Source: Trichoplax adhaerens (taxonomy: Eukaryota > Animalia > Placozoa). From it: a DNA stretch of 64,000 nt. Positions within the stretch are counted from its first letter, which is position 1; the number at the start of each line of letters is the position of its first letter. Shown here one piece after another: positions 1 to 64,000 of the stretch. The notes beneath the pieces were generated by a model. The model did not search any database. It was not told where the DNA came from and worked only from the letters and a program-made list of their open reading frames with translations. Where the stretch lies: assembly GCF_000150275.1 (NCBI RefSeq), contig NW_002060943.1, positions 10,974,878 through 11,038,877 of the forward strand. The letters are read 5' to 3'. The translations under genes and the position numbers were made by a program.

Positions 1-2052
1 TTGTAATTAAAAGTCTATAATATAATGCATGCGTATCATAAAGTAAACATCAATTCTTATTTTAATTATGAGATCGATAACTCTTATGAAATATTCATAT
101 TGTAGCCAAGATGACTAGCATTAGTAAAATAGATTACTCATCAAGTGCCTTTAGTACTTATTGTTATTGATATAATGGTACCCGGTACATATTGAAATTA
201 TGTTTTAAGGTTTCATGTCTAAGTGGCTGAAATCTTCGCTTAAGTTCAGAAATCATTAATGGCTGATAGCTTCAATCTGTAAAATGATAAATGATAAAAT
301 TAATAGACGCTTGCTACGACACCCGATAGGGAAAATTATAACGTTGAATTAAAATAAAAGAGTAAATTAGTTGTAGATGACTATTGCTATGATATAATCC
401 AGTCATTTAAGCAATAAAAGGACTGAATACTTAAAATAACTTTTTCTTCAAATGAAAGACGCAACGTAAAGATGGAAGTCAATCGCTAACGATACGAAGA
501 ATAATTTTCATACTGGTTGATTTTGCAGATCTAATTGGAATAATTGAATAAAGAGTACATTCAATATGTTTGCTCTCGATTACTTTGTAAGCTATTATTG
601 ATGCGTAATATTACCGTTTCATGTTATTAAATAATAATAATATTAAGGTTGAGATTGTTTAAGCAAGATTCAAAGTTATGGAGAAAGTTTCTGCTGTCAT
701 CATTTACTTCGGTACCGTTTAGTTCGATAGCCTTACCGGTTATCTATAACAATTTATGTGAATCTGTTAAGATGCTGTATATTCTACAGTATTTATTATT
801 ATTAATAAGTTTGATTGAACAAACAGTCTGGTATACCTAATCTGAGGAATATCGATGTGTTGACGGTGTAATGAATACGAGTAAAAACTAAATTCAAATT
901 AATTATATTAACTATGTATTATAAATATGCTGTAGTATGCATTGAATTACATCAATTATTTTTTATTATAGTTAAAATATATTGTCATTAGCATCAAACT
1001 TTAATATTAATACCGATATTTAAACTTAAATGACGTTCAAAGAGTAAGCATGCCTAATAACTTTTTTATAAAACACTTGTAAAAATTCGTAAATATGCGT
1101 TTAATTGAAATTGATCAAAAAGAAACATCTCAGCTAGAATTATTTTATTGCCGTAAAGTATAGAAGGAGGAGTAAAAATAACAATTTATTTACCAAAACA
1201 AAATATAGAATTTATAACAATAAAAAGGAAAAACCCTACAATCTTGACGTTCTTAACGATGAATTAAAATTACAATGATGATTAAGCTATAATTAAAATC
1301 CCTATTTCTCAATCTTCTTTATCGACTAGCCTTCAACACAAAAGTACAATTAAATATGTAGCTTGTCACTAGTGTCTTCGCAAAAAATTTCTCGACATTA
1401 TCATCATTGTTGTTGGTAAGCAACACGTGGGATCAACAATTATTCTAAAGTATCAATGATAGCATATTCTTAATTATCCAACAATAAAGAAAGTAAATGC
1501 ACGCCCTGCCCTGGGGGTAAAGGTCGCTAATTAGGTTGCGATGTATTAGCTAAATTTTCTGCCTAATTACTTATCAAATCAAATATGAGAAGCATTGCTT
1601 TCTATATTGCAGCTGATATTTGAGAGCGTCTAGTGATCGCAACGTATCATGAAAAGTTAGGGTGTAGATAGATACTGTGAAAACTAGTAAGCCCTTTCGT
1701 AATAACGCATTCTAAATTGACCAAGCTAAACTAGGAAAATATAGATTTTAAATAAAAGTGGGCTGAGGATATTTTAATTATTGCCGCAACTATCCTACTT
1801 ATTATTACTAGATAGTTGCTGTATCAATGGAATTATTGATAGTGTAACACTGTAGATAGGTACAACATACATATGTCTTACCTTGTATGAAGCATGTTTA
1901 CATATCGATTAATAATAGCTGCGTAGCTTATCATTAATTATAATTTATAATAGATTGTATAATATAACTAGATATCAGTTCGCCCTCATTAAGTTATACT
2001 AAAATTAGGTACTGAAGAGATATCAGGCTAAATCCAAATAGTTAATTTACCG

Positions 2053-2827
2053 ATGCGGATCAAGATGAGGGTCGTAATGCTTCTGTTAAGCATCCTTTAC
2101 GTTTCGCTTGTAAGTTTAGAAAAATTTTTCTCCTTTTCAACTTCAACTGTCTTCCAGTAACTGTTATCGTGCGACGTGAGATTCATTAGTTTATTTTCAG
2201 TTTATTAACTTAATATTGTAGTAATTTAAATTTAAATTTAAATCGAGAAAATTTTAGTCTGTTGCCTTGTTGTGATTGCGCTTATTTAGTAATATCACGT
2301 AACTTACTACTACGTAATTTTGAACATTTTATTTTCTCTACGTAAGCCTTGTACTTTAGAATTAATAGTTGATTCTCCTCTATGGTACTGTAGGCATAAC
2401 TTTTTTTACTGCATCATACAATGAATTTTAAATATATCATCAGATGATGTTTGAAAAGATAATGTACTAAAGTTGATTTGCGTTGTATCATCTGGAAAGG
2501 ATTATGGATTAATGTATTGCTTTGATGATTAGTTTAATTCATCAAATCAAATTTGATATCTACTTCAAATTTTATTATCTTAATGTTACCCTCAAGAAAT
2601 TTTTTTATTGTTTCCTATCAATTTCTTAAAACACTTTTGATATTTGCGATGGCTTCTAAGTCATTGTTATGATCCTTTTTAATTCTTATAAGTGGACCTG
2701 ATGATGCAAGTGGTAAAAAATTAATTTTCAATTACCTAGCTGTAACCTGAACTTAAAAATGTTGCAATTTTTATCTTTCCATGACCATGGTCGATTCTAT
2801 AGGCTACAGCGATTAGTACTCCACTAG
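2053..2827 (+). other. Signal-peptide exons of the SRCR/EGF gene (2053-2109 and 2803-2827)
   Basis: In-frame ATGs at 2053 and 2065, hydrophobic [13 protein letters not shown], and a perfect GTAAGT donor (phase 0) joining tatag|GCT ACA GCG ATT AGT ACT CCA CTA G|GTCAGT. That exon ends in phase 1, matching the EGF exon at 3004. Confidence 0.8.
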
Positions 2828-5800
2828 GTCAGTGTTATCAAAAGAATTTTCATTGATTATGCGTATATCAATTAATAAAGAGTCTAATGCAAATATAACC
2901 GGTTCATTACAATGATAAAGTTATACCTATCGACAAATAAAATGGTAAATTAGCTGATCAACTAACTGATTCCATATTGTTAAAATCAATCAATATGATA
3001 TAGCCTGCAATATTGATCGCTGTAATGGTAGAGGATTTTGTACAATCATTCCATTTGGAAATCACTTTAGATGTTCATGCTATGCTGGCTATACAGGGCA
3101 TCAATGCCAAACAGGTTGCCAAAATAGAGCTACAAAGTTTAACATCATGTTCATTATGCTAACTCTCCTTCAATTACTTTCTTAGAAATTGCTATAATTG
3201 TAACTTGTTTTCTATCAAATTTCAGCCTTACAGACTCAAAGATATCCTTGTGATCAGAACCCTTGCAAATTTGGTACCTGCTATAACACGTACAATGGAT
3301 CCCAATCAGGATATATTTGCCTTTGTAAAAAAGGCTATTTTGGAAATAAGTGCTATTTTGGTTAGTTCTGAGACAGATATTAAACTGTTCCAATAAGACG
3401 TAACAATTTTAAAAATGAAGTATTACTACCTACCTTGCGCGCAATTGAATGATATACGCGTAGTCATGTTATATACAATCCATCAATTTATCGTCTTATT
3501 TTCGTACTGTATTAGAAGAGAAAAGTTATTGTCCTAGCGCGTGTGCAAGCTCTCCATGTAGCAAAAATGGGCTATGCGTTAATCAGAATCAAGGTAACAC
3601 TTACAAGTGTTTATGTAAAGAAGGCTATACTGGTGCTATTTGTCAAAGTCAAAGTAAGTCATTTAAGTAAAGCTGTAATTGATTACTATTAATTACTGCA
3701 AGTGATCACAATTAACTGCTTTTAAATGAGATCTAATATTCCAACATCGATTTTGTTCAATTTTAAATGCTACGTCAGATACTGTCTATAACAAATAGCC
3801 CAATAGGTTTACATAATTATTTAATTTACGTAATCCATCATTATGACTATTCGTAGTTTAAAATTATCTAGAGTAGTGGAAGTAGTAGAATGCTATCTTT
3901 AATATAGAGGAAATTCTTTACGAATAATTCACGTGTTAGCGACTCATAAGCCTAATAATTATAGCACAAGGTAAGGCTATCGGTTTTAGATAAGATAAAA
4001 GAATGTTAATATAAATGAATCCATTAAATACATTACGCAAAATAAATTATGCATGCCATTAACTTCCTTACATTACTATAACTACATATGCCAAAGGATA
4101 TCCGATTGTATGCGATGGAATTATTATGTACTCATGCGCATTATACTTGCGGGATATCATAATTCAGATTTCGTTACTCTTGAAATGCGCCAAACTCACT
4201 TGATGGCGTTAATATAAAGCATCATTAATGTACCTTACTAATCACTAGCTGAATCGAGGCAAACATCCTGTATATTTCGTACAGCTAGACTTCTGAAATA
4301 CAAAACCTATTAAATCAAAATGTGAGGGTGTAAACAAACTGATCAACACACGTACTGTACCGTAGTTGCAACGACAACTTGTGTTAAATTATTATTATTT
4401 TATTTATGGTATGGTACTTTTTCTTAGCGTTGGCTCTTATATAGCGATAGTTTTAATATTCTATTGGGTACCCGTGACAGCTTTCTGTAGACATTCATAT
4501 CCATAAATTCGTATTCAGTTCTTCATGAGATATATTTTACGTAGAGGAGGATATGGAGTTCCTAGGCTAATCCCGTTGTGCTTAAATTTTCTTATGCAGT
4601 GCCCCCACTTAGTAAACCAATTAATTCACCTCAAGTGAGATTAGTTGGTGGACGTAACCGATTTGAGGGTCGCGTCGAAGTATTGCACAATAATAAGTGG
4701 GGTACAATATGCGATAACGGTTGGGATCTCCAGGATGCCAAGGTAGTTTGCCGGCAACTTGGATTTCAAACAGCTGTTGGTAAAGCATGCTGTGGTAATT
4801 TTGGTCGAGGTACAGGCACTGTCTGGTTAAGCAATGTAAACTGTACTGGTTACGAGAATTCATTAGGAAACTGCTGTCTTGGTACTTATGGCTCTAATCA
4901 ATGCAGCCATGCTAATGACGCAGGAGTCATGTGCACAGGTATTAAAATACGAGCATAACTAATAACGAGGCATATACAATTACTATTTTGCACTGTATTA
5001 CCTTCAAGACATTTCTGTTTCGCTAAATTTGCCTTTCTATATTTATCAGCTTTTAATTCATATTGAATGAAAAGGACAAATTGTTAAAAATGATATATTA
5101 ATATCTGATATTGCAGGTCAGAATATAAATGGAGATTTAAGATTAGTTGATAGCCAAAACAAGAATCATAAAAGCGGAAGAGTTGAAACATTCTATAATG
5201 GCACATGGGGAACCATTTGCGGTGACCCTTTCGACTTACTATCAGCGAATGTTGTTTGTCGTCAGCTCGGATTTGCAAAAGCTTCCAGCTTCTCAACTAT
5301 TAGTCCTAACTCTGCCAAGTATCAAAACGTACCAATTCATTTGGATAATGTTCACTGTTCAGGTTCTGAAAGTTCATTAATTAAATGTGCACATGGTGGT
5401 TGGAGTAGTAATAATTGCAAGCACAGTCAAGATGTCAGCGTTACCTGTCAAGGTAATCTAGTTAAGAAAAGATATGTTCAAATCTGAAGATATAGAACTT
5501 ATTATTTCTATTAAAGTATAATAATTGCCATGCTGAAGACAGGATGTTAGTCAGCTTATCACAAAATCAACATATTTCTGCTGAATTTAGTGGGAAGTAA
5601 TCTTTATTTATGTTGGCTTATGATTAATTCGACAGATGCTTGCGAAGTTACACCATGTGTCAATGGTACATGTATTCAAGGATCTGGTAAAAGTTTTTGT
5701 GCATGTTCCCCTGGCTACGGTGGAAAATTATGTCAGTTCAGTAAGTTAGCCTGCCATTAACATTTATGTATATTGTATACGACAGATATTTCAACCGGCT

Positions 5801-8800
5801 ACCGTAAGTTATCTGTCGTAAATACGTATGCAATGTATAATTTATACTTTATGCCAAAATTTAGAGGACAGCTGTGCAACCCACCCTTGTCCATCTAACG
5901 CTACATGTCAAAATGTACAGACTGGTTTCTCTTGCAAATGTCCGGAAGGATACTATGGACGATCATGTGAACTTGGTAAATTATTATGTGTTATAATCCT
6001 GTGATTTGGCTGCCCGTATATTAAAGGACGAATCATATATACAAATATATTCAGTATTAAATCGTCTTAATTGTATTTCGGCATATTAAATAAATTATGT
6101 AGATAGTGTTTTTGAAAGTTTTCCATTACGATATTATATATAGGACCTGCAGCTGAGGGAGATATCCACTTAGTTAATAGTACCCTTAGAAACTCTGGAC
6201 GATTAGAAATTTTCCATAATGGTATTTGGGGAACGATATGCGGTCAGAACTTTGATATGAAAAGTGCTACCGTCGCTTGCCGTCAATTAGGATACAAGTA
6301 TTCTCAAAATTTCCAATGCTGTGGAAATAACGGAATTGGCAATAGCTATATGTGGCTGGATTCAGTTCACTGTTATGGTAATGAAACTAGCTTAACAAAC
6401 TGTCCACATAGTGGGTGGGGTCTAAGACGTTGCAGTGCAAGAAATACGGTTTCTGTTTCCTGTACAAGTAAGTCATACAAATTTTTTGCGATTATCTACA
6501 CATGCTCTTATATTTTAAGTTAATATGTATTTAATATGCTGTATAATTATTTCTAAATTTGAGTGCCTTATGTGTAATACAAAGCAGCACCTTAATGATA
6601 AAGTTTAAATAGTTACTATCTTTTCCGTTAATTTTCAAATATCGAACTATTTATTACAAGGCGGTAAAAATACTGAAATTACACCATTATAAAAATTTAT
6701 TTGTAATAATGTAAAATTTATTCCTTCTGCGTTAGGTAACCCTTGTCAGGCTAATTTATGCCAAAATGGTATTTGCACCCTAATTGGAAATGGCTACTCA
6801 TGCAGTTGTTATCAAGGCTGGAACGGCTCTAATTGCGATGTAGTTGGTAAATAATCATTTTAGCCAATATTTACAAGAATAATTAGCTATAGTTCATATC
6901 GAAAGTTTTCACGTATAAGTTAATTCTAAACCCTAGATCTTACGTATTAGCGAATCGATCTTTGTCGCTAATGATCTATTAATTGCTATGTTTGAAATTA
7001 TTCCCTTTAGCAATGAAAAATTCTTCATGTATCCCAAATCGTTGCGTTAATGGTAACTGTCTTGAAATTAACAATTTACAATATTCTTGTAACTGTTCAA
7101 GTGGCTATACTGGAGTAAACTGTGAATCAGGTAGACTAATGTATTTAAATATACTTTACATTATAGATATTACTTTCATTTTACGTAAATTATTTCACTT
7201 GCTGACTGAAAATTTTTTAACGTTTATATCAAATTGGGATGTATTAAAACTATTGTTCTGATATTAAACCAATAAACTGTCAGAAAACTCATGTGGTTCT
7301 TCACCATGCAGTCGCGGCACATGCATTAATGCCTACCCTGGATATAATTGCACCTGTCCCATAGGATGGGGAGGCAAAATTTGTGATATGAGTAAGTCGT
7401 ATTATATTTGTAAGGAAAATTTCAAAGCATACGAGATATATGAATTGTTAATGCGAAAAGTTATGTCATGACATCGATTAAGCTTATTATTGTACCGTAA
7501 TACTTAATAGGTATTAGCTGCTCCTCATCTCCCTGTGCTAGCAATGCAACATGTACTAACAAACTAAATGGTGGTTATACCTGCAATTGCCCAATGGACT
7601 TTTACGGAAAAAATTGTGAAATGGGTATCAAATCGTACTTAACTAGGATATCTTGTGTTGTACGAAGACATCATCTAACGACGGATTTGCTATAGACCTA
7701 ATAAGTTTTCTCTAATTTTTATTGTATCATTTTAATTAGGTCCAGCAGATGATTACACGATTATGATATCCGCTAGCAACAACCCTAGCAGTGGCTTGAT
7801 CAACATATTTTTCAACTCAACCTGGGGAACTATATGTGATCAAAATTTTGATATGATGGATGCAGTTGTTGCTTGTCGTCAACTAGGCTATGTGACAGCG
7901 GCTGGCTTTAGGTGTTGTGCTGGATACGGCCAAGGAAACGGACCAGTCTTCTTTACCGATTTTGCTTGCAAAGGAAATGAAACACAATTGTCGGATTGCG
8001 ATCATCAAATGCTTCTGGGTAGCTCCGCTATGTGTGATCATACGAAAGATGTTGGTATTCAGTGTTCAAGTATGTTTTTATTTACCTATTTAAGATAATT
8101 TACTTCGTAAAGCCTTCAATCAGTTATAAATTAAGATAATAAATGGCACTTAGAAATCAACTTAACATAATGGTCAACTTTCCTTAGCTTTACCGTCTTC
8201 GTACTGACATTATTCTGTTTTCGTTTATAAGACGATCCCTGTGGATCTTCGCCCTGTATGAACGGAAAATGTAGTAAATTAGGTGATGGGTTTAACTGCA
8301 CTTGCAATGTAGGCTTCAGAGGAGATCTTTGTCAATTCAGTAAGTTGATCAAGCTAAAGAGTTGGATATAGTGTTAGAATTCAATTCTTTCGTATCATTT
8401 ACAATTATATAAGTTCAATTGAAGATACGAAATGAATAATACCCTTTAGAAATTTGGAACTATGCATTATAAATAACTATGTTGATTGGTAACCATATTT
8501 TCAGTTGATAGCTGCACAACTCAGCCATGTGTAGCAAATTCAACATGCCAAAACATTCAAAATAGCCACACTTGTCTTTGTCAATCTAATAAGTATGGAA
8601 ATCTTTGCCAGCAAGGTACGTTAGATAGAACTCGCAATACGCATCTTATTAATTGAAAGCATGATTTCATTATAGGTTATAGATGTTACTTATATAATAA
8701 CTCGAGCACAATTTTTTAAAAATCGTACTTTAATAATTTTGGATATATTTATCGCGTATAATTAGCAAATCTCCGTAAGTTTTATATTGATTAGGAATCA

Positions 8801-11800
8801 TAAATGTGCACATAATTGATCTATACTTACAGATAACCCACCACAAGAAGGAATGGTACAGTTAGCGGGGACTACGTCTGCTACAAGAGGAAGAGTAGAA
8901 ATTTATCATAGCGGCAAATGGGGTTCAATTTGTGGAAATAACTTCACATATAGTGATGCCTATGTTGTATGTCGACAGCTAGGATTTTCAACTGCTGTAT
9001 CATTTACTACCAAGGCTAATACTTATGGACAAGGTCATGGCAAAATTTGGTTGTCATATTTACGATGTTACGGCAATGAATCATCCATAACGAGCTGTCA
9101 ACAACGTAGCCAATGGGGCTCAAGTTCTTGTCAGCACACGCAAGATGCAGGCGTTTCATGCTCAAGTAAGTCTCATTATAAATTTTTTTAAGTAGATAGT
9201 ATTTAAAATATTTATCTTCAGGCTAGTTACTATTTAATAGTTTACAAATGTGCAAATATATATTTTTTATTTAATTTTCATTAATAAGTGAATCATCGAA
9301 ATATTTCTCACGCTTGTTTAGAGACAATATGCGATTCGAATCCTTGTGATTTCGGATTGTGTACCAGTAACGCAACAAGTTATTCATGTAACTGTAATTT
9401 TGGATTTACGGGCAGTAGATGTGAACTGAGTAAGTATAACGACTACTAACAGAATGATAATAATAAAGCCTGTAATAAATGCCTATAGATTTAAAATTTA
9501 TTTTAAAATTTAACTTTTTTACCAATTAGGAGATACATGTCTTTCTAATCCTTGTCCTTCCAATGGAACCTGTACTGTTAATTCCAATGGCTATAACTGT
9601 TTATGTCCACAAAATTCATATGGATCTTTCTGTCAATTTCGTTAGTATCATTATGATTCTGCAAAATTTTTAAGTTTTATGCAAGCTTCTATGAAATAAA
9701 ACTTTACTAAATAATACAAAAAATCAGCAAAGTCCTATCAATATATATGCACTAATATACTGTATAATTTTACTTAATAGGTCCTTTAAAAAATAGAGCT
9801 ATCCGATTAGTTGGAGGCACCGTGTTATCTGGCCGTCTTGAAATATATTATAATAACAGTTGGGGTACAGTTTATGATCGGAACTTTAGCCGAGTTGAAG
9901 GTGATGTTGCTTGTCGTGAAATGGGATATGCTCGCGCTGGGCAAGTGCGTTGCTGCGGTGCATATGGAGCTGGCCAAGGCCCAGTGTGGCTAGATGAAGT
10001 TAAATGTAATGGCAATGAAAGTACTTTAGCTTCTTGCAAACTGGGTGCATGGGGAAATAAGCAATGCGATCACCGCCGAGATGTGGGTTTAATTTGTCAA
10101 AGTAAGTGAAATTGAATGTTTATTTAAGATTTCTTGTCTTTCGGACAATAATTTTGGCACGTTGCTTAAAATACTTTTTACTGTAAAATAAACTGTAAGT
10201 AGCAAAAATTTGGTAAAATGACTTCTCTAGACAAGTAGTAGCACAGTCCGTAGTTAATAGAAAGTTTTACAGTAGTATGGTAATATTATTTAATCAATCA
10301 TAGTAATTAAATATGATCATTCTTGGCTGATTTGATATTCCTATGTCACTCAATACAAAATATAGCACACTGGCTTAATTGTGCTGTATAAAATTGATAT
10401 CAAAGTAGGAAACAAAGTGAAAACTTCTTTAGTCACGTAATAGCTAATTCGTTAGCTTAAAATAAACTAATGATACAATATCAATGCTAATGAATGACTT
10501 ACGTAATGATTAACTTATCGATTGTTAATAGCACAATGTCAAAGTATTAATATAGAAATATGCAATTGCTGATTTACTTCTTCAAAAGGAAATCCTTGTT
10601 TTCCTTCATCGCCTTGTCTATACGGTTCCTGTGTTGTTAATGGAAATTCTTATACTTGCACTTGCTATCCGGGGTTCACTGGGATTAACTGTAACACAAG
10701 TAATAGTTAACACTTAAATCATTGATAAATCTTCCATCAGAAATCTAAATTTAATAGAAATTCCAGCATTTGTTTATTATTTTATCAAAATTAAGTAATT
10801 TAATAATTGTATTACTGATACTAATAAAAGGAATCAACCATTGTGACGCTAATCCTTGTCCAAATAATGCAACATGTTCCAATTTTAATGATGGTTATCG
10901 CTGTCTGTGCCCTGGAGCTTCTTTCGGGGAACAATGTCAATTTGGTATGTTACTCATTTGAACCAGTTACAATAGTATACATAGAACCCTTATATCTAAA
11001 ACTTGGCCCTAACGATATAACTTCCATGTTACAGATCAGCCCAAAGATTATGACATCACGCTAGATTATACCCATGCACCTGGACAAGGCTACTTGTTAG
11101 TTTATCTTAATCAAACCTGGGGCAGAATCTGTTTTGATGGTTACACTAGATACAGCCAGTTCAATAATGAAATTATTTGTCGTCAGCTTGGTTATACATC
11201 ATTCGAAAACTGGCTAGCACCAGCTTCCTTCACCTCAGAAAGACCAATAATTATGAACGATCTATACTGCAAAGGCATAGAATCGAAAATATCCCAATGT
11301 GAACATAGCAAAAGCAATGTTGGTTATTGTACAAGGAATCGCAATAGGCCCATTGGCGTTAAATGCTCAGGTTATTTTTATGTTTAGTACTCATACCAAT
11401 AGACTAGCAATCTCAGGAGATATATGAAGAGATTGCACAGTATGCAAATCGTTTGAGCTAGATTGCATCCATCTACTTAAAATATTTAACTTTTGCTAAT
11501 CAATAACAGATCATCAATGCTCTCAGAATAATCATTGCAATCATGGATACTGTATTATTTTAAGCAGTAATACATATTCATGTGTCTGTGAACCAGGTTG
11601 GACAGGACAGCATTGCTTAACCAGTAAGTTAGAAAAAAACTTATAATAAATTATTAGATATCAGTGGCAATGACTAAATTTTTATAATTCTAAAAGTTAG
11701 ATAGTATTGTATCAATAGCCTAATATCACATTTATTTTTACGCGGTAATGTTTTAAACTAGACATTAACGAATGTGCCTCCAATCCATGTGGAAATAGTA

Positions 11801-14800
11801 CTTCTATGATTTGTTCAGATCTAATCAATAATTATGGCTGTAGCTGTGTTAGCGGCCGCTCCGGCTATAAATGCATGTTTGGTAAGCAAACCAATGAGCA
11901 TTGATAAATTCTAGCATAATACATGTTCTATCGGAGTATTATCTATTTTAAGCTAGTATACGATCACTCAGATTAAGCTCCTTTACTTTGTGAATTGCTA
12001 AAGATTTAACTGAAAATATTAATATATCATTTAAACTTATAGATAGCGTTGCTATTGGAGTTCGATTAGTCGGTGGTAACCACAATTTTGAAGGCAGAGT
12101 GGAAGTTTATTACAATAGTCAATGGGGAACTATTTGCAACGACAAGTGGAGCATTAATAACGCTAATGTGATCTGCCGACAGCTAGGATTTTCTGGAGCT
12201 GCTTCTGTACCATCAACTGCACGATATGGCTACGGTTCTGGCATAATCGGCTTTGATGATATCCAATGTAGTGGCAATGAAACTACAATTACCAAATGTC
12301 CGCATCGATCATGGGGGATAAGTAATTGTGGTCATTCGGAGGATGCGGCTGTTGTATGCATTGGTAAATTATAACAAATAACATTCTTAATGTACTTAAA
12401 TAAGATATAGGTTGTGTAATAGACGTATAATATGAAGTAAAGCACCTACAATTATCTTGTTATTTCATTCAGATAAACCAATGAATGCTATGACTCCACC
12501 TCAGCCTCAGTAAGCTTAATTTTATAAAGTAAAGCCAAGTCGAATACAACAAAACATATGCATATACTAATCATGTTGTATCATTTTATATAGTCCCGAA
12601 ACGTGTATCACAAGACCTCAAGGTAATTAGTATTATTTTAATTCTTGAGATTTATATTAAACTGATTCCAACATAATTATTAATCTAAAGGCTTGAGGTT
12701 ACCTTGCGACGATAGACCATGCGATCGTTATAATGCAACTTGCGTCAATATCAACAATACAAATTCTTATACATGTCGCTGTCAGATGGGTTTTTTCAAT
12801 GGTTCCTCATGCATCTCAAGTAAGCTATAAAGTTGAATAATTTCACATAATAGTTTATAATTCTATATTACAATGCACAATATCTTGCAGCTGTTCCCTT
12901 TTGATCGACAAGTCTACTATATACAAATCTTTCAATTATTAAAGAGCGAAAGACTAATATTTTTGTAGTCCGTAACATAAATACTTGAATTCTACTCAAT
13001 TATTACATTCGTGGATCGTAGAAGTGTAAACCTTAAACCAATATAATTCATTATTTGCTACTACCTAGGATGATAGAAATAATTAAATTTTTGAAATTAA
13101 TGCGAGACTTTTACTAAATCTATCTACAATTAATCTAGAAATCCCGTATTCATTAATATCATTTAAGAAAATTGGTAGCTTAACTAGTCCAGCTATGGCT
13201 TTAGTATGCATTGTAGGCGGTCATCCGAAACCTAAGATTCACGTATACAAAGGGAATAAGCCTGTTACTTCCGATGGAATCGTGACAACCTCTGCATTTT
13301 CATTTGATAAAATCTACTTTATTTCTACGGTAAACCTAACCTCAGTTATTTCTGTGCATTATGGACGATATACATGTCGTGTTACTTCTTCATCTCAAAA
13401 TATAACCAGCAAAGCAATAGTTATAGGTAACCTGTAGTCATACCTCAATTTCTACTTTAATAATTTATTAATGTAGATCCACTAATCGACGATTCTAAGA
13501 CAATTCATCAATTAATTATAACAATATCAGGTGTTTGTGATAGTAGTCCATGTGGAAACAATGGCTACTGTAGGAGCAGTGCTGATGAACAAAGCTACAA
13601 ATGTTTATGTTACTCCGGTTTCACTGGAACTAATTGTCAAAAAGGTAAAATGCGCCATAACTTTTATATACGAATTCATTTAAATCCTATGTAGGCCACT
13701 ATATCATATTGCATTAGTTATTAATGAAATGTAATAAGCGTATCTTTCATTTTAAATTAAAGCTAACGTTACCAACCGATATCCATGTGATAACACGAAG
13801 TTATGTTCAATTGGAAAGTGCACTAATGTATACAACGGTACGAGTTTAACAAGTATTTGCAAATGTGATATTGGCCAAACAAATCCATCATGCTATAGAG
13901 GTGAGATGCTTATTTGTAGCGGTCATATTTATAAATATATCGATTGATTGCACAAAAAATCGTGTAACAATCTACGTTAATTAATTTAGAAATAGTAAAT
14001 TACCTTACAGTTGAGTCATTAATTAACGTTGATTTAAATCTTTTTAGATAAAGTGACTTATTGTCGGGATCCATGCATGAGTAGTCCTTGCAATAATGGC
14101 TATTGCTACTCAATTAGCTTTGGTACTTCTTATAGGTGCAGCTGCAAGTCTGGCTTTACTGGCAAAACTTGCAATGTTCAAAGTAAGCTAATTTTTCCCG
14201 ATACATAACTACAGCAATTAATTGAACACTTTCGTATTTATATTTTAAGCTAATATGCTTAATCCCATGCAATAGTTTAAATTTTTCAAAGTTGCTTTAT
14301 TAGCATATTAAGCTATAGTAATACATGTTATAATAATTATAAATTAATACTGAAATTAAAAAATTGCTTCGGCTTAAAATTTAGTGACCGTTCCTTCCAC
14401 TCCAGTGGTCAATGAGCCTAAAATCCGATTAGCGAGAGGATATAATCGATTTGAAGGACGCGTTGAAGTATTTCGTAATGGTCGTTGGGGAACAATATGC
14501 GATGATGGTTGGGATTTAACAGATGCTATGGTCGTTTGTCGTCAATTAGGCTTTACTAATGCTATAGGTAAAGGCTGTTGTGGACAGTTTGGATTTGGTA
14601 CAGGTCAAATTTGGTTAAGTAAAGTCAACTGCTATGGTAATGAAGGCTCTCTGTCTACTTGCAATTTAAATTGGGGTTCAGCTGGCAATTGTTCACATCG
14701 TAATGATGCGGGTGTTATATGTATAGGTATAGTTCAACATAAATCCACAGCTTAAAAACTTACCTACATAAACGCGAAAAATATGGTTATATAGTGCAAC

Positions 14801-17800
14801 TGCATAACCGATAAATTTGGTATAAATGAATAGGACCTAATAGGAATGGCGACACCCGACTCGTAGATGTAAGCAATGATCATAAGCACGGACGAGTGGA
14901 AGTTTTCTACAATGGAACTTGGGGAACAGTTTGTAGTGATGGTTTCGAATTAACCTCTGCTCACGTTGTATGCAAGCAATTAGGATTTTATCGAGCTTCT
15001 ACTTTTAGTCGAACGAGTGAAAACTCGCCTGCGTATCAGAATGTGCCAATTGTTTTGGATAATGTACACTGCACTGGCACCGAATTATCTATATCTCAAT
15101 GCAGCAACACTGGCTGGCTTGTAGCTAACGGCTGTACTCATCACAAAGATGTTGAAGTAACTTGCCAAGGTAGAGGATTGTAGTTTTATTTACAAGAACC
15201 ACTATCAAGTAGCGTAAAGAAAATTTGGAATTTGTCGTATTGAGTAAATCATCTTCTGTATGTTTCTGAAGAGCGCCTGTATGAAAAGTTATAGTAAAAA
15301 TTGTAATCTTATTATGCACGTCATTATTGGTATTATAATAATTCTTATGGATACTAATACATTCCAAATATAGTTTGTAACGGCAATTAAATATAGATTT
15401 AGCTAGAAATAACGTTTTCTTCTCATTTAACCCTGATTTCTAGATGCATGTCAAGTAGCAAAGTGCGTCAATGGCCAATGTGTTGAACAATTTAATACTT
15501 ATAAATGTGTCTGCCAACCCGGATGGGCAGGGGATAGCTGTGAATTACGTGAGTCAGTAAATTCTCTCTAAGAAAAAAATCATGAAATAAAGCACGAGTA
15601 GCTGTTTGAACATATTACATAAGAGATCTACGTATATCAACTAAAAAATCCATAACTACTAATTCTTGACAATTAGTGTATGAAAAGCGTAATGGCTTTA
15701 TGTTTTCATAATTCTAGCAGATTTTTAGTATTTTATATAATCCTACCTTTTTCGAAATATTATAGGTGGAATTGTTTATCACACCCCACAGCAGATTTTT
15801 AGTATTTTATATCATCCTACCTTTTTCGAAATATTATAGGTGACAATTGTTTATCACATCCATGTTCTGCTAATGCTACTTGCCTAAACAATCGATTTGG
15901 CTATATATGCCAATGTCCGACGTCATTTTACGGCAAAAACTGTGAACTTGGTAATTAATATTTTTCAATTAATAAATCTTCAAAATTTTAAGCTAGATTG
16001 AGTTAGCATTGAATAAATAAACTAAAATATAGGTCCTGCTAGCAATGGAGATGTTCACTTGGTCAATGGCAGCCAGCCGAATATTGGTAGGCTGGAAATG
16101 TATAACAATGGCATATGGGGAACCGTTTGCGGTACAAATTTTGATCAGAATGACACTATGGTTGTCTGTCGCCAGTTGGGTTATAAATTTGCATGGTATA
16201 GTCGATGTTGTGGAGTTCACGGAGCTGGTAATAATTACATGTGGTTGGATTCAGTCCACTGTAAAGGAGCAGAGCCTAACTTACTAGCATGTGAACATAG
16301 TGGTCTAGGACTACGCCGTTGCAATCCGTCTAGCACAGTATCTGTTGCTTGTCTAAGTATGTTGTATTAAATTTTGATTGAAACTACTCCTTTGAATTGT
16401 TTTAAATCAAGGTTTTCTGCTTTTAAAGTTCAAACTTAACTAAACTGTAACTAAAATTTTAGATGATGCCTGTTTATCAAGTCCTTGTTGGAATGGAGTT
16501 TGCATCTCAACACCAACTGGACACACATGTAATTGCTACGCTGGTTGGACCGGCCTTAACTGCGCCACAATCGGTAACTTGTCGCTAATTCATAATATTT
16601 AGATACTTGAAAGATGTTTAAATGGCTTCCTGTTACCATTAATTTTGTCATCAAATATTTTTAACTCTTGGTACTTGCTGACATTCATATAATAGGAACA
16701 CAAAATAATACTTGCGCTACAAACCCATGTCTGAATGGTAATTGCATCAACACCAATAATGGAAATAATTTTACTTGCCAATGCCAAGGAGGCTATACTG
16801 GTAGGCGTTGCGAAACAGGTAAACCTCAATCGAAATACTTTGTACGGATAGTTTGATATACTCCATATTTCAATAGTAATTGATTGTATATTAACTATAA
16901 TCTTTTTAACTTTCGGATTCTTCAGAAAATAGATGCCTCCTGTCACCTTGTGCCAATGGAACTTGCACTCCTCGACTTGGTGGTTTCACTTGTACCTGTT
17001 TATCTGGTTGGACAGGAGCATACTGCAACGCAAGTAAATCCAACTGATCACAAATTAATTTAAGGATAAATTAAATCTTTTGGCTTTTACATTTTATCTG
17101 ATTATTAAATAAGTGATTCCTTTATGGCTACCTATCTAACATAGGTAATAGCTGTGCTTCGAGTCCTTGTAGCGCCAACGCAACCTGTCAACAGAACATT
17201 GATGGTCATCAGTGCTTATGCACAATTGGCTATTACGGCAGTGTCTGTCAATATGGTTTGTTAAATCAACGCAGTTGTTTCAATATTTATATTGATCACT
17301 TAATGCGACGAAATTGACAAGTTACTTTCGCATACATGTATGCATATATGCAGGGCCAGCAGCTGATGGATCTTTAAGATTAGTCGGTAACATGGCTAAT
17401 AGGGGGTTACTAGAAGTTTATCGTAACGGCATGTGGGGTTCAGTTTGTGATGCTGGATTCGGTTATATGGAAGCAATGGTAGCGTGTCGCCAATTAGGAT
17501 ATAATACGGCTGTTCGTGTTCGCTGTTGTGCACTTTTTGGCAAGAGTACTGGCCCCATTTTGCTAGCCAATATCAATTGCACAGGTACAGAGCAATCTTT
17601 ACTCCAATGCACATATGAAAACTGGACATCGTCCATGACTGCTTGCACGCACAACAAAGATGTTGGAATCCAATGTTCAGGTAGGGTAAGATGTAATTGG
17701 TTAGGGTATTTATGAAACAATCTATGAAAGATCAAAGTCAGTCTTATAATTAAATTTGTCAGTACCGTACATTCTATATTTTCAACTTCTAAATTATTTA

Positions 17801-20800
17801 AATGATCATGCTACTTTCTGAAGACTGCTATACCTTACCAATAATTTTTTAAACTCTATATAGATGATTATTGTGCTTCCAGTCCATGTGTTTCTGGTTC
17901 ATGTAATTCGCTGATCAACGGATACAATTGTAGTTGTCTTACAGGTTATAGAGGCAAAAGATGTGAATTTAGTAAGTTAATGTTAATAAGACCATTACCA
18001 ATCGTAGAATGATCAAGGAATCTTAATAGATTGTATTGTTTATATCGTCAAAGTCTAATTTTATAAATTATTAATTATCCATTATAAAGTTGATGGATGT
18101 TCAGGGAGTCCATGTTCTACTAATGCTACCTGCCAAAACATTGGCAATACCTTCCGATGCTTGTGTCCTGGTACTTCTTATGGCTCAAATTGTGCCAACG
18201 GTAATAAAGCATGCTAGTAATACAAGACATTTTGTAATTGCCTTGTGCCAATTAGTCATTGACAATACTACTGAAAATCACTACAAAACTATATTTAATG
18301 TTTAAACCTACTATAGCTGGGCCTCCTGCAAATGGAGTTATACAATTAGCTGGATCAGCTCAACCAGATCAAGGCCGCGTAGAAGTCTATTACAATGGCA
18401 GCTGGGGCACTATCTGCGATAATAACTTCGACTTCAAAGATGCTACTGTTATTTGTCATCAGTTAGGCTATCTTACAGCACTTACAGCAGGTTGTTGTCC
18501 TATATCTGGACAAGGAACGGGATCAGTATGGCTTAGTAATTTGCAATGCGATGGTACGGAATCAACGATATCTAGCTGCAAGCATAACGGATGGGGAAAT
18601 AATACATGCGCCAATGCTAAAGATGCATCAGTCACCTGCACAAGTACGACATGATAGAAACCTAGTGATATAATGGTATTCTGATGTTGCGGTCTCAAGC
18701 ATATGCTTATACACGTAACAGATATTAATTTACAATACTTAACTTTAGATATATTTCTAACATAAATGCTTGGTAATATAGTGTCACGATATTAATATTT
18801 TAAAAATTAGTTTATATTAAGTTTTACTAAGTATCATTTTAAAGCAATCATTACCAGCTTGTAGACGAACAACTTATTATTTAAATTTTATTCTAAAATT
18901 TTTTCCATCCGATTTACAAACAGATAGTTTCTGTGCTTCGTCACCCTGCATTCTCGGTCAATGTGCAAGCAATAGCAATTCATATACGTGTACATGCATT
19001 TCTGGTTTTACTGGCGTTAACTGCGAATCAAGTGGGTTACAAACTTTATTACTTTTAAGCATCCATTAGCCCTACCAGATAAAATTAAACCATGCCAAAC
19101 CATATTTTCTACATAACTACATTTAAATTAATTTATCGGTCGCATTTTGATGTAATTATTGTAGTTTATTTAAATTTGGATTCTTCCTCCTGTAGGATAT
19201 GCCTGTTTCTCCAACCCATGTCCAGCTAACGCAACGTGTATCGGTGATAGCACATATTCATGTCAATGCCCTCCTGGTTATTATGGGCGATTCTGTGAAA
19301 AAGGTAGCGTATTTTTATAACCAAATAAATTTTTGCTGTATATGAAAAATATACGGTATGCTAAACTATATTAATTATAGTTATGGTGCTAACTATATAC
19401 TGTAACAAACTCTATATAGTGGCCTCTGTATTGCGATACTAGAGAAACAGCAGAGGATGATTGTGTTCTTATTTGAAATTTCATAGGTCCAGTAAAAGAA
19501 GGAGATATAACATTAGTTAACGGACCGACAGCATTACGTGGTCGATTGGAAATATATCATAATGGCGAATGGGGAACAGTATGTGATCAAAACTTTAACA
19601 CTACTGATGGCAATGTTGTCTGTAGGCAATTGGGCTATGCTAGATCTGTTGGAGTAACGTGCTGTGGAGGAAACGGACAAGGAATAGGTAAAATCTGGCT
19701 CACCAATGTCCAGTGTAATGGCCAAGAAAGTACTTTATCTCAGTGTTCTCATACGGGCTGGAATAATAATACCTGTGCACACAGTCGGGACGTTGGAGTT
19801 AGCTGTCAACGTAAGCATAATAACATTGTCAATATTTGAAGATTTAATATGTTCGCTTAATAATTTTTAACGTTGATGTATCAGTATATATGGATAGCTA
19901 AATGCTAAATTGATCTGTAATACCTTTAGGCGACCCATGTACTCCATTCTCACCATGCTTCCGTGGATCTTGTGTAGCTATCAATTCGGTCAACTATACA
20001 TGCACGTGCTATCCAGGATATACTGGTAGAAACTGCGATCAAGGTAAGGATAAGTTTTTTAATATAGTAGATTGACATCATTATGATAACCTGTTCATCA
20101 GGAAATGCAAGTAGTGAGATATTAAACTCGAGTCAATATCGATTTGAAATTTAATGCAGCATTCTTGTATTGATTAATTAGTCGTTGATAATTGCTTACA
20201 AAATCCATGTTCAAGCAATGCCACTTGTCAATCATTCTTTGGTGGCTACAACTGTGTATGCCCAGGCACTTCATTTGGTCCAATGTGTGAATATGGTAAG
20301 TACCAATGTATAACTTGAGACGTAATTAAAGTCTATGGAAATTCTAGCTATGCAGCTATTTTAATTATTTGCTCTTATAAATACCAGCAGTAAGGTAGGC
20401 AAATTATGAAATGAATTATTTGTATGCTCTGATGTATAATAAATTACAATAACTGAACTACATTACAATCTACAGCTGCACCTCAAGAAGGTGATATTCA
20501 ACTCAACTACAATGTAGCTCCTGGAAATGGCTATTTATTGGTGTACCATAACAATCAATGGGGTAGAATTTGCTTTACTGGTTTCTCTCGTTACTCTGAC
20601 TTCAATCAGGAAGTAATTTGCAGACAGCTTGGATATCAAACATTTCAACCGTGGCTAGCACCGGGTATATATACAGTAGACAAGTCCGTTATCGTCAACG
20701 ATTTATATTGCAAAGGATCTGAAAGTTCGATCAGACAGTGTACCTACAGTAAGCAATCAACAGGCTTTTGTACTGGACCTAATGCTAACAGACCGATTGG

Positions 20801-23800
20801 TATTAAATGCACAAGTAAGTTACGTCCTTTATTTCAACGTTGTATTTTGTGATAAAAATTCTTTAAATAGCCACGGTACTGGCAAAGCATTCTTTGTTAA
20901 GAAAGTTGTTCCTTTATAACGGTAGATCATCCATGTTATGCAACTGCTGTATGCAATCATGGTTCATGCAGTGTCTTAACCAATGGTTCATATCAATGCT
21001 TCTGCTACCCTGGATGGTCGGGATCTAACTGTAATCAAAGTAAGTAATAAGTGAGAAAAGTAATTAACACTATGAGTAGTTATCTATACCCCTTAAATGA
21101 TCAAAACGCACCTTACATTCAGTGTAAAATTACTAACTGTTCGTTTCTAAAAATTCAAATCTTCACGTAGACATTAATGAATGCCAGTCTAATCCTTGCA
21201 GTTCCAACCCAAATATGGTATGCGTAGATGAAATTAATGGTTACTCTTGCAAATGTGCTGATGGCTATACTGGTTATCAGTGCCGCTACCGTAAGTTATT
21301 AATATCTAGGCAAATGGTTCCCGCGCAATATTGAGTCTATAATACAGTTAAAAAGATTATAAATGGCTTTAAACTAATTTTGAATCAAAATTTATAGAGG
21401 CAAACAAGATAGGAATACGCTTAGTCGATGGAGGATCTTATATAGAAGGTAGAATAGAAATTTATTCTCATGGTCAGTGGGGAACAATTTGTGGTGATAG
21501 TTGGAGCTTGGCCGACGGCAATGTAGTATGCCGTCAATTAGGTTTTCGTGGTGCTCAAGCGGTACCTAATATTCAACGATATGGTTATGCCACTGGTCCA
21601 ATTATCTTCGATGATGTTCATTGCGTCGGATTTGAAAGCTCAATTTCGAGATGTCGACATAGTAGAATAGGAATAACAAACTGTGGTCATGCCGAAGACG
21701 CGGCTATCATATGTCAAAGTAACTTTACTTGTAATATGTTAACTAGTTATGATAAATTAGTCTACGTTCCGAATTTAAGTTATTTTGATCGTATTATAAA
21801 CCTTAGATGCGCCATTCAACAGCACTATGTCTAAGCCGTCAAATACAACAAGGTTAGACGTATAATTGATGTTAGATTAAGTGAATAACAGTTAAATTTT
21901 AGCCATTAATACAATTGTTCTTCAATAGTTCTCCACTAGCTTCACTAATACCATGTATTCAGCGGCCTCCAGGTACAATAATCTCCCTGTATAATTCCAT
22001 TTGTTTTCATATTATATTATTTCGCTATGTAGTCACTTATAATTTTAATTTCCTGTAATAGCACTACAGCTTCCTTGCGACAGTTCGCCGTGCAGCGCTT
22101 TCAACACAACTTGTGTCAACATCTTCAGCGGAACATCCTTTTATTGCAAATGTAAAATGGGCTATTTCAATGGAATCGGCTGTATAACTGGTAACTGAGA
22201 CATTGATATAGATATCAATCCTATCATATATTATGAATATTAATCAATTAGTACATAGCAATAAAGAATGTATTTCTAACCTCAGAGTTTCTCATCACTT
22301 TTCACGAATTTAAATATAGCAATACTAGTACAATTTGAACAAAATCCGGTTGCGGCTTTTACGACCCTACCATTAACTTTAACTTGCTCAGCGTATGGTG
22401 ATCCATTACCAAAAATAGCATTCTATCGTGAATCTGAAGCGATTACCACCGGCCCTACTATATCAATATCAACAAGTACTAGCGGCAAATACACTGTAAC
22501 ATCAATACTTACAATATCTCAGATTCAATTCAACACCTTTGGTTCTTACTGGTGTACCGCTTCAAATTCTATCACAGTATCCAGTCAGAAGTTTATGTTT
22601 GGTAAAAACTCTTATCTTATTATGATAATACATACATCTTAGTGCTATCAAGTGAAGCTACCTATGTACTACATATACTATATAAATACTGTACGTATTA
22701 ATGTTTTGTTTCTACTACTTTTAACCAGCTCCTAAATCCTACTCTGTGACTCTAACATTGTCTACGCCGTATGTAAATGCCTATTCTAACCCTAACAGCG
22801 TAGAATTCCGAAATATCGAAAGCAGTGTGACCAATCAAGTAATATTCGATTACAATTTATATATTAATTAAGACCCGGATATATAATCAAGAAGTTTTCA
22901 ATTAAAATATGTAGCTACCGGTAGTTTACTTAAAATTAATATTTCGTTAAATTTTAATACCCCGGTAATCTATTAATTAGTTTTGCTAAATTGCTTCCAA
23001 ATTAGAATAAGTAGCTACTGTTAATTGAGTTAAAACTGACATTTTGGTACATTTAGGTTAGGCAAACTTTTGCAGCGAACGCTGTATCAAGCAACAGCTT
23101 TGTAGACGTCAGAGTTGTTTCTATTAGGTAAGCTTCTAAATGGCAGTATACAGTACGCTTCTCTTAATATTTACTGCCGGAAATGAGTGCAAAGTCTGTT
23201 TTAACGTTTGACGATGATGTGTACTAATCTTAGTTTCAATAATTTTACTTAACAGTCGCTGTAGTACCTGTGCTAGTAGCAGTATCAACGTCAACTGTGC
23301 TATCTATTTGAGATCGACTTCCACCGTACTTCTCAACCAAGTGCAACAAGTTGCAAACACTATTAAATCTATCGGTAGCATTCAAGTAGCCAACACCACT
23401 ACTAATAGTAAGTAACTGGTATATGAGTAAACGTGATACCGAGATATTAGATGAAAATTTATACTTAATACAATCATTTTTACCATAATAAATTTAAGGC
23501 ACTTTAATAATCGAAATTTTTTACCGACTTATCCTCACTAGATTATAACCTTTGCAGTACATCCTTGAATAACTGTAGCCAAAATCAAAATTGTATGACA
23601 ATTGGATCATCTATTCGATGTGATTGTAAACCAGGATTTAAGAAAAACGGCACTGTTTGTTCAGGTAATATTAACAAGAGCTGTCATTAGAAGAAAATAG
23701 TTTTACGGAAAACGGTCCTAAATATCGCCATAGTGAAATAGCTTTAAACTATCCTTAGAAGTACTCTATTTTTATTACCGCATTAGGCTAAATATTTCTA

Positions 23801-25042
23801 TTTGATAATAATATAGACATTAACGAATGCTTAAGTAACATCTGTCCACCCAATACCAATTGCCGTAATACCATCGGTTCATATAATTGCCCATGTAACA
23901 GTGGATACATATTGGATTCATCTAATTTCTGTCAAAGTAAGACAATTTTGAGGTGTTAATTAATCATAAATAATTGGTAGTAAATTGATATAGAATATCA
24001 ATTAATGTTACTACGGTAGAATCGTATTTAATGTATAGAGATGAGTTAACGTATTCACCATCTTGGTATATTCGCTTATTAGGCATATGCCCAACTGATT
24101 ACTGTTTAAATGGTGGAACTTGCACAACTTTTAATAATAAACCAGTATGCTCGTAAGTATTACTGGAATTTAAGTTTATTAACTTTCGTTGATATGATTA
24201 AATAAATTATGTATCTATTATATTTTCTCAACAGTTGCAATAATCCATATCGAGGCAACCGATGCGAAACAGGTTCCTCTACGCAAAGTTAGTAATAACA
24301 TGTTGCGTACTGTATGACCTCATTACCTTATAGAATTAATCGTACAGCCTGGTTGTAAATGCGTTTCTAAATAGTAGTAGCTATGATAAAGTCGACGAAA
24401 ATATTATGTACACATCCCAAAAAGGTATTTTAAGTTTGTTTATTTCATTCCATAGCTGGCACTATCATAGGTATAGCATTGGGTAGTGTTGCTGCTATCA
24501 TTATTACCATGATCATTCTGGTCGTCTATATTAAGCACAAATCCGTCCCAGTGAAAAGGCAATGCTCATAGATCGAATAAATCTAGATAGTTTCGATATT
24601 GATCACTGAAATTTTCTTGAAATGTCCGAGGGATTGATTAACAATGTTGATTATTATCTTTAAACTGGAAATATAGTACAAGCACAATGGCTCTTGCTAA
24701 TGCCCAATCAATATCGTCTACAAGTGTTCAAGGTAGCAGTTTTAAGCTATAAACTATTAATGTAGCCCATTAATGTAGACTGAGCCTAGTATGATAGAAA
24801 TGACTGTATTATAGATGCTGACTATACTAGAGTATATAGAGCATATTATTCCTAGCTTATTCATATAAGATTAATACCGGATCTTAATTTTTCATTGGTA
24901 ACTAATGGTAAAGTTAAGTAAAAGATTTCTCAAGCTTTAATTTACAACGACATACAATGATTTGAAACTTTTCTCTAACCATGTTACAGGACACGAAAAT
25001 CCATACAGCATAGAAAGTAAAAAAGAAGTCTCTAACTTTTAA
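2053..25042 (+). CDS. Multi-exon type-I membrane SRCR/EGF/Ig/SEA receptor (DMBT1-like SRCR domains; 16 SRCR, ~39 EGF, 2 Ig, 1 SEA, TM)
   Basis: Manual splicing. Exon 1 2053/2065-2109 ([19 protein letters not shown]|GTAAGT) and exon 2 2803-2827 (ATAISTPL) form a signal peptide. They are followed by phase-1 EGF exons (3004-3114, 3226-3360, 3516-3653 and onward) and single-exon SRCR domains starting near 4600, 5117, 6144, 7740, 8833, 9781, 11034, 12042, 14385, 14834, 16033, 17354, 18317, 19487, 20476 and 21398 (GRVEV...WGT(I/V)C...CRQLG motifs). Ig exons are 13139-13426 and 22320-22601, SEA 22729-23407, TM exon 24456-24558 and last exon 24990-25042 ([17 protein letters not shown]). Confidence 0.9.
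3004..13426 (+). repeat. Intragenic super-repeat unit 1: EGF3-SRCR2-EGF2-SRCR-EGF4-SRCR-EGF2-SRCR-EGF2-SRCR-EGF2-SRCR*-EGF-cbEGF-SRCR-linker-EGF-Ig
   Basis: Exon order matches 13531-22601 one-to-one, with paired diagnostic sequences: RYPCD EGF (3226 vs 13763), [17 protein letters not shown] vs [26 protein letters not shown]...GLRRC, WGRICF...RPIG. Confidence 0.9.
13531..22601 (+). repeat. Intragenic super-repeat unit 2 (paralogous to 3004-13426)
   Basis: Same domain and exon order as unit 1. Protein similarity is retained while the introns show no visible similarity. Confidence 0.9.
15716..15861 (+). repeat. ~74-bp near-perfect tandem duplication of an intron 3' end, splice acceptor and EGF exon start
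   Basis: agcagatttttagtattttatat(a/c)atcctaccttt(t)tcgaaatattatag|gtg... occurs at ~15716 and again at ~15790. Confidence 0.9.
22729..23407 (+). other. SEA domain exons (22729-22838, 23057-23127, 23256-23407)
   Basis: [36 protein letters not shown]|[24 protein letters not shown]|[18 protein letters not shown] fits the SEA pattern (NPxSxEF helix followed by a beta-hairpin), with the typical 0/2 intron phases and a membrane-proximal position before EGFs. Confidence 0.7.
24456..24558 (+). other. Transmembrane-helix exon of the SRCR/EGF receptor
   Basis: [25 protein letters not shown] followed by the basic stop-transfer sequence KHK. Confidence 0.85.
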
Positions 25043-25148
25043 ATCAACTAAGCCATAATTAATCTTCGAAATCTTATGGTGTTCGTTATTCCTTGTTATA
25101 AAATGAAAAAACTTTTCAGCAAATAGTTTTAATCAATATTTTTCTTGC

Positions 25149-25154
25149 AATAAA
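25149..25154 (+). promoter_or_regulatory. Candidate polyadenylation signal AATAAA of the SRCR/EGF gene
   Basis: AATAAA ~107 nt after the stop codon. Weak evidence in AT-rich DNA. Confidence 0.35.
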
Positions 25155-26391
25155 TTCACTCCCTTTACATTTTTAATCTTATTCAGATGATTTTAGTCTA
25201 ACTTCAATACTAATGTATTAGTAATTAACTATCTTCTCGTACACTATTTAAAAATTTACTCGACGATCGAAGCTATAAATATTTAATCGTAATTTCAATC
25301 AGCATACTTGTCGTTTCAACGATTTTTAAAATATTTTTGACTGTGATATAATAACACCGAACCATCTATTTCCTACGAATTTATCAGCATCCATTTACGG
25401 AATCGTTTTATGAATTTTATTCTTACATTATTAGCAATCTGCAGTAAAGTAAAATATCGTAGTGTAAAATTTTCAATTTTGCCTAATGAAATGCATCTTC
25501 AGTGCAATTAGTAATGCATGCTAATATTTGTATGGTATAATATTTAATTCAAAAGTGTTATCGTAGTGATAGGATCAGATAAATTGTCATTAACTGATAC
25601 CATTTGAATATAATCGAGTAATTGGATTTGTTCGTAAATCAAATCAAGGTAGATTAATTTTATTTTTATCTAAAGAGCTTTTAAACGAATACAGTAGTTA
25701 CTAATTCATCTCAATAGACAGATTTAATGAACTGCTTGCGTTAACTACAAGCGTTAAAAGACAGGATTTCAATCAGTGCAAATTAATGCAAGGAAAGATA
25801 ATGCTACCAAAGAACCTCAAAAATTATAACCATTAACATCCAACATCATCAAAAATCTTTAGAACTAGTGATTATTAGATCCTAAAGATTAACTAGTGAT
25901 AATGATATTTCCGCTTGATCGTGCTATTAATTGAAGAAATATACATTAATAAGAGTCTACATTAGCGTTTTATTAAGATTTACTATCTCAATGTAAGATG
26001 AGATATAGCCTGGTATCATTTTACTCTGTAGTCAACAAATTATTAATACTTAAACATCTACATATTTAGTACAGTAGTATTGAATTTTTGAATTTGTTAA
26101 AGAAACTTCTTGTTATAAACTTGTAATATCAATAATGAATCTAATTTTAATACTACAAATTAACTAACTCATAGTGAAGATAACGTTAAAATAGCGAGTC
26201 TTTCATTTTAACATCAGTGTGTAATATACAATTACACGTTAAATATATAATATATTGCTATAGACCAAACATTCCACAACTTAAAAGAAAATTACCAATT
26301 ACTCACTACTAAAGCTAGCAAGATTGCAAAATCCGCTTATCTGGTTTGAGAATAATGCCGTAATGGGGGAGACAAAATATTGTGTAATCCA

Positions 26392-29300
26392 TCATAACTG
26401 TGATGGTGTTGGATTTTTATCCATCACTTTGGTAACAGGTAGTTTTATTTCTTCATGTTTGCGCCAATATAGAAAAGCCAACCAACTTTCCCAAGTTAGT
26501 AATCGCTTATTATTGATATCCATAAGGTGTATTTCTATCAAAGTAGTACGGGCCCGTTAATCAGTACGGTTCAAACTCGAATTAAAAAATAAGTATAAAA
26601 AATTTCTTATGGCCCTTGTAAGAATATTCAACTTACTTAGTTTATTACTGCGAGGTCTTGGAATGCAACATAGCCCATTAATAAAGATATATCGAAACAA
26701 TGTTATGCAAATTGGTATAATAATAAATGGAGGAGGCAAAACTGGCTTTTCTAAATATTCTTCTATTAGAGAGTAACGCTGGAACTTCCAAACCGTGTCT
26801 GAATTTTCTTGTATTTTACTATAAGTATTGCTGTAAAAGCATCAATAAAAGCAAAGAGTTCAGTCTTATATTATTTAAGTGCAGCTTATAGTATTTCATA
26901 AATAAATACGGGTCAAACTTATGTATATTTTTCTTACTTGAAAACAGCAATCAATAAATTCAGTAACAGAACGTTTGCAATTAACATATATCCAGCTAAT
27001 AGAATAGGAACCATCCATGTATTAGCCACACATTTACTATTTGTAAGGTAAGTAGCGTTCGGTGGGCAGTCTCGGCCTATTAAGATAATCATAAACCGAT
27101 AAGATGTAGCTATTAGATTAAGGGAGTACTATATCAGCCAGTTTATCAAATAAGTTAGCACAGGTATGCCCGCGATATTTTACTACAGTAAATAAACATT
27201 ACCTTGGATTTGATCCACAAATAATTCTCCAAATAACTGAAAGAATGGCATATAGAATATCTGTCGTAGCAAATTCCAGTCCCACGGTGAATTTGGATAC
27301 AAAATCGCCTGACTAGCTACACCATAAGCGATGATAAAAATTGCTAGCAGTAATAAAAATTTTAACAAATCTTTGATCTGTGAGAAAAAGATAAATTGCA
27401 TACTATTTCATTAACGTCTGTATAGGAGGTAAAATTATATAAAATGAAAACTACCGTATTTAAATAGAGATTTGTATCTAATAAGTACAGTAAAACTACT
27501 GTATTACCGAGACATAATTTTGAACTTTATTTATATAAGTCTATAATATCCTCATTATATTGTTTTCAACTTTGCATCGTTTAAGATCATACCATTTTAT
27601 TGATCATCACCAGGAAAGGACCAAGATGTCTGCTAACTGAAAAGATATTTAATGTTCTGAAGCAGAAAACCAGAAAGCTCAAGCAATAGACTATATGCCC
27701 AACATCACGAGTAGCTTTAAAAAATCTCATAACTACACCAGTAGCAAAGAGAAGTGATGATATTGTATCTCCAATATTCCCAATACTCGAAAAGTATGAC
27801 TTTACTTTCGCAATGTATGTCGGCTGATTAATTATGACCAGCTATAAAAAAACAATGCATACGCAAATAACTAATGAGATTGCTAGACATGAAGATTTGA
27901 TCATGACAACGTTTACTGAAACGCATTACTGGAAATTTGATCAAGCAGAGCAGGCCATACCTGTCTAACTTCTTCAATAGTATATGTTGCAACCCATCCG
28001 ATTAGAATGTATTCAGGGATACTCGGGGATTGCTGATAATCAGATAGGATGATGTATGCAAATAGGACGATAAATACCAGGAAGGAAATCTTTAATGAAG
28101 ATAAAGTAGCGATAGTTTACGTATTACGTTAATGATTGACACAAGTATACTTAACAAGCCAGAATATACTGGAAATGAGATCGATACTTAAACTTGTAAT
28201 CAATAATGGTACTTATAAATGAGGATTTCTCAGGAATATTTTAATTATAGAAAACTGAAAATAAATGATAATAATCTTTATAAACTTACGACATTATACG
28301 CAAAAATTGTCCTGGGTGCAGTTAGAAACTGGCATCGGTTTCCTTGCAAGCAACTTTTACGTTCAGCAAGTTCTTCATCTTGTTCATCAACTAATGCCGA
28401 CTGATCGGTCATTTCAGTTCCAATGTCTAAAGCATAAGTAGATCTACGCCTCCAGATCCGTTTCTTAGATTTTGAATTTGCATCTTCATTGGGATTGGTT
28501 TGTTCTTGACCTGGCAATGCTTTAAGTTCTTGAGGCATCGTATCCTAATGTAAGCATAAATATTGTATCGAAATCAATAATTTTGACAGTACTTATTAAT
28601 AATCTTTCAGGAGTAAGTTGTAATTACTTCATTACCGCCTGCTATATTTACATCTGTATAAAGATATCGAATATAATATACTAATAATTAACTTTCACAC
28701 TATAATTATAATTAAAGAGTGATCAAAATTATAACAAGTAACGCGGCTTGGCAATAATAGCAGACTTATTAAACGGGTGTAATCATCACTATTCATATTG
28801 TAATATGGCTTACTGAAATATAAATACTCTGCAATCTTAAATAGTAATCCTATGCTAATATACTTCCGTATACGATAACTAATGTAATCAGTCCACTACC
28901 TACAATGAAATTTTTCAGAATATAATTAATTGGTGTTCAATATTATAGCCAGCTTTGCATAAATGACATGATGCAAAGCGGCATAGTAATGATCGCAGAC
29001 TTATTAAAAGGGTCTAATCATAGCTGTTGATATTTTACTCTGGCTAGCTGAATATAAATATTCCGCAGTTATAAGCAGTAATCCTATACTAATATACTTG
29101 TGCAAACGACGATCTAATCAATCTGATAGGGCTAGCTTAGATAGACGGCTATTTTGTAAAATGGCCGTATTTGCGCAGCCGACTTACAAAATAGCCAACT
29201 AGATAGACATATATAATCATATAAAGTGGCTATCATCGGACATTAATATCTCTGCTATGCTTCATTGGTAAACTTTTACTAACATCGTCGACCCATAGTT

Positions 29301-32300
29301 TGCTTAACAACGATTGACAGCAGCGTTCGGCTAAAAATTTCTCATTTCCAGACGAGTGAGAAATTTGTAAACAAGTGGCATTACCCCAATCTGGCATGAT
29401 TATTCGGAGTAGTATCATAGCATTAGCTTCATCATCATCGTAGTATTGACGTAAAAAATTCACCGCATGGCTTTGGAACAGACTATAAATTTTAGTAGTC
29501 ATAGTCAATCCATCATAAGTTAAAAGGTTCAAAATAATTTTCATTTATACATAAAAAGGAAGCCTATTTGATTAAATCACTTTCAACATCTTATCCTAGA
29601 TATAGATAGACATGTATAAGGAAAGCAATAAAGATAAAATTGATGATACAAATTAACACTTACCGAGATTCTACAGAAAATTGATGGCTGATATCAGTTG
29701 CTGCTACTCTCTTAGCTTGCTTACTTAAACGCCGTAGTAGTGTGTAGGCAATTAATGATGCTGCCATCGGATGTGCAACTTTTTGTAAAAGGAAATGAGC
29801 AATTTTGTATCGCCTTGCTAGAATTGACCAGATGAAATAATGATGTAGCGGATAGTCCAATAGTGATGAAGTATCTAAATTGATATTATTTATAGTTTCC
29901 CCGCCTTCTCGAACAGAACGGTGTCTCGCTTTCTCCTTCCTATATTTCTTGAAAGGATTTTCAAAGCCGTATCCCATCAATTTAGAGATGATATTACCCA
30001 CGGTGAAAAGTTTGATTATGTGGTTCTATATTATCGACAGAAGGAAAACTGATATTAGATCACAATTTTTTTAACAGATTGGTCGCATTAACTCAACTAA
30101 CATCATCTCACAAAAGAAATAAGAAAATTAAACAGAGTGGTTATCTGATTAGTAAGAGCGAATATCATTGTCTGATGACGGATATACGCGTATAGCTATC
30201 ATTTCCATAAGCTTACAAATTCATATGCGTACTCTTATGCAGTTCTATTGGGATTAATTAGCAAGAAATAGATTTTTAACGAAAGGCAAATGATTATGTT
30301 ATTATCTACTCGCAAATTAACTTGTGCGAAGTCATCAACATCAGGATAGAATAATCTACACGTCAGCAATTATATTGGTTGCATCAATAAAAATAGTATT
30401 TCTTTATCAGAAAATAGAAATGGCCGGTGCGATTTCTTACCGCTTTGCCGAATAGTCCCGTTTTATCCATTTTAAAAATGGGCTTTAAAATCAAGTCATT
30501 CCTTGCCTAGAAAAGTAAATGCCATCATTAATATACGGGAACGGTGAATGAATAATTTGCCATCGATAAGTACCGTAAAATCATATAGCTCCTTCAAAAC
30601 AGTTTTAGTAAAGATTTCTTCTGGCGTCATTTTTCCGCCAAATATCTCCATTACGAAATCAAGTCGATCATCAATCATAGCAATTACCAAAGCTGATTTT
30701 AAATCGGTAAAATTTAGCGTCTAAAAAAAGAAAAAACTTTCCAATGTCACTAATACAAGGTACTTTTAAATTCATTCAGTAAGTGACTGGCAAGAAATGA
30801 ATTGTAGTAAAGAGAATTTAAAATCATTGAGTGAATTTCTAACATGGCTAAAGATGTTCCTTGCTATCGAGTTAATTTACCTTATCATTCAAGCCAGACA
30901 TAATTTGTACTTTTGCTAAATATAACTTATTGCATTTAGATGCAATCTCAATTTGCTGTCTTTCATTGATCGGATCGAGACAATCTAATTAAGACAATAT
31001 TAATTATGAACATCTGTAATTGTTAACTCTGCCCAAAATAATGATACGTAATCGTTTTTATAAATTTGTATTCGGATTAGGAGGCATTCGATATTTACCT
31101 TTCATCAGCGATTGAACTATAGCCGTATCAAAATCCCCATCATCGGTGGTATACATTGTGAACTAGTAAAAGAAACAGAAATGTTCTAAAGCATATTGAA
31201 GAATATCACTCTTTCATTAGAATTCAAACTGAGCCAACTGGAATTTTATGTTAGCTACTACTAGTTTAAGTCCATAAGATAACCTTAAATTCTTTTAATA
31301 GAGTATTTCTCTTATTTCTAATTAAAGAAATCTACGATAGGTAACTTACAACATCTTTAAATTTTATTAGATCGTTGATTTTCTGGAAGCACTGCATGAT
31401 TTCCTTAAAATTGTGGTATTCAGACCAATTGAATTCTTCTCGAATTAGGCGCTTAGTTTCATTTTCATATTGTGGACTGATACGATAATTATTAACCCTT
31501 TCAGATATAAAGAAATGAATAGATTAACTAGAATAATTTATGAATATTATTACGATTAGAGCGTAATTTAATTACAAATAAAAGCAACATTTATAAAATT
31601 TTATAATTCGTTACTATCATTGCGTATTATTGAAGGTAGCATAGTTATTTTTAGTTGAGTAACCATCTGTAACTCATAACATCGTATTAATTACAATTTG
31701 TAATAAAATCGGGTAAAATTTCGATGTTTTTTGAATGGCTAACCTAAAAATATCCTGTATTTACAGTAATTTTGCTACTTTTTAATTATACTGCTATATA
31801 ATACAATTATCATGTTTTTGTTTATAACTATCGTTATACCTATATAAATACGAGTATAATTTATGTGTATTTAGATTTCCAATTATATTGCATGTTTTTT
31901 AGTCTATATCATATTGTACGCTTGATAGTCCTTAGCTGCATAGGTACGGGTATATTTATCTAGCTCTTATACCGGTACATTAATACTCTATCTAATTCGA
32001 CGTGATTTATCGATATCAATACTGTTAGCTTTTATACTCTAGTCTTGGCTAGTTAATGTAAAAGTATTGGCTGCCTCATCGCTATAAAAGGTATAAAAAT
32101 TTACTAAAAAATTAACCTAAAAATACACTGTATATATTACGGTAACTCCCTCAGCATATTTACTATAGTCTTGCTACTTTTCAATTATATCACTATGTAA
32201 CGTATCTATTATTTTACTATTTACAACTATCATTATACTTATGCTTGATACTAATTTAAATAATTATCAGATCTTTACTGCATTGAATGGCCATCGTTAC

Positions 32301-35300
32301 GTTATTATTTCTATGTAATACGAGTATAATCTAGTTAGAATTAGATTTGCAATTAAATATATTTGTCGGCCTATGCTATATTGTACTGTATATTTGATAG
32401 CCCATAGCTGCATCGATATATCTAGCAGTTACACGTGTACCTTAATACCCTATCGAATTTTATACGATCTATCAACATCAATACCATAAGCTTTTATAGT
32501 CTAGTCTTCACTAGTTGATATAAAGTGTTGACTATTTTATCTTTCTAGAAAGAATAGATAAAGGAATCAATTTAAACCCTTTCATACTCTTTGCCTCGAT
32601 GATCTTTGACTTTGCCAGTTGCCACCGCATGAGTATAAGCATATGCTAATATATTTGCTGCTCCACCACTGTCAGCAACAACCACTATTGGAACATTCAA
32701 ACGATGCTTGCTTCCACTATATAAATCAGTTACAGCAATGTAGCTGTGAAGTTTGCAGATTGTTTGATATCCTCCACCAACGATTATGTTTAGGCAGGGT
32801 ACAGTGTATTCTAATTTGGATATTCAATGGTCAGTTAATACGTTGATAGAATGGTCAGTATGAACATACAGTAACATAAAAAAGCTTTACTCTGTTAAAA
32901 AAGTGATTTACCATATAGCATTTTGCCAGTTAGCATTGCACATGGTTCTAATCCTACCGGTCGAGATTCTTCCAGAAATAATATGTGTTTAAAAGATTTA
33001 TGTAGGGGTACTGCAATCTCCTTAGCAAGCTTATTATCAGGATAACGAGCTTCTGTCCGATCCTAACAAAAACATAAATTGAAAAATATGCATAGAATAG
33101 ACATTAGTGAGTATTATTCAAAGTATTTACGTATCGGATGCAGTTTGAGCTGCTTATAAGGAAAACTCTATAGTATTTTTAAGTAAGCATAGAATAGATT
33201 TTAGCAAGTGCTGTTCAAAGCTATGGCTTTATAGATCAACCAATAGTTTGAGCTACATCAAGGAATTTTCTGAAGTATTTTTCGACTTTTACAAGTTATG
33301 ATAGCTATAAAGGTCGACACTCTATCGTACAATTTCATCTATAGGGTTGCTTCCATCGCTTTGATTTTGAACAATTGCGTTTTTCCAATACGCATAGCCA
33401 ATTAACATGGTATCGCTATTTCGCTGCATTTCAGTAGCTACTGAGCTTTCCATAACAGCTTCACCAACATAATCCATAATGCCAACATTATCACAATCTA
33501 CAGCTACAACGTATGGATTTATTAAACGTATAATCTTTGCTAAACCGAATCCAAAAATTTTTTTTAATTCAGGGTTAACATTGAATCCGCGAACTCCGCC
33601 AATAATAGTAATAGCCATGTCAGGACGCTGTAAATACCAGTACCAACGGAATAACTTGTAGACTTCATCAATATTTGCATTTGATGTCATACGTATATAC
33701 TATAATCAAGATAAATAATCGAATTACGAAGAGCAATAATTAGATCTTTTTAAACTCTAAAAGTTATCTTAAATATCATACTAAAAATTATGAAATTGGA
33801 AGAACTAGGACTGATATGCTGATTAATACGATACATAAATATTCGTAAATATCAATGAATTACAAAGAATAGCAACTAGACCTTTCTTAACTCTAACGCC
33901 TAAAAATTATCTTAAAGAAATACTAACAATTGTGGAATTGAATGAATTGCGACTGATATACCGATTAATAAGATGTAAAAATATGTGTCAATACTATGCT
34001 CTCTTATAAAAATAGCATGCAATGTCAAATTCTACTTCTATAAACCTTAGAACCACGATGTTCTTGAAAATGTATTTTACCACCCGAAACGTAATATTCG
34101 CGGTGCATAATATTTTTCATGTTATCCTGTTATGATTGGTGAATGAATGAAATAGAGTATTAAAATCTTCAATCTTTTACGTATTTAATTCTTACCAAAA
34201 ATCAATACTTAAAAATAGTTCAAGAACTCGAGTTAGTAATTGAAATGGTATCTAACTAGAGTTCATACAAGTATCACTTATAACCAAATTTAAGTCTTTA
34301 TGGAGATACAATATTTATTAAGCGTAGCTAATAGTAATAGTTGTTTACAGCACATTTACTACTATATGACTTATTGTAAAATAACTGGCTGAATAGCTTC
34401 CTAAAGGATTGTAAGACAAACTTTCTGCAATAATGATAACGCCATTTGTTCAATAGTCTACGATTGACATAATATGCGAAATTTTTGACGGTATGCGATC
34501 ATCTATTTGCAACCACTGACTGAGCAAAACATTTTTACATCATTTTTATTTCACTTGTTGCAATACTATAGCATATAACGGTTCATATGAGGTTTGCGAT
34601 TGGCCTGAATGTTAATAACTAATCATTACAAAGCAAGAAGTGTAATTAGGAATACTATGCCATAGCGTTATAGCTTAGATCAGGGAAACCGACATTACTT
34701 ATCCTTACAAAGCAATTTAAGGAAAATATCATTATAATTATATGATGGAAACTACTAAAACAACTACCAAAATAACTATTTCAAGTCGCGTCAATTCATA
34801 TAAGCAATAAATTCTTGGCTCCAATAAATAAATATGGTTGAAAATGAATTAATCAATAAGAGCATCACAGTATTTAGTAATTTGTACAAGTCAGATCTTT
34901 GAGCTTAAATTACCATGTTATATATACAGATCGAAATTATAATTTGGTTAATTACCTCCAATGCATTCTTTATACTCATTACAGTCACATCATTATTACC
35001 AGCAGCTGCTGATTCTATAGGTGTATGTCCTTCCTAATATGTCATAAAAATTAGCTGTAGATTAAATAAATTGCATCATCTGTTTCATCTACTAGAATTA
35101 ATATTTTTATAATGAGACATGCTTAATCTGTTTATATCATACTCGATAAATTATCCACTCTTAACTATTTCCCAAAGCAAATAATTGTAAAGTTAACTTA
35201 TGGTAACGGATTTAATCTCCAGAATGATGATGTAGTCTATATATTTATAGTATACTGCAATATAACTTTAACGTAATTGCCTTTAGCTTTACAATATTAA

Positions 35301-38300
35301 TAAAGTAAATTAAGTCTAGCACTCTAACTGCAATAAAGACTATTAATCATATCCAAATTCCTTTTAAGAAATTCCTTGAAAAAAGAAAATTAGCTACTGT
35401 ATGGATCCAAACACTGATGAAATCTATTAGTGATTCTATGTTGCACCTTATTAATCACCCAATCGAATCGCGATTGACCTTTGTCACCTTCCATATAGCG
35501 CAACAGTAGTTGTGTACATCTATCCTGACCGTTAATAGCCGCAATATGCAGAGGGGAATGGCCAAGTTTATTTCTCTCATAAAATAAATCTGGTGTCTGT
35601 TAAATGAAGATCAAATATTAGTCGTTACTGAAATGATTCAGTAAAATACTATACGAGTTCAAATAATCGATTGTTATAAACTTTTAATTTGATGTAATAT
35701 AAAAAATAGTGAATGATACAGCTTTGGAATCATATCTAGGAATAGGTCAGGAGTGATCAATTTACCATAAATCCTTCAGTAAGTTCATAATAAACTTTAA
35801 TTGCTTCTAATTGACCTTTCTTAACTGCATAGTGGATTGGATTATCGCCATTGTTCTATTTTGGTATAATAATGTATTCTTTAAAATATATATGTTAAGA
35901 AATTGTAACTGTACTATGCGTAAAGTTAATATCGATAGTTCCAATATTTAAAACTCGAAATATTTACTTTAAATCTGGAATTATAACTTTACTCACATCT
36001 TTGACGTAGGCATCTGCTCCATATTTTGTCAGGAGCTTAATTCCTTCTAAGTTATTATCGGCGAAAGCTTGATGCATAGCAGTTTCATCATTACCACTGA
36101 CATTCTTGTAGGATAATAATAATAATTTTACTACTAAAATAGCCTAATTATATGATATCTTATGAAGTAATTTCTTAATCATTTTGGTAAATGATAGGCC
36201 GGGGTCTTAACGACTGTGCAAGGGAATGTACTGTAGTTATTACTAAAGTAAAACATGCAACACATTTATAAACTATTCTTCCACACTCTGAAAAGGTCTT
36301 AAGTTACATAATGGATTAGGTAAGTGATTCTTTTTCTATTAGAATACAGTAGAAATACGCATAATTTTATACTTACAGGTAGGCTAAGTTTCCCTTCTCT
36401 GGCAACTCGTTCGATAAAGTCTTCGTTATTCTCCTTAGTAGCTTTATAGATGTCGATCATGGTAGTCTAAATGATACAATTAGTAACAGATCACACAATT
36501 TAATCGTTAGCATATGCTAGTATACAAAAAATAAATTGGATGATAAAATAGAAACTGTCCATTCGATATACAACATTCCAAATTTTCTCAATATACGATG
36601 TCATTGCTGAATGGATTTATCATCAGCATACTTGATCATTTCTAGGTAAATGCTGTACTAGTTCTTCAAAATAGCAATAATTACGTTTTCCATTTCCAGG
36701 ACGTCGGCATCAAATTTAAGTAATAATTCAACGCAATTTTCATGATGATTTTCTCTGGCAGCTTGTAGAGGTGTCCGGCCATACTATCACATAGATATCA
36801 TTTATTACACACGATAATATTGCTGGCAGCACTCAATCATAATCACTTTTATCAATATCTCATGGAATTTTAGGAAAATTAAACTATGTAAAACCTCATT
36901 CATGCATCGTATATCCACTTTTTGGTCAATAATCCACTTTAGCATTTCGTAGTGTCCTTTCGTGGCAGAAATGTGGCATAAATTCATGCCAGACTAGAAA
37001 AAATAAAATTTTGCTATACAGTTATTGCTAGAATTATTCATTTATGACTAAAGGAATGGTTTAATATCATGGGTAGCGATTTCAATTTTTCTTCTAGTCA
37101 ATTCGATCTGGCACATATTTACCCAGATTGATTCATTTATGACTAACAGCAACAGTTTATTATCATAGATAGCCATTTCTATCCTATTTAGAGTATAGTA
37201 AAGTGATTCTGTTTATGATTTAATTCGATAACTTACCATAGTCTTGACGTGAATGTCGACATTGTTGCTATTTAGCCACATGAGCATTTCCATGTAGCCT
37301 CCTTCCGCAGCGACACAAGCCATATTATTTCCAGTCTAAGATTGCATACAGCAATGAATCATTTAGCATCAATCAACATTACTCGTACAGTCTAGTATTT
37401 CCAGAAAAATTAGCAATATCATAGATTAGCTCTGTCTTATTCACCGAATCGACCCAGTTAATATCCACTTTCTGCTGTTTTAGCCAAACTAATAATTCCA
37501 TCTTTCCATTGTGCGCTGCATGATAAGCTATGCTTCTCCCAAGCTACCATAGCAGTGGGATAATTAAATCAAGATTTATTGAAACGCCATTCAATGCAAG
37601 TATAATAATTCAAAGAGTTAAAATTTAGACATTATCACAGTTTTTACTACTGCTAAATTTTAGTTAATAGAAAGGAATGATGAATTATAAGCTTCAATAA
37701 CGACAGTCAATAGAAATGTATTTAATAGAATTAATTTAGACATTATCTTATTTTCTACTACCATTAAATTATAGCTAATAGAAAGGATTGATGAATTATT
37801 GGGTGCAATAACGACATCCAATATAAGTGCATTAATTAATAATTAAATTTATTCATTATCGCAGTTTCTACTAATACTAAATTATAGCCAAGAGGAAGGA
37901 TTGATGGGCGATTAGCTACAATTTTTGATATTATTGTTTCTCTTTACCTTATCTTTGCGATGGATATCAACATGTTTATCATTAAGCCAAGAAAGCATTT
38001 CTAGATCATTCCGTTCGGCGCTGTAGTAGCTGATATTATTGCCATGCTGGATATTTTTAAACGACAAGGAAGTAATGAAAGCTAATTCAATATCAGCATA
38101 TTAGAAGAGTGACAGTAGTAGAATGATAAAGTGCACAAGTTAAAAGTGCTGCGGATTTTGACTACCGCTTACAATTCAGATAGCTCATGATTGCATTATA
38201 GTGTCGTACTGCCTCCTACATTCAAAACTAGTTTAGATTCCTGATCTAAAAATACTTTAATTTCTCTGTTCTCTGAGCATATTACAAGTAATAACTATTT

Positions 38301-41300
38301 GTATGTAGCTATAACTTGCAGACAGCAGTATTCTATTCTAAAATTCAATATTTTGACATGAGTTCTAGCCAAAAAGTTATGGTATTGGGTAGTAATGTAT
38401 TCATTTACTACGTAGTATATTTTATGCTTGATGAAGGACTAAAGTAAAATATTTTGTTAGTATAGGACGAAAAAGAATTGATCTTTTCCACGATCCATTC
38501 CACTCTAATGATGAGCTGCACCGACATGTAATCATATAAATCTCTTGTAATATTGCTACTTGAGTTGAGACAGTTTTACTTCTATAGTACAAGGTGATTT
38601 TCGTGCATTTAATACTCATTTAGAGAATTGAGTTTCTATAAAAGTTTATCCACTTTCTATGTCAAACTATCAGCACCATTGCATTAGTTACTCATATAGT
38701 GAATACTTACAGCATCAATATGATATAAATCACCCCGACGTTTATGAAGTTCTTTAAGAATAGCTAAAGAGCCTCGTTTAACTGCATAAAACAGCGGGGT
38801 AGATCCTCCTTCCTATGGAAAGGTAGAAAGTAAATTTATAAATATCAAATCATATTCAAGCCTTACAAACATTATCATAGCTATAAAAAAAAATAGCTAT
38901 AGCATAAATAGAATGTATACGGTACATCCTAATGCTAGATAGACATAGTAGTCAATAGAGTATTTCAAAAAATTATTTAATCGTTTAATAATAAGTAGGA
39001 CTATAAAAATTCTCTTATAATTGAAAGAATGAACATGATATTAATATTCTGGATTTCTATCGCTAATAAAGCGCGGCTCTACGATTCTACTAAACCATGG
39101 ACTACTAGATGTACCAAAAATATGTAAAAAAATTTAGAAGTCTACATCGATACATTAACATTAAAGCTAAAATTAAATAATAGGTATCTAGTTCCGATCT
39201 ATTTTAAATTACAACCGATAAGACTGGCAACTAATTACATATTAATTTCACAATTGTACTAAACCTATAATTTAAGTAATTAAGCGAACGAGAAGATGAA
39301 AGTACCCAATTCCAACTTAGTTTAAAATATAACAGATGAGTCTAGCAACTGACAATATGCAACTTTACAATTGTGCTAAAAGTGGTAGTTTAACAAATAA
39401 AATTATTAATGAAATGAATTTATCTAGTCCGAAATCTAGATTAAATTGTAGTGAGACTAGTGACTAATAATGTATTACTTCACAATTCTACTATACCTGT
39501 ACCTTAATAAATGAAATGAATACAAAGATAAAATTATCTAGTTCCAATCTAGTTTCAACTTTAATCAAAAAAGGCTACGAATATTAATCGTACTTATCAA
39601 GTATGAAACTCTACTATGAATCGAAAATTAAGTCAAATGAACAATCTTGGCCCACTAATCAAGTGCAACTATCAAATTCTAGCATAAGCTCAATAACATA
39701 AAGTGAAACTAACGTCTTGTGCATTGGGATCTGCGTCGTAATTGAGCAAAATTGTAACCGCATTTAAATCTCCATTAAAGACCGCTTTATGAAGGACAGT
39801 CTCCTTTCTCGCTCCCTTAATAATTCAATTAAGAAAAAAGAAATAATTTTTTGGTATTAGTAATTGAGAAGTGATTTTAATTGAATTTCTGTATTCTTGT
39901 TATGGTTAGTTGGCCTTGGATAAGTCTAAAGAATGATCTAATCCTGCAATCGTATTAGCCGATATCACGTATCTTACAGTAATGCTAATATCTACACCAT
40001 TTCGAGACATTTCTTCTAGTAGCTTGATATTTTCTAGCTTGGCCAATTCAAAGATATCGTCAACGGTAACCTAACCAATTACAATCATTATTATATTACA
40101 GAAACTATCATATATACTTTGTTTAACTAGTAGAACATCCTGCATAATCTAAAATAGAAATATATATATATATAGGATAATTTCGCTCTTTACCAACAAC
40201 TTGATAAGTTCAACATGACACGTCTGAAAGGCGTAATCGATGGCCTTTTTGCCTTTCTAGTAGATATAGAATGAAAGAGAAAGAATAACATAAAATACAT
40301 GTACAATATTTATCATTTATCTATTTCACTTTGATAACATATAAACTTACGTTATTTTGTATGTCTAATCTCGCTCCTTTTTCGATCAATAAGCTGGTAC
40401 ATTTATAACTACCGTTCATGCAAGCAAGATGAAGTGGAGTATTACCAACCTATATCCATCAAGATTGTTAGAAATGGGCAATTTTTTTAATTTGTCGAAA
40501 GAATAAATAAAAATCTGATGACATCTGATAGGTATTGCATGAATAACCGATAACAGTTAATAGTTCATTTTAAACTAATATTTAACATCGTTCTCATTAA
40601 ATATTAAAAAGAGCATCGGCGATATTCTTAATTTCTAAGGTTACATTTACTACATACAAGAAAGCAATTTAAAGATGTAAATGGTGCAATAGAGTAGGGA
40701 TGATGTTACGGATTTACAAGCGTCTCTGTATCTAATTATAGGATTTCTTGTATTGTATTCATATCGGTTGTACAGTATTGCAACCTTATCAGAGCTTAAC
40801 GGCACTAGTTCTGTTCCGCACTAGATCAGTAAAGGACTATATTGTACAGTATATAAGGTGGTGAGAAATCAGAATAAAGATAGATATTCACGTGGAAGCT
40901 TAGCTGACGATCTCGCTTCAGTTGACTGAGAGCATACCAAAAAACAGACGCTATCGTTACCGCTAACAGATGGTCTAATAACGTAAAGGGGATTAAATCA
41001 TTTTGCTGAAACGTACGTTATTAGCACTATTTAGGTCAACACCATATTGAATCAAGGTGCCGATCACTTCTTTTCTCCTGTAAGCTGCTGCTGTGTGCAT
41101 TGGTTTCCATTTTGCCTAATGATGATTAAAAAGTACCATGAAAATTTTTATGCAATACTATTGTATAATTTTGAAGTAATAATACTGAATACTTTGGCGT
41201 AAAACTAATACTTTAAGATGATATGAATACAAAGTAAATTATTAATTATCTCGATATATTACATTATTGTCTGCTTCAATTTGACCTCCATGGTCATATA

Positions 41301-44300
41301 GCAAGGTAAAAATTTTGCAATCGCCTTTCATTGCAGCTTGATGCATTAATGTATTTCCATATTCCTAATGGAGTAAGGAACAAGCAAAAGAAAATGTCAA
41401 CCTTTAAAAGCCGATTATGGTTTCAATTTTGAGTGATCATAGCAACATCAGAATAGCTTAAGCTACTAGAAGCACTAAATCGAGCAAAAATTGGCTTACA
41501 TTGGAATAGTTAGGATCGGCACCATACTGCAATGCCCATTGAACTGCCTTATAATTCCCTTCCATGACAGCCAATCTCAATAAAATTTGCTGATAGCAAA
41601 ATAAATTTATCAACATGCTTTAATTCAAAGTCCATCGAAGAAAATTTTAATAGAAATCTACACAATTCTGCAGCATTTAAGTAATCCCAATGATCTGTCA
41701 AGTTAATCTTTCTTTATCGATTCTATCTTACCGGTTGATCTATATCGTTATTGTTTTGAATACTCTTATACAGTTTTTCACTCTGTGACATGCTTTTTTC
41801 CACACCATCCTTCTTGCTAATCTATAATGAAAATAGTTATAAAGAATTACTAATTTAATTTTTATCTACTTACACTCAATAAAGAGATTCATCGGTAAAA
41901 TAAAATAAGAAATTGATCGACTACTTTGTAAGCGTTTATGAACCTATTAGATGGATAAAGTATAATAGCTTCAAATAATAAAAAATGAATTTCTTATATT
42001 AATAGTTTAGCTTTTCACCCACAATTGAAAGTACAGTATTTAGATTTACTCATGTATAGTATTGCAAAAGATATGTTGAAGTAGTTCATGAAATTTAGCG
42101 CAAAGTATTCTCAATTGTAGATCGCCTAATTTAATATAAATCCGTTGAAAGTACGCGTATAAATACGAAAATTTAGCCTAATGTGCTCGTGTGCTCATAC
42201 CAGTTATATAAATTAGATAGTGTAGTAAATTATTACAAAAATTACTCTTATCGAGGCTTTACCTGATCAGTAGCTAAAATGTAATCAGTTTTAATATCAT
42301 CTAAGGTCAAGGCTGATTCCACTTCGGGTTGAAATAAGATTCGGCAGGCATTTCATTTATATTTTAAAGTGAAAACAAATTCAAAGCATGAAATTAGAAA
42401 TAGAAAACACTAACGATATGAAATAAAAGGAGCTAATGCTGAGTGTAACCGTTAGAAATTTTATTGCTAACTATCCATCACTTTAGTAAACTTTAAGAGA
42501 ATTTTTATTTTTACTATCTAATTAACTATTGACCAATTTTGGAGATAATTAAGCAATCGATAACCTAATGTATTTTATATTTTGGACAACAATAATAGAA
42601 ATTTTATATTTTTTTACCAACTAATTCTGGATAGCCTTCTATCTGGATAGCATCAATTTCACAAAATTGATTTACTATGGTGCAATCAAGTTCAAGCATG
42701 ACGGTATCCGTTTGAAATGGAGGAATCTGAAAAATTTAATAGGTGAGTAATCGGTTTTAAGCCATAATACAACAAACAGTCATAAAATCTTTACCACTCT
42801 ATTCAATTAGTAGAAATAAGATAGTCGCTATTCTATCGGCATAGTTCTGTTAAAGCAATCCAGTGCTTTTAATACTGATCTATTAAACACTATAGATTAA
42901 CTCTATTTATCTCTAACCGTTTGCAGAAATGGAGCAAATATTCGAGCAATCTTGTATGATAATGGAAACTTGCTTGGGCTCATTTCCCAAATTGGGATCC
43001 ATTGCTCTTTGTCTTTGTTCCATACACAGATTCCTTTAACAGCCCCACAGTTATAGGTTTCATAGATATTAATTTTCTTGATATAAATGGATTCTTCAAA
43101 TTTCACCTATGGCACAAATTATTGTCTTTGTGAATCAAACTAATTACATATTCTTATCATCAATTATTTCTGCAAAAGAATGCAGAAATAGCATCTTGCT
43201 TTAACGTTAAGGTTAGGATTTATTGAAATGATTCATTATAGCTTTCTAATTTCGTTGTTATACATAAGTAATCATTAGTAACAGTATTAGTAGTATGGTT
43301 ATATCTTTGTAATCAAATTCTGTTCTTCAGGATAAAAAAACAAATTTGCAATATCATTCTGTGGTGGAGACAGTAGTTAGGTACAATGTGATAATTGCGG
43401 TAGGTCAACGTGGTGGCTGCCGTGAGTAAAGTGTGAATACTAACTGTGACTAATAATGCAACTTAAGAAATCTAAGGTAGAAAACGGCAGTATTTGTAGC
43501 AATGGCATTAGAACACATGCAGAGAACATCATTGTAGGATTAGATACAACATATACCATAACAGGTTATAGAATAGCAGATGATTGTAGAAAATAGCGAG
43601 GACTGTAATAACTAAATGTAGTAAGCCATATTTGAACCTAGAGCGAACAGACTGTAGATATGTCTAAATATAAGATCAATACAGCATGTCTATATTTAAG
43701 AGTAAAATATAGTTACAGTATATTCTAAATACACTACACATTCGATATTATACGCTAAAATTATAGCGATGTGTTTTACACGATACCGGTAACTAGCTAA
43801 TCTCGCATATTTGAACGCTCGTTGTCCGTAATGAATTACGTATGTTATGTATTTCAGTTATCTATCTGGTAAGTTATTTATATTAATACTTTTAATAGAT
43901 CAGAAATGGAGGAATTAATGAAATGAAATAAAATTTGAAAAGAATAGCTACTCCAGGCTTAGTTTATAAAGCAAATCTCAATATAAAAGTGCTTGTTGAT
44001 AACTGATGGTTATTATAGATTCGTATATATGATAAACGTTTCTTGGTTTCCATCGCAGAATTTATAACTATACTACTCACCCACAGATTCTACATATACT
44101 ACAACCTACTTCGTAATAGAATATAATCTAAGTAATATAACTGGTATAATATTAATTAAAGCAATTCTTAAATTATTAAAGCATTATAATATTGAGATAT
44201 AAATTCTAATAGCTGACGATCATTTATAAGGTAGAACGGAAATTTATACAACTAGGCGGCTTGCTTCTAGAATCTATGGAAATTGTAGGAATATCTTTAT

Positions 44301-47063
44301 AGAATATTGTCACAAGTTGTACAATCGGTATGATATAGACTAGCGAATTTCTTTCAAGATTTTAAAACCATTTTGATGTTACAATGTAAAGTCTTACGTT
44401 CGATGATCTTGATGATTAATATCTTACTAATCTAGCGTATTACAATGACGTTTAAAGTGTTTTTAATGATACGTATTTTTATACACGAAAGATTCGATCA
44501 CGTCTAGAAGCACTATTGAACGATATGATACTGTATTGATATATTATTGATTGCAAAAATTTGACAAAAAACGATCGTATAACAAATATAAAGTTCGTGG
44601 GATACTGTTTGACATCTAATTAAGAAAAGAAAAGTAATCGCAAATCATGAATCATAGATTCTTACCACAATGCACTGATCATTATCGTATTTGCCCTGAG
44701 CCCAAGCTCCTTCTAAATGACCATACCTAGGATAAACAGTAGGAGGACCAATGACACAGTCGGCATTCCATCTAAAGCATAAAAGATAAATGTCGTTTAT
44801 ATACATGGCAGTAGAGACTTAAGTCTGTTTATTTACTTAGAAAAACAAGTAATGGTTAATATCACCAAACTAGATATGAAATTTTTTTACCATAACATGC
44901 ATATTCTAGTATCTTAATTATTATGACATTCGTAATAATTCATATTCTAAAACTAGACATAAATGTTTTCGTGGTTAAAGATATGTAAAAGTGTCACAAA
45001 CCAGCTTAGTGACAAGGATAACGTAAAATAAATCTCTAAATTACTATAGTCTCCGGGATTCGGTATCCCTTGACTATCTCACAAGAATTTAGACGCCTTT
45101 GATTCTACGTTAAACTCAACTAGACAATTGAGAACTACTTTATTCAACTATCTGACGGGCTTATATACCCTTCTACAGCAGCTAACATTCATGAGTCATC
45201 TTATATAAAATACTTAGGTGAGAACATCTACTAATTAATTTTTCACAGTCGGACTACAATATATCCATTCACAGAATCATTTCAGTGCACATTACAACAC
45301 AGCATTAAATTTACTGTAACATATTTATAATTAGAGTAATTCCTATTGTAAGTAACTAGTTGTAATATATTATCACTATATTATATTCACCAAATTTAGA
45401 TAGCTATTTCTTCACGGTAGTTCGTACCGTGACAAAAAGATATAACAGTTTCGTTAACTGCATGAAACGGAAAATGGCGAAAATCTAACAAAGGCTATAT
45501 AATGTCGCTAGTGTTTGGTAACTGTTTTGCTGTAAACTGATTTCGTCCAAACTGGATATAAAAATTTTTATCATCTACGACATAGACATTCTAATATCTA
45601 TTTTGATTACTGTAATATACGAAATAGTTCATATTTTACTATAGAGATGAGTATTTTTACTGTTATAAATATGTGGAAGATATACGCGTACTATTTACGC
45701 TAGCTGCACGAAATTAGTTACAGGACTTGACCGAAAAAATAACGAAAATCTATTAGAGACTTTATAAGGTTAGAAGTGCTTGCTAATTTTGTAGATTTTC
45801 TTTTGAATTTTGATCATTTCTTAGCTGTAAACTGATTTCGTACAGTCACTGTAACTAAGATATCTTCAAATCTATAATATGCGTCATAGTTACTATCGCC
45901 AAATTAGATGTAAAAAGTTTTGTAACCAAGGACATCAATAATCCTAATTACTAGAATATGCATAATTTAACAGGCGAAGGAGAAACCTCAGCTGGAGGGG
46001 GAGAATTTAATACCAAATCTCATTCTACGTTTAACTACAGTAGGAAATGATGAGAATAGAAATCTAACCTGCAGTTATCCAATTGGCTTGAGTAACTCAT
46101 AACTTCATGAGCCCACAGTTTCTTTCTTGGTGGTGGTGGTGGAGGTTTGTCTTCTTTAACTTCAGTCTTTTCCGATTCAGCATCAGTTTTGTCTGATGCC
46201 TGAATATCTTTTTCTGATTTGGAATCTTCAGTTGCCGAAGGCGATGTTTTTCCTTTATCGGTCGTTGTTTTTGATGCCTGTGATTTTGATACAGTTGTTG
46301 CTGTTTTACTATCGGCCGTAGTTGTTGATATTGTAGGATTAGTAGAAGTAGTTGATGTTGTGGGATTAGTCGAAGTGGTTGGGGTTGTAGGCTTGATCGA
46401 AGTGGTTGGTGTTGTGGACTTAGCGGAAGCTGTTGATGTTGCTGGCTTAGTAGAGGTTGCCGGCGTTGTTGGCTTGCTAGAGGTAGTCGATGTTGTTGGC
46501 TTATTACTGGAGGTAGTCGATGTTGTTGGCTTGGTAGAAGAGTTTGGTGTTGTAGACTTGCTTGTAGGCTTACTTGCTGCAGTCTTCGCGGTGTTTGTTA
46601 CTTTTATAGGCTTACCACTAGGTGTCAGTGTCGTAGGTGCCGTTTTTGAGGTCGGCGTTGTTGGCTTTTTAGCTATAGTAGATCCTGAAGATTTAGGAGG
46701 CTGGTTTGCACCTGGAGTCTTGCTATCAGTAAAGAAATTAGCATAAGCTGGCTTTTCTTCTGTCGGTGGAGAAGACGAATTTTCCTGACTTCGCATCTTC
46801 AAAAATAGCGGAGAGGATGCCAGAGTATTAGGTCTTTCATTCGCCGCGATAGTCTTGCTTGTTTTTTGGGGTAGTGATGTAACAGGTGTTGGATTAGTAT
46901 GATTAGCGGATGTTACATTAGAATTTGATCCATTATTGGATGCGTCCGATATCGATGGCATCAATATTTGGGGGCCAGATATGTTGGGAGCACTGTTTCG
47001 TGGAATTAAAGGCTTTGTAGGCTTATTAGAACCCCTCGTATAGTCCGCCGATGGGCGAATCAT
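26392..47063 (-). CDS. Ankyrin-repeat TRPM-like cation channel, paralog A (low-complexity N-terminus, FBXL4-N-like domain, ~18 ANK, SLOG/MHR, 6TM, TRP box)
   Basis: Phase-compatible exon chain from ATG 47063: 47063-46069, 44771-44666, 43106-42918, 42726-42618, 42321-42263, 41821-41732, 18 phase-0 ankyrin-type exons 41589-34956, 34126-34046 (GGKIHF...SK), 33699-33331 (YIRMTS...[15 protein letters not shown]), then MHR exons ([19 protein letters not shown]; [12 protein letters not shown]; DDRLDFV; FIWSILARR; WGNATCLQI), S2 [16 protein letters not shown], pore [24 protein letters not shown] box WKFQRY, and stop TGA at 26394-26392. Confidence 0.85.
28740..29110. repeat. Intronic degenerate direct repeat (~135 bp x2; ~28740-28875 and ~28975-29110)
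   Basis: gcagacttattaaa.gggt.taatcat ... tataaata.tc.gca ... agtaatcctat.ctaatatactt occurs twice. Confidence 0.75.
31739..32552. repeat. Intronic degenerate tandem duplication (~370-440 bp x2)
   Basis: Collinear shared anchors in 31739-32090 and 32112-32552: taacctaaaaata, ttgctactttt, aatacgagtataat, ttagattt.caatta, ttgatag.cc.tagctgcat, agcttttata.tctagtctt..ctagtt. Confidence 0.8.
33746..34015. repeat. Intronic degenerate tandem repeat (~140 bp x2)
   Basis: ttatcttaaa...atactaa.aatt.tg.aattg...gactgatat.c.gattaata.gat occurs twice. Confidence 0.7.
37620..37922. repeat. Intronic tandem repeat (~112 bp x ~2.7)
   Basis: aattta..cattatc...ttt.tacta....taaatt.tag..aa.ag.aagga.tgatg occurs three times. 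Confidence 0.8.
39165..39560. repeat. Intronic tandem repeat (~118 bp x ~3.3)
   Basis: Recurrent tatctagttcc.atct / agact.gcaact.a / tt.acaatt.t.cta units. Confidence 0.7.
42618..46120 (-). other. FBXL4-N-terminal-like (discoidin/galactose-binding-like beta-sandwich) domain exons of paralog A
   Basis: Spliced translation: [145 protein letters not shown]. The motifs SSQ / GPPxVYPxYG / ETYxxGAV / ARxFxP / E(I/L)DAxxxxG match my recollection of the FBXL4 N-terminal domain; no search was run. Confidence 0.7.
45470..45860. repeat. Intronic degenerate direct repeat
   Basis: aaaat..cgaaaatcta ... gctgtaaactgatttcgt occurs at ~45470-45550 and ~45735-45845. Confidence 0.55.
46069..47063 (-). other. 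First coding exon of paralog A: Pro/Ser/Thr/Lys-rich low-complexity region ending in [21 protein letters not shown]
   Basis: 342-aa ORF with no signal peptide. Donor AG|GTTAGA at 46069/46068 is phase-compatible with the exon at 44771. Confidence 0.75.
46300..46580 (-). repeat. Coding ~27-bp degenerate minisatellite (KPTTSTTSS-type 9-aa repeats)
   Basis: Recurrent gttgttggcttagtagaggtagtcgat-like units on the + strand, giving KPTT/NPTT repeats in the translation. Confidence 0.8.
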
Positions 47064-50000
47064 GTTGTCTTTATCGATTTAAATCCTTAATTAATCTATC
47101 AATAACAAAATGAGAGGAATGAATTCAACTCAATACTTAATAAATGACACTACCAGTAATAAAGGTAATTTAATCGATTTCAATATGGTGTTTTAATACG
47201 AGATAACAAATAAAATTATTTCAGTTTTTATTGACTATTTTAATATAATAATTAATCCGCTTTACTTTTGATACAAAAAGCACCTAAAAAATCCTATTTT
47301 ATAAATCGATCACGTTATGATGGTGGTGACTAGCTTTCCATGATACTTTACTTGTTATACGAAGTATTATAAGACTAAAGACATAACATCTATTGAAATA
47401 CAATGCCTAACTTATATGATGCCTTTAGATTTAATCTCAGAACATGGGGGAAAATATTTCTGTCGATCATAAAAGAACCGAATATAGCTATCCTCTTCGC
47501 TTAAATTGTCATTAATTCCAATTTTATCGCGCTGACAATAAAGCAATTTAGCCTAGTTCCTAGTTTTCTGTCTCGATCTTACAACCAGTAAATTCTTAAT
47601 ATTGATTATTCATAAAAGAAACCTTCGGTACATTCTACTCTTACCCACATTTAAGATTAGGCATCTTTGTAACTACTGCTGAAGAAATCCCAGCGTGATA
47701 GATAGAGCCTGCTAGGGTGCTGTCTATAAATAATAACACTATAACATCTCAAGTGATTTCTTACGCAAATAAATTCACTGTATATGAGATGACTTAATAG
47801 TCCTACAGGGAGAAAACTAACGCAATCTAAGCAAGAATGAATCATGTCGGAAACGCCCAATACTTAATAGATAGAAACGAATAAATGATAGTTATTCGAG
47901 AAAAAGTGTAGGTGAAAAATCGTATTTACTGGAACGATAGAATAACAATGATAAATAAAACTATAGGTTAGCAATAATGCTGTGGAAGGAAATAACTAAT
48001 TAAGATTAAATTTACTTGATAAAGTATAAATAGAAGTAGAGAAAGAATCGAACAGATAAAACATTAAAAGAGAAAATTAGCTTTCCGTGATAAAAAAACG
48101 TATTTGTACGATTCATTTCACGATAATCATAACTAAGCAGGTTGTATTGCTTGATTCATATCGTGTTTTATTAGCCAAAATAACATAAAACATTTCTATT
48201 TAATCTTTCAAGATGAGCAGCACCATCTTACCTGAAGTTAAACTTGATCGATGTCTAAATATTACCCACTATGAAATGCTGACTGATCCTTTTTGTAATA
48301 ATAGTCTATCATACTATTCTTTACTAGATAGCTATTGATTGAGAATAAATTCAGACGCCATTCAATGGCTTATATTAATTAAACTATTCTAATGGAGTAA
48401 TTTAGAATGGTACCTTTCCAATCTTTTACAAATGAAAAATGCCTTAGTCGTATTGCTATTTACAAAATTGCATAATGGAAGGAAAGTATAATAACTACGC
48501 CTGCATTTTAAATAGTTGATTATAATAACTGATTTACAGATAAAGTTATACAAATATTATCACAATAGGTAGCTGCATTAAGGAATAATTTACATAATAT
48601 CTCCACAAATGGAAATTGTTATTATCATTTCAAGGTTATAGTCATGCTAGTTGGATTGTAGCTATTGATCTTGATTATCTACAAACAAATGCTAATGGGA
48701 AAATAATCTCGGCCTAATCAATATTGAACGTATTAAGATCTTACTTATGGCCAAGTGAGAGTGTTCTAAAATTGATTCCAAATGCTTCCAGTCGATGTCG
48801 TGGCTATCGTTCTCATACTAGCAATTAAGGTTAAGACTGATTGAAATGCTATCAACCAATATAGTTAATTTTTCTTCTACTATACTTATTAATGAGATAT
48901 GATAGCTATTGTAATGCCACTGGATAAATTATAATGTATTATAAATATCGAACAATGACTCAAACTGGAGAAATATTTAGAATTAATTAAAACTTGAATA
49001 GTATGTTACTGCTTCACAGACATTCATTATAGGAAATTACTAAAGAAGGTTGTAGTTGTTGCCTATTAATATTATATCATCTCTGATGCTATTTTAGACA
49101 GACAGGGTTTATACTGAGCCAGACACATAGGGTTAATGTTATAGATATTTATCTAGACATTATTCGGATTCAGTTTTGGTACATGTTACATTTCTAGGAA
49201 CTCTAAATTGGTACATAATGTTAACTTTCATCAGTATATATGCTGCAATTATGATGAAACTAACGGGTAATTTTGATTATAAAATACAGTAGCAGTTATG
49301 TTCCATTGTCATCGAATACAGTGCGAACTTGAAGACTTTCTGGCTTCTCTAAGTGTTTCTTTAATAATTATGTGCTATATACCTGTGATATATACCAATC
49401 ACGAGATTCCAAATTTTAGAAAAATAAGGGCTTTATTGAATCTTATACAAAGATTGACTACACACAGCTCTACTCTAGCCGAATACTACTACTAAAGACT
49501 TTTAGAACGAACTAACAGAATAATCTAAAGTTGCATGCTTTTATACTTTTCGTAGCATTCGCAGCTACAATCCGCATGGCAATCTTTTACCTTATATTAC
49601 ACATAGTTAAATTATTCTTAGAAAGACTATTCTACTGCGGACCATCATTAATCCAATATGGATACGACTACAGTACTTACGTAGACATTATTCACACCAG
49701 CCAAAGTACAATGAATTAACCATATCCTAATATATGATTTACAGTTCTATTTTTACCTATAGCCTTATTAGTAACTCAACAGCTTACTGTATATAGTCAT
49801 ATGTACTCTAGCATAGAGTCTATACCACTACAGTCTATAGTTATAGCTACCAGATATCTCTTAGGATGAATATCTACCGTACATTATACTAAACGTGGCT
49901 AATAGTCTACAATCACAATACTAGTTACATTACAATACCGTAGAAAGATACAATTTGCAGTTAAAATACGATCATTAATGTAGCAATTTCGAGAATCTAG

Positions 50001-52777
50001 GGCATGACTTATCTTATCATACTGTATGTGACTGATTGCCAGTCTAATTTAAAGCACTTTAGGGTGATAAATTGATAGTCTATATTACAAACTAAGCTGT
50101 ACAGCATATAAAAGGTAGTATACTTCAGCAGTTGAGTAGCTCAAGTTAGAGTGAAGTAAGAAGACTAAGGATTAAGCTATCCCTAAATTCATGAATCTCA
50201 TTCAAATTGATAGTTTGATTGATCTAGGCAACTTTTTTGCCCCTTCGTTATTTCGTTAAGTGATTTCAACAAGACAGTCTCTACGAATTCTAATATACTG
50301 GCTTTTTTCCTAGACCCAGTTTGAGTTGGATTTTAAAAGCTGTTATAAGATTTTACGTCTGTTACTCATATCTATACGTTCTATAGACATAATATTAGCA
50401 GTTTTTCAACAGAATTTATACTAACTTATAATATATTTAATTATCGTATCTAACATTACGTAACATTATTGATCTAATTAAACTTTATTAGAATCAATTG
50501 CTTTTATAAATACTACTAAATAATTAATATTTCGTATGGAATCTGATATACTTATATTAATCAAGTTACAATTTATTATGATTAAGTATATTTAAAATGT
50601 GTCTGTCTCTCGATCTCACTCAATACTAATATTGTAGTGATGCACTTTATGTTTGATTATAAGGATATCCATATTTGATATAGCTGGGTTACTACGAATA
50701 GATATTATCGTGAAGCTAATATTAGATGATTGATAACCACTATATTAGAAATTGTTGGTGACTAATAGCCAGTTGACTAATTATGGTACAAGATTTATGT
50801 GGCTAGAAACACTGTAATTGTGAAAATGACCAACACCGAAAGGAGCTGGACGATAATAGAAGAGTAGTGATATCTTAAGTAGAATGATTTAGATTTTAGA
50901 AGATAGTGATATTCTATTTGAGAAAAGCTATTTTTTTGATGACTCATGTCTAAGAGTAGATTAATCAAGTAGTCATAAATGGATTTAGCGAAATGAATTT
51001 AAGAACTGCAGAGATGAGCTCTTAGAGAGAGAAGAGACTTCGCTTCGCTTTGAGCTTGGAATACTTAGATTTTGGACTGGATTCTTGTAGTAATCAATTA
51101 TTGCTCTACTATTCCTAAAATCTTATAGCAAAAGCCTTTAGAAAATATCATTGACTAAGACAGTTGTTGTGAGCCACTTTTATTACACACTTCGAAGGGT
51201 CTATATAATTTGCATGATTATTTGTATTGACTATTACCGAACTTTTTTAAATTAAATTCTATTGTACTTTAGCGAAATAGATCTAAAAAATTTTCAGAAG
51301 TATAAAAAGCGTATGTATGTAATACTTAGAGGCTTTAAAATAAGAGTCTTTTTTAGTATTCCCTAAAATATATTTCATTTCATACATTTCAGTATGAACC
51401 AGATTAAATCACTCGCAATACGATAAATTAGTTTTACAAATATTAAAAAGTGTTCTACTGTATCAGGAATAGTTACAATACTATTAAACATAACTAAGTA
51501 TTCTAAGTTGCATATCTTGTTAACTCTTTCTCTAGTGGGATTTACAATATGCTAAAATCACTGACGATCTGAATAACGGTAACAATAGTACCTAATATGA
51601 TCAATTTAGCTATGCTTTATTGGGGCTAATTATATTATAAGAATATTTGTGCATTCTAAAGTTACATATCTATAATATTTGCTTAATTAATGTATTAAAA
51701 CATCTCCCTGCACTATAAACCTGAACGATGCTGATACTTGCTATCAGAACAAATATTCAACTGTGGATGTTTGACTGGGGTTACTAATATTGTCGAATGC
51801 TAACATTATTCCTAAACAGGTTTATCTGCATTGAAAACACATCTAAATCGTACTTAATTCTTGTTACTCACATTTAATAGCGAGAGTTAGGTAACATTAT
51901 TTGTTTTGTGTACTTGACTAATATTATCATTATACTTATAATATGAGCTTATTTGGTAGTAGTAGATATTATTATAGGTAGTTGAAAGCTATAAATTATG
52001 ATATATTTAATATGTCCTATAGCAGTTGAATGGGAATTATAGTACGACAACATTGCCAAAAATCTGTACTACAATAAATCTCGTAAATTTACTATAATCT
52101 TATCTAAATAGACCCTCTTTATTTCGCTCTATTATAACCACGAACATTAAATGCACAATTTTTAAAAATTGTAATCACTTAGCGATATGCTAGATGCGTA
52201 CACACCTGACAGCTTTTAAATCAGAAATATTCAATTCCCATGTTAGCAAAATGTTGTAATTAAAGCTGAACTAATAATCTATATGTAATGCTAACTTACT
52301 TGCATGGCATAGTAAGGTTGTGATAAGAGGATAAAAATTATTCAAATATACCACATGAATAAGCATCAACCTTATAGTACAAAGCAATAATTACGATACT
52401 CGCCATTCGTATATGATATAAGACGGAAATTTTGGATATTTAACGACTTCATAAAATGTTATCTTGATAGCTACAGTTATACGTATATGGTTAAAACCCA
52501 TTACTACGGCAGATAACTGACTCTGAAGGATTCTAATCAGATTATGTACCATACGAGTAATACTTAAATAATTAGTTGCAGTTTGATTTAAGCAATTCGT
52601 TAATATCTTAACTTAAAAATACTAAGTAATTGGCAAAGACTTTAAATTACTAGCCAAGGAAATAAAACAAATACGTATAAGGAATATCAATCATTTGTTA
52701 TATCTTTAAGAGTTTCATTAACGTTAAATTTTGACGATATCGGTTATACCATTGTACTTGTACAGTTGTCCGAATTT

Positions 52778-55700
52778 TTAAAAGATTTTCCCTCTATCGC
52801 GTGCCTCGAATTTCCGCCAATAAGTAAATGCCATCCAGTTTTCCCATGCTTCCAATTTTGATATATTAATATTTTTTCTTGATATTTGGATAGTAGCTGA
52901 AAAAGAAGAATCAAATTTTTATGATATGACTACGTAAGCAGAATTACGACGCAATAGTAAATGAGAAGGTAAGAGTAATAGGTGAACTTACTTGTATTAT
53001 CATCAAATTGTTCCTTATGGCGGTGGCTATATTTAGCCCAAGCATATTTTAATAGTCGATAAAAATGTACTATTATTATGAATGGTGCTGGCAAAGCAGG
53101 TTTTTTTACAAATTCTGTGATCAAAGTATATCGTTGTGATTTCCAGATGATATCGGAATTCTCTTGAACTTTAACATAAGTATCACTGAAAAGGAGATAA
53201 TCAGAAAGAGTATCAATACAGTAAAAGTATTAAGTAAATGAATTCGTTTTTCAGTATTAATCAATATAATATCTGCACTTTAGTAATTAAGAAATGTAGA
53301 TTAATTAGCAAATGATAATTTCAATGAGGTTTTATCCTTATAAAATATTTTAGATATTTTGTACTGAAATTAATGTTATAAAAACAATACTAAAATTATT
53401 GCACAAGAAAATCAATCGAATAAACTAATGCAACTGCGGTAACTTTGGTCTATAGTTTTATCTTCTCTGAGCAATAAGGAATTTTTATAATCCATACATT
53501 AATGCATCATATTACTGTAAATATACGGAATATACCACAATAAATCTACGCAATGATTCAGCTAACTACAGTAGTTATGTGCTAAATAGGTAATACAGCG
53601 ATAGTATCTGGTGTAGAACTGTCTATCTTAATTAATAAAGTAAATGTTGCTAGTACGGCGAAATAGCTCACTTGTACACTACCACATACTATATTTTAAT
53701 AATTCAGAACTTTGAGTTGTCGGATTTCGAAGCTAGGATTAAAATTCGTGCGCTACATCATACTAGTATTTATGGACATTCTGAATAATTTTGCAGTCGG
53801 TTCCCCTCTTTTAAACTAATTTAATAAATATTTACTAATCTAACTTAATTTTCTAAATAATACTCAAATGTTTCAAAAACTTACTTAAACACAGCGATGA
53901 GTAAGTTGAGAAGTAAGATATTAGTTACCAATACGTAAAAGCCTAGCAACCATGGCATAATCCATGCATTGTGAACACATTTTTCATTTTTGCCAATTAA
54001 AGTTGTATTAGGGCAGTTTCCATTCGTGACTAAATCAAGAAAGAATTCGCCCAACATCTGGTAGTATGGTTTGTATAAAACTTTGCCGACAAGTGTAATA
54101 TCCCATGGTGAGTTTGGATAGAGTAAAGCTTGAGAAATTACTCCATAAGATACCATAAATATGGATAGAATTATTAGAAACCTGGCTAAGTCGATGGTCT
54201 AAGAGTAAGGGTATTATACAAAACTGATTAGAACTTGAACAATTGAGTGTGACTAATTTAGTCTCATCACTTATCGTAATCAATTTATCAGCTAATTAGC
54301 ATTAAGCTTATGTAGTTTAAGTTAAGAAATTCGCTAAGTATTTTGTAGGTGCAGTATTTACCATCCTTCCGATCATTACCAAAAACGGACCGAATGAACG
54401 ACTAACTGCTAAAGCTCTCAAAATCAATAAAGCGAATGTAATAAAAGATAAGCAATACAAAATTCGAGCAATTTCAAAGTTTGTTGTACTAAATCTTAAA
54501 CCCAGTCCAGTGTAGAACAATATGAATGCAACGATAATAGTAATATTGATAACTTGAGATATATAAGATTTGAATTTTAACAGGTTGCTTTCAGCATCCG
54601 TGGTAATCAGCTGTAAAAGATGAATCGAATTTTCAAAAAAGTTAGAATGAATGTCCGATAATTATAATATAACATACTCACAATCATAGAAATATTTGTT
54701 TTGACATCTGTGCTGTATACGTGTGATTTAGCATTTGTCTCATTACACTATGTTAGATAATTGCGTTACCTGTCGTATTTCATCACATACTAATGTCGAC
54801 ACCCATATCACCGTTACAATTTCTGTACCAGCCATGTATGACGTATAGAGAGTCGACATTAGCACATTCGCAAAGAGTACCAAAAAACTGATATCGGATA
54901 GCTATTTCAAATGGTAGTAAAACAATATCAGTAATAATATACTGTAATTAATTACAATAGGCTATTCTAGTAATGCCATCTTTACATCGATATTCGAATC
55001 ATAAAATTGATGGTACCACAAATATATCATTTTAGCATTGATATAAAAGAATTAAAAAATATCACAGCATAACTATCACTGCTAAATTTATTTATAGTAA
55101 AAAATAATCTTACTGTATGAATAAAGAATTTAGCTCTCGCAGAATTCCAAATTTTTATTAGCTTGATTAGTATTAGAAATAGAAAAGCCAGAGTTGAATA
55201 GGAACTTCGACTTTCGTCATCAGAATCATGTTCCTTTTCGGATTCCTGCGGACTGATTATCACGGCTAATTCATCATTGTTGCCATCATAATTAATTGGT
55301 TCTACAGCTTTAAATCTTTGTAAAACCGTTGGCTGTAATAGTTATAATTTAGGAGATCGTTAAGATAACGGTTTTTAAAATCATCTGGCTGACTTAATAA
55401 GCATTTATTAAAGTTAGATAACAGCAGAGCGATCGAAACTAAGACTTAAGATATTAATATCAATAATTAACTGCACGGGAATAATACTGTAGCGAATAAA
55501 ATGTGATAGTCCCAGAATATAAACTCTATTTACGTGAGTTTGCAAATTGCAATTGTAAAAGTATTAAATTTATAGTAATTTACTACTTTCTTAAAGAATT
55601 AGGAAGTAATTAATAGGCCATAATATTATAACAGTTTACCATACCTGATCAGTCCACAAATTATTTAAAATTTGCTGATAACTTGGCTCCGCTGTAAAAT

Positions 55701-58700
55701 GTTGATTGACAGTGGTAGAAGATAATTGTACTAGGTTGCAACTTCCCCATTCTGGTATCTCCATTCGTAGTAAAATAAATGTGCCTTCTTTATCATCTGC
55801 ATAGCAAGCTCTTAATAACTGAATAGCATGATTATGGAATTCCCTGCAAAACATTATAAAGATAATAGTAAGACAATAAATATCATAAGGTTATCATACA
55901 CCTTCCGATAAGTAGATACTGCGCTACATTCAACAGATCGGTAAAAAATATTTCAATCAACAAATAACTCTTTCATATAAGTTATCCTGACAAAAATACA
56001 AGTATAAGTTAAATGTCTTAACATTTAATAATAATGTTGGACATGCAGTTACTATCGTATCGATATAATACTCAACTCCGCTTTTTGCTCCATTTCCTTG
56101 CTTTTCTCTGTTTCTCCCATTTCATTAGCTACTTCTGATAATTTGAGTAGTAAATGTCTAGCTATCATCGCTGCTGCAATTGGGTACTTAACCTTCTTTA
56201 ATAAATATGCAGCAACAGCCAGTCGGTTGCACAGCACTGCCCATAAAAAGTAGTCATGTGTAGGCCATTGTAAGTCTTTTGCAATTAAGTATGTGCTAGA
56301 AAGTAGGCTAACAGAATCTTCTAGGTCATCTGGTTGATTATTATTTTCGATTGGCGTCAACTCTATTTGAACTAATTCCTGAGTTTCATCAATATTTTCA
56401 CTCAATTGACTGACGGATCGAGCATCTTCCACTATAATGGGGACAGAGCTTATTTCTTTACTTGAAGTTTCAAAATTAGCATAAGGATTCCAAAATCCAA
56501 ATCCTATCAACTCTTCAATGACTTCTCCAATCTCACTTAGTTTGTCGATTAAAATATTCTAAAGTAACCACATAATAATACTTATCTAGTAAGCATACAT
56601 GAAAATTAAAGCAAGATTTTAATGGAGTCAGTTATAAAATTTCACTCCGCATACCTTACTCTGAACCTTGACTGCTATACCCATAGAATTCCTAAATAAA
56701 CGTTTCAGCACTAAATTACTCCGGAACTTTTATTCTATTATATTTCAAGTAGAAGATAGCAAAATTTAGTAAAAAATATCTCACTCTATGCAAATAAGAA
56801 AGCTTTAGTAAAGAGTTGAAATCTTTAAAATTTTCTATCTATTACATATAGCAATTATGTAGCATGCAATAATTAAGTTACAGTGCCAGTTATCATTCGT
56901 TTAAAAATTAAGTATACAGTATACACTTCAAGGAAAATCTGCTCTATACGTGTAACTACGGTATATTGATAACCGCTAATCTGCTACAGAGAATTTCACT
57001 GAAAATAAAACAAAAATAAACTTTTATTTGTATTAAATTACCATATGAGCATATAAATTCTTTAAAATAGGTGTCGTAAGGATTTGTTCAACAGTCAATG
57101 AACTGTTTAGTATGTCTGTTATAAAGTCCACTCGGTCGTCGATTAGAGCTTCTTTGATAGCCGATTCTAAGTCATTTTGTTCTATATTCTATTGGATTAC
57201 AGTAATAGGATGTTAAAAAATCTAGCACTACTTGTAGGTAAAACTTGAAACAAAATATCATTGATTTTTATTAAAATTTGTTTAATTACACATTTTAATT
57301 AATCTAACCACTTTATCCTATCGATATCAAACTATTTTAGTAATACTAAAAGACAATTTCTTAACCTGATTGCTTATCAACCCGAGAATCTGATCCTTTG
57401 CTAAGTATAACTTATTAAATTTTGATGCAATTTCCACTTGCTGGGTATCTTCAATGGGGTCCAATCCATCTGAAAAAAATTATACAATTAGCTCACTATA
57501 ACGGTAATTATCAATATGTAAATTTTAGTTACGATTTAAATCTTGACTTAAGAAACGATTTCAATAATTTGCGGTAGTAAAAATTCCTTTGAAATGAGTA
57601 AAGTTAGCAATAAGTGTTTATTTACCCTTCATTAAAGCTTGAATCATTGCAACATCCATTGAGCCTTCATTAATGTCGTAAACAAGCAGCTGAAAGTAAT
57701 ATCGTGGAGGATTATTATAATGTAATAAAATATATCTTCTAATTACGTTCAAATCAGCCTGCTTAGTAGGCTGAAGTTCTACATCAATCAATATCATGTA
57801 ATGTGAATTCAATTATTTAATGTGCAGCAAATATATTTTAAAATAAATTCTATTACAGTAGTACTTACAACATCGCGATAAACCATCAAATCGCTAATTT
57901 TACGATAACATTCGGTAATTTCCGTAAAATTATAATGATCAGAAAAATTGAAAGCCTTCCTTAAGAAGGCCTTAATTAGTCTTTCACTATTGCGGTCGAT
58001 GGTGTAATTGTTGACCCTGAATTAAATTGTAATAATAATTATCGTTATGAATTCTTAGATATCATTTTAGTGGCTGTTTAAGTTGTGAGCTAATTGTAAT
58101 AAATCATTATTCTCATATTGCATTAAATCATGTCCTCCGTTCCATTATGATCCACTATTACAAGTCGTAAATTAGCTTTCGTTTAAACAGCTGATTCCAT
58201 ATCTTCTATAAATTTTTATAGCTACTATTGTAAAGGACAAGGAATATCCACTATGATCATTTTATAGTTCATGAATACTGGTCACGTTATATTGCAGCTA
58301 GACAGAGATTCAACTCAAAATCGTTTAAATTATCTAACTAAAAAAAGCAAATGTCATTCTACTATGATTGAAGTATGATTAGCTTTCTTTTATAAATAAC
58401 TCTATGACTGCATGGCGTTGCTCGCAAATAGTTGGTTTCCTGAGCTTAAGCTTAGATTGCGATCATGACCAGGGTCTATGTGTGACTACTATTGTTTATA
58501 TTTATCTTCTTCATTACGTATATGTTATATCTAATATTACTGTAGACGCATTGGGACATACTCTTTGCCTCGATGATCTTTAACCGTTTCATCTACGACA
58601 CAATTTTCATACGCTAAGACCAGTAAATCCGCCGCACCACCGCTATCTTTAACCAAAACGATAGGAAAATTGAGTCGATGTACATCCTTACTGTAAATTT

Positions 58701-61700
58701 TGGTAGTATAAATTGCATGATGAAGTTTTAAAATGGTATTGTAACCGCCTCCAAATACGATATGAATAGAAGGAATATCGCAAACTGCAAATAAAAATAA
58801 AAAAATACTCTATTAAGTATAAATAATTAATTGGCTAGAACATTACGAAAATATTAAGGTTATTCAACTGCCTTGATTGATTATTGTGAGATTTAAACTA
58901 ATTGGATAGCTACTGTGCTACTATATGATAGACTAAATACAGTTACTATAAAACTTAACTTTTAAGTACTCTAACTTTAGATAATCAATAAGTCATGATT
59001 TCACCCATTATTGCAGTAATTGTTGCAATAATATTACATTCTACTTTGAAAAGCAAGACTCACCATATAAATATTCTCCCATTAGAAGTGCACGGACGTC
59101 TCCTTTACCCTTTTCATAAGCTTCATTAGTGCTTTGCCTATCATTCTTCTTATTCTGTGAGTCATCTTCAACAATTGTGGTGCTAACACTTATCACAGTG
59201 TTTCGTTCAAGAGCATCATCATCTATATTTACTGTTTTAGTGCGAGCATTTACAATACTTCCTGGTCGATGGGGAGCGCTCACAATACTTCCTGGTTGGG
59301 CAGAAGCGTGTACATTCTGTCTTGATCGATTACGAGTACCAGCAAGAGCACCTTGTCGAGAGAGAGTACGTGATCGAGCAGGAGTATCTTGGATACTTTC
59401 TGCTACAGTTTGGTCATCTACGATACTTGGTGCTTTAGCCAGGCCATCAACCCGGTTTGCTGCACGAGTAGGACCACTAATAGTACTTGTTCCAATACCA
59501 CTGCGACCAGGACCATCGACCATATTGTCTTTTCGTAATTGGGTAGGACCTCCAATAGTACTTCCTGCTCTAATACGGCTACGATCATCAAAAGCACTTG
59601 CTGCTGAAGTAGGATCAATATTGAGGCCATCTTCATTATCATTCTCGATTTCTTCAACATTCTCACCATTATCAATAAATACAAAGTAATTAAATATAGG
59701 ACTAAGTTTAATTGGAAAATCAGGTTCCTCATATGTCATCAAGATTTCTTCTTTACTAGTTTCCTGTAAATATTAATGATGACATGTACTTTAAATTTGC
59801 TACTCTATAAAGTAATTAATTAAGTAGTTATTATTGACATTGTCTTAAGGGTGAGTATTAAGTCAATAATTTATCATATGAGTCATAATATCAGTTGGCG
59901 TACTAAGCTTACATTATAATGCGTGAAATTATACTAGAGATAAAAATTCTCGTATCGCTCGATTTTTAAGAGCTATATTATCCGTGTAGTAAGCGGTATA
60001 CATACATTCTATACGGTGCATATGTAATCAATCGTTAAAAATTTTAGACCTTATCATCAGTGACGGATCTTGGCTTCCAATTGGCATATCCTATTATCAT
60101 ACTTTGATCAGAGTCAAATTCTGCACTCCCTTCCATCGATTCGCCAATAAATTGTATAAATCCACGGTCATCGTTATCATTTGTCATTAATAATGCATTC
60201 ATTGAACCAACCGCTTTCGAAATGGCAAATCCAAAAATTTTCTTCAGTTCAGGATTAATACTATCTTTTTCTTGAATACCGCCTTCTAGTGCAATTACCA
60301 AACCGGGTGATGACATACCCCAATACCAGCGCAATAATATCCTTAAGTCAACAGCTGGAGTGTTTGGTTTAATTTTCATAAACTGTTAAGCATCAAGTCA
60401 AGAATATTATGTATTTAGTCAGCCCTCATCAACTCAATTATCGATGATAACCAATGAAATAGTAATATTCTATTCATTGTTGAGTTCATCAGAAAGATAA
60501 TGTATGAATATTGACATGCTATATCCTCTTGTTCTATCTCGTTCTCTTTAAGTTGTACAGCGCTTGATAAAGCGCAATTTTGTGCAGATATCCAGTTACA
60601 TCCTCATTATCTTATATTACCTTTGATGTTTTGACTTTTCCATTTTCTAAGGTAAACTTAATTTCACCTCCTCCAATGAATCCCCTTCGGCGTATTATGT
60701 GAGGTAGTTGTTTCTAATTAGTAATAAAATGAATTACATATCTATCAGTATAGGATAAATCTAAAAGCACATAAATGATAAGGAAATAGTGCATATATTT
60801 AAGCTGCACGAGTAAATAAGTTTTGAAAATCATTTTGTCTATACATCATTAATATAATTCTTACATTCATAAATCGTACTATTACATCCACAATTTCCCT
60901 ACTATCATTCTGGCGAGCAATATCAAGAGGAGTCTCTAGCTTCTATACTCAGATAAAAAGCCGTCATTCATCGATAAAGTAGCAATCCTAACCACGATAG
61001 ACTAACTGGCATAATACAAAGAGCGCTAATAACACTGGTTATAACAAAGTTCATAATAGGGTATCTAAACTATTTATAGAGTCGTTTTAAATAGATATTA
61101 CTTGATTTTTCCATATTTGTCTCATTACTATTTAATCATAAATTATAGTACAAACCTATCTTTCTGCTATCATTAAACTGTAATATTTTTAATAATACAA
61201 AGTAGTAGCGATCATCTGTTTTATCACTCGTTGTAATGAAACTTACACGAATCTCTAGTCATTAATTTACTAAATATTTCATGTATTGCAGCCACGAAAT
61301 AACTGCTTTAGTAGGAACTCGAAATAGTATTATAAAATACTAAATATTTCAATTATTATAATCTATTATCTTGTTTATGCTTAGATTAGCAGTATAAAGA
61401 AAATTACACTGAGCGGTAAAGTAAGATATAAGAATGAGTTCTGGACAGTATATACGATTCCAATGAGCCATCAATTGTAAATTTTATCATAAATTAGCGT
61501 GTAAGATTTACATTGTTAAAGATTCCAATATTTCGATCACCATTTGATTTAATTTCGTAGAAATTCATCAGTAATTCCATACATTCAACTCGTTCATTCA
61601 AGGCAGCGATGTGCAATAATGATTGTCCTTCAGGCAACTTTTCATAAAACGCTTTTAAAATCTATATTAGAGGTATACAGGTTCATATGAAAAATAGTAG

Positions 61701-64000
61701 AAGTTGGATAGATTTAATTAAAGATCATGAACGAAGACAAAAAAGTTAGCGTACTATAGAAACAAATTCACTAAGCTTGATTCAGTTATATACAATTTAC
61801 AACGTTATCAAAATAAATCGGGTTAAATTTTCATACTTCAGGATCCCTGCTATAAGTTAGATCTTGAAGTGTCTTAGATTTCCCATACTTAACTCCAACA
61901 TATAATGGTGTTTCACCTGCAGTCTAGCGTTCAATATTATACGAGAGCTGAGTGAAATGAGCACTAATATAATTTGAAAGATTTTTCTATTTTTATAAAT
62001 ACTTAATTACGTTGGAGTAATGAGAGCATGACCTACATTTAGCGATGTCATATTGGCACCAAAACGAAATAATGTGTTCATGCAGTGGATCTCGTCATCT
62101 CTAATTGCCTTATGCAAAGCAGTTTCATCATTGCTATCCTTATCCTGTAAACAAGGTATTGTAATACTTACATGTTATAGGCATAAACTGATACCAAGTG
62201 ACAAGTATTTAAAGCCGTAGAACACAGTAAATCAAAAATATCATTTTCTACAAAATTACGTAGCCAACAGACTTACACGAATGTTAATTAGATTATCATC
62301 ACAAAGAGCCTGTAAATATCGGTCTTTGCCATCTTTAGCAGCATTATACACGTCCATAGTAGTAGCCTATTATTACGGCGTATAAAACATTTGTTGCAGA
62401 ATTAGTCGAGTCAGGTAGTAATAAATTAATCAAGTTCTACATTTTACGAATATTTTATTACTTAACGACAAGTCTCGTACAGGTAAGTTAAATATGATAA
62501 ATTACGTTCCTACCCGCTGAGATATCGCTTTTGATTTATCGCATGCTAATAAAAGCGTATTACAACTTTCGTGATTGCGTTCTTTTGCCAACTGTTGAGG
62601 AGTTCTAGCATCCTAAAATAGTAGTAAGTAAACCAAAGTAGTGCATTATACCTATTTTGTACTTCAGTATTTTAAAATTTTCACCGCTTTCTTCACTTCG
62701 ATCATATATCGTATAAAGATAATTTGATGTATTACTCACTATGATCATAAGTAGACCAGTATTGGTAATAATAATGCTATTATTTAAGGTTAAAAAGATA
62801 GATAATAACCTTATTTAATAAAGTTGTGTCTAATCTATTTTCTATTAACCAATCTAAGATTTCATAAAAGCCCAAGGCAGCTGCCATATGACATAAATTA
62901 TTGCCGTTCTATGCAAATTTTTTCCAAACAGTTAGCAATTGTCGGCAGGATACATTGCAATTTGAAAAAAGTAGTAAAGATTAACTGTCAGTGTAATAAC
63001 AAATCTTAGTGGTATAGAGTACTTAGAATACTAATAAACCTGCAATTACCTCATCTAGAACATGGATATCGACATCTTTAGAATGTAGCCATTTCAGAAG
63101 TTCAACACGATTATTTTCAACAGCTATAAAACAAATATTCCGCTTTCCCTGTAGAAAAAATTTTTTATGTTGTTGTGAGTTGTATTGAAGTTGAGATAAT
63201 CTTCATTAATGAATCTATTCCTAAATTTAAAGTTTAGATAAATAAGCGTAATCATACAACCTTATCTCGCCAGGAAAGATCAACATCATGGTCATTTAAC
63301 CATTCCAGGATTTCTTGATGACCTTTGACTGCTGCATAGTAGGTTAGAGTTCGATCTTCCTATTGGTAAATTATCATAAGTGATGTAAAAATGAGAATTT
63401 CGTTGAAATAACAGATTTGAAGCCTCTGAACTTATTATAACAGCAATTCTGTCCTACATCAAAATTACAAATTACACCCTAATAACACTACGTGATATGA
63501 TATACATTAATGGTACAAGTAAAACATGTTAGAACAGTTAATTATTCTTAGAATTAAAGCTTATTTCATACCTCATCTAATTCGTAAATATCGACTCCCT
63601 TTTCATAAAGCCATTCCAAAATGTTTAAATGGCCTTGATCAACCGCGTGCCTAATCAGGCTCCAGCCATGCTGAACAATATAGAATATATTTTTTGTTAT
63701 TAATGTTCGTTATTACGTCTACTTATTGACTGTTATAACTTATATCTAATACTGTATGTGACCAAAATTACTGTCGAGTTATTGTTAATTACATAGGTGA
63801 ATAAATAAATAATTTAAATACAACGATTCTGTAGCGTTGGTAGTAGAAATCTTAAGAAATAAAAGCTTTTTGATATTATACTTAGACTTTGAGCAAACAA
63901 TTGGTCACCTTTTACTAACTAATAAACGGAAACATAACACTACTCCCACATTAAATATCACAAATTCAACCTTATCAGTGCAGGCAATGATTGCTCCATG
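52778..64000 (-). CDS. Ankyrin-repeat TRPM-like cation channel, paralog B (5'-partial; runs off the window end)
   Basis: Ankyrin-type exons at ~63971-64000, 63573-63671, 63261-63359, 63050-63148, 62810-62908, 62514-62612, 62277-62366, 62037-62144, 61837-61923, 61512-61661 and 60865-60942. Then 60621-60713 (GGGEIKF...SK), 60050-60382 (FMKIKP...[17 protein letters not shown]), MHR exons, S2 [16 protein letters not shown], pore [25 protein letters not shown] box WKSQRY, and last exon 52896-52778 ([25 protein letters not shown]). Confidence 0.85.

Follow-up and report, generated by a model that had tools for sequence, protein, structure and literature searches.

The minus strand of the 64-kb window (the whole stretch of DNA that was analysed) carries a gene, hereafter gene A, which extends from ~47.06 to 26.39 kb and which, as judged from its sequence and conservation, very probably (about 0.82) encodes a single conserved fusion of an ankyrin array and a TRPM channel core. 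The predicted product is a TRPM-type cation channel subunit of ~2,100 residues, in which ~18 ankyrin repeats would take the place of the usual cysteine-rich N-terminus of TRPM proteins. Eighteen short exons (41589-34956), each coding for about one ankyrin repeat, are followed by an 81-nt linker exon (34126-34046) and by a SLOG exon (33699-33331), and the reading frame ends with a stop at 26392. We infer a single transcript for the ankyrin and TRPM exons. The ankyrin, linker and SLOG exons showed AG/GT borders, phase 0 and open frames free of stop codons, which bears out the exon positions given in the initial annotation. The splice borders proposed there were also retained, with the exception of the exon 17 donor, which was moved from 35459 to 35447 because this donor is conserved in the orthologous contig L010 and the exon has the same 150-nt length in the paralogous gene B. 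All features of genes A and B described below lie on the minus strand.

The array comprises 587 residues, organized as ~18 repeats with one repeat per phase-0 exon. The ankyrin nature claimed for these exons was supported by profile searches, in which Pfam models of the Ank family matched 13 of the 18 exons taken singly, with E-values from 6e-10 to 0.04. Exon 1 (41500-41589, 90 nt, phase 0/0, AG/GT borders) encodes a helix-first capping repeat (Ank_4, 1.3e-4) with 14 of 30 residues identical to paralog B, and exon 2 (41263-41364, 102 nt; Ank_3, 3.7e-4) shares 20 of 34 residues with its counterpart. Exons 3 (41017-41115, 99 nt; Ank_3, 1e-5), 4 (40351-40449, 99 nt; Ank, 6.2e-10), 7 (39714-39815, 102 nt; Ank_4, 1.1e-7), 8 (38711-38812, 102 nt; Ank_5, 3.7e-4, and Ank, 4.1e-4), 9 (37948-38046, 99 nt; Ank_3, 0.044, and 1.7e-12 with an HMM made from the array's own repeats), 10 (37445-37543, 99 nt; Ank_3, 1.6e-3), 12 (36895-36993, 99 nt; Ank_4, 7.3e-4) and 13 (36685-36783, 99 nt; Ank, 2.5e-6) have counterparts in B as well. 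Exon 15 (35997-36104, 108 nt; Ank_4, 6.4e-5) is kept in B and in contig L012. Exon 16 (35766-35855, 90 nt; Ank_5, 1.2e-3) has 28 of 30 amino acids identical in the ortholog L010, and exon 17 (35447-35596, 150 nt; Ank, 5.9e-5) has 45 of 50, with its GT donor after ...INK also kept in that contig.

Five exons gave no Ank match in Pfam when searched individually: exon 5 (40256-40194, 63 nt), a degenerate half repeat that also measures 63 nt in B, with 12 of 21 residues identical; exon 6 (40070-39978, 93 nt), degenerate and present in B as 96 nt; exon 11 (37335-37237, 99 nt), with the signature common to exons 9-12 and 14 of 32 residues identical to B; exon 14 (36466-36377, 90 nt), degenerate and of equal length in B; and exon 18 (35033-34956, 78 nt), a partial last repeat with dN/dS of 0.125 versus L010. 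These exons are short or degenerate, yet they are in register with the repeats and have been kept in paralog B. The HMM made from the array's own repeats found no match on the plus strand of the window, nor in 40 kb around the two other TRPM loci of the genome (C and D). Hence, the array is not a chance pattern.

The array is not the true N-terminus of the protein, as six more conserved exons (U1-U6, 41732-47063) are predicted upstream, in frame into ankyrin exon 1. These coding blocks are conserved with paralog B and correspond to U1 (47063-46069, its start codon at 47063 being a prediction only), U2 (44771-44666), U3 (43106-42918), U4 (42726-42618), U5 (42321-42263) and U6 (41821-41732), with splice phases (2, 0, 0, 1, 0 and 0, respectively) identical in A and B. 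They encode a stretch rich in S, T and P, a conserved globular domain and a spacer; searched one at a time against Pfam and PDB, none of them gave a match. From sequence, the array of gene A is probably preceded by a conserved globular domain and a low-complexity stretch.

Downstream of the linker, every match of the core was to TRPM. The first SLOG (MHR1/2) exon (33331-33699) matched Pfam LSDAT_euk (PF18139) at 1e-15 over profile positions 3-109 and TRPM2 in PDB at 1.1e-12, and the second SLOG exon (32823-32590) matched the same family at 3.2e-8, in agreement with the SLOG assignment of the initial annotation. The remainder of the core (26392-33062) was delineated by Pfam, by tblastn with TRPM2-like proteins and by PDB matches to TRPM3, TRPM8 and TRPM2 (~1e-11), and its splice borders are partly approximate. 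Two MHR3/4 blocks, at 30025-29663 (1.5e-8) and 29544-29236 (2.8e-7), matched the TRPM2-like domain PF25508 above the curated cut-off. The six-transmembrane pore region is distributed over exons for S1-S2 (28089-27958), S3-S4 (27841-27590), S5-pore (27371-27207) and pore-S6 (27095-26937), and tblastn with TRPM2-like proteins covered S1-S6. Ion_trans scores of single exons were below the Pfam cut-off, as fragments would give. Only TRPM chains, and no TRPA chain, were present among the 60 PDB matches listed for the S3-S4 exon (best 9e-12). The pore contains the filter motif F-G-E, and copy A has all five Ca2+-binding residues of TRPM2/4/5/8, distributed over S2, S3 and the TRP helix. The TRP helix exon (26835-26689) contains the WKFQR box (V-W-K-F-Q-R), which in paralog B reads W-K-S-Q-R, and it is followed by a short C-terminus with the stop at 26394-26392. 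No NUDT9H-like or Nudix match was found within the 64-kb window. The core blocks are colinear with those of paralog B without any frame disruption.

Paralog B is arranged in tandem with gene A, and its in-window part (60050-64000) is colinear with A exon for exon and has Pfam Ank matches. It comprises ankyrin exons 9-18 (63670-60865), the linker (60713-60621) and the SLOG exon (60382-60050), while ankyrin exons 1-8 are located outside the window, in L009. Both copies have the same set of 20 exons; these are of equal length with few exceptions and show 37% amino-acid identity. Independent assemblies from related organisms were also compared (L010/L011, from an ENA metagenome, and L012/L013, from Logan), in which exons 15/16-18 are retained together with the linker, the SLOG exon and all splice sites; L012 keeps the layout of paralog B. 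Between A and L010, dN/dS over ankyrin exons 16-18 was 0.039 with dS of 1.4; between B and L012, dN/dS was 0.25; the introns between the compared loci are only ~50% identical. The ankyrin-TRPM exons are thus under purifying selection (dN/dS 0.04-0.25). Together with the saturation of dS, the retention of all splice sites across paralogs and species and the intact frame of the core, these values make it extremely improbable that the locus is decaying or non-functional and that its open frames are residual.

The colinearity of A and B is not proof of a single gene, because duplication of a tandem multi-gene block would also yield it. The exons could then belong to a pair of neighbouring genes in the same orientation, duplicated as a block: an ankyrin-repeat gene that ends at ~34.95 kb, and a TRPM gene of the ordinary kind with its start in the linker or the SLOG exon. 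Copy A offers some room for this arrangement, since 829 nt separate ankyrin exon 18 from the linker, and Met codons are found in the linker (two, both conserved) and near the start of the SLOG exon. However, the corresponding intron measures only 124 nt in L010, 151 nt in B and 157 nt in L012, and therefore leaves no room for a gene boundary in these loci. The linker exons of B and L012 lack ATG, the B-type linker starts directly at an acceptor preceded by a stop codon, and no ATG was found near the start of the L012 SLOG exon. The exon 18 donor, in turn, is kept in all four loci (A, L010, B and L012, with AG/GT borders throughout), whereas the tails obtained by reading through it differ in length and are unrelated among the loci. 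The absence of these start codons and the conservation of the donor argue against an independent TRPM start. The linker itself is a truncated internal piece of a TRPM N-terminal exon under strong coding constraint (dN/dS 0.04; 0.039 for the linker alone between A and L010). We consider the separation into two genes very unlikely.

Although compatible with the fusion, a further reading holds that copy A also makes a short ankyrin-free isoform, from a promoter in the 829-nt intron and with a start at the linker Met. The motif Met-Lys-Asn-(Ile/Val)-Met at the linker start is kept in A and L010, and the intron of A is large and single-copy. Nevertheless, L010 has the same Met codons with an intron of 124 nt, the B lineage has no Met at this position, and the linker acceptor and the two codons ahead of the Met are conserved as well, so that such an isoform appears unlikely.

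The origin of the fusion may be read from the linker exon (81 nt, phase 0/0; G-x-I-x-F ... S/A-K). Paralogs C and D, two ankyrin-free TRPM loci of the same genome, have a pre-SLOG exon whose 3' half can be aligned with the linker of gene A, and the phase-0 intron that precedes the SLOG exon is common to the loci with the linker and to C and D. In C and D the pre-SLOG exon is whole, in its canonical cysteine-rich form, and ankyrin exons are absent, whereas the linkers of A and B lack its CxCG...H part, and with it the cysteine-rich stretch that precedes MHR1 in TRPM proteins. The linker is a remnant of the ancestral TRPM pre-SLOG exon, which suggests that the array was added by exon shuffling to a duplicated copy of a TRPM gene, earlier than both the A/B duplication and the divergence of the sampled related species. 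Alternatively, the array might be an ancestral TRPM feature kept only in this lineage. Ankyrin repeats are indeed present at the N-terminus of other group-1 TRP families, and their loss before the TRPM-TRPS split has been deduced in the literature. Against this, two TRPM loci of the same genome combine the canonical pre-SLOG exon with the absence of ankyrin exons, the A/B linker derives from that exon by truncation, an N-terminal array was found in 0 of the 150 nearest SLOG relatives, and the A/B SLOG region, ~35% identical to TRPM2-like proteins, gives no sign of a basal position. Retention of an ancestral array is very improbable on these grounds. The ankyrin-TRPM fusion seems to have arisen secondarily among placozoan-type TRPMs and not to represent a separate TRP family, because the linker is a truncated canonical TRPM exon and all core matches are to TRPM. 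The initial annotation had described a distinct TRP architecture; this holds for the in-frame union of an ankyrin array with a complete TRPM core, supported by the paralog, the orthologous contigs and purifying selection.

Among known channels, gene A resembles the TRPM2 type (human, zebrafish and Nematostella TRPM2; PDB 6mix, 6drj and 6co7) in its SLOG/MHR1-2 region, TRPM2-like MHR domain, S1-S6, WKFQR box and, in copy A, the Ca2+-site residues of S2, S3 and the TRP helix, and structures of this type are the best PDB matches of its SLOG exon (E 1e-12). It differs from TRPM2-type channels in the lack of a cysteine-rich N-terminus and of a NUDT9H domain. In solved TRPMs (non-fusion chains) SLOG starts at residue 17-160, whereas in gene A it comes after at least 614 residues of array and linker, with more sequence upstream. 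TRPA1 has ~16-18 N-terminal ankyrin repeats, an array of similar size on a six-transmembrane TRP channel, but the transmembrane core, TRP helix and pre-S1 domains of gene A are those of a TRPM. Membership of TRPA (14-18 repeats, TRPA-type transmembrane core and C-terminal coiled coil) was rejected, as the core matches TRPM only, even though the number of repeats fits. TRPN (NOMPC) likewise has a TRP pore preceded by a long ankyrin solenoid, and this solenoid is a precedent for a tether or spring role. The 18 repeats of gene A differ from the 28-29 described for TRPN, which are placed directly before a TRPN/TRPC-like core, and SLOG and MHR3/4 lie between array and pore, so that any force would need to be transmitted across MHR1-4; TRPN membership was also discarded. 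TRPS and the choanoflagellate TRPW are relatives or analogues that likewise combine a TRP core with another kind of N-terminal module in the cytosol, SLOG for TRPS and WD40 propellers for TRPW, although TRPW lacks the SLOG-ankyrin combination. TRPS (ced-11-like) proteins are described as ankyrin-free, with SLOG, Nudix and a divergent TRP domain; gene A was not assigned to them, given its canonical TRP box and the lack of a Nudix/NUDT9H match in the window.

Described TRPMs lack N-terminal ankyrin arrays, in agreement with what the initial annotation had stated, and gene A departs from this ankyrin-free N-terminus through the 18 ankyrin-type exons in frame upstream of a core that is still TRPM. 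A search for an earlier ankyrin, SLOG and TRP combination found none among the 150 nearest SLOG relatives (a set without placozoan gene models) or in the searchable literature.

The product of gene A would form a tetrameric, Ca2+-dependent cation channel permeable to divalent ions, with four ankyrin solenoids hanging from the outer MHR1/2 ring. Through these solenoids the channel would be linked to some partner, for example the cytoskeleton, the membrane or a further protein. By analogy with TRPN and TRPA1, the array may tentatively be regarded as a tether or scaffold. Doubtful, in turn, is a tether-gated mechanotransduction channel on a TRPM core, with the 18-repeat solenoid as compliant link and the far-N-terminal globular domain as anchor, which would convergently do the work of TRPN or TRPA in a lineage of animals that reportedly lacks both; the published Trichoplax TRP repertoire comprises only TRPM, TRPML, TRPP and TRPV. 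Roles as mechano- or chemosensor and as gating spring are candidates for gene A. Since all repeat exons are in phase 0, exon skipping could alter the length of the array with the frame intact.

Evolutionary accounts assume an ankyrin-free TRPM/TRPS ancestor and describe TRPM as the group-1 TRP family without N-terminal ankyrin repeats. A conserved, selected ankyrin-TRPM fusion means that a SLOG-bearing channel can re-acquire an ankyrin module. It is also a natural experiment in modularity, on the question of whether a pore can be regulated or tethered, across an intervening SLOG/MHR layer, by an ankyrin solenoid with which it did not evolve. The source of the DNA appears to belong to the Placozoa, which have no neurons. 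Because its thermotaxis has been found to be inhibited by a TRPM3 blocker, genes A and B are concrete candidates for sensory transduction in this animal.

The window is AT-rich (G+C ~31%) and contains eukaryotic split genes. From 41.6 to 34.9 kb on its minus strand, the stop-to-stop frames include a run of open frames of ~33 residues that fit the ankyrin consensus. Eighteen ankyrin-type frames are directly preceded by AG and directly followed by GT, both at codon boundaries, and their lengths range from 63 to 150 nt, 99 or 102 nt in most cases; a TAG that doubles as acceptor immediately precedes many of them. When the exons were aligned, each was seen to start at the G-x-T-P-L-H hairpin, indicating that one repeat is encoded per exon. 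Tested singly, 13 of the 18 exons matched Pfam ankyrin models (E values from 6e-10 to 0.04), and the remaining five, which are short or degenerate, gave no Pfam ankyrin match. An HMM built from the repeats found no match on the opposite strand of the window, nor in the 40 kb around the two other TRPM loci of the genome. The frames, their borders and the Pfam matches bear out the 18 phase-0 AG/GT ankyrin exons proposed in the initial annotation. The array stood as it had been noted, except for the border of exon 17, which had been placed at 35459 and ends at 35447: this donor is kept in an ortholog, and the resulting 150-nt exon equals that of the tandem paralog described below.

The last repeat exon is directly followed by an 81-nt, phase-0 linker exon (34126-34046, minus strand), and this by the exon at 33699-33331 (minus strand), whose match to Pfam LSDAT_euk begins at profile position 3 (E 1e-15), and that to TRPM2 structures in the PDB at residue 142. 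The order of array, linker and SLOG start that had been read from the sequence was confirmed. In this gene (copy A) the TRPM part is complete: the exons downstream of this SLOG exon encode the second half of SLOG, a TRPM2-like MHR domain, S1-S6 with the motif F-G-E-L-F in the pore helix, and a TRP helix that contains W-K-F-Q-R. Copy A also keeps the Ca2+-binding residues of TRPM2/4/5/8, namely the S2 Glu and Gln, the S3 Asn and Asp and the TRP-helix Glu. Its stop codon lies at 26394-26392, shortly past a conserved W-x-x-W-x-A-F-x-Y-W-R-K motif, and the last 370 residues of a TRPM2-like protein, which include NUDT9H, have no counterpart within the window.

One important question is whether the ankyrin exons and the TRPM exons belong to one gene or to two. 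A second, tandem copy (paralog B) also lies on the minus strand, extending from 60050 past the end of the window into the adjoining sequence L009. It matches copy A in the same 18 ankyrin exons, the linker and the SLOG exon, in identical order and nearly all of equal length, all of them in phase 0 with AG/GT borders, at an amino acid identity of only 37%. Contigs from related organisms were reached through a single fragment (P0151) obtained in a word-indexed search with the SLOG exon. L010/L011, from an ENA metagenome, are of the A type (SLOG exon 82% identical) and L012/L013, from Logan, are of the B type. These contigs retain ankyrin exons 15/16-18, the linker, the SLOG exon and all splice sites. 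Compared with copies A and B, their synonymous sites are saturated (dS 1.3-1.8), and dN/dS, calculated from aligned codons pooled across separate exons, was 0.04 for the A type and 0.25 for the B type; the A linker exon alone gave 0.04. Intron alignments, at ~50% identity, were at noise level.

Ankyrin exon 18 and the linker are separated by an intron of 124 nt in L010, 151 nt in paralog B and 157 nt in L012, too short to accommodate the end of one gene (terminal exon and poly(A) site) and the beginning of another (promoter and first exon). Copy A alone has 829 nt at this position; a repeat or transposon was ruled out as the nature of this longer intron, since it is single copy. The B-type linker exons, whose acceptor immediately follows a stop codon, contain no ATG, and none was found near the start of the L012 SLOG exon either. 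The donor of ankyrin exon 18 is kept in all four loci, and translation beyond it yields unrelated tails of 4-21 residues.

Further evidence was provided by the origin of the linker. A search of the genome (G000; 105,631,681 bases in 1,414 contigs) for SLOG loci detected four. The two others, C and D, are canonical (contig C1399, ~925.9-926.6 kb, L003/L005; contig C1409, ~2333.2-2334.2 kb, L004/L007), and no ankyrin exons were found within 10 kb upstream of them. In both, the cysteine-rich pre-SLOG exon (C-x-C-G ... P-T-D-A-Y-G-x-I-x-F ... A-K) is kept, and a phase-0 intron separates it from a SLOG exon beginning with F/Y-I-R. The A/B linker, in contrast, lacks the cysteine-rich half; it aligns only to the 3' half of the C/D exon, at G-x-I-x-F ... 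S-K, and is followed by the same intron. This restricted alignment and the identical intron identify the linker as an internal remnant of the TRPM N-terminal exon, whose cysteine-rich half was lost as the ankyrin exons joined it. Taken together, paralog B, the ortholog contigs, the intron size, the absence of a start codon in the B lineage and the origin of the linker argue strongly, with a probability of roughly 85%, that a single reading frame joins the ankyrin array to the TRPM core.

The core blocks of copies A and B are all colinear and without disruption. In paralog B (54610-54359, minus strand) the Ca2+ site has Ile in place of the S3 Asp, whereas copy A retains this Asp (27841-27590, minus strand), so the two copies may differ in their Ca2+ dependence. 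S5-pore-S6 is encoded by one exon in paralog B (54198-53884, minus strand) and by two, with an intron between them, in copy A (27407-27186 and 27128-26937, minus strand), a difference that represents an intron gain or loss after the duplication. Paralog B also contains a 243-residue low-complexity open frame (59772-59044, minus strand) that lies between SLOG exons 1 and 2 and has no counterpart in copy A; it may be a large disordered SLOG insertion or else non-coding. Within the array, exons 9-12 of both paralogs (38046-36895 in A and 63670-62810 in B, minus strand) have in common the signature E-M-L-x-W-L ... K-V-D-I, and are a series of internal exon duplications predating the A/B split. The 567-nt intron 3 of copy A also contains a phase-0 AG/GT open frame (40820-40710, minus strand). 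This frame shows no similarity to ankyrin and is absent from paralog B, where the intron has 180 nt, and it is unlikely to be an exon.

The N-terminus of the protein probably lies upstream of the ankyrin array. In copy A, four blocks conserved with paralog B were found between 46.2 and 42.6 kb, and these, together with two short spacer exons, make up six upstream exons that run in frame into ankyrin exon 1 (window 47063-41732, minus strand, in A; L009 ~1570-4030 in B). Their splice phases (2, 0, 0, 1, 0, 0) are the same in both copies. They encode an S/T/P-rich stretch, a globular domain of ~170 residues with G-P-P-x-V-Y-P-x-Y-G-H among its motifs, and spacers. No single exon of the upstream domain gave a significant Pfam or PDB match.

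All database searches were performed with single exons. The best match of the SLOG exon among representative proteins was only 35% identical, and the top-ranking proteins, which contain several chained SLOG domains, are mollusc, jellyfish and sturgeon-contaminant models. Six of these mollusc, jellyfish and "contaminant" models (P0001-P0004, P0006 and P0021) carry 2-7 SLOG domains per protein, and look like tandem TRPM genes fused by gene predictors. Of the 196 SLOG relatives detected with this short, divergent query, in a set that seems to lack full-length placozoan proteins, the nearest 150 had no N-terminal ankyrin array. The ESM Atlas returned short SLOG fragments only, and a profile search with the exons aligned to a newt TRPM2-like protein was dominated by vertebrate TRPM2 and uninformative on architecture. 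According to papers on TRPM evolution, ankyrin repeats characterise every group-1 TRP family except TRPM, the TRPM/TRPS ancestor is inferred to have lacked them, and the ankyrin-like units mentioned are limited to two or three divergent ones within MHR3/4; the repeat HMM weakly detects such a unit at residues ~430-480 of ordinary TRPMs. These papers agree with the earlier statement that described TRPMs lack N-terminal ankyrin arrays. The quoted Trichoplax repertoire comprises TRPM1-4, TRPML, TRPP1-2 and TRPV1-2, and the four SLOG loci of the genome agree with TRPM1-4. No mention of an ankyrin-bearing TRPM was found in the searchable literature; database entries may already show such an architecture.

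A conserved, selected frame connects ~18 ankyrin repeats with an entire TRPM core, in which the Ca2+ site is retained, the filter is acidic and NUDT9H is missing. The product would be a tetrameric Ca2+-dependent cation channel, in which four ankyrin solenoids would extend outward from the MHR1/2 ring to contact a binding partner. By analogy, a spring-like mechanical role for the array is possible, in which case force would have to be transmitted through the SLOG and MHR layers.

Follow-up and report, generated by a model that had tools for sequence, protein, structure and literature searches.

Within the 64,000-nucleotide stretch of Trichoplax adhaerens DNA analyzed in this study (NW_002060943.1:10974878-11038877; hereafter the window), the minus strand carries four exons that encode a complete copy of one FBXL4-type domain, and a channel gene with ankyrin repeats lies downstream of them in the same orientation. 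The positions of these exons, of two putative linker exons, and of the exon for the first ankyrin repeat are given in Table 1. Exon 1 is part of a 342-codon open frame within DNA of 31% GC and includes a 27-nt (9-codon) unit repeated 8.6 times in tandem (46320-46553). The codon log-likelihood of its head was +63 bits, and the head contained no hydrophobic signal or membrane segment and matched no Pfam family. A word search with the exon 1 product (331 aa) gave no match among 8000 public candidates of 182 to 579 aa. Between positions 41000 and 47500, neither an Rfam family nor a tRNA was detected.

Table 1. Exons of the FBXL4-type domain, putative linker exons, and first ankyrin exon in the window
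Feature	Position	Strand	Description
Exon 1	47063 (first ATG) to 46069	-	Ser/Thr/Pro-rich head, then first domain strand; phase 2 at 3' end
Exon 1, N-terminal part	46116..47063	-	~315 codons, Ser/Thr/Pro-rich, low complexity
Exon 1, tail, first domain strand	46069..46115	-	Family HMM positions 3-16; phase-2 donor 46069/GT
Exon 2, domain	44666..44771	-	AG/GT borders; HMM positions 19-52, 31.8 bits; phase 0 at 3' end
Exon 3, domain, 63 codons, ARIFAP	42918..43106	-	AG/GT borders; HMM positions 54-111, 63 bits; phase 0
Exon 4, last domain strands, EIDAIQIEG	42618..42726	-	HMM positions 114-142, 25 bits; phase-1 donor
Putative linker exon 5	42263..42321	-	GT-AG borders, phase 0; codon score +3.7 bits (equaled or exceeded in 2.6% of null windows)
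Putative linker exon 6	41732..41821	-	GT-AG borders, phase 0; codon score +1.7 bits (equaled or exceeded in 11% of null windows)
Exon 7, ankyrin repeat 1	41500..41589	-	Pfam Ank_4 (E=1.3e-4), Ank_3, Ank; phase 0 at 3' end

The borders of the domain exons follow the AG/GT rule throughout, and their phases are compatible from exon to exon. Taken singly and compared with a 142-position family HMM, the exon 1 tail and exons 2, 3, and 4 mapped collinearly onto the profile with scores of 7, 32, 63, and 25 bits, respectively, and together they cover 135 of its 142 match columns. This agreement is far beyond chance and confirms the initial annotation of the locus, made by reading the DNA alone, in which the four exons had been spliced into one globular domain. 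The four motifs quoted there (GPPxVYPxYG, ETYxxGAV, ARxFxP, and EIDAIxxxG) are all present.

The family to which the domain belongs was examined with HMMER, by searching 1.84 billion representative proteins with an exon 3 profile built from two sequences. The profile recovered 234 relatives at E<=1e-3, including 20 at E<=1e-10, and the 142-position HMM used above for the separate exons was made from these matches. FBXL4-like proteins (P0116, P0047, and P0081) were matched ahead of the F-box with E values of 4e-8 to 9e-6; P0116 and P0047 are named F-box/LRR-repeat protein 4-like. In these proteins, a Pfam F-box lies downstream of the match. Mollusc relatives consist of tandem units and bear the UniProt name "Pappalysin-1 SD scarf domain-containing," and the matches further include BTB fusions, Bacteroidota surface proteins, a class C GPCR fusion, and a Sushi-repeat fusion. 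Many members of the family are small proteins consisting of the domain alone. Precomputed annotation assigns the relatives to Pfam PF25900 (PAPPA; "Pappalysin-1 SD scarf domain, C-terminal"), and a Pfam search of the single domain exons, with a library lacking the PF25900 model, returned no family. The classical F5/8 type C family (PF00754) was rejected as an assignment: it matched none of the window exons, and close relatives scored 17 to 27 bits against a gathering threshold of 28.2 bits. Among PDB sequences, the family profile reached factor VIII C2 at an E value of ~0.7-0.9 and no PAPP-A or FBXL4 chain; the enteropeptidase matches obtained with exon 3 alone were at chance level and were discarded.

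The domain in the window shares 41 to 47% identity over 135 columns with mollusc or BTB-linked PF25900 units, the highest value being to residues 7-148 of a Mytilus protein (P0004:7-148, 47%), and 29 to 36% identity on match columns with the FBXL4-like proteins. These comparisons support its homology to the domain at the N-terminus of FBXL4, and by sequence identity it is closer to the mollusc and BTB-linked units than to FBXL4. The resemblance to FBXL4 recognized in the initial annotation was therefore right as homology, but the gene itself is not FBXL4. Orthology to FBXL4 was rejected because the exons after the domain encode ankyrin repeats and TRPM domains in place of an F-box and LRRs.

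As a proxy for the fold, we modeled the contiguous Mytilus homolog P0004:7-148 with AF2 from a 57-row family alignment, which gave a model with a pLDDT of 98.4 and a pTM of 0.92. A Foldseek search of this model against the PDB returned PAPP-A (7ufg, TM 0.78) and PAPP-A2 (8sl1) as the best matches among solved structures, with TM scores of 0.77 to 0.79, and other matches were the muskelin discoidin domain, neuropilin b1, XRCC1-N, CBM32, IFT25, and APC10. Against the ESM Atlas, the model gave a TM score of 0.94 to an FBXL4 cluster and 0.93 to PF25900 clusters. A discoidin-like fold has been published for the FBXL4 domain (PMC10308361). The comparison through this close homolog supports a predicted discoidin or galactose-binding-like β-sandwich for the domain in the window, in line with the fold that had been anticipated. 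The domain is predicted to share the fold class of the classical F5/8 type C domain and belongs to a different family.

We scanned the whole genome (105.6 Mb, 1414 contigs, ~31% GC) in six frames with the family profile, matching exons singly and scoring the best candidates, and only two copies of the domain were found: that of the window gene (hereafter gene A) and a second one (paralog B) located 3 to 4 kb past the end of the window (in a region at ~11040460-11042830 of the same contig), upstream of a second, tandem ANK-TRPM paralog. Each copy lies ~1 kb upstream of ankyrin repeat 1 of its own paralog and is co-oriented with it. The domain exons of paralog B map onto the family HMM in the same collinear manner as those of gene A. 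The two domain copies are 45% identical (63% in exon 2), and exon 7 is 47% identical between the paralogs. Exon phases are the same in A and B, including those of exons 4 to 7; because A and B derive from a tandem duplication, their common layout amounts to a single observation. The near-invariant residues of the family (G26, W41, Y68, E69, G74, F106, D136, A137, and G142 in the numbering of P0004:7-148) are kept in both copies, as are the motifs IGPP, GAWAQ, IYETY, xGxV, R(I/L)F, (E/D)IDAI, and the final G. The scan yielded no third copy and hence no recognizable FBXL4-type N-domain elsewhere in the genome, a result that we do not read as absence of FBXL4 because exons were matched singly and only the best candidates were scored.

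The gene downstream of the domain exons is a TRPM-type channel with an added ankyrin array. Ankyrin-like open-frame fragments, read by eye, extend from exon 7 down to ~34900. From 33699 downward, the exon fragments (33699-26937) matched the TRPM SLOG region (LSDAT_euk, E=1e-15 and 3e-8) and a TRPM2-like MHR region (E=1.5e-8 and 2.8e-7), with a weak match to Ion_trans. The elements by which the channel was assigned to TRPM, namely, SLOG (MHR1/2), MHR3/4, and a six-helix pore domain, were all found.

The initial annotation had taken the domain to be the N-terminus of this channel, joined to ankyrin repeat 1 through exons 5 and 6. Both linker exons are present with GT-AG borders and lead in frame into exon 7, but in gene A they are no better than chance. 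In the exon 4-exon 7 interval of gene A, 15 single-exon and 193 two-exon chains that are bounded by AG..GT and free of stops connect the two exons in frame, and in-frame chains also arose in 30 of 30 shuffles of the same interval. Splice-phase logic was therefore rejected as backing for these exons, which carry no weight in what follows. Splicing exon 4 directly to exon 7 would cause a frameshift that runs into a stop, and exon 5 alone would form an in-frame bridge. A tblastn comparison of the linker exons of paralog B with the linker region of gene A gave nothing above noise. The interval between exon 4 and ankyrin repeat 1 measures ~1 kb in gene A, and the candidate introns within it are 142 to 441 bp long.

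The corresponding region of paralog B was more informative. Its interval of ~1.1 kb between the domain and ankyrin repeat 1 contains stop-free runs of 133 and 77 codons, lengths that were reached in 0 of 2000 and in 0.85% of shuffles, respectively. In exon 5 of paralog B, the 37 codons upstream of the first ATG score +11.6 bits, a value matched by none of 26 null windows, and exon 4 ends in a phase-1 donor that suits this exon. The frame begins just three codons ahead of the acceptor AG and lacks an ATG for 37 codons; an upstream coding exon is therefore needed. Because the long open frames of the B linker score as coding upstream of any ATG, we favor a single gene. Taking this evidence together with the co-orientation of the domain and channel, the short candidate introns (<450 bp), and the identical phase pattern, we consider it likely that the domain and channel are encoded on a single transcript as a true fusion. 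The proposed position of the domain at the channel N-terminus is thus carried by the tandem paralog with its long coding linkers and by the layout of the locus; the linker exons of gene A contribute nothing to it.

Three other explanations of the locus were weighed against this fusion. Two separate genes could have been duplicated as a pair, namely, one for a soluble protein of ~480 aa (the Ser/Thr/Pro-rich head and one PF25900 domain) that ends after exon 4, and one for a channel that starts at its own ATG in exon 6 or, in the paralog, in exon 5. If the intron after exon 4 were retained, the frame would reach a stop after 4 further codons in gene A and 21 in paralog B, so a stand-alone domain protein is possible, and many of the relatives are indeed small and contain the domain only. 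In-frame ATGs occur in exon 6 of gene A, a possible independent start, and in exons 5 and 6 of paralog B; those in exon 6, situated 14 to 19 codons before its end in both paralogs, could start a channel lacking the domain. The chance-level linker exons of gene A also suit this arrangement. However, an interval of ~1 kb, with introns of the size given above, leaves little room for a terminator and a promoter, and exon 5 of paralog B is open and codon-biased for 37 codons before its first ATG, in a frame that starts at the acceptor. In addition, exons 4 to 7 have the same phases in both paralogs, although protein identity is ~45%. We therefore regard two genes as unlikely, although as an explanation with an appreciable chance of being correct.

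Some of the same features would also fit two isoforms made from one locus: a long form from an upstream promoter, and a channel without the domain from an internal promoter or by exon skipping, which would make the domain an optional regulatory head. Both the in-frame ATGs inside the locus and its weak, variable linkers are compatible with such optional use, and exon 6 of gene A can be skipped without loss of frame, since exon 5 by itself connects exons 4 and 7. This explanation, to which we assign a rather low probability, is a refinement of the single gene rather than an alternative to it. A last possibility, that these exons are relics in decay or open frames that arose by chance, with no present function, is effectively refuted: four exons with intact splice sites and no stops cover the family profile in full collinear order, both copies retain every near-invariant residue despite their divergence to 45% identity, and the codon scores are positive.

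The explanation that we prefer, and hold to be reasonably probable, is a single minus-strand gene that encodes the head, the PF25900-type domain, a linker, the ankyrin array, and the TRPM-type channel, with the domain serving as a recognition head. The product would begin with a disordered Ser/Thr/Pro-rich head, followed by one complete PF25900-type domain, a short and probably fast-evolving linker, the ankyrin array, and a TRPM part that would comprise the SLOG/MHR regions and a six-helix pore. The N-termini of TRP channels are cytosolic, and the sequence ahead of the channel contains neither a signal peptide nor a membrane segment; on these grounds, the domain is expected to be cytosolic and to sit at the distal tip of the ankyrin stack. 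By analogy with FBXL4, it may be a protein- or ligand-recognition module, possibly one that caps the first ankyrin repeats or docks onto them. Occupancy of the domain would then pass through the ankyrin/SLOG assembly to the gate, and the recognition head would modulate gating or localization. An anchor for tethered gating, as suggested in the initial annotation, is one version of this recognition head and is speculation.

FBXL4 resembles the window gene, as reconstructed here, in that a homologous domain is placed in the cytosol, N-terminal to a solenoid repeat array. It differs in having an insertion between the first third of the domain and the rest, and its domain is followed by an F-box and LRRs, whereas that of the window gene is followed by ankyrin repeats and a channel. 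To our knowledge, no ligand or partner of a PF25900 domain has been reported except the modeled contact between FBXL4 and PPTC7, and helping FBXL4 to hold PPTC7 is the only role proposed for such a domain. For FBXL4, packing of the domain against the LRR solenoid has been predicted (PMC10308361), and in an AlphaFold2 model PPTC7 occupies a pocket formed by the two (PMC11316107). A more specific form of our proposal, which we put forward as quite unlikely, is that a composite receptor site in the cytosol, similar to the FBXL4 discoidin-LRR pocket, is built jointly by the domain and the first ankyrin repeats and gates the TRPM pore when occupied by a protein or metabolite.

Among TRP channels, NOMPC/TRPN and TRPA1, the NUDT9-H domain of TRPM2, and the kinase of TRPM6/7 are the nearest parallels, all being cases of cytosolic accessory modules coupled to a TRP gate, as proposed here. 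The ankyrin stack of TRP channels may act as a transmission element, and we know of no globular β-sandwich at the ankyrin tip of NOMPC/TRPN or TRPA1. The accessory domains of TRPM channels (NUDT9-H and the α-kinase) are C-terminal. None of the long relatives among the exon 3 profile matches carries a TRP, Ion_trans, or SLOG domain. TRPM has been described as the TRP family free of ankyrin repeats (PMC7306681), and the words "discoidin" and "FBXL4" are absent from a 2026 survey of domain gains and losses in TRPM channels (PMC13143021). The statement that no TRP channel is known to carry this domain thus agrees with the matches examined and with the TRPM literature consulted. By itself, the domain is an ordinary member of a widespread family; any novelty would lie in the architecture alone and depends on confirmation of the fusion.

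If the fusion is true, a TRPM pore has gained an ankyrin stack tipped by a β-sandwich otherwise seen in ubiquitin-ligase adaptors (FBXL4 and BTB proteins) and PAPP-A, and the PF25900 domain has acquired an electrical read-out. It would also be a further case of sensor modules shuffled onto channels, in an animal without neurons. Should the composite site described above be real, the protein would be the first example of a discoidin-type sensor head on a TRP channel and would provide the first physiological read-out for the PF25900 family. If there are instead two genes, the remainder is ordinary, namely, a new single-domain member of a widespread family. TRPM-type channels of this animal have been proposed as possible thermosensors, on pharmacological grounds only (PMC10498350).

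Outside TRP channels, the order of a PF25900 domain before ankyrin repeats was also found in a Thecamonas trahens protein named "ankyrin" (P0178) and in a metatranscriptome relative (P0051), both of which have PF25900 units, a linker of ~100 residues, and ankyrin repeats. In P0051, which is from a protist, two PF25900 units precede the ankyrin repeats. Neither protein has a TRP channel, and the C-terminal part of both is Cys-rich and, by eye, possibly zinc-finger or E3-ligase-like. A word search for long domain-bearing proteins with residues 270-414 of P0051 returned only P0051 itself and P0178. Because these proteins come from a distant eukaryote lineage, the PF25900-ankyrin order probably arose independently.

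The scarf regions of PAPP-A and PAPP-A2 are similar to the domain in the window both in its predicted fold and through the PF25900 label on its relatives. PAPP-A is a secreted metalloprotease, and its domain is extracellular, unlike the location predicted for that of the window gene. The sequences closest to the window domain are Mytilus P0004 and P0151, Crassostrea P0152, and other tandem-unit proteins of molluscs and rotifers, which are often fused to BTB; the BTB fusions are cytosolic, as is predicted for the window domain. These mollusc and rotifer proteins lack a channel and have from two to four units in tandem, compared with the single unit of the window gene. Some of them (P0002 and P0009) have an N-terminal hydrophobic stretch that by eye resembles a signal peptide, and these proteins may therefore be secreted.

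A long ankyrin array is joined to TRPM SLOG/MHR and pore exons in both tandem genes; TRPM has been described as the ankyrin-free TRP family (PMC7306681). In a six-frame scan of the whole genome, the family profile of the FBXL4-type N-terminal domain matched these two channel loci only, and no such domain was seen elsewhere. FBXL4 itself could have diverged or be fragmented among exons, or else be absent.

Features of the two tandem channel genes and their surroundings
Feature	Position	Strand	Remarks
Ankyrin array and TRPM exons, first tandem gene	window 33325-41589	-	
Ankyrin array and TRPM exons, second tandem gene	window 52780-64000	-	
Exon 1 N-terminal part, gene A	window 46116-47063	-	~315 residues, Ser/Thr/Pro-rich, mucin-like
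Tandem repeat in exon 1, gene A	window 46320-46553	-	27-nt (9-codon) unit, x8.6
175-codon open frame	window 46219-46746	+	overlaps repeat-rich stretch of exon 1, gene A
Linker exon 5, paralog B	L005 (paralog B locus) 7201-7472 = G000:C1414:11041200-11041471	-	
Leucine-rich-repeat gene	L006 (neighbouring locus) 4603-5319 = G000:C1414:11047602-11048318	+	opposite strand to paralog B

The Ser/Thr/Pro-rich exon 1 of the in-window gene (gene A) had no counterpart in the 9 kb read upstream of its tandem paralog (paralog B). This upstream flank is bounded by the leucine-rich-repeat gene, and the 5' end of paralog B therefore lies within approximately 4.5 kb of its domain exons. The plus-strand frame opposite the exon 1 repeats was taken for a putative antisense artefact. 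Linker exon 5 of paralog B opens with a charged stretch of approximately 37 residues that appears heptad-like by eye, a possible coiled coil. Because gene A has no counterpart to this segment, the heads of the two paralogs may differ in how they oligomerise or bind partners.

Outside the window, a Thecamonas trahens (apusozoan) protein annotated as 'ankyrin' (P0178) and a metatranscriptome relative (P0051) combine PF25900 units of the same family with ankyrin repeats. Both end in a Cys-rich C-terminal region which, judged from its residues, may be zinc-finger or E3-ligase-like. This would provide a third tie of the PF25900 domain to ubiquitin-ligase-type proteins, beside the F-box and BTB fusions.

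Follow-up and report, generated by a model that had tools for sequence, protein, structure and literature searches.

An ankyrin-repeat arm spliced onto a TRPM channel core in a tandemly duplicated gene of Trichoplax adhaerens

TRPM and its sister family TRPS are treated in reviews and phylogenies as group-1 TRP families without N-terminal ankyrin repeats, an absence that the literature uses as a descriptive trait rather than a criterion and from which an ankyrin-free TRPM ancestor has been inferred. A 64,000-nt stretch of the Trichoplax adhaerens genome (GCF_000150275.1, contig NW_002060943.1, positions 10,974,878-11,038,877; hereafter the window, whose positions serve as coordinates throughout) raises the question of whether an ankyrin array and a TRPM channel can belong to a single gene. 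A preliminary description of the window had proposed such a fusion in two tandem paralogs, A and B. To our reading of the TRP channel literature, no description of an ankyrin-fused TRPM architecture was found.

We placed the exons of paralog B, all on the minus strand, by comparing the genomic sequence with contigs from RNA-seq runs X7 and X8 and the probable RNA run X4, representing two studies, over positions 58500-64000. The minus-strand frames of 60050-64000 are free of stops and contain every motif that had been claimed for B, from four tryptophan-containing repeats to the RWYW SLOG exon, in the order described and with Pfam support. All 14 introns between 58785 and 63970 appear in the contigs of X7, X8 and X4 as in-frame GT..AG joints, and 14 of the 22 introns of B are fixed by RNA.

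Read in the direction of transcription, B enters the window in its eighth ankyrin exon (64072-63971), which the window end cuts through so that only its 3' end (63971-64000) lies inside; its donor at 63970 is set by the RNA joint 63670/63971, it gives weak Ank matches and it is homologous to A 38711-38812. Four 99-nt exons with a tryptophan motif follow, each bounded by RNA joints: W1 (LEWL, phase 0/0, 63572-63670; Pfam Ank_4 at 8.4e-07), W2 (LEWL, 63261-63359; a weak Pfam Ank match, 39% identity to A 37445-37543), W3 (LKWL, 63050-63148; Ank_4 at 0.0021) and W4 (LDWL, 62810-62908; Ank_4 at 2.9e-05). The 99-nt RTPQQ exon (62514-62612), which across 23 residues shares 57% identity with A 36709-36777, is the closing repeat of the middle ankyrin block, and the 90-nt TTMDVY exon (62277-62366), with the length and phase of A 36377-36466, caps the opening of the last one; RNA joints support both. 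The last block continues, again between RNA joints, with the 108-nt NDETALH exon (62037-62144; Pfam Ank_2 and Ank matches), the 87-nt GETPLY exon (61837-61923; joints 61661/61837 and 61923/62037), the 150-nt LHIAA exon (61512-61661; Ank_3 at 2.9e-04) and the 78-nt ETPLD, or TP, exon (60865-60942; joints 60942/61512 and 60713/60865), which holds the last ankyrin repeat and directly precedes the TRPM part. The exons in the preliminary list are therefore real, and RNA fixes the borders of its 150-nt and 78-nt exons; the 87-nt exon had been left out.

The TRPM part begins with the GG exon (GGGEIKF...TSK, 93 nt, 60621-60713), bounded by RNA joints, as is the 333-nt SLOG (MHR1) exon with its LRWYWG motif (60050-60382). 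A 700-nt exon (59064-59763; joints 59763/60050 and 58784/59064) then supplies the NYFVFID strand of SLOG together with a low-complexity insertion, and the second SLOG exon (GGGYNT...DSGGAAD, 223 nt, 58562-58784) matches LSDAT_euk positions 176-236, is 58% identical to A and ends at a phase-2 intron that A shares. The contigs have a loose end after this exon that leads to an exon near 58016. Between SLOG and the membrane exons lie the exons of a TRPM2-like domain (55639-56558; Pfam PF25508 at 1.3e-09 and 1e-05), collinear with A 29281-30019. The transmembrane exons (53884-54661; Ion_trans at 4.9e-05, with PDB matches to TRPM) comprise a pre-pore stretch, a pore loop (LGEFFLD) and the last membrane helix, and they are followed by a TRP-helix exon (53044-53190; 57% identity to A 26689-26835) and a C-terminal exon (52805-52891; 52% identity to A 26452-26538) with a 12-residue motif also present in A.

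Do the two halves belong to one message? X7 record 21 (760 nt) runs through the SLOG, GG, TP, LHIAA and GETP exons and reaches into the NDET exon, and X8 record 26 (1001 nt) joins the 700-nt, SLOG, GG and TP exons. Since single contigs pass from the SLOG exon into ankyrin exons, we conclude that these are parts of one message rather than of two genes. The contigs cover each splice between 58785 and 63970 and stretches of up to six exons, short of a full mRNA. The 15 RNA-defined exons of B add up to 2481 nt without a stop, and the 22-exon models are likewise stop-free (3090 nt for B, 2568 nt for A), so that the frame stays open through the spliced ankyrin and SLOG exons, where frameshifts or stops would have counted against the fusion. 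Few differences separate the contigs from the genomic sequence of B (6 silent and 9 amino-acid-changing), the majority of them in the low-complexity insert, and they are not enough to judge selection; in the 700-nt exon, 7 of 10 change an amino acid.

We also assessed, with single exon frames as queries, how firmly Pfam and PDB sequence searches identify each part. Ank families match 7 of the 10 ankyrin-region frames at E < 0.05. Frames 63569-63709 and 62783-62908, which contain W1 and W4, exceed the Ank_4 cut-off of 22.7 bits (29.6 and 24.7), and further ankyrin exons score 30.2 and 23.0 bits with Ank (cut-off 21.1) and 32.1 bits with Ank_2 (cut-off 27.3). With its tandem repeats of about 33 residues that match Pfam Ank models, B is an ankyrin-repeat protein. 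On the channel side, LSDAT_euk matches exon 60050-60382 at 3.6e-10 (40.1 bits; cut-off 25.7), and the PDB matches of this exon run from about residue 105-170 of TRPM7, TRPM3, TRPM2 and TRPM8 chains. PF25508 scores 39 bits on 56055-56558 (cut-off 27) and 26.3 bits on 55639-55890, and Ion_trans on the single pore exon gives 23.1 bits, slightly below its cut-off of 25. The pore exon has 63 PDB matches at E <= 0.01, and the 60 of these that were listed are all TRPM chains (best TRPM3, 1.5e-16), with no TRPA, TRPN, TRPC or TRPV chain and no sign of a TRPA/TRPN-type channel domain among those 60. In the TRPM3 alignment LGEFFLD lies opposite YGEVFAD (LGEFF with YGEVF), and a 12-residue stretch of the last helix, S6, aligns with NILLVNLLIAVF of TRPM3. 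The TRP box reads IWKSQRY in B and VWKFQRY in A. The 33-residue GG exon had no match in the PDB search.

B thus combines the traits of a TRPM channel: SLOG/MHR1-2, a TRPM2-like domain, a six-helix channel with TRPM-type pore and S6, and a TRP helix. The SLOG/MHR1-2 region, TRPM2-like domain and S6 resemble those of its best structure matches (TRPM3, TRPM7, TRPM2 and the choanoflagellate TRPM2 chanzyme), as do the pore with the GE motif of TRPM3 and the TRP helix with its WKxQR-type box. It departs from the TRPM description in two traits, having N-terminal ankyrin repeats and lacking the Cys-rich segment described ahead of the melastatin region: about 18 ankyrin exons and an N-terminal beta-rich domain stand in place of this pre-SLOG segment. 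B also carries the large low-complexity SLOG insertion, and no NUDT9H or kinase domain was seen in it. TRPA1 and TRPN/NOMPC, like B, have a long cytosolic N-terminal ankyrin array on a six-helix TRP channel; these channels are without SLOG, which in B separates the ankyrin repeats from the membrane part.

The window truncates B, eight of whose ankyrin exons start past 64000. As the preliminary description had suggested doing, we followed the sequence beyond this point and found homologues of A's N-terminal domain exons there (57%, 39% and 44% identity). By sequence, B appears to extend to about 68 kb in window-equivalent positions, with eight more ankyrin exons and the homologues of A's beta-rich domain; exons upstream of 64072 and their link to that domain are placed by homology with A and predicted splice sites. 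Between that domain and the first ankyrin exon, a linker would occupy 65672-66810 in B and 41590-42612 in A. Across the whole genome, an exon of the N-terminal domain matches only A and B; its exons had no Pfam match, and their best PDB sequence match was at E 1.2. A feature search of the ESM Atlas placed the domain with F5/8 type C clusters at 0.87-0.90, a lead that points to a discoidin-type, galactose-binding-like beta sandwich from Atlas features only. The preliminary description had called A's domain FBXL4-like; no F-box or LRR was seen.

Paralog A lies at about 26.4-47 kb on the minus strand, in tandem and head-to-tail with B. Its exon borders are predicted GT-AG sites, except for one splice seen in RNA (36377/36104); the RNA contigs otherwise contain pieces of its SLOG exon. 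At the junction, the LHIAA (35447-35596), TP (34956-35033), GG (34046-34126) and SLOG (33331-33699) exons of A have the phases of B, with Pfam matches to LSDAT_euk (1e-15) and Ank (1.1e-04). The LHIAA and TP exons measure 150 and 78 nt in both paralogs, the LHIAA exons ending in homologous donors; the GG and SLOG exons measure 81 and 369 nt in A versus 93 and 333 nt in B. From the first ankyrin exon through the second SLOG exon, 19 of 22 exons are equal in length and all intron phases are identical (twenty of phase 0, then phase 1, then phase 2), bearing out the claim that B repeats the layout of A exon by exon with homologous intron positions. The two are collinear from the N-terminal domain through the C-terminal motif, with the same domain order, and A is the closest relative of B in the pore exon. 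They are also strongly diverged, as had been noted: protein identity is about 37%, and because it is this low their silent sites are saturated. A lacks the insertion of about 190 residues in the SLOG domain of B (its counterpart of the 700-nt exon has 151 nt) and, unlike B, starts with a long first exon rich in Ser/Thr/Pro. A search of the upstream sequence as far as 83 kb turned up no third copy, and the small tandem family that had been proposed consists of exactly two genes.

An independent contig, L004, from the genome of a different organism, allowed comparison with B at the junction exons. Its exons of 108, 87, 150, 78, 93 and 333 nt are exactly those of B's six complete junction exons, NDETALH through SLOG. 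L004 shares 56% identity with B against 29% with A; being closer to B, it dates the A/B duplication to before the split from the L004 species, in agreement with the view that the fusion is old. At the DNA level only exons align between B and L004, and introns do not. For the ankyrin exons their dN/dS is 0.22, and for the GG plus SLOG exons it is 0.25; these values agree with the proposed selection on the fusion and are rough because dS is near saturation (pS about 0.62). The canonical in-frame RNA splices and the same exon chain in L004 also argue against an artefact of assembly or gene modeling, as the preliminary description had expected. We therefore hold with high confidence that B is an intact, transcribed gene whose ankyrin arm and TRPM core are spliced into one message.

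Two other readings of the transcripts would take the ankyrin-fused channel away. Rare read-through might be all that joins an ordinary TRPM gene to a neighbouring ankyrin-repeat gene, leaving the main channel ankyrin-free; contigs are blind to transcript starts, and the second codon of the SLOG exon is a Met. Yet the TP-to-GG and GG-to-SLOG splices are canonical and in frame in three runs from two studies, the GG exon contains neither a Met nor the Cys-rich segment found upstream in other TRPM loci, and the exon chain and its lengths are kept in A and in the L004 organism under purifying selection, all of which makes two genes very improbable. An ankyrin-less isoform of B from an internal promoter may exist beside the fused one. 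That B is instead a decaying duplicate, transcribed while no working channel is made, strikes us as hardly credible: its low-complexity insertion, absent from A, collects differences that mostly change amino acids, but 3090 nt run without a stop or frameshift, the L004 ortholog keeps six exon lengths at a dN/dS of about 0.2, and the pore, S6 and TRP-helix motifs are intact.

Whether the fused gene is a novelty or a relic is a separate matter. Early group-1 TRP channels have been argued to carry ankyrin repeats that were lost on the path to TRPM, and the array of B could be this ancestral feature, kept only here while every other TRPM and TRPS channel lost it. We consider this unlikely. At the genome's eight other SLOG loci, the 10 kb upstream are free of ankyrin exons, and four of these loci keep the usual Cys-containing pre-SLOG exon. 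A is nearest to B in the pore exon, and the array consists of symmetric phase-0 exons set exactly at an exon border, as exon shuffling predicts. Set beside the exons upstream of SLOG at five other loci, the GG exon of B matches the 3' part of the ordinary TRPM pre-SLOG exon (DAYGxIxF...AK), without its Cys-rich part.

Searches for relatives and for a donor of the array used short queries. An exhaustive representative search with the SLOG exon returned 12 matches, only P0001 being close, and a word-index search returned P0001 alone; with exon-sized queries, both are silent on full-length relatives in other phyla. Long matches of the SLOG search were considered as full-length relatives and rejected, as Pfam shows either SLOG without an ankyrin array (two octopus predictions, one sturgeon and one other animal prediction) or no SLOG. 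An Atlas search with the SLOG exon found SLOG clusters only, none with ankyrin repeats. Two single ankyrin exons searched against their own genome for a donor matched only themselves and are too short as queries to identify one.

Our favored account is that of a fused gene. The B polypeptide, encoded from about 68 kb to about 52.8 kb, would join some 580 ankyrin residues from 18 phase-0 exons, arranged in three capped blocks of about 5, 8 and 5 units, directly to a complete TRPM core of SLOG (MHR1/2), TRPM2-like domain, membrane helices with a TRPM3-like pore, TRP helix and a short C-terminus. The array probably took the place of the Cys-rich pre-SLOG segment, with the join falling immediately ahead of the conserved GxIxF stretch. 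The fusion would have arisen once and been duplicated in tandem to A and B before the L004 split, and both its ankyrin and its TRPM parts appear to have been under purifying selection since. The protein is predicted to be a tetrameric cation channel, probably divalent-permeable. Its ankyrin arm and upstream beta-rich domain may be suspended from the SLOG layer and attach the channel to a partner or the cytoskeleton, which would localize it or aid gating; the analogy with TRPA1 and TRPN/NOMPC suggests a comparable docking or tethering role.

More tentatively, and with considerable doubt on our part, A and B could represent an undescribed TRPM subfamily, so far of this lineage only (probably placozoans), in which exon shuffling attached an ankyrin arm of about 18 repeats, together with a discoidin-like domain, to SLOG, converting a ligand-gated TRPM into a channel tethered to a partner or the cytoskeleton that serves mechano-, gravity- or thermosensing in an animal that has no neurons. 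A TRPM that is conserved, expressed and duplicated and bears an ankyrin arm of TRPA1 size is a clear exception to the ankyrin-free TRPM, and it indicates that SLOG can accommodate a large N-terminal graft. The impact lies in channel evolution and sensory biology, and not in a new type of system. A and B also provide a natural test for the contribution of an ankyrin arm to a TRP channel, and they are candidates for the sensors of placozoan thermotaxis and gravity responses, which the literature describes without naming their sensors.

The minus-strand translation of positions 57000-64000 (window G000:C1414:10974878-11038877; genome searched, 105,631,681 bases on 1414 contigs) gave the motifs of paralog B in the order LEWL, LEWL, LKWL, LDWL, RTPQQ, TTMDVY cap, NDETALH, LHIAA, ETPLD, GGGEIKF...TSK and, in the first exon of the TRPM SLOG region, LRWYWG. 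All motifs that the preliminary description had reported for this gene are therefore present, and in the order claimed. The sequence has a GC content of ~31% and short GT-AG introns. Ankyrin families in Pfam matched 7 of the 10 exon frames of the ankyrin region at E <0.05, two of these frames scoring 29.6 and 24.7 bits with Ank_4 (cut-off, 22.7), and LSDAT_euk matched the SLOG exon with 40.1 bits (cut-off, 25.7). Downstream of that exon on the same strand, Pfam placed the remainder of LSDAT_euk, a TRPM2-like domain and Ion_trans.

We placed contigs from four public sequencing runs on positions 58500-64000 (5501 bases), and RNA support for B refers to this 58.5- to 64-kb stretch. The records class X7 and X8 as RNA-seq; X4 is probably an RNA run too, and X6 shows the behavior of DNA or unspliced RNA. 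Every predicted intron in the stretch had joints with CT..AC ends, which correspond to GT..AG on the minus strand, in X7, X8 and X4. RNA joints set one border, at 63971, of a minus-strand ankyrin exon extending past the window end (63971-64072), and fix the minus-strand exons that follow it: the two LEWL exons (63572-63670 and 63261-63359), the LKWL exon (63050-63148), the LDWL exon (62810-62908), the RTPQQ exon (62514-62612), the TTMDVY cap (62277-62366), the NDETALH exon (62037-62144), a GETP ankyrin exon of 87 nt (61837-61923), the LHIAA exon of 150 nt (61512-61661), the ETPLD or TP exon of 78 nt (60865-60942), the GG exon of 93 nt (60621-60713), the SLOG exon of 333 nt (60050-60382), a 700-nt SLOG exon (59064-59763) and a second SLOG exon (58562-58784). 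The lengths of 150 and 78 nt proposed for the LHIAA and TP exons are thus both fixed by RNA, and the exons previously listed are all there, although that list had overlooked the 87-nt GETP exon.

Single contigs cross the junction itself. A 760-nt contig of X7 links the SLOG exon to the NDETALH exon, with the GG, TP, LHIAA and GETP exons spliced in between, and a 1001-nt contig of X8 links the 700-nt exon to the TP exon by way of the SLOG and GG exons. Joined together, the 15 exons set by RNA amount to 2481 nt with zero stops. From the joints, the contigs across the junction and this open frame, we conclude that the ankyrin exons and the SLOG exon lie in one spliced reading frame; frameshifts or stops between them in the cDNA, which had been named beforehand as the observation that would speak against a fusion, were absent. 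In some RNA contigs, the sequence of B passes over into that of paralog A, its tandem homologue, at 60228-60258 and 62132. We rejected these as assembler chimeras between the paralogs rather than genuine transcripts; the switch points are short stretches common to both genes, around a shared ten-residue protein stretch and around NDETA. Probably another paralog chimera is the joint at 58581|60228, one side of which comprises 21 letters. Loose contig ends consisted of pieces of the SLOG exon of A and its spliced TTMIDIY|NVSGNDET junction, and A is also transcribed.

Comparing all frames of both regions by BLASTP, we found that the open frames of A and B form a collinear series of matches spanning the N-terminal domain, all ankyrin exons, SLOG, the TRPM2-like domain, the membrane part, the TRP helix and a C-terminal W-rich motif. 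For a closer comparison we used 22-exon models that begin at the first ankyrin exon and end with the second SLOG exon, splice sites being taken from RNA for B where covered, and from GT-AG ends and phase compatibility for its seven upstream exons and for A. Both models have AG/GT borders throughout (14 of the 22 introns in B being set by RNA) and open frames (B, 3090 nt; A, 2568 nt). Exon lengths are equal in 19 of the 22, and mapping the introns showed identical phases at every one: twenty in phase 0, then one in phase 1, then one in phase 2 at ...KDHRGKE|VNNY. The shared layout asserted for the two genes holds despite their strong divergence, protein identity being ~37% overall and 17-59% by exon. 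In the pore exon, A is nearest to B (53% and 49% identity, versus 37-50% for other loci of the genome).

The two genes also have features of their own. The 700-nt SLOG exon of B (59064-59763, minus strand) contains a low-complexity insertion of ~190 residues that is rich in Gly, Ser, Thr, Arg and Pro and has no counterpart in A; this exon shows ten sequence differences among RNA contigs, seven of which alter an amino acid, and the insertion resembles a disordered loop within SLOG that evolves rapidly. In A, a minus-strand open frame of 347 residues (46038-47078), rich in Ser, Thr and Pro, is probably the long first coding exon. Its 3' end aligns with the first recognizable exon of B (67873-68004, window-equivalent); a comparable Ser/Thr/Pro-rich stretch is absent from B.

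An exhaustive protein search with the SLOG exon returned a single close relative, P0001 (60% identity), located on L004, a 2447-nt public contig from another organism (SRR30664517_82752; GC, 31%) whose source is probably another placozoan lineage. This contig holds the end of a TTMD exon followed by six exons with AG/GT borders in phase 0, whose lengths (108, 87, 150, 78, 93 and 333 nt) are exactly those of the NDETALH, GETP, LHIAA, TP, GG and SLOG exons of B. Since its identity is 56% to B and 29% to A, we take L004 as the ortholog of B, and the duplication that produced A and B therefore predates the split from the L004 lineage, in keeping with the age proposed for the fusion. Selection on the fusion is likewise borne out: between B and L004, the ankyrin exons gave a dN/dS (Nei-Gojobori) of 0.22 and the GG and SLOG exons one of 0.25, so that the ankyrin part appears as constrained as the channel part, with pS at ~0.6 and near saturation. 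The two loci align by BLASTN over exons only.

We added 20 kb upstream of the window to the analysis. Past the window end, B has eight more ankyrin-type exons from 64072 to 65671 (window-equivalent); of six such frames tested, four had matches to Ank families in Pfam, and for three of the four a score passed its cut-off. Farther upstream, a linker of poor conservation separates these exons from three others with homology to the N-terminal beta-rich domain of A (57%, 39% and 44% identity by BLASTP). B therefore has a counterpart of the domain that the preliminary description termed FBXL4-like and proposed to look for beyond the window. Given the collinearity with A, this domain would belong to the same message as the ankyrin-TRPM part. 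Its exons had zero matches in Pfam and no meaningful match among PDB sequences, and an ESM Atlas search gave a lead only towards F5/8 type C folds. A whole-genome search with an N-terminal domain exon found matches in A and B only, and no third ankyrin-TRPM copy was found upstream to window-equivalent 83 kb; the small tandem family thus stands at these two genes. Neighboring this family are a plus-strand leucine-rich-repeat gene with coiled-coil exons upstream of B (L002:9602-10318 and L003, 72.7-83 kb window-equivalent), exons with an HExxH-type motif of a metalloprotease-like gene near 82 kb and, on the plus strand at 3000-22600, a long gene that takes up the window's first third and in which EGF-like exons alternate with SRCR-like ones.

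An LSDAT_euk search found about ten loci with a first SLOG exon in the genome. In the 10 kb upstream of each of the eight besides A and B, neither BLASTP with all exons of A and B nor a profile built from 20 of their ankyrin exons detected ankyrin exons; as a positive control, the same profile recovered the ankyrin exons of L004. First SLOG exons of TRPM type lie on contigs C1399, C1406, C1407, C1409, C1411 and C1414 (loci L006-L013), and C1406 carries several SLOG and pore exons at 91-118 kb, apparently a further TRPM cluster in tandem. The usual pre-SLOG exon is present at five of the eight other loci; it bears a GxIxF-type motif (DAYGxIxF at four of the five) and ends in ...AK or ...AR before a phase-0 intron, and in four of the five this exon or its upstream neighbor has cysteines. 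A and B retain just the last 27-31 residues of the pre-SLOG exon, and their SLOG exon aligns from about residue 105-170 of solved TRPMs in a PDB sequence search. Because a Cys-rich segment is described as preceding the melastatin region in TRPM (PMC13143021), these observations indicate that the ankyrin array takes the place of that segment, joined just before the conserved GxIxF stretch. The exons of the array are symmetric (phase 0), a structure compatible with exon shuffling.

A 2026 study of domain gains and losses in TRPM does not mention such an ankyrin array (PMC13143021), and whereas we count about ten TRPM-type loci, TRPM1-4 are the only members listed for Trichoplax in a thermotaxis paper (PMC10498350). 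Full-text literature searches on Trichoplax and placozoan TRP channels brought up no ankyrin-TRPM, although such a gene may already be present among database gene models.

The 60 PDB matches listed, of 63, for the pore exon of B are all TRPM chains (best, TRPM3, 1.5e-16), the pore loop LGEFFLD lines up with YGEVFAD in TRPM3, S6 is nearly identical, and the TRP box reads IWKSQRY; by these sequence features, the predicted channel core is TRPM. In TRPM3, TRPM6 and TRPM7, permeability to divalent cations accompanies a Glu at this site of the pore. We propose that B forms a tetrameric cation channel in which every subunit bears, at the SLOG layer, an ankyrin arm of ~580 residues together with the beta-rich domain. 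By analogy with TRPA1 and NOMPC, the arm and this domain may dock a partner or the cytoskeleton, and the channel would thereby be localized or gated.
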